From assembly GCA_030704615.1 (NCBI GenBank), contig CM060734.1, positions 56,234,001 to 56,298,000 on the forward strand: a stretch of DNA of 64,000 nucleotides, written 5' to 3'. This stretch comes from Takakia lepidozioides. Lineage: Eukaryota > Plantae > Bryophyta. Of this stretch, positions 1 through 64,000 are shown piece after piece; the first letter of the stretch is position 1; each line of letters begins with the position of its first letter. Position numbers and translations under genes: made by a program. The notes below the pieces were generated by a model. That model had not been told where the DNA came from. It was given only the letters and a program-made list of their open reading frames with translations, and made no database searches.

Positions 1-2964
1 CAGTGTTATTTGTGAAGAAAAAAGATGGAGCAATGCGCATGTGCATTGATTATCGAGCACTCAACCAACAGACAGTGAAGAACAAGTACCCGTTACCACG
101 CATAGACGATCTATTTGACCAACTGCGAGGAGCAAAATACTTTACGAAGCTTGATTTGAGGAATAGATACAACTAAATTCGAGTCGCTGATGAAGATGTA
201 TATAAAACCGTTTTCCGCACTAGGTATGGACATTTTGAATACTGGTTATATCATTTGGTCTCACCAATACCCCAACCACATTCATGGGCCTTATGAATAA
301 TATCTTCCACCCATTCTTAGATAGATTTGTGATAATTTTTTTAGATGATATTTTGTTCTATAGTAACAGCCTTGTCGAGCATAGAAACCACCTCAAACAA
401 GTATTACAAGTTCTCTGTGAGAATCAGTTATATGTCAAAGCATCTAAATGTGAGTTTGAAAAACAAGAAGTAGATTATCTTGGGCATCGCGTGAGTAAGA
501 AGGAATTGAGGTAATGAGTGAGAAAATAGAAGTTATTCAGCAGTGGATAGCCCCTGAAGACATTATCCAATTAAGGAGTTTTCTTGGCCTTACCGGATTC
601 TACAGACGATTTGTACGGACATTCTCAAAGATTGCCCAACCATTGACAAATCTTTTGGGCAAAGGAATTAGATGGAAGTGGGGTACAGAAGAAGAGTTAG
701 CATTTCAGGCCTTGAAAGATGCGTTGCTTCATGTCCCGATCTTGAAATGGTATGATCCGACAAGACTAATCAAGCTCTCGGTAGATGCGTCAGGCTCAGC
801 AGTTTGGTGGGTGTTACAACAAGAATGGGAAGGCGGATGGTACCTAGTGGCATATTTTTCTCGCAAATTGTTACCTACGGAATAAAATTACCATACAACC
901 GAACGAGAAGAATTGGCTATTATTTTGGCTACAAAACATTGGAAGCACTATGTTGGAGACAAAGAGTTCATAGTGGAGACAGACCATAAACCGTTGGTGT
1001 ACTTGAAGACACAGAAAGATCTATCGAAGAGACAGATTTGTTGGGCGGAGTGGCGACAACAATTTAACATGAAGATCGTCTATATGGAGGGGAAACGACA
1101 ATTGGCGGATGCAATGACAAGGATGTTGCGCATGAACACATTGACAGAAATCAACATTCAACCCGATTGGTGGAACAAGATAGCGACGGCTTCTAAAGAT
1201 GATGGGGAGATCGTGGACGCTAAGAAGAAAGGCAAAGTGACAGAAGTTCAAGGGTTGGTATTCAAGGAAGGTAAACTTTGGATCCCTGATGAACCTGCAT
1301 TGAAGACAGAAGTTTTGTTTGAAGCTCATGATACGACGATAGCATGACATGTTGGAGTTGAAAAAACATTCGAACAATTAAAACGAACATTTTATTGGCC
1401 TCGGATGCGAGACGAGATGGAGGCGTACGTTTGAAGTTGCATGAAATGTCAACAAAACAAGTCAACACACCGCAAGCCAGCAGGTTTTTTATAACCACTA
1501 CCAGTACCAAACAGACATTGAGAACATATGAACATGGATTTAGTTTGTGAGTTACCTCAAACCTTATCAAGATACGACACTATAGTGGTCTTTGTAGACA
1601 AATTGAGTAAGATGATACACATCCGTCCCACTAGAAAATTCATCACTACACTTGAACTAGCTCGATTATATCTAAAAGTGGTCTATTCCCATCATGGGTT
1701 ATCTAAAGTTTTCATTATTGATAAGGGTACCCAATTTACTAGCTTGTTTTGGAAAAGCTTATTTGATCTTTTTAAAACCAAATTAGCTATGTCAACAGCC
1801 TCTCATTCGGAGTCAGATAGACAGACAGAGCAAGCGAATCGTACAATTGAAGACATGTTGCGGGCCTTTATGTTAGAAGAACAAGAAGAGTGGGATTGGT
1901 TATTACCATTGGTAGAATTCTCATACAATAACTCGGTCAACGCGTCAATTAAAAAAACTCATTTCTTTTTAATGTATGACGAACACCCAAATGTGCCAAC
2001 AACTCTTACAAAGTTTAAGTTATCAAATGAGGAATTATCCAAGGTAGCCTCAACTAATACATTTGTGCAACAAATTCGACGGAGAATACGTCAAGCTAAA
2101 GAGAAGCTGATGGTTGCCCAAAATCGCAAAAGCAGTATGCAAATGCACGTCGACGGGATGAGGAGTTTGCAATTGGGGATCAAATGTGGTTGTCTACAAC
2201 CAACTTACACATCATTGGATCGTGAGGCACGGTTCATTGGTCATTTTTCGATCATTAAACTGGAGTTACCACCACATATGAAGATCCACCCGGTGTTTCA
2301 CGTTTCTCTACTACGTCGTTACGAACCTCGACCATTAATATTCAAAGATAATCAAGAACCACAACCTTTCCCAGAGTTGATAGACGGAAATGAAGAGTGG
2401 GAGGTCGACTGTGTTTTAAAAAAATGCACATACAAACGAGGGGGATATGAGGTGTTGGAGTATTTGATTTTATAGAAAGGATTTCCATTATATGAAGCTA
2501 CATGGGAACCGGTGCAAAATCTCGCAAATGCTCAATTGGCAATTCAAGCTTTCGAAAATTCGAACAACGAGGACATTGTTTCTTGAAAGAAGGGATGATT
2601 GTAACATGGTAGAATCTAGAAGGAGGGGGAAAGTTCCCTAGAAGTTTCCAGAATAATTAGGAAGGTTCATAAGAAGTTTGACTTAATGAAGTTTGATTTG
2701 AGGCTCTAAAGTCAAACCTCTAAGATATTCATACCATGGAAAGTAGGTCAAATCTTTGATAAAGTCATATTGTGGAGAATATGTCAAACTTAGGAAGGTT
2801 GACTTTAGGAAGTTTTGACTTGAGGCTCTCAAGTCAGACCTTTAAAATAATCATATTGTGAAGGGTATATAAACCTGCAATGAAAGCCTAGAAGACATCG
2901 AGTTATTTTGGGATAAAGTTGAGAAGTACTTCTATTCTAGTTTGTATAGATCCTGGGTGTTACA
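1..2964 (+). mobile_element. Ty3/Gypsy chromovirus, 3' part (RT-RNaseH-integrase-chromodomain, PPT, 3' LTR), degenerate
   Basis: RT ([15 protein letters not shown]), RNaseH (DASG, TDHKPL), integrase (MDLV..LP, IIDKG, QTEQANRT) and chromodomain (EEWEVDCVL...ATWEP, ~2390-2560), with stops and frameshifts. PPT gaaagaagggatgat at 2585-2599 precedes the LTR. Confidence 0.95.
2600..2964 (+). repeat. 3' LTR of the first Gypsy element
   Basis: TGTAACA...TGTTACA perfect 7-bp terminal inverted repeat directly after the PPT. Internal duplicated motif (tttgacttgaggctctcaagtca-like) and a TATATAAA box. Confidence 0.9.
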
Positions 2965-5343
2965 TGACTACAAAATCATCTAAAAATTCTCGAAAAATGT
3001 CATTCATCATATGCTGGAAAATTGCTGGAGCATTTGTAAGACTGAAAGGCATAACACTATATTCAAAATGTCCATACCTTGTTCGAAAAATTGTTTTCCA
3101 TTTGTCTCCTTCTTTTATCCGTACAAGGTTATAAGTTCTTCTCAAGTCAATTTTGGTGAAAATCTTCGTTCGTCCCAGTTGGTCGAGAAGCCCAAAAATC
3201 AGCGGCAACGGATAACAATTTTTAATTGTGACTTTATTGAGACTGCGATAGTCTACACACATGCGTAATGATCCGTCATTCTTCTTCACAAACTAGATAG
3301 GCGTTCCCGCATGTAATTTTGAATATCGGATGAAGTTCTTCGATAAATTTCCATCAATGTAATCACGTGATCCAGCCAACTCCGTCTGGGATAAAATATA
3401 GATTGGGTCAAATGGTGGTTGGGCTCCTTCTTGTAACACAATTGCATAATCATAAGATTGATGTTCTGGCAATATGTCTGCATTTTTCTTCTCGAAGACA
3501 TCCTTGAAATCTTGATATTGAGTGGATAATGTTGAAGTACCTTTGTCTGTTGTGGTCTTGATCGGAGTCGCATAAACTGCAAATGCCGCATCTTTTTTTG
3601 TAGCTCTCATAAAAGCTCTAGCTTCAAGGAACATGGGTTGAATACCTTTGATATTTCTATATTTTGGTCTTGCAGAATTTTTTCGCGATTGTCAGTCGAT
3701 GTCGGAATTGTGAAGTATGAACCAGAGAAGTCCAAGGATCACATGATTCGTTGGAGACTGGATGACGTTGAAAATAATATGTGATGCTTGATTTTTAAGC
3801 TTCATTTCAAGTGATCGAGTTTCATGGTCAACATTTCCTAATACTAACGGTCGTCCATTGATGACTTCAACGGGGGCCGATAGTTTCTTCTTTACGAACG
3901 TTAAATTGTGTTGTTTCGCAAAGTTTTTGTCAATAAAACATGTTGAAGCCCCTGAGTCCAAAAGTGCTTCTATAGAGATATCTCGATTTTGCACTCTGAT
4001 TTTTACCGGAACTGTGAAGCAAGGTGCAGGGTCTGGAAGTAGAAAGAGACATTTTTTTTTGTGAGGAATTTGTAGTGTCCATTGCATGGTCCCTATTGTG
4101 ACTTGACATCTTCGTTTTTCGACCTCAATGCTACCCCGATGAAGGTATTCAAGTGGGATTCGTGGGACCCTTCTATCAGGCACTGCCCTATCTTGGTTTG
4201 CACTGCTATTAGAAAAAAAATCGCATTACTATACAATTTTGAAGCATTCATATCCGAGTTCACTGCAACATTTGGAGAGAATGATAGAGAGAGAGTTGCA
4301 GAGACAAAGATGTGGAATCTTCGACAAGGAGCACGTCATGCTTCCGTTTATGCTGCCGAATTTTGACAACTTGTGTGCGACCTCGATTGGAATGAGAAGA
4401 GCCTCATTAGTCAGTTTCAATGTGGGCTAAAAGATGATGTAAAAGATTTGTTGTTGACAATGTCATACGTGAGTTCACTGAGCGAATTCATCACCCAAAT
4501 CATTGCATGCGATAATCGTTTGCTCGAAAGACGTCAAGAGAAGCGATCTGGATGGTTGACGACGCATCATGTCACTGCTACTACGACACCAAACACAACG
4601 ATCCATCAGACATCCGGTAGTGATCTTATACAGATTGATGTTGTCCGATTCAAGCCATTGACGCCACAAGAAAAACAAAGACGGCGCTCCAATGGATTAT
4701 ACCTCTATTGCGGAGAAGAAGATTACATTTGGATGTAGTCGTATGAACAATCGTACTTGTTGAACAAAACCGCAAAATCTTGATATCGTCCCATCAAATT
4801 TCTCGGGCATGTTGATCTTTGGTTCTCTCATACTCTATTGAAGATGAACCGTTGCAATAAGAGCTGTTGCAGTAGGGACTCGTATGGTTGAAGATCCGTT
4901 GTTCGACTCCTTTAACTCTGAAATTTGTTGTTGCAAATTGTGGAGAGCGTTGCCAAGATCTTGAGACTGATCAGCTTGTTATTGGGCGGTAGAGATTTGA
5001 ATTTCTTGCATCTGGAGCTGAAGACTCTACAAGGTGGCGACCATTTCCACAAATGTGTCTTTCATCTCAACTAACTAAGGAACAAACTTTAGTCTCGTCA
5101 AACTGTCAAGGACAAGAACATGACTGAACACAAACAAGAGATCAGACTAGAAGGTACAAGACTAAACAAGAAGTCAAGGTTGAAGTGGCCGAATGCATGA
5201 TGGGTAAACATGAATCAAGATGATCTTTATAACAATGGACAAGAGTACAAGATACTGGAACTCGACTTGAATACTGGAATGCTGCAAACTGGACTAGAGT
5301 GCCAAATACTGGAAATTGGACTAGAGTACTGGGCTCCTTAACG
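2965..5343 (-). mobile_element. Second Ty3/Gypsy element (5' LTR, gag, protease, RT N-half), Tf1/Tcn1-like, interrupted by the first element
   Basis: Minus-strand gag N-terminus (EPKINMPEKFDG), protease (ALLDSGAST) and RT (MCVDYRSLN...[10 protein letters not shown]) cut at 2964/2965. LTR 5104-5343 has tgtcaagga / tccttaacg imperfect termini. Confidence 0.9.
4127..4729 (+). other. Internally inverted gag segment of the second Gypsy element
   Basis: Gag core (NLRQG..ASVYAAEF, LDWNE, GLYLYCGEE) reads on + while flanking gag and protease read on -. AATG/CATT inverted microhomology at the junctions. Confidence 0.85.
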
Positions 5344-6541
5344 TGCAGCTGAAGAAGACGACCACCAGTTCGTCACTCGTGGCCAACATCTCCTCCGCTT
5401 CACACTAAAAGCCCAAACTTGGTTGCCATAGCGTTGAGCAATGCAACGCCGCTCTTCAACATACACTACCCGCCTCTCTATCCATGGCAAACCTGCAACC
5501 TGTTCGCCTTTGCACTCTATCCGCTTTGGATAGGCTCATGCACGGCTCCCTGCACTCTAGGCTGAACCGCTTCTCATGATCTGAAAACACAAGTGCTACA
5601 ACTAACTCGAACCTGGCACTCACAGACTCGAGCTCATCTTTCTCGAGTGATAATGAAAAAGAATGATCCAAGCATACAAGCTCTCTCAAACTCACATACT
5701 TGCACATGAAAACATCATTCATATATTAAGTCGAGCCAAGTGCACCCCACGCCATGGGGAATCCACACTACGGCGCCATAGCTAGACGTGGTGAGGCTCA
5801 ACTCGAGAAAGATGAGCCCACCGCGATCTGCAGTGAAGATAACAACGCCAGGTGCACAAACATGTATTGGCCCCCCGGATCATCGTATCCAACAACCTCG
5901 GGGGACACAACTTGGTGGTTTGCTTGGACCATATCTACTCTGTTAGAACCCCTATCCACGCAAAAATTCATTCACTTCCAAGTGTGTTGGGATGCCCCGG
6001 ATCTAACGGTGAATTGATAAGATGCCCCACATCCGGGGCATCCCAACACAATTGGAAGTGAGTGATTTCATGAAGTCCACACAAAGTTGTGGGGTTTCAA
6101 AGTTGAACCAATCTGAATGCTTGTGTGAACCAGTGTTGTGCGGTTCTTGCCATATTGAAGGAACCGCCGGGTGCCAGTTCTTTGGTATATTTAAAGAGGC
6201 GGCTCCGGTTCCGGATCCGGTTCTTTTTTATGGACCGGTTCCGGTTCCGGTTCCAAAATTCATGAGTAGATTCCGGTTCCGGTTTCGGGTATTTTTGGGA
6301 AGGAACCGCCGGTTCCAGTTTCCGGTTCCGGTTATCTATTTTTTGAATTTAAAAATATATATTTAAATTTTGATCGATTTTTATAAATCTGAAAATGATT
6401 TGTGAATCCCCATGGATTAGTAATATCAAATATTTTGATCATGTTGAAAGAAACAACACAACATTCATATACAAATTTATGAAATAATAATAATGCACTG
6501 TAAGCGAGTATAAATCAATGTGTGTAGAGTACACAAAGAAA

Positions 6542-9370
6542 TCATTCTATCTCAAACAACTCGGCCTCTGCAATCAACTCCTCGTTGTAATCTAAGAGGA
6601 CTTCCTCACTGTTCAAAAACTCGTTCATGGAAGAGCTCATGCAACCAACACGAGCATCATTCGGCCAATTCTTAACAATGTTCACAAGCATATCAAGGTT
6701 CTCACCTAACTTGCAACGTCGCAAGTTTGTAACAACACTTGCAATGCTAAAAACCCTCTCACATTCAATTTGAGACCCAACAATATCTAGCAGGAGACGT
6801 GCCAAATATCCCATATATGGAAATACAGATTCGTGCTCTTTCCACCATTTCAAATGAGCACTACACTCAGTGTAAGTGATCTTTTGCCTTCGGAAATGCG
6901 CAAACTGATCTCTCACCACCATCAATGTCATATCCTCACATGGCTCCTCCAAACCAAACAATGATATGTCATCCTGAGTGGAATTTGGCTCCGGCTGGGT
7001 CGTAGTATCCGAGTGACGGATCTTGGAACATTTGACCAAAAGAGGCTCCAACACCAAGGTGTCATATTGCCGAACAATGATATGTCCCCGTTTACTGCCC
7101 ACATATTGTGTCACCAAGGACAATCCCTTGAAACGCGGATCAAACATCAGTGCCAACATATTGTGGGCTTTCAATGATTGAACTCCTTAAAAAAATAAGA
7201 GAAATGGCCCCAATGCACCACCTCCTGAGCCATCCGCCATTCTAACAATTACAACTCCGCATCAAAATCCCCAATGCGATAATCCATTGTACCTGCCCTT
7301 CGAACACTCTGTGTTCGCATGCGTACACAAGTTATAATGGCTGCAACAAGAGCGTCAGACAACAGTCAGTATCTACCTGACTGGTTCCTAATACACTCAT
7401 GAACCACAGGTCCAAGAACCGTGGAAATAGACTTTGCAATTGCCCACACTTGTGCGCTTGTATGCGAGATTGCAAAGACAATGAAGCCTGCATGTCGTGC
7501 ACCTCACTTTGGTAAACTCCCGTTCAGGTCATATTTACTCGCTTTGATGCACACGCCTAACTCCCAAACTGGCCGCCGAGCCAACTCGGAGCTTCGGCTG
7601 CTCACCGGGGCATAACGGTCCTATTCACACTCCCACTCGACCCTCGACCTGTTGGGCTCAGTGGAAATTCCTTTTGGTAGATGGCAGTTCGGAACAGCTC
7701 CCCACACCTTGGTCGCTTTCCGGCGCGCACGCTTACTCACTAGTTTTTGGTCACCAACGGGCTTGCACCGTTCTCGGGGTTACTACTCCCTATATATACT
7801 TCTGTAGGCATCCGCGGGGGTTTCACAAAACACTCAATCTTTTTAATGGTGAACACCACGAAAACCCTCAACCTTCTGTGGTGAGTCGCAGTGAGTCTTG
7901 GCCCACCCACCACGGCTCCAATGGACCATGGTGAGTCCCAAGACTCCCCACGACTCCCACCACAAGACCTCAGCCTCATGATGAGTGATATGCCATCCCC
8001 ACTACGACTCCCTACGCTACCACCACCCCTTGTGGAACCCCCACCACTGCAACCCGGTTTACGGGGCTCCACCTAGTGAGCACCTCCGCCTCCTTGAGTG
8101 CCGAAGGCACTCAAAGGTGCTTTAGCCCCCTTTCTTATTCGCTGCCACTGCCCCCACCACAGAGGAAACCCCTCTTGTGTCCCAACCCCCCGCCCTCAAA
8201 GCAGCGACACTGCCTATAATAACAAGTAATGATGGCTTGCCAAAATTCCAAAGTTTCTTGAAAGATGATTACTTTGGAAGCAAACATGGTTTTAACCAGA
8301 GTCTTCAGTTTGCGAGGATGAATGCCATTATCAACACATACCGCATTCCATTCTTGCCTTCCATTTCCACTCTTCTTGGTCCAAGTGATGGTCTTCTGCA
8401 ACTCTGATTGAACATCCTTTATAGACACAACCCTCATATCCATGCATACCTTTACATCAGTCGTGACACACTGATAACACTTGGACATTGCATGTCCAAA
8501 GCAACTTCCCACAAATGGTGCAAACAATCCTAATGGGGCACAAGACACGACTGCATTCAAAGCTGCAGTCAAAGTACCCAAATTACCTCTTTCATCTTTG
8601 ACATAAGCTATGATGCGTGAATTCAAACCATACTTTGTCAAAAGGTCATTCACTTGTCGTGCCATGGCTGCCCCCGATGTATCAGGTGCCTCAAACATTC
8701 CCAATGTCACATGGTATGGTTTCCATTGCTCATTAAGGAAGTGCGCTATGATAACAAAAGTATTTGTTTTTCCTCTTGACATCCATAAATCAAAACTGAC
8801 AGTACAAGTTGCACAACTGGATATCAATGGGGAGATGTACAAGTCTTGTGTTTTTTCTGCCAGTGATGGGAGTGTCTCATTCACAAGTATGCGTCGAGAG
8901 GGAAAAACTATACGATCATTTTGTCTCCCCACTACCCTTCGCAGCCATGGAGATTCGACCAAAAACAATGGCAACAACTCTTTTGCAATGAACATGACCA
9001 AATCTTCGTTGAACATTTTCTGCTGTTCATCATCTTTCTTGTATGTAGTTCGACTGCCATATAAAGAAAATATGTTCCCTAAGGTGGGCCAAGCCTCTTC
9101 TTCGCAGGTCTACGAGCATCCGACCCATCTTTTTTCCATTTCAATCTACTTACTAACCAAAGCCCCATGTTTCTGATTCACATGCTTGTTAAGAACAGAG
9201 TTTCCATCGTCTTTGTTGTAAGTCATACATCCTGGCATCTTTTTAAACACACGAGCAGGATGACGAAACACACGCCTCATATTCTGTGGGTGTATTGCAT
9301 CTACTAGACCCGCGTTGGCATCTGATAAAACGCCCATGACGAAGCAGTGCGATTGTAAGGTTTCCAAAAA
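6542..9370 (-). pseudogene. hAT transposase (BED-finger remnant, DDE core, C-terminal dimerisation domain), disrupted
   Basis: TVSFDLWMS, YVKDERGNL, CFGH, WWK..E..FP..LAR, IECERVFS motifs. Split by an insertion at 7493-8209 and by frameshifts. Confidence 0.9.
7493..8209. mobile_element. Probable solo LTR inserted in the hAT transposase
   Basis: TGTCG...CGACA termini, 5-bp TSD CTGCA/CTGCC. Removing it rejoins transposase YRQ|ASLSLQSRI..QVWAIA. Confidence 0.8.
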
Positions 9371-11361
9371 TCACGTTACTTGCGTAGGGTGAAAAACTGC
9401 TTTTCCTGGGACATTGAGCTGCTTGAATACTATGATATTGTGGAAGACCCACTGACCGCTGAAGTGAGAGGAATTGATGAAGAAGACGATGCATATGTAG
9501 CTCCTCCGAGCATAGGGCAAGCTTCCATAGCTCCTGCATTGTTGACATCGGTGTCATGAACAAAACAACACCTCTCTCTAGTTCTTCAAAGATATTGGGC
9601 TCCATAACGTTGCAAATGGCTGGATACACTCCTTGAATCAAATTAATCCCAATCCAACCCAATTCACACTTAAATATTCATACAATGCAAATTTGTAATA
9701 TAATTATATCAATGTGAGAGCCTAGTAAACTGCACAACACTACACATAGGGAGGTTGGTCTTATGACATTAAATATCCAATCCCACAGATAGAGCCAAAT
9801 ATTCAAGCAAAGGCATACATACAAGCTCTTGGGTGGCACAAGCACTCATACATTCAAAATAGAGCACATACATATAAATGTAAGATAGGTCGTTTCAGTC
9901 ATTCAGCCCCTTCAGGCACCATGACAGATCCTCAAATGTGGAAATTCAGTTTTCAGGTGTCATGAGTGGCAATCAAATGCACGCTAGGTACACCTCTTTC
10001 AGATTTCCTAATGCTATCATAAGCCATTGGCTATAGTAGACCAGCCAAGAGAGCATGTACATTGACCATTTCCAGATTTCCTAATGCTAACACAAGGCAT
10101 TGACTACAGTAGACCAGCCAAGCTGCTTGGTTACATTACTTTGCCATTCAAGGAAAAAGAGAGAGAGGGAGGGCTAAAAGAGACTAGCACAAGCTGCTTG
10201 GTTGCATTAATTTGCCATGAAATGAAGAAGAGAGAGAGAGAGGGAGGGCTAAAGGCCCTAGCACAAGCTTCTCGACTGCACAACTTTGCCATAAAAAGAC
10301 AAAAAAAAAGAAAAAAAAGGGGGGGGGGGGGCTAACCTCCAAGGAGGTTGTTGTGCTGACTGCGCTTGCCCCCCCGCCCCCCCCCCCCCCCCGCTAGTGC
10401 GCTGCTCCCTTCCCCACCTCCCCCGGGCTGCTGCAGCACATCGCGCAAGTGGGAGGAGGTGAGAAACGATACAACGTGGAAAACAAAACAAAACAAAAAC
10501 GAAAAAAAAACTCGCTGCCTACACTGCTACCTCCCCCACGCGTTGAGGCACTGCTCCCTCCCCCGCGCTGATCCTCGCGCTGCTGCAGCACATCGCGCAG
10601 GTGGGAGGCACGAGACCATAGAACCAGGAAAAAAAAAAAAAAAAAAAAAAACGCTGCTGCCTCGCCCCGCGCTGCTACGCTGCTTCCTCCCTCACGTTGA
10701 GGCTGCTCCCTCCCCCACGCGCTGGTTTGTTGATCCCTCTCCCCTGCGCTAAGACGCGCTGCTCCCTCCCCCGCGCTGAAGTTGCGCTACTGCAGCAAAT
10801 CGCGCAGATTGGAGGTGAGAGAAGACAAATCGCGGGAAAAAATAAATAAAACCCTAGTGTGGGAACCTGATCCGGAACCGCCACTGACCCCCCCAGTTCC
10901 AGTTCCTGGAAAAACCCGTACCCACCGGTTCCGGTTTTGGAACCGTCGTCCCTGCTCCCCCGATTTCGGTGTCGGTTCCTGGGAACCGGAACCACCAGTT
11001 CCAACCCGCCTAAGCAGGTACCCGCACAACACTGGTGTGAACCTTGAGCCCTATGACCAATCACATTTTTCGGGGGGTTCTATCAAACAACTGTTTGCCA
11101 AGTGGCACAAATGAGGAGTCTCGGGCCCAACAATGGTGGCTCATGCGGCCTGACCCAAGCAGTTATGATGTGATTGGTCATAGGAACTATAACGGTCAAA
11201 GGGTATTTTACCCTAATCATGACCGACGAAAATTCACCGTTAGATCTTTCGCCATCGTTAGATGAACTGTCATAGGCCTATCTACCCTAATAGTCTCCAC
11301 AACCTTTCAATTACTTTGGTTAGTAATCCAACTTTTATGTAAACTCGGACTCAAGACCAAA

Positions 11362-13231
11362 AGAGAGAGAAGACTCCGGCCGAAGCCGGCGTAACTAAGA
11401 GCCACTTCGCCTTGCTGCTACTGCCCCCTTTCGGGGGTAGGCCTATATAACGAGGGGGGGTGTCTTGTGGGACACCTGATGACGTTCGAGAATGGAGGAG
11501 ATAGTGGTACCCTGGGAGACCTAGGGGACGTTTGAGGTGCCGAATTCCAGCTGGCGTTTGTTGGTAATAATAGCTGTGAGTGATCGAAGTGCCGTGTGAT
11601 GAATTTCTTTGAAGCATTTGTGGATGGGTAGGATGGGAATTTGAAAATTATTGTGTATGTCATTAATATTGGCGTTATGAATGCCGCCTCGGGTACCGGC
11701 GGTAATGACGGTTAGCGGACCGGTTTTCCAGCCCCGTCTTCGGATTGCGAGGATGAGCATGATATATTTATGACGTTTTTCTCAAATCGAGTCGTTTGGG
11801 TAGCGATCATGGCAAAATGTGAATTCAATAAAATGAATGGTGGGTTGTGGGGATGAAGAAGTGGGGGGCACAGTGTTGATGGGTAGGCCATGTATTAGGA
11901 GTATGTCTTGGCATAGCCTAGCTAGGCAAGAACATGGTATTCGAGTGCATATGCATGGTAGCAGCCATGGTGGTACAGTGTGGTCGGGTGGCCGGCCTTG
12001 GTAGGTGCCAGCATTCATGAGAGAGAACCATCAAGTTTCAGCACGTTTTTTAGAAAGCTTATGGAGGTGCCATACTGCTTGGTTATGTCTCGGGATATGT
12101 AGGCCGTGTATGATCAGGTGCGTACATTGGCTGAGGAGATGTGGCCAGGTGTCACGTGCTTGGTGGGTGGTAGAACATAGCGGGCAGTATAGGGATGGGA
12201 ACATGTGCGGCCAAAAACGGTGTTTGCGTTGGTGGCCCATGTATTGGGCATACCTAAATTTGAGTGTTTGTCAGATTTGTGCGTTAGTGGTGACTTTGGT
12301 TAACCAGAAGTGATCGAGTCCATTTTTGTATGTGTACTTTGGTATGGCTGATGGAAGCGGCAGCTTGTTTGTTTGCTTCTTTGGTCAAAGTGGTCAAAAG
12401 GTTGCGGACTGGTCTAGGTGCAGGGGTGTCTGGGACTGGATGTATGAACCAAAAGGGGTCGGTGTGTGTGATGTGGATATGATCATTTGTTGGTATTACT
12501 GGGGGTTGGGAAGCACCGAGTTGAGCGAGTATAAGTTTGCTTCCTCATTGCCATGAATACCAGTGTGTGAGCGGACTTTGAGCAGATGTATTGGGTGGTT
12601 TATAGAGGTGGCTTTTTGAGCAATGGCAGCAATAAGGCTACGGTCGGGGCCTTCATTTTATGAATTATGGTTAATAGTTGCTCGAGTTGGTGACAAAAGG
12701 GTGTCGGTATGTCTGTATGTAGGGGGTGCTGAACGTGTAGGATCAGGGTTAGGGTAGGTTCTTTCCGTCTAAGGTATTTGGGGAGAGGGGGGGTATGAGC
12801 ATATTTAAGTTGATTTGGATCAATTGTGGCTAGTAGGTTGACCCCTACCGGGAGGCGTAGTAAAGGGTAGGAGGTACTGGGTGTGTTTTGTTGTGTGAGG
12901 ATGAGGATTGTGGGGGTGGAGGGGGAAGAGTGAGCTGCAAATCGTGCCCAGTGGAGGGCTTCGTGAGAAAGGGGGCCGGGGGGGGGGGCAAGGCCCCTGC
13001 CTTCCCAGATGTGCAAAGTAGCACTGCCCATGGCTCCAAAAATACAGTCTCGATGATGTGGACTAGAGAATGAGTTCAGTTCCATCGGGCATGTCATGGG
13101 CTGGAATAGTACGAGTGAGTGAGCTGAAAGGTGTTGATAAGTAAGGCAAGAATATCCTATGGTATTGTATGACATGCGCATGCCGTTTCGAGTCTGGCGA
13201 GGGATCTTGGTTTCTTGGGAGGGGTGTCCTT
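11362..13231 (-). mobile_element. 5'-truncated non-LTR retrotransposon with RNaseH, Cys/His finger and restriction-like endonuclease (Dualen/RandI-like layout)
   Basis: 13-bp TSD actcaagaccaaa (11349-11361 and 13232-13244). RNaseH C-motif KVRSHTGIHGNEEAN, CPLC..DTWPHLLSQC, RHN motif, DILL...IHFIEFTFC (PD-(D/E)xK-like), AGTRGGI, and a (CT)n tail. Confidence 0.8.
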
Positions 13232-13466
13232 ACTCAAGACCAAACTCTTGTATGCTAAAATCACATACAAAGATATAGAATTGTAAAAAGAAGCCCTACA
13301 CTTTGTATCTGGATTCAAATTTTAATTTTTGTGTTGGATGCCAAGCCAGTGGGGCATTCAATCCTATGTGAAAGGACTAGTTCGTCCCCACACTGGAGCT
13401 GTGGTCTTCAACCTCCAAAGGTGTCTAGTCTATCAGGCCAATTTCCAGCCCAACCCATCGTCCTCT

Positions 13467-13550
13467 TATATATATGACGCCAACCGAAGTTAGCGTAAAT
13501 AAGAGCCTCTTCCCCACATGGGTACTACCCCCTTTCGGGGGTGGGCTCTA
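13467..13550 (-). mobile_element. Short second copy of the same non-LTR 3' end
   Basis: gacgccaaccgaagttagcgtaaataagagcc...ctaccccctttcgggggtgg aligns with 11372-11440, next to a (TA)n tract. Confidence 0.7.
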
Positions 13551-13562
13551 TCTTAGGGACTG

Positions 13563-13680
13563 TAAGGAGCTTTGGTAAGAATCGCATGTGCATGGACCTT
13601 TAAGGGTTAAGGAGCTTTGGTAAGAAATCATATGCGAATGGCCATTTAAGGGTTTAATGAGCTCTGGTAAGAATCATATA
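13563..13680. repeat. Short tandem repeat, 2-3 copies of a ~47-bp unit
   Basis: taaggagctttggtaagaatc...tttaagggt repeated. Confidence 0.75.
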
Positions 13681-13853
13681 GTGGAATTCATAGGGTATGG
13701 AATTACTTCATTCGTGTTTAATCATTGGCTTGCCTTCTACTTTGACTCCTTGCCAAGTATATCATACACATGACTTCCACATCAACAAGTTTCTTTCATG
13801 AAATGAGGCTTCAAGGATTCTTGTACAAACAGACAACTGCTTCGGACAACTCT

Positions 13854-14734
13854 AATCAGTCTTCAGCGGAGGTTCAATCGTGAATCCTCAACTTTTCATT
13901 GGATATGCTCGCAACTTCATTCTCGGTGTGTCTCTGGCCAAGTAGCCATGGCAGCAAAGTTGCAACAAATGGAAATTTCAAGCAGGAGAGCGACATCTTA
14001 CCACTCTACCAACGGTACCAACAACACCCACACATCTACACATTCAACATGATTAACGCAAGGCGCGTGTCCACAAGATGTTCTGGTGACAGCTACATGA
14101 AGGAGAAATCCTTACGTCAAATCATGATCTTCTCGCAATTCCGTGGTCCGCTGCTAATGTTTAATGACCGGCTTGAACAACAACGGGCGGGAAGCGCTGA
14201 AATTGAGATCTGGGATCTCACAGGCTGACTTCCAAGAAATGAATACTTCACCAATATATATACGGGCGTTAATGAATCGAAGTGTAGCACGCTGCACACT
14301 ACTCTGAAGCTTCTATTTGAGTAGAGAACTGAGAATGGTGAACACGTCGGCTTGCACTCCAGCAATTCGTGATACAAAGAATCACTCGTAGACAACTTGC
14401 TGGCAGCTACTGTGATGTTCCCGACGATACATGTCATTGTTGATATTTGCACAGCCAGAGTCAACTGAGGGAATGTTTTTCAGCTTTCAGAGGCACAACC
14501 ACACAAGGTCACACCCTTGTCACAGCTGCCTCATAGACTGCCTTGGGAATGAGCAAGGTTTACGCTTTCCTTCTCAGCACCCAACTATCCATACCGCTTT
14601 TGCCGTGACTGATATCAATCGAGGTGTAAACCTGCACGCCAAGCAAGTGAGCTACAAACATCCTTGTGTGCATCGTGTCAAGCCCCGACGTCAGCCATGG
14701 ATTGCCATGCATCTTGAACTCTGGCACCTCATAG
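13854..14734 (-). pseudogene. Inverted partial duplicate of the 26578-27276 gene (C-terminus plus 3' flank)
   Basis: Reverse complement of ~27057-27988. Encodes VPEFKMHGNPWLTSG..MDSWVLRRKA* with two small deletions, and ends at the Copia LTR. Confidence 0.9.
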
Positions 14735-17700
14735 TGTTGGAATTAACACACCCATGTTGTGATGCCGCCAGATCAGGCCTTAGTTAATGCACCGCTCCTT
14801 AAATCTAGATAGTAACTGGCCACCGTCTGCATCAGTAATTATAGCTTCATTACAGTTAGGGATATGGCCCATGTGGTCCTGCTCTCCTTATCCCTGTGAC
14901 AAACGTTGTATATGTGTTCACACCTCTGGTGTTCCAGTTAATTCATCAACTCATTGTTTTCATGGTATCAGAGCGAGGATAGTGGACTACACGGGTAGTC
15001 ATGAATCTTTGAGGGTACCTTCAAGACCTATACGGTTAGAGTCTGAGGAGGATATCTAAGAGCGTTTTTTTTTGTTTCGTAGAGAAACAAGGAAGAAGAT
15101 GGTCAAGGGACTGGTATGTCGTGGAGAGGCTACACGAAAGTAGTTTGCTTTCTTTCTCGTAGTTCTTCATAGCATTTCTTTATGCTGAAAGTAGATTATT
15201 GTAAGCTATTGATGTGTAAACACTTACTATATTTATTTATTTATTTTGTTGTAGTGTATATCGCATCGTAGAATAGTATGTCAGGACAGAGCACTCCATA
15301 GGTGAGAACCAGAAGCTTGAAGGAGCTTCAAACTATGCCATGTGGAAGTTGCAAAGTATCATTGAACGCAAGAATCTTTGGGAAATAGTACAACCGGAGG
15401 AAGACAGTAGCTCCGCCGACACTAGCTCCGTCTCTGAGCTCATGCCTGATCCTAGAGATGTTGATCATGTTCTTAGAAAGCAAAGGATGAAGGCTTTTTC
15501 TATAATCAAGTGAAAGACCAGATTGTACCTTTCATACTACATGCCAAATGACCAAGGGAGTGCTGGGATATTTTGAAGAGGCAATTTGAAGTCAAGAACA
15601 ACGCCAAGAGGTTGGCAATCCAAAATCGTTTCTCAAACCTACGAATGGAGGAAGGCATGACTGTCGCTGACTTCATGAGGCAAGTACAAGACACTCTCAA
15701 CCAACTCAGTGAGTTTGGTGAACTACCATCCGAGAGCATCATCGTGGAGCAGATAATTAATGCCTTGCCAGTCGGTTTCGACAGCTTCATCAGGGCTATC
15801 TCAAGCAAAAAAGAACTCCCAACCATCCAAGAAATAGCTGGGAGGCTCCGACTTGAAGAGAGCCGCAATGCTCGAGCCCAAGACGAGGAGGCCCTAGTTC
15901 TCAAGTTTCGAAGGATCCTCAAGCAACGGAGAAACGATCAAGTTGAAAACAAGATGTTCAACTCTGATGTCGGACGTTTGGCTCACAAACTAAACCTGAC
16001 TACTGCAACAAATGTGGAAAGAAAGGACATTGGGCACGAGAATGTCTAGGTATTGGGAGTTCCTTCTCCGATAAAACTTCTTCCTTTGAGAGGAACAAAG
16101 GAAAACAAATTAATGTCATTTGTGATGACAGTGAAGGTGAGCCCGAGATTAACGATTCGGAGACTGCCGATGAGGTGTTGGAGGTGGCACTTGTAGCGAT
16201 GGCTTTAGAAACAGATGATATATCATGGATCTTAGATTCAGGGGTTGCACGCTGTGCGATGCAAGGGTGATGTAAAAATTTGTTTCCCGAGCGGAGAAAT
16301 AAAAAAGATCAGCGATGTTCTTTACGTGCCACACCTCACAAAGAATCTGTTATCAATAGGTACTTTGACATATGCTAATCTCGTAGCAATATTTGACTCT
16401 GAGAAGTGTTTGCTGGTGACTAAGAATACGCCTGGAGCCTGAAATTGTGGCTAGAGGTATAAGAGATAATGCAATAGGACTATACCGTCTTCACATTCAA
16501 CCCGCCAATGTTGAGTTGCATGTGGTCGAAAATCTCGATGAGGTTTTCCTATGGCACAAAAGGCTTGTGCACCTTAATTTTCAAAGTTTTTTTCACTTGA
16601 GCAACAAGGACGTTGCAACAGGTTTGCCAAAACTGCCCCTAATATCTAGTGTATGTGAAGGCTGCCAGTATGGGAAACACCACAGGGAGAGCTTCCCCAA
16701 GAAAAGTCTCAACTGAGCAACACAAGTACTTGAACTTATACATATAGATCTCTGTGGCCCCTTGTCATCTTCTTTGAGAGGGTCTCGATACTTTATCACA
16801 TTCACAGACGATATTCAAGAAAAACGTGGGGATTTATTTCTTGAGACTGAAAAGTGAGGCATTACAGAAATTCAAGTTTTTCAAAGCTCAAGTTGAAAAT
16901 CAGACAGGGCATAGAATTAAAATTCTACGATCTGATCGAGGGGGTGAGTATCTTTCAAATGATTTCATCAAATTTTGCAATGAAGAAGGCATACGGAGAC
17001 AGCTCACTCAAGCTCACACGCCACAACAAAACGGTGTTGCTGAATGTAAGAACCGTACTTTGCTTGATAGAGCACGCAACATGGCTCTTACTTGCAACTT
17101 ACCCAAGTTCTTGTGGAGTGAGGCAATTAACACGGCAAATTACCTGGTGAATCGATCACCAACCAAGGCCAACTCGGGTATCACTCCGGAGGAAAAATAT
17201 TCAGGTATCAAACCAGATATTTCACTCCTCCGTATTTTTGGTTGCAAGGTTTTTGTTCACATAGCCAAGGAAGACATGGCATCGAGGTTATCTCCAAGGT
17301 AATTGAAATGTCTGTTTGTGGGATATGATGAGGAGACCAAGGGTTTCAGATGCTCTAGTCCTCACGGCAGAAAGGTGGTCATCACAAGGGATGTTCACTT
17401 TGATGAATCGAGCATGTCCAGCCTTCTGACATCCTCATCTCCACCTCCCTTAAGTGCTTCTTCAGATCCAAGTCCAATCATAAATGACAATTTGCAACCA
17501 TGTCATCGACCCACTATACTTGTTCCTGACCAAGCTTGCATTTCTCCCATCAAAGCTATACCTGCTGATCCTTCAACTCAAAGTGTCTCGGAGTCATGTC
17601 ATTCACCACCTTTAGGTATTGAGGTGCCCACGACTTCGATAGAACCACTCACACCAGAGTGGAGTCCATACCAAAGGGTTGAAAATTCAGACGATGGTAG

Positions 17701-18720
17701 AGATCTTGCAGGTGCACATGAGCAGCCGAGAGCAGGTATAAATTCCCCACTGGCTATTCGTAAGTCTGGAAGAACGATCATCCGGCCCATTCGATTCGAT
17801 GACTACGTGCAATTGCAGAAGCTGGTGAGCCACAAAAATATTCTGAGGCAATTGGAAATCCAAAATGGCAAGCTACGATGGATCAGGAAATGGCCTCCAT
17901 CAAAAGAAACTCCACGTGGGATTTAGTGGATTTATCGCCACAAAAATATCCAATCACGGCAAAGTGGGTTTATAAAATCAAGGAAGAAGCTGACGGCAAA
18001 GGTGATACATTCAAGGCTCGTCTTGTGGCTCGAGGGTTCGAACAAAGAGAAGGCATAGATTACGATGAGACATTTGCGTCCCGTTGTCAAGTGGGGCACC
18101 TTACGAACACTTGTAGCCCTAGCAGGCTACAATATATACTATGTCAATGAAGGTGAGAAACTTGTCATTCTTGTGCTATATGTTGACGACCTGTTGATCA
18201 CAGGAAATGATAGTGTCCAAATTGAGTGGATCAAAGATCAACTACATCAAAGATTCGAGATGACAAACTTGGGGGAAATGTCTCATTACTTGAGAATAGA
18301 ATTTTTGTATCTCAGGGAGGGCATCTTCATGAAAGCGTGGGTACATCACCAAAATGCTCGAACAATTTGGGCTTTCAGATTGTAACCCAAAACCGACTCC
18401 AATGCTCGAAGGGACAAAACTTATCATTGACATGGGTGATGAGCTTGCAGATGCTACCATATATCGGCAAATGGTTGGTAAGCTCATATATCTTACCAAC
18501 ACGAGACCTGACATCTCCTACTCTGTGGGTGTCGTTAGCCGCTTCATGAATAACCCGCAAGCACCTCATATGGAAGCAGTTAAGCACATTTTCGGATACT
18601 TGAAGGGGACAATTGAACTTGGGGCTTCAAGAAACAAGGAACCAACGAGATCGCAAGATTCACCGACGCGGACTAGGCAGGTGACCAGGAAAATAGAAGA
18701 TCCACTACGGGGTACGTATT
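14735..18720 (+). mobile_element. Ty1/Copia retrotransposon, 3'-truncated and degenerate
   Basis: LTR starting TGTTGG at 14735 and tRNA-iMet PBS tggtatcagagc at 14963-14974. Gag, protease (WILDSG), GAG-pre-integrase (LWHKRL), integrase (RSDRGGEY, PQQNGVAE), RT (KARLVARGF, YVDDLL) and RNaseH start (FTDAD*AG..RRSTTG). No 3' LTR seen. Confidence 0.93.
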
Positions 18721-21573
18721 GCAGAGCAAGAGGTCTGCAGGGACCAGCTTGTTTCCATTTGATTGTCAGCTTCTGTCTTGAGCACTACTGGCTCATGAGA
18801 GGGAAGGATAGGCGATCAAGAATGAAGGATGTTTGCAGTGTGCAAGAATGTAGGTGTAGGCCAGGTGTTGTGGGTTTGATTGCCATAGTGGCCGATAGAG
18901 GGGTTGTAGTACGCACCGAGGAAGTCATAGAAGGTCTGGATTGATCAGTGTACATGTCTGCAAAAAAGATGTACACGCTTTGGTATCATGTGATGTCTTA
19001 TTGAAGTTCTACCCACCGTAAAAGCGAAGACGGCACCTGATGGAAATTATATAGTTTTATAGGTTGAGAGTTGAGAGGCCCGGTATTGCACGGTTTGCAG
19101 TACAAAGTTCTATATCTTGATTCAAACAGTACGTAAATGTGTCCCATGTGCGAAGACAGGGGTTGGCCTCTTCTAAACACGGCAATAGCTTCAAAGCATC
19201 ATGAAGTGATCAAGAGGCCCCTTCGCTTTGTTCATACCTTAAGGAAATACGACACTCTTTCCAAAAATCAAAGAAATTTGCGCATACCACTCCGGTTGCA
19301 CTCTCCAGATCTCGAAGTCTGCAACGTTCCTCCGAACCTGCTAGATTATCAACCAAAATGGTGCCAACTTCGTCTTCACGCTCTGCACCGGCTTCCGGTG
19401 AACTCACTTACTGGGGACTTCCAAAGCACTCTTCATCCTGAAGTGAAGAAGAGGAACAGCCAGATGTTGACGAAACCTACTAAGCTGAATGTGATCAGTA
19501 ACCCTTCGTCCTTCGCAGGGTCAAGAAAGGAAAAAGCAGGAGTGGTAGCCTCAGCTGTAAACGGCTTTGAAGCCTGAGGAGCCAATGGTTTATGTGTGGG
19601 TGTGGGCCCGGAGAGATTTGACAAATGCAGAGGTACTAGTTATTCGGACTTTAGGACGTCGGTTCCAGGGAATCCGCTTCCTGTGGTTTTTGAGAGCGAT
19701 CGGCTGGACGCCATCTCGACTTTGGGCCAGGATTCAATGTCAGGCACTGAAGCTGTGTCAGAAACATCGATGTCCGAAGAATCACTTACTTTCGACTCCA
19801 AGGAAACAAGAAAGAGAGTTTCTCCTGTGTTCATGAAGAAACTGAGATCATGTCCAAGAGCACTCGCGATGATGATGCCAGCGATGGTTTTACACCTGCA
19901 GTTTCAAGAACTAGTGGAGATTCAAGCAGTGGAGATTGGACGAGCCAATCTTTGGGATACTCCGACAGCCATGGGGAGCTTGACATATGCCGGGCATATG
20001 CCCACTCTCATGCCACTCTTTACCAAAGAAGAGAGTGGGGGGTGGTTCTCTATGTGACATTGATAACCCAGAGACACCTCGTCGAGCCCAATTGCCTCAA
20101 GCCTTCGATCTTAACCATTACCTCGCAGGTATGACATACAGTCCTGAATCTCCGTTTCTTGGTGAAACCCATTTCTGCATCTTGCCCAGGTTCACTATAA
20201 GGTACACGTTACTCAACTTTGATTGTGGGCCAGCAGTTTACAACCATGTTTACAAATTCCTGAGTCTGCTGCGCTAAGGCTGGGATAATGATCTAGTCAT
20301 AGTTCTGCCAAAGGAAACGCTGCGCTGTAGCCTTTTAAGAATGTTCCCTTAATACCCCTTGTCTCGATTTCAAGAACGTGCACAAATTCTGCACCTGATT
20401 AACATAGATCTTCCAATGAACATTCTGGATGTTTGCCAGCGTTCATTTCAGACATGTAGAACTTTCTAAGACCTATGTAAGACTTACCAGGTCGCACTTG
20501 ATACATACAGTCTCAAGGCGGGATCCCCGTGATCCCCATGTTCAATCTGGAAATTTTTCGAAGGGCCATCAAGCTGCTGCAGATCGCCTCCAGATCTCAG
20601 GAGTACAGGGCAATGTGTCCACACCACGATTAGATCTAGAGAGCTTCGAGGCAGGGTGAATGTATTGGAGGCCCGATTGTCCAGAACATTGCATGGCAAA
20701 GCATCCGGTTTATTTTGAATTGTTGTTTTGGTCCTGTCTCGAGTGGACACACATGGATTGCTGATGCAGCGATCTAATAACTGTGCCATAACCCACCTGT
20801 GTTATGCGCGAAGTAATTTGTATTTTGAGAACTTGAAGATCTGTGGAGGATCTGTCCAATCTTAGCCCCCGTTCAAGTATATCCTGATTGAGAGGAAAGA
20901 CAATCTACATATATGAAGGTCTGCTAACTAGTAGAAACACTGAAAGCTTTGCATGAGCAGTTCGATGTGTGAACCTAGTTGCCTCGTTATATACATCTGT
21001 ATCCTTATTCAACATGGACATGCCATGTCCACGTTGTCTAGATCAGTGTATACATCAAATTATGAGGTGATCTGCGATTTACTAACACTTTTGGAGGAAT
21101 CTCGTTTTATGTGTATATACAGCAGAAGGGAGATTTCTGGAGCAGGCGTGGATCACCTCGATTGCTCCTTGTGTCAGATATCTGAGTGATGAAGTACTAT
21201 CGACCTCATCGACTGAGGAGTGGGTAACAGCTGATAGCGAAGACATGGATTTTGTGACAGGCACACACTGTAAATCTTCAACCAGCACACCCGCCCTAAT
21301 CAGTCATGCCTCCTCCAAAACCAAATCAAATTCTCGCAGATCACATAGAAGGTGCAATGCAGACCTCTCAGGCAGATTGAAAGAGACACAGATATCAAAA
21401 GGCAGGAGCTTTCAAAATGACGAAAGCCCAAGGCCTACAAGCTTTCAAGCCATTGTCAATGGGAGAGACCGTGAAGTCGTGGCTGCAAAAGTGGTAGTAC
21501 TACTTGGTAAATACAGCAATAAGAAAGGACTGCGGGTTGCTGGCCTCCAGCCTTTGCCAAATCAGGGCTACAA

Positions 21574-21924
21574 ATGAGAGTTGCACCCCAGTATAACATC
21601 GACAGTTTGCATGAGCACATAACTTCAGACGAGGCAATCGCTGTATTCCAGAACGAGGTGGCCAGGATGATGGTAGAGGAAGGTGACATGAATGAGTTAC
21701 AAGACGTTGATGAATTGTTGGATTGCTACATGCAACTGACCATACCATGCTTCCTGGAGATGGTTGAAGAGTTCTTCAGGGATGTCTGCTTGGATTGCTT
21801 CAAGAACCCAGGATCTAAGTCTGATTTGACTCCTCCAAGGCAGCTGTCAAAATTGTCTTTGCGCGCTAGTAGCATCGCTAGGTTACAGTCTGATTTTAGG
21901 TTAGCAAATCTCAAAGGCTGTTAA
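21574..21924 (+). CDS. OVATE-family (OFP-like) C-terminal domain; upstream Ser-rich exons (~19400-21577) appear frameshifted
   Basis: F...VARMMVEE....DVDELLDCYMQL.......EFFRDV matches the OVATE pattern M-EM-x-E...DLEELL-CYL-L...F-D. Confidence 0.6.
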   Translation: MRVAPQYNIDSLHEHITSDEAIAVFQNEVARMMVEEGDMNELQDVDELLDCYMQLTIPCFLEMVEEFFRDVCLDCFKNPGSKSDLTPPRQLSKLSLRASSIARLQSDFRLANLKGC

Positions 21925-22169
21925 TTTGCAGTGTTCCAGTCCAGACAATTTTCTATCTTGCAGCAGAGAAGAGCGGAGAAAACTGCAAATTTGTAAGAAC
22001 ATTTGATGATCAAATGTAGAATGTGATGATCAGATGTGACATAAAGTCATTTGGTCCGCATTGCTGCAATCTGTAAACCTCTCCCAGTTATGATTCAAAG
22101 ACACTAGCTAGTGACGTAATTCTGGCACCATAAACCCTATGCATGCGTGTGCCCAGGAGGTGTTCACTG

Positions 22170-23640
22170 AATCACAGCTTGCAGAAGACTTCAGATATGA
22201 CCTCAGTTTGTGACAGACTCCAAGAGCAACTCATGAATGCCGTGATGCCTGCACTGAGTGTCTCACCTAATCGACCATACAAGGATGGGATGCTATAGGA
22301 GGGCAGTGCAGTGCTCACGAGTAGACGACTACAGGTGCTGCTTGGGCTTTTATTTTTCGGGAAGCACAGAAAAAGTCTGTCGAAAGTATCAGCGGTTAGT
22401 ATCACGACACCATGAGTCATTGGTGAGGGACTACTCACCAGTCCCTTGAGTGGCATTGGTGGCATTGGGTTTTGGAGTCATCAGGAAAGCAAGCCCTTTC
22501 ACTTCTCCTTCCGTTGCATCGTTCGTCTCTGACCGCGACGGATGAGTAGTCCCTCACCAATGCCACCAATGCCACCACTGCACATTTACTTGCATTAGCC
22601 TCTGATCCCCAAAGGTCAAAGTATCTCTTCGCGCAATCAATCAGCTCCTGGAGATTGGAGAGAGTCTCCCCTATGCCTGCGAAGTCATAACATAAGGACT
22701 GGTATGGTGGCATCACCCACCCTTAACCCAAATCCCTCACCTTCCACATCCTCGAGGAGTTGATAGATGAAAACATTGAAGAACAGAGGGGAGAGGGTAC
22801 ATCCTTGAACTACCCCTTGGTCTCTGTCAAAGAACTTAGACCTCTGTCCATTAACTGAGCAGACAAGTTATGGACAAGTCTCCACATCTTTCCCTTGATC
22901 CCACATGATCAGAGTCGGAGCCATAGACTGTCTCTCCACACTGTGTCATAAGCCTTTTGACATCCAAGAAAAAAACGGAAGTGGGTTTCCCTTCATTTTT
23001 TCTTCCCTGTATAATCTGGCTTAGAGTGAAAATATGATCCACAGCCCCTGTTTTTCCGAAAGCCAGCTTGGCGTTCGGGGAAACAACCTCTAGATTCCAG
23101 ATCAACCTCGAGACGAGTACTTATAACTCTGCAAAATATTTTGCCAACTGCATTGAGGAGCGTGATGCCTCGGTAGATCCCCGATTCTTCTCTGCCACCC
23201 TTCTTGTATAGATTGACAATGACCCCCTGTCACCAGCGAAAGGGGATCAATTCAGTCCTCAGATAAGGTTAAAGAGAAGTACAAGGGCCTCTAACATGGG
23301 ATCGCCACCGTGCTTGATAAGCTCATTGACAGGTCCGCCAGCTTTATATCCGTTTAAATGCTCAATTGCTTCCACAATCTCAGAAGAACTAATGGGAGCG
23401 TTGTAAGCTTTTGAAACATACTCCAGTTCATCAGGGCTGTCTTGAATCAGAGGACAGCCAACTGTGTCCTTCCATTCCTCATAGGACCCCTCACTGTTAG
23501 ACCTAGAAATTCTGCCAAGGATACTGTAGTGGGTTGCAAAGGTTTTGACAATGTCAACCGTTGAAGTCACACTGCACCCTTAGTCCTCAGCACTTGTACT
23601 TGCTGTTGTCCCAGTATAATTTCTTCTAAGACCTTACAAG
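22170..23640 (-). mobile_element. Non-LTR (LINE) reverse transcriptase remnant
   Basis: KAGGP..ELIK, YRGITLLN, DHIFTL, FLDVK(K)AYDTV, GVVQGCTLSP, NASKC across frameshifts. Confidence 0.85.
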
Positions 23641-23703
23641 CGGATTGATATCTTTGCGGATCTGGTAGTACCTAGCCCACAATTCTTTGTTGGTTTATAA
23701 CAC

Positions 23704-24145
23704 GAGAGAGAGAGAGAAATGAAATGAAATGCAATGGACTTTATAACGTCCGCAGAAAACTCAAAGAGCTTATGGGACAAAATGGAAAAAAACATGAGAG
23801 AGGAAACAAAACCAGAGCCAAAAAACAGCCCAAAAGCAACTACTGCTCAAGGGATTGTCTAAGGGTCAAGGCCTCGTGCAGGTAAGCTGCCAAGCATTTG
23901 TGATCCTCATAGTGGAAGACTTCAGTGAGAGATTGAGTTCCGTGGAATAGACAGTGAAATCTCCCACGGATCTTGTAATACAGAGGGCAATAGAAGAAGT
24001 GTTCTTCAGTTTCAATTTCCTGGTTACGCCCTGTGCAAGCTGGGCATAGGCGGTCCTCCCGTTGCAGGTTTAGGGAGAGAGAAAATGACATGAAATGGTA
24101 CTTTATAACGTCCGCGGAGGCTCAGAGTTGAGAGAGAGAGAGAGA
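23704..24145 (-). mobile_element. LINE 3' end (C-terminal Cys/His finger, 3' UTR, (CATTT)n tail) plus a tiny second 3'-end copy, in (GA)n
   Basis: CPAC...ETEEHFFYCPLY..IR; gaaatgaaatgaaatg tail; core atgg(t)actttataacgtccgc occurs twice. Confidence 0.75.
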
Positions 24146-24379
24146 TGAGAGCCTCTTCCACTCCAAGCTTTCGGAAATGATGAACAACCTAACTATGTGG
24201 CGTCAATTTGTCCACTTTTGATTTTCCTTTGTTGAGGATGGGTTCTACGATTGTTCTGATTGTGGTGAGGTGCAAAGAGCGAAGAGAAGAAAGAATAGCA
24301 CTATCTGGGAGTTTGAGGTTCTTCTTCAGGGTCTTTAGGGTCTGGTTGTTTGTTTCTCCCTTGGCACCTAAGGTGATAT

Positions 24380-25400
24380 TAGTTGTCCTCCGCATACATA
24401 TCCACCACACCAGAAAGAGAAGAAAGCTCTTTGAACTTACTTGAAGCATCTTGTATTTCCGAGGGTGCAGCATCCTTCATACTCAGGATGGACACGGTTG
24501 CCTTACCAAATGTGTCAGCGTACGTCAGCAGCTCTGCAACTGCCTCTTCCTTGGCCTCTTCCTGTCCACTCAACCATGACACGTACCATGAAAAACTCAC
24601 TTGACATTTCTATCCCACTCTTCTTATTGAGTAAACCAGAAACAATAGACAATCATGTAGCCAAGTGCTATGCGATGAACAGCTGTAGATTCTAACAAGC
24701 GAGGACTGGGATGAAAACAGAGATAAGAATGCGTACGTTGCCAATAGGGTAAGTCTTTTCTTTGTACCAGGTGGGCCTGTCAACAAGGTTGATTTCTAAG
24801 AGTTCAATGTCTTCCAGGAGACCCTACATCCATTGACTTCAACTGTGCCAAACTGACAACCAAAAGTTGGAAGCCCAACTATCCTAAAGAATGGAGAGAT
24901 TAAACCGAAGGCCTGTCTTCAGAGTTTCATTGAATAGAGAACTCGGTCAATAAGCAGTCACTCGTCTTCATTGCAACATCAAGGAGTAAGACAAACCCTG
25001 TAGTTAACGGCGACCCACACTCGCTGTGCATAGGGGCATATGGCGCTGTAATATAGCCTAGTCCCACCCAACAAGAGGTTAGTTCCTCTATCCATCAGGA
25101 TGCCTTCACCCAAATGTAAGTAACAGATGAGAAAGAGACATCTTTTCATGTCACAAGATGGAAGATGGAAATTCTCAAAAATTCAATGTATGTTTACTGT
25201 CTGCCTACAATGGAGTACAAATTTGTCCTTCACCAAATGATTTGCCCTTCCAGCTTGCCTTGAAACAATTACAATCGGTGAAGCTTTATTTAGTACCTGG
25301 TTTTGCCATCAAAAAGTGGTGGACACTCTGATTCGAGTCAAGCACATGAGGACTTTTGTGCAAGATGAAGTCCATCTGGACGTAGGTCCTGCTCCAAACT
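24380..25400 (-). pseudogene. GSTL: Lambda-class glutathione S-transferase (GSTL/In2-1-like) pseudogene
   Basis: Spliced exons LDS..ECPPLFDGKTR| (~25297-25350, frameshifted), LYYSAICPYAQRVWVAVNYR| (~24997-25057), GLLEDIELLEINLVDRPTWYKEKTYPIGN| and EEAKEEAVAELLTYADTF. The VPALEH exon and normal C-terminus were not found. Confidence 0.8.
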
Positions 25401-26577
25401 TGCTTATAGTTTTCTGTAAGAAAGTTCACACGATGTCCCGACTTCTAACCCGTCCACCCCTCTTGTAGAATTTACGATGCCAGTGAACCAAACTGAATTA
25501 TCATCGGAACTACCTGGCTGCCATACTGCACAACAAAGAGGGACCTCTACTTTGAGAAACGATCCTTTCAGCACTTGGGATCTTGCACAGTGGAGAGTTG
25601 TGCTGCCGCCGGATCTGGAAAGATTCAATTACTGGAGACTTGACCAAATTAGCCCTGTCCAGCCCGTTTCAAATGGATCAGACTCATACAACTCGTATTT
25701 TAGGGTCTTCAAAGCCTCCACATCGTACGGTGAAAAGGCGGGAATAAAAAAAATTGAGATAGAAAATGAAGCATCACGAATGGGTGCCTTTGGCGGAATG
25801 AGTCAGGTTTGTGCTGATCTGGGCATTCCAGACTTATTAGGGTAGCTCTCTTCTCTTGTACTGCAGAGAAAAGGTGATGCATCTGTATATGTTTGAAAGC
25901 GAAAGGCAGATGTGGACAACGATTCCATGTTTGGCTATGAACTAATAACTACCTGAGCTTGCATTTGAGGGTTTTGAAGGTGTGAGAGGGTGGGAGGACT
26001 TCGCTCTGCTGGGCTGGCCCCCGCTTAAGAAATTCAACTAGATTATGCACCCTAAAAATGTAACAACGAAAACCCCGTGCACCCTTTCCACGAAAATCAA
26101 GCGGTAGACTAGAATTTCCATTCAATGTAATTGAGGTGTCGTGGAAGCAGCCACGAGCTGTCGTTACGCCCACGCTTTGTGGTTGACTTGGCAGTGAACG
26201 CAGCGCGTACTGATGAGATGCTCGATTTTCTGCTCTCCGTCGGCGAAGATCGAGACATCTACATACAATGAGAAGGAACAACAACGATCTCTTAATTCAC
26301 ATCGTTCGAGGATATACGCAGCAGGGTTTCGCCAAGGTTGAGAGGGGTTGAAGTGAGAGTCAAGGGTGTTTTTGATCACTCGAGCTCTAAGTTGTTTGAG
26401 CCAGACATCTTGTTTGGCTCCAACGTTTCTCGGCGACTGTTCCTGAAAGCTTGAGGTGCTTAACAAATCTTGGGAGACTGGAACAAATCGGTCAAGCATA
26501 AGAAGTATTCATCGCTGTTGGTTGTGTACAAGATCTTGCATAGATTAGAAAACTAGCAACAACCGATATTGCTCAAC

Positions 26578-27276
26578 ATGGACTCGTTCTCTGTAATTTG
26601 CATCTCTCTCCACGACACGGACAAAATCCGCGTCATGAATCTGCCCCGGGACATGGTTGATTCCTTACGCGCCATCATTCAATCCTCCTGGCAGCGAGGA
26701 ATCCAATCCGAGGGGAGCTATGCCATCTCGCACGAGTTCAAGCTTCACGGCAAACCGTGGCTAGGCGAGGGCGAGGAAGCCAACGATTCCCGCCGCCTCA
26801 TTGCGCGCATTCTGGGCTTCATGCTGCAGCGGGGATGGGCTCTCACCATCGCAACAGATATCAGCAAAAAGAGATATGGTCTGGACACAATGTATTTCAA
26901 GCGCCAGATTCCGGAGCCCAACGTGCTCACATCCGCAATCTCCTTCAACAAGACAGACTTGATCCGGGTGATAGATGGTACGGTTGAATTGGCTGAGGTG
27001 GTACGATCCGCTATTCAAAATTGTTGGCACCGAGGATTGCAGGATGCGCGAACATACTATGGGGTGCCAGAGTTCAAGATGCATGGCAGTCCGTGGCTGA
27101 CCTCGGGGACTGACACGATGCACACAAGGATGTTTGTAGCTCACTTGCTTGGCGCGCTAGATGGCGCAGGGTGGCAGGTTTACACCTCGATTGATATCAG
27201 TCACGGCAAAGGTGGCGGTGAGGAGAATTCTTCGGTACGTAGTATGGACAGTTGGGTGCTGAGAAGGAAAGCGTAA
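26578..27276 (+). CDS. Intact intronless protein of two tandem ~110-aa repeats, function unknown
   Basis: Repeat consensus IS..xDxIRV....V..IR..IQ..W.RG.Q....Y....EFK.HG.PW...G......R...A..LG.....GW......DIS occurs twice. Open frame with ATG at 26578. Confidence 0.85.
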   Translation: MDSFSVICISLHDTDKIRVMNLPRDMVDSLRAIIQSSWQRGIQSEGSYAISHEFKLHGKPWLGEGEEANDSRRLIARILGFMLQRGWALTIATDISKKRYGLDTMYFKRQIPEPNVLTSAISFNKTDLIRVIDGTVELAEVVRSAIQNCWHRGLQDARTYYGVPEFKMHGSPWLTSGTDTMHTRMFVAHLLGALDGAGWQVYTSIDISHGKGGGEENSSVRSMDSWVLRRKA

Positions 27277-30220
27277 ACCGTGCTCATTCCAAGGCAGTTT
27301 ATCAGGCAGCTTGACAGGGGTGTGACCTTGTGTGGCTGTGCCTCTGAAAGCTGAAAAACATTCCCTCAACTCTGGCTGTGCAAATATCAACAATGACATG
27401 TATCGTCGCAGTGGATGCCAGGCAGCTGTCTACAAGTGATTCATTGTATCACGAATTCCTGGAGTGCAAGCCAACGTGTTCACCATTCTCAGTGCTCTAC
27501 TCAAATAGAAGCTTCAGAGTAGTGTGCAGCGTGCTGCACTGCGATACATTAACGCCCATATATATATTGGTGAAGTATTCATTTCTTGGAAGTCAGCCTG
27601 TGTCCCAGATCTATATTTCTGCTCTTCGTTGTCCAAGCCGGTCATTGAACATTAGCAGCGGACCACGGAATTGCGAGAAGATCATGATTTGTAAGGTTTG
27701 TAAGGTTTTCTCCTTCGTGCAGCTCTCACCAAAACCTCTTGTGGACACGCGCCTTGTGTTAATCAAGAGCTCTACAGTACATGAGCGACTTATGTGCTGA
27801 TGTTGAATGTGTAGATGTCTGGGTGTTGTTGGTACTGTTGGTACAGTGGCAAGATGACTGCTCTCCTGCTTGAAATTTCTACTTTGCTGCTATGGCTGCT
27901 TGGCCGGAGACACACCGAGAATGAAATTGCTAGGGTATGCAATGAAAACTTGAGGATTCATGAATGAACCTCCACTGAAGACTGATTATTAGTGACCTAA
28001 GGTAGTGGCATCTAGAAGTGTGCACGACCTTATTATGTCCCCTATTTTTTATGAATAAAGTCACCCTTTTCATCCTAGTACTGTGCACTTTTGTAAAGGA
28101 GGCGATTCAAGGTTAATTATTGCTTTGGATTAGGTAAGATGTGAGGTGTTTTGGAGTACAAGGGGCTTATTTAATGGTGCATTAGTGAAGCTAATTACAT
28201 AGCAGCCTATTGATTCTTATTTCAAATTCCTAATTTGTTTTTGAAAGTGGAGGCCAGAGTGTTTTGGGACAATGGCCAATTAATACAGCAGCCAAGCATT
28301 GATGCAAATGGGATGCATGGTGCACCTTATATAGTGTTACAATGCACACATTTTTATCATGCTTCCGTTGCCAAGGATGGCGGAAGAATGGGAAATGAGG
28401 GAGTTGTGGAGTCTTCTAGCTCCACGCGGTCGGCTAGTTTAGGGTTCTCAGATGGCCATATATGAGGAGTTGTAGGTCAACTCAGGGCATACTTAAGGGT
28501 CCTACTTGGAGTTGTATATGGTCAGATTTTGCACAGGTCGTCATCCCTCCAAAGGAAAGTTATGGGCCCTTCCATAAGTAGATGTGCCCAATCCCGCGTA
28601 GGGCGACCGTTACTTTTGGGCCCGCACATGGCCTAGTTTTGTTAATTTTTGGGACAGTTGTAGGTGCACATCTTGTGCACTCAGGGCAACTTAATATAAT
28701 ACATCCATGATTGGAAAATTATGTGCTTTGCACAAATGATTGTTGCTTCATTTGCTATTCTGCTCATATAATTTTTGTGACACTACACCCTATGAGGAGT
28801 TGCACACCGCTTAAAAGCACACTTCAAGATACCACTACCTTACATATGACTCGCCACAGTAGGCGGTCAACCCAGTCCTTTCCACCCCCAATTCTAAGAA
28901 GCTGGTATTCTAAAAATCATAGTTCCCAACTTTGGAAAGTAAAACGGATGCTTTTTCTTGGAGCATATCTAACATGTTAGATCCTTCAAGAATGCTTCAG
29001 ACTGCATTTTAATTTGGATCAGATCTGCAAAAGTTGTACCCAAAACTCTTGAACTGCGCGACCCCAAACGGGACGGTTAGGCACTGAAGGGTTACACTCA
29101 ATTTATTTCATATGATGAAGTACTTGGAAAAAGTTCATCATATGAACTTAGATAGTAAAAATTTCAACTGGCTTACCTTTGAGGTTTTTGTGACAGCATG
29201 CACTATTTTAAAGTTGAGATTCTTCTTTTAACGACGCGTTTACTATTTTAAAGTTGAGCTTTTTACTCATCACTCACCACCGATCAATTTCTATTGTTGA
29301 GATCCTTCCTTGTAACCAACAGTCTCAAATCTCGTAAAGGTTAGCCATGAAGCTTTAATAGGTAATTGTTTTCACCGACTTGGTATTGTTGCAACAAAAC
29401 AAGAACGGCCAATGAGCTGGGATCCATGATCTCTCCATGAGTATGTAATAAATCAATCACTTTCTCAATGATATAACAATAAAATTGGTCTTAAATCAAC
29501 ACTTCAAAATAATGAAAATGTATAATTTCATCAATCTAAAACAACTTCATATGTTCTTATTTTACTTTTCATCATGCCACGAACAATATCCTTGATGAAG
29601 AAATCAGTGATTTTGCCAAAGTCTTTGTGATTGATGAGGCCTCTCACAAGCTACTTGAAAACATGGGACTCTGTTCCTACAACAAAAAAAGAATTGACAT
29701 TTGCGATTGATTTAGGGTATGTTTCATTGGATTCCGTGTATAGATCATCATGATTACATGTACTGTGATATATACAATAACCAAATATCATAAGTACAAC
29801 TCCTCCAAAAGAAAAGGAAAACTCCAAAAAATGATCTTTTCAACTGATTTTTACGCTTGTATGGATATTCAAACTTATTTTCTCATTGACCTTGTTTTGT
29901 CGCAAAGCAAGTGATCGCTATAAAAAAAACAACTAAATTTGCAAAAAGTTGCATGCATTCTAGAAGAGTTGTGGTTATAGCATCATGTTAAAGCATCTAT
30001 TCATTGTCTATGAGCGTGCCAATTCAGTTTCTCATGATATGACGCACATGGATTCAACAACAATGGGTTTCTGAAGGTTGATATTAACAACTTCATCACT
30101 ACACGTGTCATTTTGAAGGCATATACACAAATATATTCATCCATTAGATGAGTTCATTCATCAATGATCAAAGTATAAAAGGTTAAAAAAATTCAAAAAA
30201 TTGCTTATATGATTGCCCAT

Positions 30221-30680
30221 TAGGGTAGCCGTGGAGAGAAGGTTGAGACCAGCGTTGGTCTGGTATCAGGTTTTTTACATACCAGACTGGTCGTGGTACC
30301 AGCCCAATCACAAAACTTTTATACCAGTCTGGTCTATATAATGGTGGATTTATATTTTTCCAGATACTCGAATGAGTATCATGACCACAACACCAGTTGA
30401 TATGGGATATCAATTTTGGTATCATTCAAAAGCCATTTGACTTACAAGTTTATCAAATATTATGTGAAAACAAATACAATGAACATAAAGTAAATATAAT
30501 ACACATAAACTAGTATAATACACATACCAGAGTAAATGAGGAAGACGGCCGGGGTACTGGTATTGTGGCTGGTATCAGAATATAGATACCAGCCTGGTTT
30601 GATAATGATTGTAGAACGGTCTGGTCCATGATACCAGGGTTGATACCAGCATTGATACTTGGGTCTGATACCCATAACAG
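30221..30680. mobile_element. Putative non-autonomous DNA transposon end (hAT-like)
   Basis: TAGGG start followed by many ataccag/ctggtat subterminal motifs in both orientations. Partner TIR and TSD not identified. Confidence 0.35.
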
Positions 30681-30969
30681 GCTGGGACTTAGCCTTTTGG
30701 GGGTTTTTTTTTTCTCTTTTTTCTTTCTCCTACACCACACCATCTGTTTTCATAGTGTCGAGGGCGTGTAGCCGACAACCAGCATATAGCCCGGTGGTAA
30801 TGGGCACATACCATCACGTTGGATGTGGTTGTGGGTTCAAACCACGGTCTGGTGTGTCATGAAGGTGTCCACCTTTCAGCTGGAAGGCAGTAGCCCTTGT
30901 GTTGAAGTGATACCATAAGATACGCTTCCTTGAGGAGGCGTCATACTTTGCTTTACTTTACTTTTGCAA

Positions 30970-31460
30970 GGGCGTGGGATTGAGGCCGTGGAGACCTGTT
31001 CTTGAGCGAGTGACGCAGGGATGGGGCGAATCTCAACCTGCACATCACATTTGGTCGTATTTGCGCAGCGTGTGCAAGCCTGGTAGCCCTGGGAAAGGGC
31101 AAAGAGGTCCATGGGAACATTGTGAAAGCTGGGATTGCGCTAAATATCATTCTGGAAACTGCCTCATCAATAGGTATGCTAATGCTGGAGCCTTGAGGAT
31201 GCAAAGAAAGTGTTTGACAAGATGGCTGAACGTGATGTGGTCTCCTGGAGTGCGATGATTGCAGGATATGCGCAACATGGTCGCGGGTTGGATTCATGGA
31301 CACTACTCTACTAGACATGTATGCCAAGTGTGGGAGCATCAAGGACGCAAAGGCAGCGTTCAACATTATGGCTGAGCGAAATTTAGTCTCTTGGAATGTG
31401 ATGATTGCAGGGTTTACCCAGCATGGATGTGGGATGGAGGCACTGGAGACTGTACGATGT
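30970..31460 (+). pseudogene. PLS-class pentatricopeptide repeat gene fragment
   Basis: [42 protein letters not shown] and [33 protein letters not shown], broken by frameshifts and a deletion. Confidence 0.9.
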
Positions 31461-31694
31461 GAAGAAATTTGTCCATCCTGCAAATGTGGGCTCTTGGCTC
31501 CTGTTAGTACCATGATTTAGTATTCTTCCTGATGTTTACAAGGGAGAGTCAGCTTGGTCTTAGCAGGCGTTTCAATCTCTGCCCGCTGTGGTGGTTCTCA
31601 CAGACTAATCCGACATTACCTGACTGCAGACACAAACAGCACACACAAGAGGTCCTTTTGGGTTGATTAGATCCTCCATGGGTCATGACACAAG

Positions 31695-34600
31695 GTCAAG
31701 GACAATGTGGTGAGGGCACCTTCTTCTTCAACCTATTTCAGTCTGTTTTGCCCTCTCGTCATTAGGGTTGGTATGTTTGCTGGAAGAACTTCATGCCGTC
31801 AGTCTCAGCTGTTAGCAGCAATGCTGAGGATGTATTCATGATTTCTACATAGGCAGGATAGCTGAAGGACCAGGGATAGAGGTCCAGATTCATCCAAGAG
31901 GGCCGGATTTTAAACACAAGATTACTTCTGACTCCCTGTGGATCAATAGCTACAAGAAATTGATCATCAATACAAGACTATACTATGGACATTTTCACTG
32001 CAGGGAAAAACGTGGGAATCATGACAGACTTAGGCTTGTACTTCCAATGGCCCTGCTGCAAGCCCTTGTAATGAGGACACCAATGAGGACACCAGGGAAG
32101 CCCTGTGAGAATGGTCCAATGTAGACACATGGAAAGGGGCAAATCCTGCATCAACCGGAAGAAGCCCTGATTTTAAGTGGGTGGTTTAATGTGGGTAACT
32201 GCTTCTGTTTACTTGCTACTAGCTCCCACTGGTGTCAAATTGGGGTGGATGCAGGTCACAGATCTTGAAATACTTTCAGATGGTGTGATCAGCTGCGTTG
32301 CTTTGTTCACTTCTTGCTGTATCTGTCTAGCATCTTGGGGAACAACCGTCCATGGACTGCCACAAGGCGGGACTGATTGTTGTGGCATTTTGTCTGATGT
32401 GATTTGTGCTGTGGAGAGCCAACTATGGGCAAAACTCGTCCAGAGACCCTACTTCGGCAGCTCACAACAAAGAAAGGACAGGTAGGCAGGTTTGTCCGTG
32501 TAAATTGTGGCCGTGGAAGATGCTGAATTGCAGGGTTACGTTTTCAGTGCAGATATTGTATGCAACATGTGTGCATACTGTTTGCTTTACTTTCAAGTGT
32601 TCTTGTGTGGTGGATGTAGGTCTACAGTTTGCAACAGGGAAGGCAGGATGTGGAGACGGTGTTTACAATGGGCATAATGGAAGATGTAAACCTTGTGCCA
32701 CAGCCTGCTGGTAGTATGCACTTAGGCCTTGGCTGGTTTATATCAATGCATTTGAGTGGAAGGATGAGGATGATGTGGTTTTGGTGTATCTCACAGCCCT
32801 GTTGTTGGTATGTTTCTTAAATTGGAGGTCATGGTCATGGTTCATCTTGTCAGTCTCTTGTTTCTCAGAAAAGAAACATGCCAATTCTTTCCAACCACAA
32901 AGAGCGGGGAGGGGACTGCCCAGCCTTTCAACCTGACACGGTTTGTCATGGCCTTGCACTTCAAGAAGAGGTTCATTTTGGTCACCACAGCAAACAAAGT
33001 GACTAAGTAGGTAGGTTTGGTGTGGGGAGCTCTCTTTGAAGATTTGGTGGTTGGTGGGTGCAGAATCTCGAAGTCCAGGAACAATAGTGCATGGCATCGG
33101 TAGAGAGACGGGCATCAGGTCCACTGCATGGCGGGTTCATCAGCCCTGAAAATGTAACCACAGAGCAAACAGAGGGCACACAGCAGGTAGTGTCTGGGAG
33201 ATGTCTCTCCGACGTCCGAAATCCAATCACTTTTCGATGCGGACAACATTGAACAAGAGAAAATGCAGGCAGAACAAACCAAATGTTGATTTCAACAATA
33301 CTCCAGCCATTGATGTGTATGAATCATGCTTGGCCGGAATCCTGGAGCATGCCACCCAAGTTGGGTTTGAATGCGCCAATGACATGACAGGCTAGAGAGT
33401 AGTTGCATGGGTGAACATCGTCGGTAGATGGTCAACTGGAAATAGCAGCGGCAGCAGCATAATTGATAGAACAAGGCACTGCTAATGAAGGCACCTTCTT
33501 CAACACATTTCAGCCTGTTTTCCCCTGTTATCAGAGTCGGCCCTAAATTTTCATGTTGAATTCTGCAAGTTAGTTCGTTGGTGGATGTATGGTGGTTTTG
33601 GAGTGATTTTGACATGTTACTGCCAATGTGGCAACAGAATATCGAAAAACAGATAACAGAGACAAGGAAAAGCTCTGGAATGAACACGTTTCCCGCAGTC
33701 AATGGTGGAACAATCGAGGACAATGTGGTGAGGGCACCTTCTTCTTCAACCTATTTCAGCCTGTTTTGCCCTCTCATCAGACTCGTCCCTGAATTTGCAT
33801 GTTGAATTCTGTAATTTAGCTCGTTGGGTGGATTGTGGTGGTTTGGAGTGACTTTGACAAGTTACTGCCAGTGTGGCAGCAGGAAAGTATCCAAAAACAT
33901 ATAACAGAGATGAGGAGAAGCTTTGGAATGAGCACTTTCCCAACCCCAGTCAATGGTGGGACAATGGAGACAAAAAGTGAATGCCTGTTGGATTACAGAG
34001 AGAAGAGATGAATGGAACTAGTGTGATAAGTAGTGTTGGGGTGTTTTCTGGAAGAACTCCACACCGTCGGTGTCAGCTGCTAGCAGCAAGGCAAGGATGT
34101 ATGCATGATTTGTACACATGCAGGGATAGCTGAAGGACCAGGGATAGAGTGTGGGTCCAGATTCATCCAAGAGGGCCGGATTTCAAACACAAGATTACTT
34201 CTGATTCCCTGTGGATCAATAGCTACAAGAAACCTGTATGGGTAGATGGTCAACTGGAAACAGCAGCGGCAGCAGCACAATGGATAGAACCAGGCTACGG
34301 TAACAAAGGCACCTTCTTCAACACATTTCAGCCTGTTTTCCCTATTATCAGAGTCGTCCCTAAATTCATATTGAATTCTGCAAGTCAGCTCGTTGGTGGA
34401 TCTATGGTGGTTTTGGAGTGATTTTGACATGTTACTGCCAATGTGGCAACAGGAAAGTATCGAAAAACAGATAACAGAGACGAGGAGAGGCTCTGGAATG
34501 AATACGTTTCCGACCCCAGTCAATGGTGGAACAATCAAGGCAAAAAGGTGAATGCCTGTTGGAAGCAGACTTAAGCCAGCATAGGAACTAGTGTGATAAG

Positions 34601-35226
34601 TAGGGTTGGGGTGTTTGCTGGAGCAATTCTAGGCTGTCATTGTCAGCTGCTAGCAGCAAGGCAAGGATGTATGCATGATTTTTGCAGAGGCATGGATAGC
34701 TGAAGGAGCAGGGATAGAGTGTGGGTCCAGATTCATCCCTGGGTAGATGGTCAACTGGAAGCTGCAGCAGCAGCGGCACAGGCACTGCTAATGATTCAAC
34801 ACATTTCACCCTGTTTTTCCCTCTTATCAGAATCGGCCCTAAATTTTCATGTTGAATTCTGCAAGTTAGCTGGTTGAGAGAGCCTTTGATAGTTTGGAGT
34901 GACTTTGACGTGATACTGCCAATGTGACAACAGGAAAGTATCCAGAAACAGGTAACAGAGATGAGGAGAAGCAATGGAATGAATACTTTTCTGACCCCAG
35001 TCAATGGTGGGACAATCGAGGCAAGAAGGTGAATGCCTGTTGGATTATAGAGAGTAGCGGATGCAATTGAGCATAGGAACTAGTGTGATGAGTTGAGTTG
35101 GGTGTTTCCTAGAATAAATCTAGGCTGTCATCGTCAGCTGCCGGCAGCAAGGCAAGGATGTATGCACGATTTGTGCAGAGGCATGGATAGTTGAAGGAGC
35201 AGGGATAGAGTGTGGGTCCAGATTCA
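31695..35226. repeat. Complex tandem array of ~0.5-0.6-kb diverged units
   Basis: cagctgctagcagcaaggcaaggatgtatgcatgatt-like anchor near 31805, 34074, 34644 and 35134. The blocks gatggtcaactggaa and cagtcaatggtgg recur. 31700-31760 matches 33718-33778. Confidence 0.85.
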
Positions 35227-38200
35227 ACTCTGTCTCATTCACGAGATTGGTAGAAAATATAACTGCCATGGATCTGACCTTGACACCAAGTGGCCGAGGG
35301 ATGCGTTTCTGTGGTATTAACTCCATTTACACTTTGGTATTTGTATCAGTAGTAGTACCCCCCATTGACAGGAGGAAGAGACAGATATGGTGATGTACCA
35401 AGAGGGCTTGGGTTGAAGTATCCTCCAGGCTGTAAACCTCACACAGAGCTTGGATGAAAAGAAAAGGGAGGACATTCCTTTTGTGGAATTACAGGTTATC
35501 TTGGTGTGTATTCAATTTTCATCTAGGTTGAGAGCTGCAGGCTATGTCCTTAATCCAGACCTGGCTAAAGGTGCTAGCATTGGGCTCTTCATGCTTTTTT
35601 TCTCAAAAGAGGCACTCAATGAGTACTTTGACAGTGGTCCCAAGACACAAGTTGCAGTGGACCTGATGCTTCCCTACTTGACGGTATGCCTCCTACTTGG
35701 TTTGTTTTGGCTTGGTCATCAACAGCTCTCTGGATTGCTTATATTCTATGTTTACCCTGCAGCAGAACCGCATAAACCCCCCACCTCTCTGGGTGGTCTC
35801 TTTCACCCTTTTGTATGCCACAAGCAAATGTCTCCAGGAAGGGGACACTATAACCTCTCACATGCCCAGTGAAAACATAAACCTCTACTTTGAAGCTCTG
35901 TATAGAGCGGAATTTCAAGTTCTTATACATGTCGAGTCTGTCAAGAAGTTTGTGTTGCACTGCCGTATCCTGAAGGGCACAAATGTTTCCTCCTGCCCCC
36001 TCCCACCCTTTCTCTGCATTAGAAATTTAGGCCTGACATTTGAAGATCCGCATTGATGATCTAGAGATGAGACAGAACTTTGTCTTGAGTCTCATTTTAT
36101 TGTGTTCACTGCTGTGCAGGGCAAGATCACCCTGGATTTTGAGGCAGAAGTGACTGATGACAGAGACTCTGTTTCTCGGGAAGGAGAGGTGGGGCCTCCA
36201 TCTTTCCAAAGACTTTTGAATCCGGCCAGACTTGCTCTAACTTGAAAGGCACCTTGCAGTCTAGGAGAAGAGTATGAGAAAATCGGAACGTAATGCTGGT
36301 TGAGGTTCTTGCCTGTGGACTTTGCAGGATCCACCTAGCTGTGGGTAAGGGCTTGGCCTACTGAGATTGGTTATGGGGGCTTTTGAGTATCCATGGGAAG
36401 CTTCAAGCCACAACAAATGCCAGGATTCTATTAATGAGTGGCTATCAAGAAGTTTCCTTGTCTCCTACTTGAGGTAATAGGAGTTAACTGTCAAGGCTCA
36501 GACATTGTAAGATACAGTGGTTCTGGCGTGCATCATGCATCTTCATCTCCCATCTTAAGCTAGCAGTGGCCTTCCTATGCCAGGCTTTTGAGAATGGCGT
36601 GGAGCGCATAGTGGCTATAAAGGTGAAGGAGGGGACCAGCCAGGATGCGTTGACGAAATGGTGAAGGCTTTGAATGATTTGAATGAAGTTCCTGAGTTGA
36701 GCTCCCTGCTGGTTCAATTAGCTGCTGGTAGGTTCTGAAGACCTGACATTGTTTTACTTGGCTTCCACTATTTCGTCTATTGATGTTAAGGTCCATGTTA
36801 AGGTCCATGGTCCATGGTTTCGAGCTAACTTCCTGTTAAGCGTTTCACAATAGATGGGAGTGTACTCTGCACGACATGGTACAGCATCTAGACACTCCGA
36901 TGACAATGCTCTTGAAAAATGTCTCGCTATTCCATCAACTAGAACACAAATTTTGATTGAGAGGCAGTTAATGACCATTCTCTTCATAACTAGAAGTTTC
37001 ACCATAGTTGCCTTGACCATGAAGTCTCATCATTGAGCATGTGTTAATTAGAGGGGTGCCGCATCCCTTAAAAGGATAATACCAAGTTTTGAAAAGAGGG
37101 GATCCCAAGGAGAAGAAGACAGGAATTCATTACGTGTATCCAATATTCCCAAATATTTTTCAGAGATGGAGTCCCTCATGCAGGCTAGCTGATAAGCACT
37201 TTGGGTCCTCCTAGCTGAAGACTGCTGCTACCTCACATATCGAAGTATAACCAGTGTGCAAGAGTGGAATTTTGATGTCATTGATTGTTGGAGTCCTTTG
37301 GATAGTAATTTGTTTGGAATCTACGTAAATTGATGATCTCTCCAGGGGCAAATTTCTGTACGAGGGGAGAACGATACACTGTCGGTCTTGTCGCACGCTG
37401 CCCTTCCGGTTGGTTGAAAACACGCCCACTTCTTGGTCTCGCATGACAATTGAGGTTATCCATGTTTCATCAAGGCAAACTGACACCTCTCTCTCCCCAG
37501 TGTCATGAAGTTTCCCTGATTTTGTGCCTCTTTCCCATAATATTTTGACGGGAGTTGTTGGGTGGTTGTTGCAGTGGAGGATTTGGCGGTGTACTCCAAA
37601 CACCTTCTCATTTTGATGTAAGCTCTCTCAGGGTGTGGCTGTCTCTCTCTTTGTGTAGAGCTGTATGGTCTGTAAATCTCTGCATGTTAAACTTCATTTT
37701 CTTTCATTTCCTTTCTCTGCAGTTAGATTTACTTACATCCAAGAGCAAGGTCTTAGCACCGGATTCTCCCATTGGATCTTATATGAGCTAGTGCAAATGC
37801 AAGAAAACTATGGAAAAGGTCACTAACGTTTGCACATGTATCACCTGGACTGCAGGTTCTATCCAAAAAAGTGTGGCCAATTACTGAGGCCACTCTGACT
37901 GCAGACTACGTCCTCGGTCAGACTGGGGGACGGACGTCTTTGCTGAAGAGCCCCGTCTAATAGAGTTTCCACGTTTATGTACAATATAGAGTATGGACTC
38001 TTGATTTTCCCTCCAGACTCCCTGGTTGCTACAGTGGAGACCTCAACCGGCAACAATGACTCAAGTTTTCTCAATAATCTCAGAAAGGGCTTGCCTAGAA
38101 TTAACGTTGGCTCTCTTAGCGGATTATGATCTTGTTGCCTCTCCACCTCCCCTGGTTTAGTCTTCTGCTGGAAGGCTCTGGATTTCTGATGATGTTCTGT

Positions 38201-38705
38201 GAACTTCGGAATCATTGTCCCTTGGTCGCATCAGTCTAGTTGGATTGATTGGACCTTGTTCAGTATCAAGTTCAACTTATCACTATCTCACGGTGTGTGT
38301 ATGCCTTATGGCTTCCTGTTTATTTTCCCTTGGTAATAATCTTACTGAACAGGCCTCTGGCCAGCTGTCTCCAAAAAGAAATGAGACATGAGGTTCTAAG
38401 CTCATCACATCCAGATGTAATAGCTCGAACATTCACTGTTGTTCGATCAAGTGTTCCAACCGCATCCCAAATGACCATCTTTTTGTGAGACTTAGCTGTA
38501 TCCAACTGTAAAGATTCAATAATTTGAAACATTTCGCTGCAATTGCCAAGACATGTAACATCTGGCTCTGCCATGTTGAGGTGGGGATTATGATGAAGCC
38601 AAGTAGTAAGGTCACTCAATTCCATGCCTGCATGTTGGAGGTAACAGTGCATGGTTCACCCAACCAGGATTAGAGTCCTTGACTGTCAAACAAGATGCGT
38701 AGGTA

Positions 38706-38832
38706 CCACTCTGAAGACTCTATGGGCAACATTGAGCAAATGAAGATGTCTCTCTCAACATGAGGTCCCCACTCTGAAGACTCTATGGGCAACATTGAGC
38801 AAATGAAGATGTCTCTCTCAACATGAGGTCCC
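38706..38832. repeat. Perfect 63-bp tandem duplication, in probable LTR-derived sequence
   Basis: ccactctgaagactctatggg...caacatgaggtcc repeated with period 63. Confidence 0.9.
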
Positions 38833-40206
38833 TGGGGACGCACTAATTCATGAGATCAAGCTTTACCCTCCAACCTCTTGTATCTGTAATAAAGTTCCTT
38901 TCTTTTTTCTCGTTTAGTTCATTTTATCATTGGCACCTGAGTCTGCTCGCTTTGATGTACATGTCAAAGTTGTGATGAAGCGTTCGTGTGATTAGTCTGG
39001 GCTTTTAGGGCTGACGTGATGGTTTGCATAACTTTGCTGGGGGTTATTTGTGGGATCAGCACATGAATCGTGACATCATTTGCTCGTGAAATACGGTTAA
39101 CAATCAACTTCAAAGCCTGGGCAGCAGAGACTTGAAAACTGTACTGAGTTTTTTCAACACCCAATCACTCGGCTGAATGAATAACAAAGTTGGGCACAAC
39201 GTTCAAAGCATCACTATTCTAGTGTTCAAAGCATCTTGGCCTCGCTGCAGTTTGCACACCAATATCAACAAAGCTGTCTGCTTCCATGTAAATCTGACCA
39301 ACAGATACAGTAGAACTTCCTCTCAATCCTTGTCTCGTTGGAGGGATGTGAAATACCCCTTAATGTTGCAAGCCACCCACCATTGAAGGTCTGATCTCCA
39401 AGGACAACCTGTCGCTGGAGCTGCTAAACTATCTACCCACAGTGGACTGAAATCGAAGAAAACTGTGCACCTGTATAAAACTCTTGGTGTTTTGGAACCA
39501 GTGACCTTTGAAGTTTGATAGAGACTGTGCTCACTTAGCATTGTGTAACTAGGACACTCAGTTTTTCAGATTAATTGACTGATTGCACAGAGAGCGAATG
39601 TTCTAAGTTGAACTTTGTTTTAGGGGGCTGCACGGGGTGTAAGAGAAGCCTTGAACATTGGAAGACGTACAGCTTGAACTCTGGAGGAAGATGGAGGGGT
39701 GGAAAAGGCACAACACCACAGGGAGAGGGATTCCATGACTACAGCTTTTAGTGCAGCATAGGCCTTGATCCTGCCAGCAAATAAATCCCAAGCACCAGAT
39801 GCTGACCAGGGATGCACCAGGGATCTGGATGCTGACCAGATCTACAATTGCTGACCAGATGCTGACCTACTGGCTTTGGACGCTCCTTTATACAAACTTT
39901 TAGGCTTCTGCGCACATAAAAATGGAATGAGCAAGCAATTCATTTGGTAGTTTAGCTGTGCAGATACGACACAAAAAAGGGTTGCTATCTCCCACGTCTC
40001 TCAGTTTCAACCAAATTATGGCACTGCAGGCAGCTTAGGCTATCCAAGGTAAATATATAGGTACTGTATTACTGACCACCAAATCCACCTAAAGTTCCAC
40101 TTCCAGTCTGACCAAAAATCAGCCATGGAAAGAGAAATATGAAAGCTTAACATGAGAAATCCATCATTTTACGACACTGTGGAAAGGGAGATCCATGGGA
40201 ACGCAC

Positions 40207-42548
40207 CTGTCCTGTAGACATCCCGAGACGGCTTCTCCTTGGTCGAGCTTCTGACTTTTCTTGAGCAGCTTGGGCTGTTGCTAGCTTGCGTAGGCTGGGT
40301 CTGTACAGCAAAAGTGTACGCCCAATTTGCCCTACAATTTGGGCTTCTGTCTTGTCCTCCAATTCCCTCACAGTGTCATCTAGCTCATCAGAACAGTTGT
40401 CCAGTACCCTCACCTGTTACAATGTAGGATGATAATCAAGAAAGAGGACATCATGTCCTACGAATACAAGCACACCTCATGTAGCTCAGGTCACTCGAAC
40501 ATTGGGGCAGCTTACTTCAAAGGAAGATGGAACACTCATCCTTGTTCCATTTCAATGATGGACACCATTGTGTAAAAGGAACCATCTCCTTTCCTAGAGG
40601 AAATTGTGAACTCGGAAAAGACGCAAAACGATACATAATGGAAAATAAACAAAAGGACTTATAATATCAACAGAATGCCCAAAGAGAGGGAGACAAAAAG
40701 AATGTACAAGAAGACAATTTCCGTAGCCTTTTGGCCATAGACCCCATGCCCAAATTTGGGCAGAAAAAGAGGAAGACAAGGCAAGAGAGAGAAACGATGA
40801 AATGGTACTTCAAAACGTCCGCGGAGAGAGAGATTGAATATAGTGGAAAAGGTAATGCTTTGCAATGACACACATGTTGGCCAACCATGTGGCCATTGGC
40901 CTCCAAGGAATGGAATGCCTCTAGCTCGGTGGAAATCTCAGTATGGAACTTCCATACTCTCTCCAAGCTAATGATATTCTATTTGGAGACTGACTCGTCT
41001 CCAACATGAACGTTCCATTGAGTGGTGAGAGACAGCCCAACAGGCAGACAAAGAAACAATTGGGAGGAGGGCAGGGAGAGAGATGCCTTGATGAGCTCAT
41101 TGGCCTCCAAAGCATCACTGATCGCTGTGATAACAGTTGGAGTGACTCCCCATTTTCCCACCTGCCAACCCAAAGACAAACACATTGAGGCCCACGTTAG
41201 ACTCGAATTGTAAGTGAGAAAACAAAAAATTTATTCAATCCATCCGGTAATTTGCAAGAGACTTTGGGAATCCCCAAAGGACTAAGGGGTTTTCCTCTAA
41301 CAGCCACAATGGGCAACATAGATTGTGCTGGCCCAACAACATAAAATTTGTGACATTGGTTTCAAACAAGAAATTCCTACACCCGAGATTCAATTTGTGG
41401 GTGTCACAAACTTGAAATTACTCCAACCTCAAGTGGTAAGGTCTTCATGCGACACCATCACAAATTTATCTTCCATATCTCGCCCAAACAAATGTTGCAC
41501 CAGGAGATGCATTCTTCTATAGTCTTTCTTCCGCATCTTCTTCAATACCTCTTTCAAAATTTGTGCGAAGCAAAGGTGTCACTCATTTGTGCCAGTCATG
41601 ACAAAAGTCACAATTTGGGCTCACAATTTTTATATTGCCCATTTGTGACATTCCTCATTATGTGAAAAGAGCCTATATGCTGTGATGCCACTTGGATAAA
41701 AGGTAATTGAGGATTGATTCGAAGTCTGGCATAGACATCACATTGACAACATCAGTTGAGACAACCACAACTTGACTTCAAGGCTTGCTTGCACCCCACC
41801 CGAGGATTGCTTACAACGCTAGCTAGTTGTGGCCTTGCCAAGCTTTAGTACTCTTTGCCTATCTTCAGCTTCCGAGGGGCTCCACCTAGTTGTGCTGTAC
41901 GGATGGATTGTCATTTTGGTATTGTATTGACATTTCTTGCCTTACCAAGGTTCACAAATCTGGGATGCCTGCTATTTCAAGAGGGAAAAGAAGAATGAGG
42001 CGCACTGTAATTGATCCAAGAGACTTCTCTTTTTCTCTTCCTGGTGAGAAGAGAGAAAAAGGCGCACCAAGACAGAAAAGGAGGGTGGAGAAACAAACCT
42101 GGTGCACACAAATGTCTTTGCCTAGTTGGTGCGCATATGCCCTAAGCTCCTTCTTCTCCTGGTTCCCCAACAGCCGAAACGAGCGCCTAACCACACCCTC
42201 CCTACCTCTCTCTCGCACTTCCAGCTTCTCATCCATTTGGTCGCCGTCATCTTCATAGTCGTCTTCTTCCTCTATCTCTTCACTTGAAGCTTGAAGAGAA
42301 TATCGAGATATACTAGGAGACTTTCCATAGCCATAACTAAGTTTTGGCAGAGAAGCAAAAAGAGATAGAGGAGGTAGGGGTTGTAGGCAATGGACAGAAA
42401 TGATAGTGGCTATGGCTGAAGTAGAAGAAGAAAGAGGGCGGCCACAGTAAGTCTGCGAACAAAACGACGATGGCAGCTCGCACCGGGAGAGAGAGCAGAG
42501 TCTGCAATTAGGGCTTCCTAGAAACTCTCCTCTAACCATCAACGCCAT
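40207..42548 (-). CDS. Plastid-targeted single CRM (CRS1/YhbY) domain RNA-binding protein, CFM4-like; exons 42548-42099, 41161-41087, 40413-40207 (last exon uncertain)
   Basis: Ser-rich transit peptide and acidic linker, then EKKELRAYAHQL...Q|VGKWGVT...ALEANELIK|VRV...IVGQIGRTLLLYRPS, the CRM consensus, joined in frame. Confidence 0.88.
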
Positions 42549-42825
42549 CCTTTACTGCTCCTGCGGAGTGCTATATATTCTCTACCTCTCTTCCTCTCGC
42601 TGTCTCCCGCACTAGACCATTTCGAGGACAGCAACATGAGACTTTGCATTCACACCCACGCTCCAAGCCAACAACCTCTCCCAGTGGAGGAAAAAAATTA
42701 ACCCTGCAGAAATGAGGACTCAATCGTATGAGTAAATTGGTCAGCCTTAATACTTAATACTGAATACTTATACTTTACACCTAATCCGTGTCTGTAGAGA
42801 CCAGCAAGGGAGTGGGCGATGGCGG

Positions 42826-43530
42826 ATGGCTCTCTCGCTGCACACCGTCTCGCCATCGCTCAGCCCCGCCCGCAAGCTCGTGCAGCTGTGGGGCCACTTT
42901 CAGGTGTGGCCAGTAATCACCAGCTCTTCTCACCCATCGCATCATCTGCACAAGTCTCCGCACTCTCCATCCTCTCCAACCTCTGTATCCACCCGATCTC
43001 TCGGTGCCTCGCGGTCGCTTTCCTCCCGCTTCGAGCCCTGTTGGCGCTCTCCGTAGCTGCTGCCCTCGTTTTCCTTAGGAGGTGCGTGTTTGGATGGTTT
43101 GGATTCGTGGGTGTGTGAAAATTGGAGTGCAGACATAACCATGGCAACACTTTGGTTTCCCTATCTGCCCAATTTGGTAGAATCTGGAATTGGGCAATGT
43201 GAAGCTGTACTGAGGTGTGTTTCATGAAGTTGAGGAATCAATGCTTACTCATGAAGCTTCCACTTTGGAATCCATACATGTCATGTAAATGCGAATGTTT
43301 CTTTCTTGCTCAGGATGAGAGCAATTTTCTTCTGAAAAGAGTAGTGAGTTGTAAACTGGATGCCAAAGAGGTAACACATTCTCAGCTAATGGTTGTTGTA
43401 AATGTCAGGAGGCGAAATTTGCAACAATTGAAAGCTCAAGGATCTATGGCATTCCAAGAAGATGAGTCAATGATTCCCAAGCTGAAGAAGATTGACACAC
43501 ATTTGCATGTCTTGGCATCCCCTGAAGAGG
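42826..43530 (+). other. Possible divergently oriented gene fragment with a transit-peptide-like start
   Basis: MALSLHTVSPSLSP... followed by short AG/GT-bounded segments. No recognised domain and frames do not join cleanly. Confidence 0.25.
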
Positions 43531-43899
43531 TGACACAGATCTGCATTTATCTTGGCCAGATTGCTTTGTCAATTGTCTATAATATATAAGCATGTCATAC
43601 CTAAACGAGTTTGAATTGGGCGTATTATTCTACCATCAGTTCTTCCGAGAAGGGGTGATCATTTCCTGGTGAACAAAGTTATCTATCTACAAGTGCGCAT
43701 AATGCTAATCTTCAATCTCACTGAAAAGCTAATAAGACTTGCTAATATATCTGCGGTTTGCGCCAATCACTGATGGTCAAGAATATAGCTTCTGAATAGA
43801 AAACAATACCGATGTACCAAACCCACAGCCACTTAGAGCTGCCAATCGCGGTACATGAGGCTTGACTTAGCTGATGTGGAAAAATTGGAAAGCCCATCC

Positions 43900-44818
43900 C
43901 CTCAAGCACACAATACTCCCCACTTGGCAGCCACACTTCCCTTGAAAGCGGGTGTCCACTCAAAAACGAACGGTTCTATCTTCGCCAGTAACTGTGGACA
44001 CCATTTCAACACAAATCAGGACTCACAACCATCTTTAACAGGCTGCAAATACTTGTCTTAATGAGTAATGGCGCTTTGCCTGCCAATCAGATGCTGATTG
44101 ATCTGTCTTTCCTACAGCTGACGTGGATCACTGTTGTGAGCCTGTCCAGCAGTGAGAAGAATACATCCAACTTTCCTGGCTCAAGGAATTAGTCTGGAGG
44201 CAGTGCACTCTGATTCCACGTGATTCTCAACAACTTGTGAGAACCAAAAGAGTGGAAGAATGGTGGGAATTAATAATTAGCACCTCAACGCTGTATTTGG
44301 GAGCGGAGATGTTCAGATTTACATCACCCAAGTGGCCATACCCCACCACTATGACCCCATCCCCTGCGAAACATGCACCAATGGGTATGAATTAGAAGCA
44401 ATACAGCTATGTGTCAGCCATGATATTCGATTACATCAGCTTGTATGGTGGAAAGTCGAACCAATCATTAGCTTCAGCTGACGAGTAACGAGTTTCACTG
44501 ATTTGAGTTATACCAAAAGACCACAACCATTCTTTGCCAGAAGGGCTGATAACCGGGGACACTTTCCCAGGTTGATGCCCTAATTTGGGGTTCCACTTGG
44601 TTATGGTGTTTTCTGGCATTCCAAAGTGTCTCTATGTAGTAGTTTGATGCCTAGATTCAGCCTTATCCTCTCCCTCCCGCTGAAGAAATAGAAGGTAATT
44701 GAAACAGGAAGACAATGAAAAAAAAAAAACAATGTCTCACCAAGTCGGGCACATAGGTCCTCAACAATCTGATAGAAGTCCTTGATAGGTATGGAGAGAT
44801 CAGCCTTTACGAGAACAT
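43900..44818 (-). pseudogene. D2HGDH: D-2-hydroxyglutarate dehydrogenase-like C-terminal fragment (FAD-linked oxidase)
   Basis: Exons KADLSIPIKDFYQIVEDLCARL| (44741-44818), VVGYGHLGD..NISAPKY (~44283-44384) and LLAKIEPFVFEWT..KGSVAAKWG. The AEHG motif is lost and no N-terminal exons were found. Confidence 0.75.
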
Positions 44819-44839
44819 CTGCAATCCCCTAGGTATGAA

Positions 44840-44966
44840 CTAGATAGCGCCCCGCAGGGGCGCTGCTACTGGGGGTATCCTGTTCTACCTGCGCTCCAAG
44901 ACCCGCAGGGTCGAGGGCATGTAGGAATAGGATACACCAGTAGCTAAGCGCCACACGGGGCAGCTA
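44840..44966. repeat. GC-rich fold-back with nested hairpins; possible Helitron 3' end on the minus strand
   Basis: agcgcccc-gca-ggggcgct perfect 8-bp stem next to CTAG|T (minus strand). Long imperfect arms 44865-44896 / 44913-44944. Confidence 0.55.
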
Positions 44967-45726
44967 CCGTACTCGAGCCGTCCCGTAATTTGTAAAATCA
45001 AGTAGGCACCTTTCTTTTTGCCTCTCATTTTACAATAATTGGGACGTTATGGCGCACGAGCGAGCTGACCGGTGGGCCCCGCGCACGGACGCCCAGCTCC
45101 CCCCACCCGGACCCCCCGCCCGCTGCTGCGCACGGTCACCTAGCCTTGCCCAGTGCTACTGCGGCCCTAGCAGTCGTGGCCTACCAGCCGCGCCCGCAGC
45201 AGCCCCGCCCGCGCTCCGCCGCGCCCCCAGTCTGCCCGCCAGTCCGCTGCCCATGAGTCCAGTTCCCCTCAGTCTACCAAACCGCCAGTCGCAGTCCGAT
45301 GTGTCCCCGCAAGTCCATCCAACAGTCCGATGTGCCCGTCTGCTGCCCCCCAGTCTGCCAGTCTGCTAGTCCGCGCTGGCCGAAGGATCTGGATCGTCCA
45401 TTCTGAGAAACCCATCCGCGCCATCCGTGTCAGTCCGTTGTGCCAGTCCCGGCCAGCCCACCCAACAGTCTGCCCGCCAGTCCGCCGCCCATGAGTCTGT
45501 TTTCCTCCAGTCCACTGATGATGCCGCATCTAGACCGTCCGTTCGTAAATGCCATATGAGACCTCCATTTTTAGGGCATGAATTCAAACCTTATCCATGT
45601 TGCCTGCCACTTGCCAGCAGCCGCGAACGTGCACACTGATGCTCCTTGCACATTGTCCATCGTGTCCAGTGTACTGCGGCGCGTTTCTTGCAGGTTTTGA
45701 AGCGTGTCATCTGTATTGTACAGGGC

Positions 45727-48700
45727 ATGGACGTGGAAGCAGAATGCGATGATATACTAAAAACGGGAAGCTGGATTATACGGCCTCTTCAGCAAAGTTT
45801 GCAAACACCAAACCAGGACCCTTCAACACGAAAGACCTCCATTGGAAGAGAGACATGCAATATGGTTATATGGGTGCGCGAGTGAATGTTCAGAAGGCCT
45901 GCATACCGTGGGATAGAGTTGATGACTTTCTCCTTGGAGAGGAAAGTTTGGTGGACTACTCCACTCAGTTTTGGGTGAATGTCCATACTAAAATGCAACC
46001 CGACATGCTAAATGAGCCGAGAGCCAACAGTTTTCTGAACAGTATCATGTGTGCACCATCCTCATCGTTCTTTTGTAGTCTGATTGCATGTCTGTTGCCA
46101 TTTTTCGTACCCACGTACTGCAGAAGTTGATGGATATCGATTGTGATTTCTATGTCCAGGTATCAATGCTGCTATGGTCCAAATGACAAACGCACCAACA
46201 ATGCAATAGTGAAGGATCTCAAACTGAAACATGGAGGACCTCTTGTGGGTGCTCAAACATCTCACCCTCATAAAGGCCCAAGGAGAAATAAGTCGGAATA
46301 TGGAGAGTCTTACAAGTGTGGTTGCCAATGCTGTTTCAGGGTCCGACAATGCTATCTCGCCCCAATATTTGTGTCCTCACGTACTACAACAATATGGAGC
46401 ATACAGACGCGAAAGAGAACGCCTGTCATGGGAAGTCCGCTGAGTTCAGGAACACTCGTCACGCCTATACACCACACATTAGCGAGGAATTGAAAGCATG
46501 GGTCATGAAGTGTCTGTACTGAGGCATGTTAGTCATCATGATGGAACATAAAGAGCACGTCATGAACAACACCGGGTTGGGGGATGCATGGACACGGGAC
46601 GATTTTTTGTTGGAGCAGGATGTGCGCAACCTGGCCAAGAAATGGGCGTGGCAAACGTTCAAAAAACATGCCAACAATGCAGAGAGTGTCCACATGTGGA
46701 AAGACCAGAATCCGAAATCGGTCTTCTTCTGTCAAGAGGAGAAATTGGCGCCAACATTCAAGCACTATGATAGCGACTTAACATTCACATTCGGCATACA
46801 GACTGAGTGGCAGAAGAAGTGAATGCTTCAATTAGGCCATGCCCGTATCGTTGCATGCGATGCAACCTTCGGGACAAATCACCACAAGGTACTCTTCATC
46901 CCTTTCACAATTTATCCACTTGCAGAACTATTGGATGTACGCACACTGGCAGCATCTGATATTATGCATTTGAACAGTTCCCATTGTACACGTTGATGGT
47001 CTTCGACGAATGGCTTAACGGTATATCTGTTGCGTACATCATATGCACGCGTGAGCGGACAACAGACCCGGTGTCGTGGATGGCAGCCTTGTGGGACTCA
47101 CTTTTCGCAGAAATGTTGGACTAGCGACCCAATGCCTTCATTGTGGACGATGCCGACGCTGACGCCGAAATAAACGCCATTACGTAAGTTTCACGTACCC
47201 TCCTGTACACTCGCTTGCAAGTCCGCTGCGTGCATCCATTGTCTGTCTCTTTGACAAGTCCCTTGCCATACAACGCACTCCTGGCTGCAAGTCCGGCCCG
47301 TTCATTTCTGCAAGTCTGCAAGCAAACCACTCCGTTATCAATAATGTCTTCTAGCGAAGTCCGCTGGAAGACTCACTTGCGCAAGTATGTTGCAAGGTCA
47401 GTCTGCTCGGGTGTGCTGCCAGCAAAGTCTGGGTAAGTCTGTTGCCGGTCTCCTAAGGGCAAATCCGCTGGTAGGCCAGTCCACCAGAGAGGACTGTTCG
47501 CAAGCAGTCCGCTGCAAGACTCACGTGCACCAGTCTGCTGCGAGCTCAGTCTGGTCCACCAAGTCCGCTGGCAGGCAAATCCGTCGGAGGGGACTGTTTG
47601 GAAGTCTGTTGGCAACCCAGTCCACTCGGAATGCCCTTTGGCCAAGTCCGTTGCAAGACTCACTTTACGCAAGTCCGCTGCCAGATCAGCGTGGTCAGGT
47701 CTACTGGCGGTCTCGTGAGGGCAACACTCATGGTAGGTCAGAGTGGGCGAGTCTGCTAGCTGAATCCGTTGGGCACGTCCACTGGAACAGGCGGACAGAC
47801 CAGTCCACCAGAGAGTCTACTGGGTTAGTGCCCAAGTCCACCGGCAAAGTCCTCTTTGAAGTCTCTCATGTGGGCATGTGTACTTTGCAGGGCTGTTTTC
47901 CGAGGAGTGCTCATTTTCTTGTGCCTTTGGCATGTCCAGCGGGCTTGGGTGAAGCAATCATGCGCAAAAACCAAAGATCCTATCACTGCCGCAAACTTGC
48001 TGAAAGATATGGGAGACCTCATGTACTGTAGAGGTGGACCAAGCAATCCCAAATAAGGTCTTGCGGGGTAGCAACAACGCTCCGAGACATGAGAAAGAAA
48101 TATCCGAATGGGCATGAATTTCTGGACTACATCGATAAGGAATGGCGTCCTAAAATAGCAATGTGGTGTACATCAGCTCGCCATGTTCCGCATGTCAGTC
48201 AAGACACAAACGCTAGCATTGAGGCATACATGGAAACTTGAAGGCAAGACTGAGGATGGGGAAAGGCAAAATGACTGGGAGTAGAGCGGTTGGCTCACAT
48301 GGGAACTCATAGGTCATGTGCTAACACACTACTGGTATTCAATTCACATGAAGATGCACGGATTCATAAGGAATGACAAACAGGAGAAGTACATGTCCAA
48401 TTTTGTGCTTGTGGCACGCGACATCCCAGCTTGCAATGTCACTCTTCCGTTCTATCCAGGGCAACCAGCCTATGTTCTAAGCACCAATCACCCAAACACA
48501 ATTTATATTGTTTACAACCCCGGATGCAAATGGGCTTCTTGCACTTGCCCATGGGCAATGAAGGGCAATTTGTGCAAGCATCAAGTCCGAGTCCTAAAGT
48601 TGCTTCATCCACACTTGCAGGATGGACTCATAGTGTGTGTTTGTGGCACGGCGCTGGGAATCATTCATGGAGCATTGCATAATGTGTTTAGGGTTCATGC

Positions 48701-49136
48701 AAGTGACGGCGACGAAGAGGGTTTGGGAAATGCAACAGAGGGCCCTTCCACATATGACTTCCCCTATGATGTGGAGCCTGTCCTGGTACCATCCTCCATG
48801 GATGAAGAATTTGCAGACATACTTCGCATTGTTGGTGACGATAAATACCTAGAGAAACATGTGTTGTCTTCTCTTTGTATCTGTAGGATGCAGCTTGTTG
48901 ATATTCTCGCCAAGAGTGCTGTAGGAATGTTGCACCCTGCGGCAGCAAAGAGCTTCCATCCTGTAAATGACAACAACAATATGTCGATGAAAAGAAAACG
49001 GGATTTCGTTGAGGCATGGAAAATGCGACCCAGAGTCTTACGCAAAACAGAGAAGAGGGTTGGTGCCCCAACACCTGCAACACACATATACTCCTCAATC
49101 CGGAGGGTTGCAGACCGTATACCAGTTGTAAAGTAG
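45727..49136 (+). pseudogene. Mutator-like (MULE) transposase with SWIM finger, spliced and degenerate
   Basis: KCGCQC, ACDATFGTN, FPLYTLMVFD, FIVDDA, LCLWHVQRAW, TNASIEAY and CTCPWAMKGNLCKHQ (SWIM). Confidence 0.88.
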
Positions 49137-50029
49137 AGTAATAGAGTATCATTCTCCCGATGAAATAAAATTTTGGTTGTACGATTGCATGTGCACAAGA
49201 CTTCCAATCTGTCTGCCAACCAGTCTGCTGAACCATTCTTGTGGCGTCTGGACTAGCCTGGTGAACTAGTCTTCTGGCGTCAGTCTGCTGTACCAGGCTT
49301 CTGCTCAGTCTTCGAACAGTCTGCTGTGCCAACCTTTGAACCATTGTGGTCATAGGCTTGTAAACACTCAGAGTAATCCATCACCAGAAAAACAAAGTAT
49401 GCAGGGTGCGGAGTACATAGTCTTCTGAGCAGACCAGTCTTCTGGTTCTGAACGTGCCCGCACCTGGCTGACCAGTGAGCCACATGCGATCTGCCCATCA
49501 GACTCGCCATTCTAAGTACGGTGGACCCTCACTTACTCTGCTGACCAGACTTGGCAGACTACTGGCCAATGCCATCAGCCTGTACTCTACCACTCCGGTG
49601 ACTCTCGACAGTCTGCTCACTAGTGCAGACTCATGGTTCCCAATCGCATCTGCCAGTCTGCCGGACTGGTCCTAACTCCTCAGTCTGTCGGACTCTCGTC
49701 AGTCTAACGACATTGCCCTCTCCTAACGTCTGCTCACCAGCCTAGGTATACCCTCTTCGCGTACTCTGGCAGTCTGCTGACTCTCGGCTGTTTGCTGACC
49801 AGTGGACTCTTTTGGTATGTTAAGCAAAATGATTGTGTGTGCTCGCACTGTGCAGGGGTAAGTTCGCTTAACAACATGTAGTGAGTTGGTCACAAGTTTA
49901 TAGCGAGTACTTCACACTGCACTCATAATCGACCAATAGGTTGTGTATGCAAAGTCATCTTTTATTTCGTTGCAAATGCTCAAAAACATGCTTACCTGAC
50001 AAATACGTCCTATGATGCACCTCTAATGT

Positions 50030-52030
50030 CGGGCCCAGACGGATATCTATAAGGATATTGCTTTCTCAGTAGCGGCCAAACCAGTCAAGATGTACTTAAG
50101 ACACTGTATCCGTTAGCCAAGTGCAAACTTGAACGTAAACCAGTTTTTTGTGAAAGGTACTCCTCTCTCTGCCCTTTTAGAAGCTCAGTTCGACTATGCC
50201 AAGTTTGTAGCCATTCATAATATCCTTGGATGAAGGACATGACGTAAAACCCACATTCCCAGCTGAATGGCTATTGGGGCACTTTCATGCTGGTTGAACT
50301 GAAATGCCCTAACCTCCTCCCAACCCAGTGAATCAACACTGTAGCCTAAACACTACGCATGCAGCTTCCGTATCCATGAAAAAACATATGCAAAGACTCG
50401 ATGGAGTTCATGTGAGTGTAGAAGCCTTTCCGCAAGTCGATGACAACAACACTCCAGTGCCCCCTGCAAGACGACTCTCATGAGTCTCACGACATCAGTC
50501 CTCTTAGCAGACCACTCCAACTAACTCTCCAGCAGACTCTGCAGACTCATAAGTAGGCTGGGTCTTGGTCCTAGTACACTCAGCGGACTCAGCAAACTCA
50601 TGACTCAACAGACTCAACACTCAGCAGACTCATCACTCAGCAGATTCGGCATTTAATGAGCAGACTCAGCGGACTCGGCAGATTGAGCAAACTCAGGAGA
50701 GTGGGCAGACCGAGCAGACTGTCCTCATTCAAAAGACTAGGCAGATTTGCCAGACTGAGCAGACTGAATGGACTCAACCAGCGAGAGGCCGGTGTGAACG
50801 GACTGACGTCATTCAAAAGACTGGCCCGACAGAACAGACTGGGTATGCGAGATCTTACTCCTCCACAATCGGAACGATTATATGATGGCAGTCTTTCATG
50901 TCTTTGTCGAGCCGAGGAACACTCCAGCAAGAATGCAGATTGTCCACTAGCCTTTCCCGTGGCCCGTCCCAGTATGTCATCATAAGAGACCACGTCGAGG
51001 CTAGCAGAAGAGCAACAGTACTTGAGTACTTCTCCTCAACCGTCTTCTTATAGAAACAACACCACAGCTCCAGCATTCTATCTGTGCACTCCAACTCCAC
51101 CGTCTCAAGTGGCTTCAAGTCCGGAGGCCCGATGGAGCACTCATACCGGGGGTCGCCTTCATAAAACTAACCATGGCATGGCATGGCTGGCCGCCACATT
51201 CCGTCGCAAGGCCGCGGCAAAACCAGAACCCAACCTGCACACAGACCACAACCTTGTGTGAAAACCCATGTACGCAACGGTCTAAGCGGACTGACTCCAT
51301 TCAACAGACTGCCCACACTGAGCGGACTGAGCGGAATCACCAGACTCACCAGACCGAGCGGATTTAGCAAACTCACACTTCTGAGTAGACTGGAGTGACC
51401 AGTCTCAGTAGATTGGGAGGACTACTCACTGGTGCATTTGTCGTTGAAGAACCACTTCCTTGTCCGAATCTAATGTCATTTTGCGGTCCTTGTTCATGAG
51501 ATAGCGGACTTGCCTTTCTTCGCAGGTTTCTTTGCAACAGGACCCTCCCGAACTTTCCTGAGTCTGCTCCACGACAGTCCGCTTCTTCGCTCTATTGTGC
51601 CCTGGGATTTGGCGACTACTGTGGCCGGGTTCAATTCAGCAGACTGACGAAGTGATGCGGTCCTGCTTCGCAACACGACTGTGTCTGCAGGTTTGTTCAC
51701 ACTTGCAGGACCTGTCTTGTCAGCCTTACGGGTCGCATGCGTTGAACTAATCCGTGCATCTGTTAGCATTGTAAGTAAGCCACCTTTTCTGGTTGTGGAG
51801 CCAACGTGAGCAGCATGGGCGGGTTGTGGAATTGCCTTGGAGGGAAATGGTGTCCTGAGGTCCGTGGGGCGAACATCCTATAGGTACAACTGATCCTGTC
51901 AATACACGGAAATTGAACAGAAATCTGAAATCACAGAGGTGAAAGACGGCATGGCACAACCTGTACGGCGTCATTGGAAGGAAGCGCATGGGCAAACTGC
52001 TCCCCTGCTTGAACGTCCAAGTCCGGACCT
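50030..52030 (-). pseudogene. Ulp1/C48 SUMO-protease-like gene convergent with the MULE transposase
   Basis: HWSVVVIDLRKGFYTHMNS (~50400-50460) and CPQ*PFSWECGFYVMSFI (~50228-50283) supply the His, Asn and Gln/Cys catalytic motifs. Introns are rich in cagact repeats. 5' extent approximate. Confidence 0.7.
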
Positions 52031-52233
52031 GCTGTAGCCAGGGGCACTATGACAGACTCTGTGTGCGCGGCATGTTGGCCCTTAGTCTGTCCAATGTTAG
52101 CGTCAGTCTGCTACTCAGTATCCTCAGTCTAGTCAGCCTGGTGCTCAGTCTGCTTGCCGCTCTGGCCAGTTTGCTGTCGAGTCTGGTGGACACTCTCGTG
52201 GGCGGGGGGAACGGCATGTTGGCCCTTAGTCTG

Positions 52234-53590
52234 TGAAGCCAATTTGTTTGTTTTGTTTTGTTTTGTTTTGTAGCGTTGAGAGGTCCCAAACCGTGAGGCC
52301 TGGGTGCTGGTGCCTGGTACTGTTGGAAAGCCCTCGAGGAGGAGAGGTGCACCGGCTTGGTCTCATGACTTTTGGACTTGCGGTGTGGGAAATATGGAAT
52401 TTCAAGTACTTTTGGTCGCTGGAAATTCATGAAAAATAGCAAAGTGGGCATTCCTGGGACAATGGTGGGACCCTTGACAGGAGATATATCAAGGGACAAG
52501 TCTCCGGTTCAAATCTGGTTGTAGCCTTTCTGGAAAAAAACGATGAGATATGGCTAAAATGAATTTCAAGTACTTTTGGTCGTTGCACAATGATTGGAGC
52601 CTCAACATGAGAGATATCAAGGGAAAGGTCTCCGGTTCAAATCTAGTCGTAGGCTCTGTGGAAAAAAAATGATCAGATATGGCTTGCTTCATATATTGAT
52701 GCACTTGGACTTAGATGACCCTGGATACTTGGGCCAACGGCACAGGCTACCCTATCAATCTATGAAGGAAGCCAATTTGTTTGTTTTGTTTTGTTTTGTA
52801 GTGTTGAGATGTCCCAAACCGCGAGGCTCCAACACTGGTGCTTGGTACCGTTGGAAAGCCCTCGACGAGGAGGGATGCACCGGCTTGGTCTCATGACTTT
52901 TGGACCTGCGGTGTGGGAGATACGGAATTCCAAGTACTTTTGGTCACTGTACATTCACGAAAAAATAGCAAAAATGGCAAAGTGGGCATTCTTGGGACAA
53001 TGGTTGGAACCTTGACGGGAGATATTTCAAGGGAAATGTCTCCGGTTCAAATTTGGTCGTAGGCTGTGTGGAAAAAATCTTACCTAGATGACATTGGACA
53101 CTTGGGCCAACGGCAAAGGTTATCCTAGAGGTTGCATTTGGGCCTCGACATAGGAGTCACACTTTGATACATAGGGGATTGCACTTGGACTTAGATGACA
53201 CTAGACACTTGGGCCAACAACACAGGCTACCCTAGAGACGGATACATAGAAGATTGCACTTGGGCTTAAATTAATGGCCTTGACATAGGCCGCGACGCAC
53301 TTGCCTACATTGGAAATTGCACTTGGTCTTAGATTTCACACATAAGCCAAAGGCGTAGGCTACACTCGAGGTCGCACTTGGGCCTCAACACAGGAGACGC
53401 ACTTACATATGAAATTGTACTTGGTCTTAGATTTCAATTCTTCACACACATGGGCCAAAGGCACATGCTACCCTAGAGGTTGCACTTGGGCCTCGACATA
53501 GAGGACGCACTGGGATACATAGATGATCTTACATTTGGGCTTAGATGACACTGGACACTTGGGCCAACAACACATGCTACCTTAGTTATG
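52234..53590. repeat. TE subterminal-type tandem repeats
   Basis: A ~300-bp block at 52234 is repeated at ~52768. Multiple ttgcacttgg..ttagatgacact.gacacttgggccaa units at 52700-53590. Confidence 0.75.
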
Positions 53591-53703
53591 TTGCAAAATT
53601 CAATCTTTGCATTACATAATAACAACGTTGCAGATTTTAGTATCCAAATCGAAGCAAGCTTAGTTAAAAGAAGACTGATTGCAACCCTCATCGTCAAATA
53701 AAC

Positions 53704-54246
53704 CAGCTGTCGTGCGCATACATATCGCTACACAACTACATCGTTGTCCAAACCACACCACACATATATGCACAATAAAGTAGTCTGCCACAATGATATG
53801 AAAACTAAACTCACACTGTCTCTATTGACACAAAACACGAAATACAATACAATCACTCGTTAAAATAAGAGTCGAGCTAGGGGCACCCCAAGGTATGGGG
53901 ACTCCACCCCACAACATCATGCTCTCCCTCCATAAGTACACTAAGATACTAAGCAGCGAGGGAGCTCGGTCGGGCAGGCTCAACTCGAAGATGAGCCGCA
54001 CGACTGACAAGCTCGTGAAGATAAGATGGTTCAGGTGTCAAGCTAAACTTGACACCTGACTTAACACTTGAACTAATTCCAAGTGTTAAATACAAATAAC
54101 TAGATTTATTCTAGTTAGTTTCACACTGTGTTTATTTAACTTGACAGCTGTCGTGCGCATATGTATCGCTATACAACTACATTGTTGTCCAAACCACACC
54201 ACACATATATGCACAATAAAGTAGTCTGCCACAATCGCCCCCCTAG
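53704..54246 (-). repeat. 3' LTR region and PPT of the DNMT-bearing Gypsy element
   Basis: Minus-strand PPT ctaggggggcgat then TGTGGCAG at 54233. A ~90-bp direct repeat occurs at 53704-53794 and 54145-54235. Confidence 0.7.
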
Positions 54247-54494
54247 CTGGTGGTTAGGTCCCTCTAACTCCATATAAAGATGTAATAGCCACAGCCGTAC
54301 TAAGTCCTCTATCACTGTCCCTATTGTACTCAAATTCTATATACCAAGAGGCTGGGTACAAGAGCAGCCCCATCGTTAGTCGCCGTCTTGCAATCTGTGA
54401 ACTTGAACCAGGATCTTGTGTGTTGGTCTCCTAGTAGTTTGGCCTTACATTTCTTGTTAGCCTTCCATGGTTGTATCCACTCCCACTATCCAAT

Positions 54495-54628
54495 GCAATG
54501 TGGACATAACCAATCCCCATCAGGAACCATCTCAAGAGGTGAGTCAAGCATCCCATATGCCAACCTCTAGAGCATTGATCACACACCAGCATGGTGGCTG
54601 CCCCTCTAGCAGACCCACACAACATGCA
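54495..54628 (-). pseudogene. PHD finger at the integrase C-terminus
   Basis: CMLC...MLVCDQCSRGWHMGCLT/PLEMVPDGDWLCPHC gives C4-H-C3 after correcting one frameshift. Confidence 0.9.
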
Positions 54629-55022
54629 CCTCAAACTTGCAGGTACCACTGCCAGGTTTGGGTCAATCCTGCCATCGACATTCGGAAGGTGACATGGCGC
54701 GCAATTACGCATATGGTCCTTCCAAGTCATGCCATCCCGACCCTCCAAGATCAAGATGCCTGAGGGCAGTACCTCTCGAACCTTCAAAATAACACGTCAT
54801 GCAGTCACATCCAGGGTCGTTGGAGCAGTTTGCTGCAGAGAAATATAGTCACCAGGGTGAAATCTCTGAACCCCAGGACGATAGCCCCCACCACGTATGG
54901 TAGCATACCTCAACGTATCACGACGTTTTGCAATGGCAAGGTTCTCAAAAGCCATGGGCATGACTTTCTTAAACAACTCCGCGTGCTGACCACATGCACG
55001 TGCCCACACGTCCGGATCGTCA

Positions 55023-56772
55023 AGACCTATAGATACAGTGACATGGAGAGGTCCTTGATTCAGATGGGGACTTAGGACCTTTGGGAGGCTGGTTTGGTGG
55101 AGCTATCTGGTGGAGGGTATGCTTCAGCCACAGTGATGCCACCCAAGAAGGATGTCTATGGCAATTGGATGGAGAGATGTATGTGCGGTGATTACCGACC
55201 TGTAAATCGTCAGACCAAGTCCAATAGGTATGCCATGCCGACACCAAAGGAGATCTTTGATGCCATTGGGCATGCCGAGGTCTTTAGCACTTTGGATTTA
55301 CGATCCGGATATCACCAGTTGCCGATCAAGGAGGCGGATAAGCAGAAGACGGCATTCTGGGGGATCAATGAGCACGGGAAGGATTGCCTATACCAGTGGC
55401 GGTTCTTACCATTTGGGATTAAGAACGCTCCTGCAAAGTTTCAGAGAATCATGGACAGGATTCTAGCAGGGGTGGAGTTTGCTCGGTGCTACATAGATAC
55501 CATCATCATCTTTAGTGCTATGGTGGAGGAGCATGAGAGACAACTTCAGGTGATATTTGAGCGCTTGAGGGCGCACGGATTGCAGTTACATCCGGGGAAG
55601 TGCAAGTTTTTCCACAACCAAATTGAGTATCTGGGTCACATGATATATCCTGGAGGATTGGGGGTATAGCAAACTAAGGTAGAGGCCATTGCACAGATTC
55701 CACGCCCCACGGATGTGAGCCGAGTTCAAGCTTTCATGGGGTTGGCAAACTATTATAGACAGTTTGTCAAGGGATTTAGTGCCAGTGCAAAGGCTCTAAC
55801 CAAGCTGACCAAGGTGGACCAGGAGTGGCAGTGGGAAGATGAGCAAGAAAAAGCTTTTCAAGAGCTCAAGGCGAGGTTGACCTCGGCGCCCATCTTGAGA
55901 CGACCTATCGGGGGCGTCCTTTTCAGCTGCATACAGATTGGAGCATGCTGGGGCTTGGAGCGGTGTTCACACATGTGGATGATGAGGGAAGAGAGTTCGT
56001 AGTGGCTTATGCTAGCCGCTCGAACAACGCTGCAGAGGCTAAGTATAGCTCATATGAGGGAGAGTGTTTAGCTGCAGTGTGGGCCGTGGCACACTTCAAG
56101 TGCTATCTATACGGCAATCTCTTCACCCTTGTCACGGATCACCAGCCACTCAAGTGGTTGATGGAGTCAGACAAGCTTACGGGGAAGCTTGCACGGTGGG
56201 CACTCATACTTCAAGAGTATGACTTTCAGGTTGTGCATCGACCGGGTTTGGTCAATCGGGATGCGGATGGGTTGAGTCGCAATCCATGCACGAGCCAACA
56301 TGATGACACTGGAGCTCGGTGGCATGGTGAGACGGACAAGGAGATGGTGCCCGGATGGCATGCATCTACATTTTCTATGTATCTTGGTAGCGGAAGGCCA
56401 GATTGGACCTACAACAGGGATGACTGTAGACCAAGTGTCTGAGGACCCTTAGGCCAGCAATGAGCAAGGTGGCGCCAAAGATATACATAAGGATTCAGCT
56501 GTGTTGGACTATCTCCGCACTGGAGACACGACAGCCACTGTGACTGCCAAGGAGAGGGATCGGATCCTACATCGAGCCAAGAGGTTCAAGTGGGAGGGGA
56601 CACACCTGCTCCGAGTGTGGGAGGATGGTCGAGTGAGGATTATGCCTCACCCAACACAGTGGACACGGTTAGTGCGGCATGCCCATGAGGAGTTGGGGCA
56701 TTTTGGGGTGCGACGCACTCATAGTCTATTGCAGGGGCAGTATTGGCGGCGTGGTATGCACACAAAGGGTCT
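55023..56772 (+). pseudogene. Inverted RT - RNaseH - integrase N-terminal segment of the same element
   Basis: MCGDYRPVN, LDLRSGYHQ, PFGIKNAPAKFQ, YIDT(D), TDWS..GLGAV, TDHQPLKWL, HEELGHFG. AGACC/GGTCT junction microhomology. Confidence 0.92.
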
Positions 56773-57291
56773 CTGAAAGATTGGCGTGTCAGTGGCCAAT
56801 TCAATGCGAATCTCTTGACCCTTCAGTGCTCCCAAGTTCTTCAAACTAAAGGCAAAGCAGTTCCTATAAGCCATCAAGAACCGCCGTATACGTCGTCTCT
56901 CTCCTCCGGTGACTATAGGTCCAACATCAGGCTCCCAGTTGTCCTCCGTGACTGCAACCTTGAGTCCAGCAGGTTTAGAGGTAGAAGACACGTCCCGTGG
57001 TTGTTATGTTGCAACCTCTTGAGCAGTGACCACTGCCTGCTCTGTCAGTGACAATGTCTCATCCTGCCCCATTATCCCATCCTTGAGGACCTCCTCAACT
57101 CGAGAAAAATCCCCAACCTCATCCATCATCGCCGCCTTGGCTGCCAACTCCCTCTGAACCTCAAGCACCTCCCACGTGTGCCATGGATGTGGCCTGCACC
57201 TCGTGGTCCTCACCTGTTCGCCCCCACTCGCCGCCTGTACCATCTCGGTAGGCAGAGAGACCATCAAGGGCTCCTTAGCCATAGCCAAGCT

Positions 57292-58224
57292 GATAATCCA
57301 GGTCAAGGAATTGAGATCCATTGCTTGCCCCAACACCTGACGACGTGATGCCTCAGAAAGAGATGGCACCGCCGTGGTAAAACCCATCGGCCGCTCGCGC
57401 TCGTCAGCATTGGGCTCCACTAATTGCTGCAACTGGCTATCCCACAAGAGGCTAGGTCCACCATCCCGGAAAGCATGAAATCCTGGAAAGCTGAGCAGTG
57501 TAGGTAATGCGGCTCGTGGGTTACCCATCTTATTGACCACTGCCAAAGGTGATCGGTCATCGTGTCTCACACGCTGAGACTGTCTCCCTATGTCCAAAAT
57601 GCTATCCACCGTCAGGTTTGGTGGCCGCTACATCCCATCAAATGCACGCTTGAGCAGTGCAGGTGGCATCAAGTTGGTCCACCATAGTCGTGGGCGATGA
57701 GCTCGTGACCCCACTGCAACTGCATCCAACAACACTGCTGACCCAAACCAAGACCGCACTTGATGTATACTGGCCATCACCTTGGCCCGCGAATCACCCA
57801 TCAATGGCACATTCTCCAAGATATATGCCGGAGAGTTTGTCTGCTGAAGCTGTAAATAGCGCAGGATCCTCAACATCTCCCAAAACAGGCGTGACCTTGA
57901 GTCTTGTAACCCATTGGCATGCCCGGCTGATGAATGCCCTTGGCAGGGCCAACCTGCCACTACCAAGCGAATAGGGCCAAGCCACTCCAAATCCTGCGCC
58001 CCCAGCAAAGAGATGTCTGCTGGCAAGGCTTGCTGGTATCCACGAACTGCAGACACTGGCAACAAATCAGGGTACTGCTGCACCAACTGAGCAACATGGC
58101 GCAGTGAGACGCGCCGTGCAGTCTCATCCATCTCCACATATAGGTAACGTCAAACTCGTACATATGCCTGCAGCACTGCAGCCAATCCAGTGCTGATCCC
58201 GCCAAACAAGTTCAGAAGACATAT
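57292..58224 (-). pseudogene. DNMT3-like C5-cytosine DNA methyltransferase domain inside the pol frame
   Basis: Motif I LNLFGGI, II YVEMD, III ADI, IV VAGWPCQGHS, VI ILENV, VIII AHRPRLWWTNL, IX ERERPMGF, X RRQVLGQAMD in canonical order. Two in-frame stops. Confidence 0.93.
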
Positions 58225-61200
58225 GCCTTCATCCGGGCACTGCCACACAAGAGGTGTGGTATCCAATGGCGACAACTGAGGTGGTCCTGGTGCAATCACC
58301 GCACTCTCCTCATCTCCTGACGGTACAAAGGCCTCTACCCAGGCTTGTTGCACACGTCTATCAGCAGCCTACTGCAAATCCTTGCTCGTACCCCACAATG
58401 GAGTGTGAGCAACCATGGCAGGCAACTCCGCCGTACCATGCATGTCATCCTGCTCTGCTGGAGATGGCACATCCTCTGCATGGGCATTGCCCTCCAGCAA
58501 CTCTCCAGGCCAACTAACTGCAGCTGTGAAGGCTGCTAGTGTTGGCATCTTGCCCCGCTGGGCAGCAGCAACACCCCCAATGAATGTCACAGGGAACTGT
58601 ACACGACGACCATCCCTTGACTGCCATCCAGGCCTGTAGGATGCTGACTCCTCCTAAAAATCTAGGGTGAAGCCCATGGAATACAACATTGCCCCACCAA
58701 CGAGGACATTGTAAGAGACCGCGTCTGTCACAATGGCCTTGGCTCGCATTACTGAGCCATCTATAGGATGATCCGGCTGTAGTCTAATGGCCAACTCACG
58801 TCGTGTCATGCCCTGAGCCTGCTCTGATCCTCCCAGAGATGTCTGTATCTGGAAAGGACAAGGCTCTATATCCACCTCTATGAGGCCCAAACCTGCAATA
58901 TCAGCTCTGCCCAACATCAGTGGCTGAGCTCGCGAGTCCAACAAGACCCACAGTGGCCGGTACCTCTTGCCTACCGGTCCACTCAAAGAGAAAATGTCAT
59001 CCTGGTTGTCTAACAAGACAACTCCAGGTGTCACCATGGCGCGCTCAAAGGCTGGCCTAGCTGGCAGCTCCGTCAACCTGGCAGCTGCAGCTTGCCATGG
59101 CGCAGCCGTGGCAGTCTTGACCCTCAAATCCGAGGATCCCTCTGCCACTACACCTTCCACTAATTCCGCAGAAGATGAAGTGACCTCCCCACTCTCGCAG
59201 AGTGTTGCTGCTAGTCTGAATACTGCAGCTGGTCTTACCCCCGGCGTCGCAATCATGGTTGCCAAGAACAGTGGGGCCTAACACACAGAGGTGGCCACCC
59301 CCAACAACACACTAGCTGCACTAGCCTTGGCAGCAGGTGTCAGTGCTGCACGTGTAGCTCTCCCCAATGGCACAATAACATCCGCCTCGGTATCCATCGG
59401 GCGAGAACTAGGTGCCATGGATGGCGTCGACACTGTCTCCGCCAAGATGAATGATTGAGGCAACCTAGCCTGACGGCTTGCCTCCCCACGTTGTGGATCC
59501 AACTCCACCGCTGCACCTCGTGGCTCAGGAACTCGTGCTGCTCCTCGAATGACGGCTGTAGCAGAATCCACATGTATAAGTGGCCATTCAAGTGCTTCCC
59601 CGCACATAAATCCCATGCCTCCCATGTCTCCTCCATCAGGATGACGCTACTGAGGAGGAACAGGAGGTGGACCCTCAGGTCTTGGAGCTGGTACCGCCAG
59701 AGCTGTGGCCATGGCAGCAAGCCGTTGCTCTAGCTGCTGAAGCCGGTTGGCCATGCCTTGGTCAACGCCCTTACCTCCACGTCCTTGGCCATAATGTGCT
59801 TGCCCTCCTCCTGCACCTCGTGCCTAACCATCTCGTCCTCTCTAAGGTGCTCCACCTTGCCCTCGGCCACCATTGTTCCCTTGGAACTGGCCTCGCCGCA
59901 ACTCAGGGTGCAAGTCATAATACTGGGCATCTCTATGCCCATACTTGCCACAATGCCCACACTGCAACTGTGCAGGCTGTGCTTGTGTCGGCCTTTTGCC
60001 ACTCTCTGGGCAATCTTTCTTGACATGGGGTCCTCCACATGTCCAACATACCACCCCTGGTTGCTATTGGCCTGCAAAAGAAGCTACTGGCCTCTGCACC
60101 TGAGGTCCCCTGTAAGCTCCATGGAATTTGGGTTGGGCAACCTTGCCCCCCTGACCACGCTGTTGGGCAGTCCCTTGTGCCTGTTGGCTGGCAGCTGCGC
60201 CTCGTGCAGACATGTCTTTGCCAAATCCAATGGTAACAACTCGCTCCTCCACCATGTTGAGCTCAATCCGCTCAGCCAGCAGAAACACATATGCTAATGT
60301 GGGTTGGGCCGCTTGTAACAAGGTTGCATCCCGCACCCTTCTCCTGAGCTCCTTGTCCAAAATTCCATATTAGAACTGGACTGCCTAAGGTTCAGTAACC
60401 CCTTGGGTCACACTTATCAAGCGCCTCATACGAGTGTAGGCCTCTCGCAAGCTCTCACTGGATTTGCGCTGGAAGTCTTGCAAACTTCGCAGCTTCTCTG
60501 TCCGTACGCCTTGGTAGTTCCTCCGCAACTCTTGGAAGAACTCTACCAATGGGTTGAATCTAGGCACATGTGTTGTAGTCGTGGCAGGAGGAGTAGAAGC
60601 ACCTTTTGAACTGGTACCACCTACAGAAGTACCGACACTGCTTGTTCCACTACTAGTGCTGGCAGTGGGAGATATTGGTGTTGATGCAACTACTGGTCAC
60701 GTCGTGCCTCGAGTAATGGAGACGTAGTCAGGTGACCAATACATCCTCCACTCCTCAATCTCTGCTTCATATCCTCACCTGAACTCGTGGTAATCGTCCA
60801 TAGGCGGGCCTTCCAAATGCTGGAACAGTCCCTTACACGCCATGAATGGGGTGAACAGCTGTGGATTGCGCATCTGCTGCAAATCACACCAGCTGTCGAA
60901 CTCCTGGATAAAATCATCCAGCTCGATTGTGCCCACAGCTCCAGAGTACCTATGAGGCCCCTTGGTAGCTCCATACATCTCCTCCATGTCGTCCCACAAT
61001 AATGACGAAGAAAACTTCACACCTGTTGATGAAGCCTCCGAGTCTGTGTCAGACTCTACACTAGTTGAGGGTGGAGGCGAAGGTGGTCTGAACCGAACAC
61101 CTCATCTTGTGAACCCACTCTCACTGCTACTGCCTGTAGCTGGACTCCCCTCAAAACCCTTGGGTAACTCTGTGATGACACTCACAACCCACACCTCCCC

Positions 61201-64000
61201 CACGTGATACTATAAAGCTCTAGTACTAATTCTAATAGTGACACGGGTGGGCACCTGTTGCGGTTTAAGGGTCATATCCCAGTGGCTCAGGGCACCTGCA
61301 CCTGCATCCACCGCAAGAACTCTTATGGTTGGCTGATCATCAACCCAGTCTCACCATAAAAGAAACACTGGTGGTCTTGCTGGTCATCACTCCAGCCTCA
61401 CCACCGACAGCATACTCTAGGATTGACCGTTGATCAAATCCGGCCTAATCCCTACGAAAGCAAGCGCCCACACAAAACCAACATGGCGCACAGTCAAGCA
61501 TGCAGGTGTTGGGGGGGATCCAAACACAAGAAATCAAAACATCAACACCCCCACACCAAAATCCATCTGCAGTGCTGCTCCTGCAGAATACCCCAACCCA
61601 AAAACCCGGACTGACTCTTGCCTCCACCTATGGAAAGGTTTTGGCCTACCGAGAGGGTGGAAAGCTATGGGAAGGAGAGACTAAAGCAATTCCTAAACCC
61701 AGCATGCCCTCATCCCGACACCCTTCATTTCCTCTCTAGCCATACACTAATGTCAAAAAGTGACAGGTGAGTTACAAACAGACAGCTAAGTGATCATCGC
61801 TGACTTTAAACAGCTTCTTCAATAGACCTCAAATAGATGTGGGGAGGATCTAATTTACATTAGAAGAATTCTATAGATTTTTGGTCAGGTCCAAAAACTA
61901 AAACCAGATCTAGGTAGGTAGATTTCCGCATTCTGTAGGTCCCTGCACAAGTTTTGGGTCAAATGGCCTTGGTATGCCAAAGTTATGGCCAAACAGGCTC
62001 TATCTAATTTAAATTAGATCAAAGAACGAATTTCTTTAATTTTTCACACCCAAAACGTTCTCGACATTAAAAGCTGCTCCCAAGTCATCTACGAGTTCCC
62101 AACAATGTAGTTCTCACAGATTCCCTGGATTTCACCTACAGGTGTTTCAAACATACACCAGTGAACTGCTCTGCTCCAGCCAAGATCTATAGCTATGCTG
62201 ACTCCGGGGCTTTGATCTTCGCATCCACTCCATCTAGCACACCCTTCCATGCCACGCTTGGCGTGCACATGCCTCAGGGAAGCAATCTGAACAACTCCAA
62301 CTTCGGCCACCCACAATGAACTCCTTCGCTCTTCATCAGGGCTGCCAAGTTCTATTGCAAGCACATGTAAATGAATTACGTGGAGCCTGAGTCACACATC
62401 TGCCCCTTCAGTTGATCACTTGTCTATCAAGGCATTTTCCCACACCTAAGTGGGTTATACCCTCCTTCACCTTGCTGTCCCACCACTAGGAGAACTTCAT
62501 GAGATCAGCCACAACTATCTCATACCCCGGAGTTGCCCTACATGTGAGGTCCACCAACATTCGGCTGTCCCTTCCATTCACACCTTGCTGGGCATACCCT
62601 GTATTAATCACACTCCCTCAGACCAGATTTCAGCCACGTCATCAGTCGCTCCAACCTTCTCTATGCTGCTGCAACTGACCAGTACAGTGATTAAACAACT
62701 CGAGGTGCTTGCTTCTTGAGATCCCAAAGCCCATCAGATCTGACCAACATGATCGTAGACATACCCTTTGCCATCATCCAACAGGTGGAAGCTCAGTCTC
62801 CTTTATGTCCTGACTCAGATTCGCAATCCGCACACTATCCATTAAATTTGGCCCGAGTCGGCTCTTCCTTTCACCACGATCCTCAAGCTTGGCTTGTCCT
62901 GGTTCTCCATTTTAAAATACTATTCTGTATTGACAAGAACAACCTCCAGGGAGTTTGCCAAACTGGTGTTAAACTATTCCCCCAAGACCAAGAAAATCAT
63001 ACGACGTCACCGTTGCGGCCACTGGACAGACCACCTTCTTGCTACATTCATGCCCGCATACTCTGCTGGAGCGAACTGATGAAAACCCTGTCACTTATCA
63101 GACCTCCGCGCTACCCGCATGCCACCAAATGAGGACTTCCAAACAAAAACGATCACTTGTCAACGTAACTATGTAGCTTGTTAAGCGACTGTCGAACATA
63201 TAACGACCAGTTTGCCAAGGTAACGAGCTCCCCACTGCTCTGATTTGCCGAGGATCTTCCCATAATCATCTTTCACACTCCCAGTGCAAGACAACCGTGG
63301 CCTGGGCTCCCTCCGCTTCTGTTAAATATGCGTGCCTGCCTCCGGCCACCTAACCACCAACTGGCCACTTGATTGATATCATTCCCTGTAACCACCACCT
63401 TTGAATCAAAGGTCTCAGGAACATGGTTCAGTACAGCCGTTGGTCATATTATCATATCGTCATATTTCCTTGCTTCTAGGTCAATGTGATCATCGACCCT
63501 TTAGAACCTGCCTGATAAGCTCATATTCACAGGTCTATAGCCGCATCGTCATATTCTTTCACACACTGCCATTAATTGGGTCTTTAGCTGAAACCCAATC
63601 AACTAGCTTTTGCAGCCGCTCCTCACTAATACCACCGCAAAGCAAACATGCATACTAGACAAAGTCCCCGAGTAAGACATATTTCATGAGCAACCTTCAT
63701 CGGATTTCTGCTCCATCATAAACAACATATTACCTGCATACAGGTACTTCCAGAGTGAAGGTTACTATGAGCATCTGTGCATAGCCTCAATCTCTATGCA
63801 CAAAGCGCCTGCTGGTACAAATTGGTTAACTCTTGCGGACTGCCCTCTCCCAACCTAAAGGTTGATTGCTCCCTGCAACCTTGGTGTCAGACATGGAGCA
63901 GATTTGATTGACCCGTAAATCCCCTACCCTGGTCGCTGGGAGTTCTGAGATGCTATGAAGTGATGTAACCAGTCGACCACAAAACGCATCAAAGAATATT

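Follow-up and report, generated by a model that had tools for sequence, protein, structure and literature searches.

A DNMT3-like methyltransferase domain upstream of a conserved in-frame stop codon in a Ty3/Gypsy retrotransposon family of bryophytes

The window, a stretch of 64,000 nucleotides of contig CM060734.1 of Takakia lepidozioides, contains a retrotransposon on the minus strand that extends from about 61720 to 53708 and is larger than the stretch (56773 to 59625) named in an earlier note on this DNA. A single minus-strand frame encodes Gag, a protease, an unpermuted C5-methyltransferase, and the start of the reverse transcriptase (RT). In agreement with the earlier note, the seven ORFs of this frame were separated by single stops only, without a frameshift. 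The assignment to Ty3/Gypsy, also made there, was borne out by the domain order gag-protease-RT-RNase H-integrase, which is that of the Metaviridae, and by the relative L036, for which the best PDB match was the Ty3-G Gag-Pol protein (E 3.3e-98). The following features were identified:

60988..61720, minus strand: 5' leader with approximate left end; contig depth drops sharply past about 61720-61750
59900..60987, minus strand: gag with two zinc knuckles (60048, 59961) and several premature stops; Retrotrans_gag, E 0.0038
58600..58962, minus strand: aspartic protease with one premature stop; 41-63% identity to relatives
57292..58227, minus strand: DNMT3-like C5-cytosine methyltransferase domain, motifs I-X unpermuted; premature stops at 58150-58152 and 57628-57630
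56998..57006, minus strand: conserved ORF1 stop (57006-57004) with a CARYYA-type hexamer; predicted readthrough site
56769..57003, minus strand: ORF2 start (RT N-terminus), truncated by an inversion
55026..56768, plus strand: inverted segment with RT (RVT_1, E 2.5e-30), RNase H (RT_RNaseH, E 9.6e-35), and the integrase zinc-binding region (Integrase_H2C2, E 1.3e-6)
54690..55024, minus strand: C-terminal part of the integrase; about 616 nt of integrase core missing upstream
54500..54628, minus strand: PHD finger and end of ORF2, with a frameshift near 54540; PHD, E 4e-5
54235..54248, minus strand: polypurine tract, the best-conserved non-coding stretch among relatives
54149..54233, minus strand: repeat B1 (TG...CA)
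53795..54146, minus strand: repeat A2, beginning with TG two bases past B1; arrangement shared with L041, L060, L050/L053, L018, and L057
53708..53792, minus strand: repeat B2, forming the element's 3' end; 96% identity with B1 across 91 nt

The window copy is dead. It carries an internal inversion and 13 premature stops, and the integrase core is gone. Six stops lie in 56776-59646, five of which are private decay, while the sixth (57004-57006) is the conserved ORF1 stop of the family. The last ORF of the frame (56719-56991) leaves the RT start at about 56769 and enters the inverted segment, so that its tail is antisense integrase. Within that segment, the active-site motif of the RT is altered and two stops are present. 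In other copies, 55026 is joined to 56769 on opposite strands, which supports an inversion in the window copy; one sequencing contig is colinear with the element and retains integrase-core letters absent from the window copy. The start codon of ORF1, an ATG at 60987, lines up with the N-termini of Marchantia ORF1 proteins. The active-site motif of the window protease (58944-58924) deviates from the family motif, and in L036, an uninterrupted relative, Asp_protease_2 was recognized (E 2e-4). For a 5' copy of repeat A, no match above shuffles was found in 61000-64000 (score 34 versus 31).

The earlier note had described a DNMT3-like domain that is complete and unpermuted and lies between protease and RT, and its motif coordinates, including PCQ and ENV, were correct. 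On the minus strand, the motifs run in the order I to X, with LFGGIS at 58209-58192, WPCQ at 57951-57940, ENV at 57816-57808, AHRPRLWW at 57702-57679, ERER at 57402, and RRQVLGQAM at 57345-57319. The HMM search that the note had suggested matched the Pfam family DNA_methylase (PF00145) with E 2.8e-11, and 29 of the 30 PDB matches of the window domain were DNMT3A, DNMT3B, or DNMT3C (best E 5.8e-11). When a profile was compared with PDB, the E-values were 1e-22 to 1e-17 for DNMT3, 1e-10 to 1e-8 for DRM, 1e-6 to 1e-5 for HhaI and HaeIII, and 1e-3 for DNMT2. DRM was rejected because it is permuted and scored lower, whereas the element motifs run from I to X. The predicted domain model (pLDDT 87) had the C5-methyltransferase fold, with DNMT3A as the top Foldseek match (E 7.9e-14, TM 0.71). 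In a fold comparison (VIA), DNMT3B was matched with Z 25.2 (rmsd 2.8, 259 aligned), and the bacterial CpG enzyme M.MpeI followed by a small margin (Z 23.4). Judged by sequence and predicted fold, the window domain is nearer to DNMT3A/B than to DNMT1, CMT, DNMT2, DRM, or the bacterial enzymes. It has an unpermuted, DNMT3-type catalytic domain in common with the host plant enzyme, exemplified by Physcomitrium DNMT3b (Yaari et al. 2019, PMC6453930). However, a host DNMT3 gene was rejected, because the host gene is multi-exon, whereas the element DNMT is intronless and DUF3444, C-terminal in host DNMT3, was not found in five ORF1 proteins (P0002, P0003, P0187, P0205, and L036).

The family is present in high copy number in the host species, and the contig depth over the DNMT is of similar magnitude to that over gag and RT, greatly exceeding that of the flank. 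Two sequencing runs, possibly of RNA and possibly of DNA, covered the element partially, with gaps over the DNMT. Among 67 metagenome loci, many of which represent one insertion seen in several assemblies, the protease was found upstream of the DNMT in 44 and the RT start downstream in 48; two had the order RNase H-DNMT-integrase, and the remaining loci end early or carry deletions. A set of 45 protein matches included 17 gene models of Marchantia polymorpha as well as Calypogeia fissa and two Sphagnum proteins, and Marchantia paleacea, Riccia sorocarpa, and Sphagnum tenellum were found among 120 listed of 158 matches. Relatives in Marchantia, Calypogeia, Riccia, and Sphagnum keep the layout, which was also present in named chromosome-scale bryophyte assemblies. 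Some Marchantia copies are uninterrupted; those with an uninterrupted Gag-protease-DNMT frame are annotated as hypothetical (among them Mp4g09160, Mp5g06330, and MpVg00370). Closterium has the same layout without the stop, and in chlorophyte algae the same DNMT is placed between RNase H and integrase. The Takakia genome is not alone in having the trait, which also occurs in annotated bryophyte proteomes and in algae. We regard the assignment of family and layout as virtually certain.

Between the window copy and five close relatives, pN was 0.20-0.23 and pS was 0.70-0.73, which is saturated, resulting in a ratio of about 0.1; for the unsaturated pair L036/L040 (dS 0.26) the ratio was 0.12. Pairs within families had DNMT ratios of 0.34-0.91 alongside RT ratios of 0.46-0.64, which indicates decay rather than constraint. 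Across families, these ratios point to the DNMT domain being under purifying selection. The separate RT and DNMT trees envisaged in the earlier note, which were to include host enzymes, were realized with element sequences only (LG+G4 without mixture, unrooted), the DNMT tree comprising element DNMTs. The same three groups were recovered in both trees, arguing that DNMT and RT were inherited together.

Retrotransposons of this kind are known from algae. The closest published case is KnitGypsy-Dnmt3 of Klebsormidium nitens, a Gypsy element with a Dnmt3-like domain (de Mendoza et al. 2018, PMC5890265). According to the main text of that paper, it has in common with the present family the Gypsy domains, an unpermuted and intronless Dnmt3-like domain, purifying selection, and DIRS-like split repeats (A-coding-B-A-B). 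However, its DNMT lies in the Pol ORF together with the RT, whereas here it is in frame with the RT yet divided from it by a conserved stop. The integrase here carries a PHD finger, whereas the word PHD is absent from that main text. KnitGypsy-Dnmt3 resides in an alga and the present clade in land plants, and the two are putative relatives. The same text treats KnitGypsy-Dnmt3 as an acquisition of the Klebsormidium nitens lineage (PMC5890265), whereas we found relatives in Closterium and chlorophytes; no named Klebsormidium nitens protein was among the matches returned (one search being limited to at most 2000 aa). SymbioDIRS-Dnmt3 of Symbiodinium likewise has a Dnmt3-like domain in a split-repeat retroelement, with de novo CG methylation in yeast as described there (PMC5890265). 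In contrast to its tyrosine recombinase, the present element has a DDE integrase (rve), TG...CA ends, and 4-bp target duplications. Membership in DIRS was rejected, as rve and H2C2 integrase regions are present and no recombinase is, and so was membership in Troyka, which has CG...CG termini and a 3-bp duplication and is confined to animals. The EpiLTRs of Euglena and Cymbomonas (bioRxiv 10.64898/2026.05.21.726589) are also LTR elements with a DNMT and a chromatin reader, but they differ in having DAM, a chromodomain, and a DNMT4-sister DNMT, features that were not found here. Thirteen viral loci gave only weak matches (best E 5e-13; 28-50% across a portion of the domain), and a viral origin, for which no close donor was seen among them, was considered less probable. 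The earlier note knew of no DNMT-bearing retrotransposon from land plants, and our literature searches found no such description; apparently new are the DNMT-bearing Gypsy clade in land plants and the conserved stop by which its DNMT is divided from the RT.

The lineage is likely an old acquisition of the green lineage, akin to KnitGypsy-Dnmt3 and inherited by bryophytes from streptophyte algae. Horizontal transfer among land plants, or from an alga, instead of descent from the first land plants is a possible but rather unlikely alternative. It would fit the distance of only about 0.35 changes per site between the Marchantia and Sphagnum DNMTs, their grouping without the liverwort Calypogeia (89/74, weak), and the lack of named hornwort, lycophyte, fern, or seed-plant sequences among the matches listed, which came from a word-based, length-limited search that does not imply absence. 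However, the elements of every named host genus cluster in a clade of their own, comparisons between families are saturated at synonymous sites, and the streptophyte layout is common to Closterium, a member of the sister group of land plants.

The earlier note had assumed a single polyprotein with DNMT and RT. The single frame was verified, but a conserved in-frame stop separates Gag-protease-DNMT from RT-RNase H-integrase-PHD, which changes the expected stoichiometry. In 43 of 49 rows (48 loci and the window), a stop followed by CAR lies 14-21 codons upstream of the RT start, and in two further rows it is followed by TAR. Premature stops served as a control, and CAR came next in 29 of 594 and CARYYA in none of the 594. 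In four lineages the amino acid encoded by the second codon after the stop varies (Pro, Leu, Ser), while YYA is retained; the largest family has CAACCC, one base off CARYYA. The conserved stop is the sole stop in 7.2 kb of frame in L036, and it is lost in L024. In Marchantia, the ORF1 models of 1278-1281 aa extend 84 residues beyond the DNMT. A stimulatory RNA structure 3' of the stop was not consistently predicted (z < -2 in two of seven sequences; +0.64 for the window). Readthrough at UAG-CARYYA is known from tobacco mosaic virus and from the env-like ORF of soybean SIRE1. An in-frame stop followed by CAR-YYA is common to these cases and the present family, but here the stop divides Gag-protease-DNMT from RT, with the enzyme on the abundant side. 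In view of this conservation, readthrough of the stop seems quite probable.

As the conserved stop ends the Gag-protease-DNMT frame, the DNMT would be made at the level of Gag. We propose that, in active copies, the methyltransferase would be packaged into the particle in quantities comparable to those of Gag, and that the leaky stop would yield a rarer Gag-protease-DNMT-RT-RNase H-integrase-PHD product. The protease would release the DNMT together with a tail of 85-150 residues, the DNMT would methylate the newly made double-stranded cDNA at its cytosines, either ahead of integration or in the course of it, and the insert would arrive pre-marked by methylation. The PHD finger of the integrase may read histone H3 and thereby steer integration. 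We consider this view as a whole, comprising a Gag-side DNMT, a leaky stop, particle loading, and methylation of the element's own cDNA, to be reasonably probable, and slightly favor the cDNA as the main substrate.

With the same layout, the DNMT might instead, once inside the nucleus, have host chromatin or the insertion site as its main target, or it might be a non-catalytic DNA-binding shield or decoy for silencing enzymes, which seems unlikely to us. Gag-level amounts would exceed the need of one cDNA, and the Klebsormidium nitens domain, the only Gypsy DNMT assayed so far, did not methylate DNA in yeast, a result called inconclusive by the authors in the main text (PMC5890265). In addition, the motif IV Pro is replaced in most distant relatives, with ECQ being commoner than PCQ (Glu 84/145, Pro 49/145). 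However, the catalytic Cys of motif IV is kept in 64 of 64 loci and 137 of 140 proteins. Motif VI has Glu in 58/63 and Asn in 62/63 loci, counts that, like the Cys count for loci, are biased because the loci were retrieved by motif patterns; in proteins Glu was found in 167/176 and Asn in 174/177. The Cys, the Glu-Asn pair, the motif VIII Arg, and the glycines of the SAM loop are near-invariant in the family and 147 distant representatives, and the window domain differs at four of 100 well-conserved alignment columns. The catalytic motifs are thus constrained; the earlier note had named a lack of such constraint as a ground for refutation. According to the same source, de novo CG methylation is carried out by related DNMT3 domains of DIRS elements (PMC5890265). 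The conserved residues suggest that the element DNMT is probably catalytically active in intact copies.

It also seems improbable that the stop is not read through and that RT-RNase H-integrase is made separately, from spliced RNA or by re-initiation, with the DNMT staying in the Gag frame. Introns skip the stop in gene models of Marchantia, Sphagnum fallax, and Riccia, but five run-through models used five different junctions over the stop, as expected of gene finders dodging a stop. In the largest family an ATG lies two codons past the stop (35 of 48 rows), as it does in the Sphagnum-like family, and in the single insertion L050/051/053 the stop is at another place and followed by ATG (TAG-ATG in L050). 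In contrast, there is no ATG near the stop in the window, L001, L036, and L043, and all clean copies have ORF2 in the frame of ORF1. The rearrangement of the window copy might speak for other readings, namely that a host DNMT gene was captured once or became a nested insertion, that the assembly is faulty, or that the contig is an algal contaminant. These are hardly credible in view of the depth profile, the identical layout in the chromosome-scale assemblies, the absence of introns and DUF3444, and the OVATE, GST-lambda-like, and CRM genes carried by the contig; these flanking genes are of plant type, and the earlier note had called them land-plant types. The ORF at 26557-27273 had seven matches, none of them from a named plant.

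Why retrotransposons retain a silencing enzyme has been asked since 2018, the known cases being in algae with little genetics. In Marchantia polymorpha, loss of CG methylation de-represses many elements. As this species is transformable and has uninterrupted Gag-protease-DNMT relatives, activity, sequence context, and substrate can be tested directly. A Gag-level DNMT, as predicted by the conserved stop, is a feature that we did not find described in the literature. Element DNMT copies could confound studies of bryophyte methyltransferase mutants and counts of DNMT genes. More speculatively, an ancient green-lineage Gypsy clade might possess an active DNMT3-like enzyme that a programmed leaky stop, in the branch containing the bryophytes, put on the Gag side; every particle would be loaded, copies would integrate pre-methylated, and, when expressed, these abundant elements would add de novo cytosine methylation in Marchantia and Sphagnum from a source that has gone unrecognised and does not depend on MET1, CMT, DNMT3, or DRM.

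The repeats of the family are split. The form A...B-A-B was observed in three full-length relatives, at the 5' end of L014, and at three 3' ends including that of the window, and the two complete identical LTRs that flank the coding region in Ty3/Gypsy elements were not found. A tRNA primer-binding site after the 5' repeat was not seen by eye in four loci. A symmetric two-LTR-circle model would give both A...B-A-B and A-B-A...B; only the first form was seen, and the model was therefore not adopted. If true, replication by way of split repeats, seemingly without a tRNA primer and with a DDE integrase, would add another mechanism not yet described. The relatives have TG...CA termini. Target duplications were judged in relatives, because the 5' end of the window copy is missing; 4-bp duplications were exact in two of three distinct full-length relatives (L041 and L060), and three of four bases agreed in L050/L053.

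On the minus strand, a single frame from 59646 to 56776 encoded a protease, then a complete C5-methyltransferase and then the start of reverse transcriptase (RT), interrupted at six places by a single stop and nowhere by a frameshift. This bore out the chain of ORFs parted by single stops that the earlier note had described, and its motif coordinates were correct when the sequence was read again; the motif labels I-X follow common usage. Further upstream, the frame took in gag and began with an ATG at 60987 (minus strand). ORF1, the Gag-PR-DNMT frame, comprised 1327 codons, was broken by 13 premature stops and ended in a stop at 57006-57004. With its two stops written as X, the domain matched Pfam DNA_methylase (E 2.8e-11), and the claimed resemblance to DNMT3 was confirmed by 29 of 30 PDB matches, which were DNMT3A/B/C. 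A 45-sequence profile also placed DNMT3 first in the PDB (E 1e-22 to 1e-17); DRM scored 1e-10 to 1e-8, bacterial enzymes no better than 1e-6, and DNMT2 also ranked below DNMT3. The AlphaFold model (pLDDT 87) had its best structural matches in DNMT3A/B, with M.MpeI a near second (Z 23.4 versus 25.2).

Past 56769, the element flips: from 55026 to 56768, the plus strand encodes RT, RNase H (RH) and the integrase (IN) zinc region. After this, the element is again on the minus strand, with the end of the integrase, a PHD finger, a polypurine tract and the repeats B-A-B; a 5' repeat of the window element was looked for and not found. Other copies link 55026 with 56769 on opposite strands in four of four runs, and one colinear contig from a second organism carries about 616 nt of integrase core absent from the window. 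Therefore, the inversion and the deletion are private to the window copy. In this copy, the active sites of protease and RT carry altered motifs, and it is dead, a fossil. A second high-copy, internally repetitive element (52235-53595) adjoins its 3' end.

In run X1, which may be the window's own sample, the summed contig depth, a measure distinct from copy number, was 4.6-6.6e5 over the DNMT and 0.9-1.2e6 over RT/RNase H, compared with 240-750 in the flank (62100-64000). This shows a high-copy family whose copies bear the DNMT, and speaks against a one-off insertion, which the earlier note had considered.

Related elements were found in named hosts. Among 45 longer matches were 17 Marchantia polymorpha models with up to 72% identity, as well as Calypogeia fissa, two Sphagnum species, Closterium and Chromochloris; one Marchantia cluster had 18 members. 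A search of shorter proteins added M. paleacea, Riccia sorocarpa and S. tenellum among 120 listed of 158 matches, and one protein with a bacterial MAG label (P0077), probably a mis-binned contig. In 67 metagenome loci, many of which are one insertion seen in several assemblies, the protease lay upstream of the DNMT in 44, the RT start lay downstream in 48, and two had an RH-DNMT-IN layout. A profile search yielded 570 clusters with E values no weaker than 1e-30. Of the 147 rows that were classified, most of those with neighbours had the following layout, and about 11 were PR-DNMT or DNMT-RT:

L061:3-5564 and L062, proteins P0033 and P0249-P0390: RT-RH-DNMT-IN-PHD elements, a large set

Named carriers of this layout were Scenedesmus and Chromochloris (one of ten clusters named, plus the longer-match list), and many of its elements have ECQ in place of PCQ at motif IV. 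The accessible parts of the literature examined held no mention of chlorophyte DNMT3-like Gypsy elements. The named PR-DNMT/DNMT-RT carrier was Closterium (five of ten clusters), in which the DNMT continues into RT without a stop. One Closterium gene model (P0044) fuses Copia-type and Gypsy-DNMT parts, probably from nested elements.

The earlier note had also asked whether the catalytic motifs are unconstrained. The catalytic Cys was retained in all 64 loci, a count that is biased because the loci were fetched by motif patterns, and in 137 of 140 proteins; among 100 well-conserved columns, the window DNMT differs at no more than four. With simple Nei-Gojobori counting, applied to 10 DNMT and 8 RT sequences chosen by hand, pN was 0.20-0.25 versus a saturated pS of 0.64-0.73 between families, and the ratio was 0.12 for the unsaturated pair L036/L040, which argues for constraint. 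Recent copies in one family had DNMT ratios of 0.34-0.91, as expected from decay after insertion, and similar RT ratios (0.46-0.64). Unrooted RT and DNMT trees (20 of 43 and 36 hand-picked rows) concurred on three groups, namely a stop-bearing clade, Closterium with no-stop elements, and RH-DNMT-IN elements. Support for the stop-bearing clade was 100/98 in the RT tree; for the wider clade that contains these rows in the DNMT tree, it was only 84/86. There, the window DNMT adjoined a Calypogeia-Marchantia-Sphagnum clade (99/96). The DNMT and its RT have travelled together.

The order of one polyprotein with the DNMT between protease and RT, as read in the earlier note, was upheld, but its continuity with RT was not, because a conserved stop divides them. 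An RT start was present in 49 rows; in 43 of these, it was preceded at a distance of 14-21 codons by an in-frame stop with CAR directly after it. L049 and L060 have TAR after the stop, and L024 has lost the stop. In L050/051/053, one insertion, the stop is at another place and directly followed by ATG (L050/L053:11242-11270); this is a divergent, old copy, and the ATG beside the TAG represents another coupling mode or decay. At the premature stops of the same elements, used as a control, CAR came next in 29 of 594 and CARYYA in 0 of 594. The stop rows represent about six lineages, 56-76% identical downstream. Exact CARYYA, the readthrough signal of tobacco mosaic virus and SIRE1, occurred in four lineages (window and L001, CAACCA; L036/L040, CAGTTA; L043, CAATCA), and among these the second codon specifies three amino acids; the largest family has CAACCC. 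In L036, a 1369-aa Gag-PR-DNMT is parted from a 1047-aa RT-RH-IN-PHD by this stop alone. ORF1 models of Marchantia and Calypogeia stop 84-86 residues past the DNMT, and five run-through gene models avoid the stop via differing junctions. No RNA structure downstream of the stop was shared among the sequences examined.

Full-length relatives are organized as TG-A ... PPT-B-CA-(2 nt)-TG-A-B-CA. L041 and L060 are flanked by exact 4-bp target duplications, and L050/L053 by one that agrees in three of four bases; inspection of four loci by eye revealed no tRNA primer site. This repeat layout matches the DIRS-like structure reported for KnitGypsy-Dnmt3 of Klebsormidium nitens in the accessible part of PMC5890265.

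ORF1 would yield Gag-PR-DNMT, and readthrough would likely yield a rarer full polyprotein. The protease would release the DNMT within the particle, where the cDNA would be the only double-stranded DNA, so that methylation of the cDNA by the element's own enzyme would be its simplest role. The PHD finger resembles the histone-H3 readers CHD4, PHF21A and UHRF1, which suggests that it may target integration. Two observations count against this mechanism: no activity was seen in yeast for the K. nitens domain, a result that the authors of PMC5890265 regard as inconclusive, and Glu replaces Pro before the catalytic Cys in most distant relatives.

The accessible parts of PMC5890265 (de Mendoza 2018) describe DNMT-bearing elements from no organisms other than Symbiodinium and K. 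nitens. Selaginella and Physcomitrella are included in the paper's genome table, and neither Marchantia nor Sphagnum occurs in its readable supplements. The available text of a 2026 preprint (bioRxiv 10.64898/2026.05.21.726589) contains the phrase 'streptophytes (Gypsy-DNMT3)' without naming Marchantia or bryophytes, and that of PMC12344493 likewise speaks of streptophytes. As this term formally covers land plants, the supplements of both may already hold land-plant sequences. The accessible portions of PMC10952607, PMC11982613, PMC12859917, PMC6453930, bioRxiv 363937 and PMC12440569 do not describe the family. In agreement with the earlier note, a literature search (Repbase Reports and most subscription journals lying outside it) found no land-plant report of a Gypsy element with a DNMT. 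New are the occurrence of DNMT-bearing Gypsy elements in land plants, in a lineage that reaches across the green plants, and the enzyme's place on the Gag side, behind a stop that is likely leaky. Their value lies in the family and its testable Marchantia members, rather than in the fossil window copy.

The window contains further genes:

21086-21921, plus strand: divergent OVATE-domain ORF (E 6.7e-5, below the Pfam cut-off)
24382-25095, minus strand: exons of a lambda-type glutathione transferase (GST)-like gene (one exon with best PDB matches to poplar-type lambda, E 1.4e-4)
26557-27273, plus strand: intronless 239-aa ORF without Pfam match
40150-42551, minus strand: CRS1/YhbY (CRM) domain gene, spliced, its N-terminus resembling a transit peptide

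OVATE proteins and lambda GSTs are land-plant families. From these genes and the place of the DNMT in its tree, the host is likely a land plant of a non-flowering group. A decayed LINE lies directly downstream of the GST-like exons (about 22400-23900). The intronless ORF has seven homologues, of which the sole named one is from the rotifer Adineta ricciae (37%) and others include 55-67% matches; with this patchy distribution, it is possibly a horizontally moved gene. Its end is overlapped by the second arm of an inverted duplication (13840-14735 and 27056-28001; arms of about 900 nt that match at 84-100% and are separated by 12-14 kb). Several imperfect direct repeats spaced 250-570 nt apart (31696-35229) resemble a tandemly duplicated coding unit. 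Transposon remains at 39-3700, 6545-9109, 15552-18941 and 48285-49133 comprise a hAT transposase, a Copia element, a SWIM-domain (MULE-like) fragment and two Gypsy fragments, in which no DNMT match was noted.
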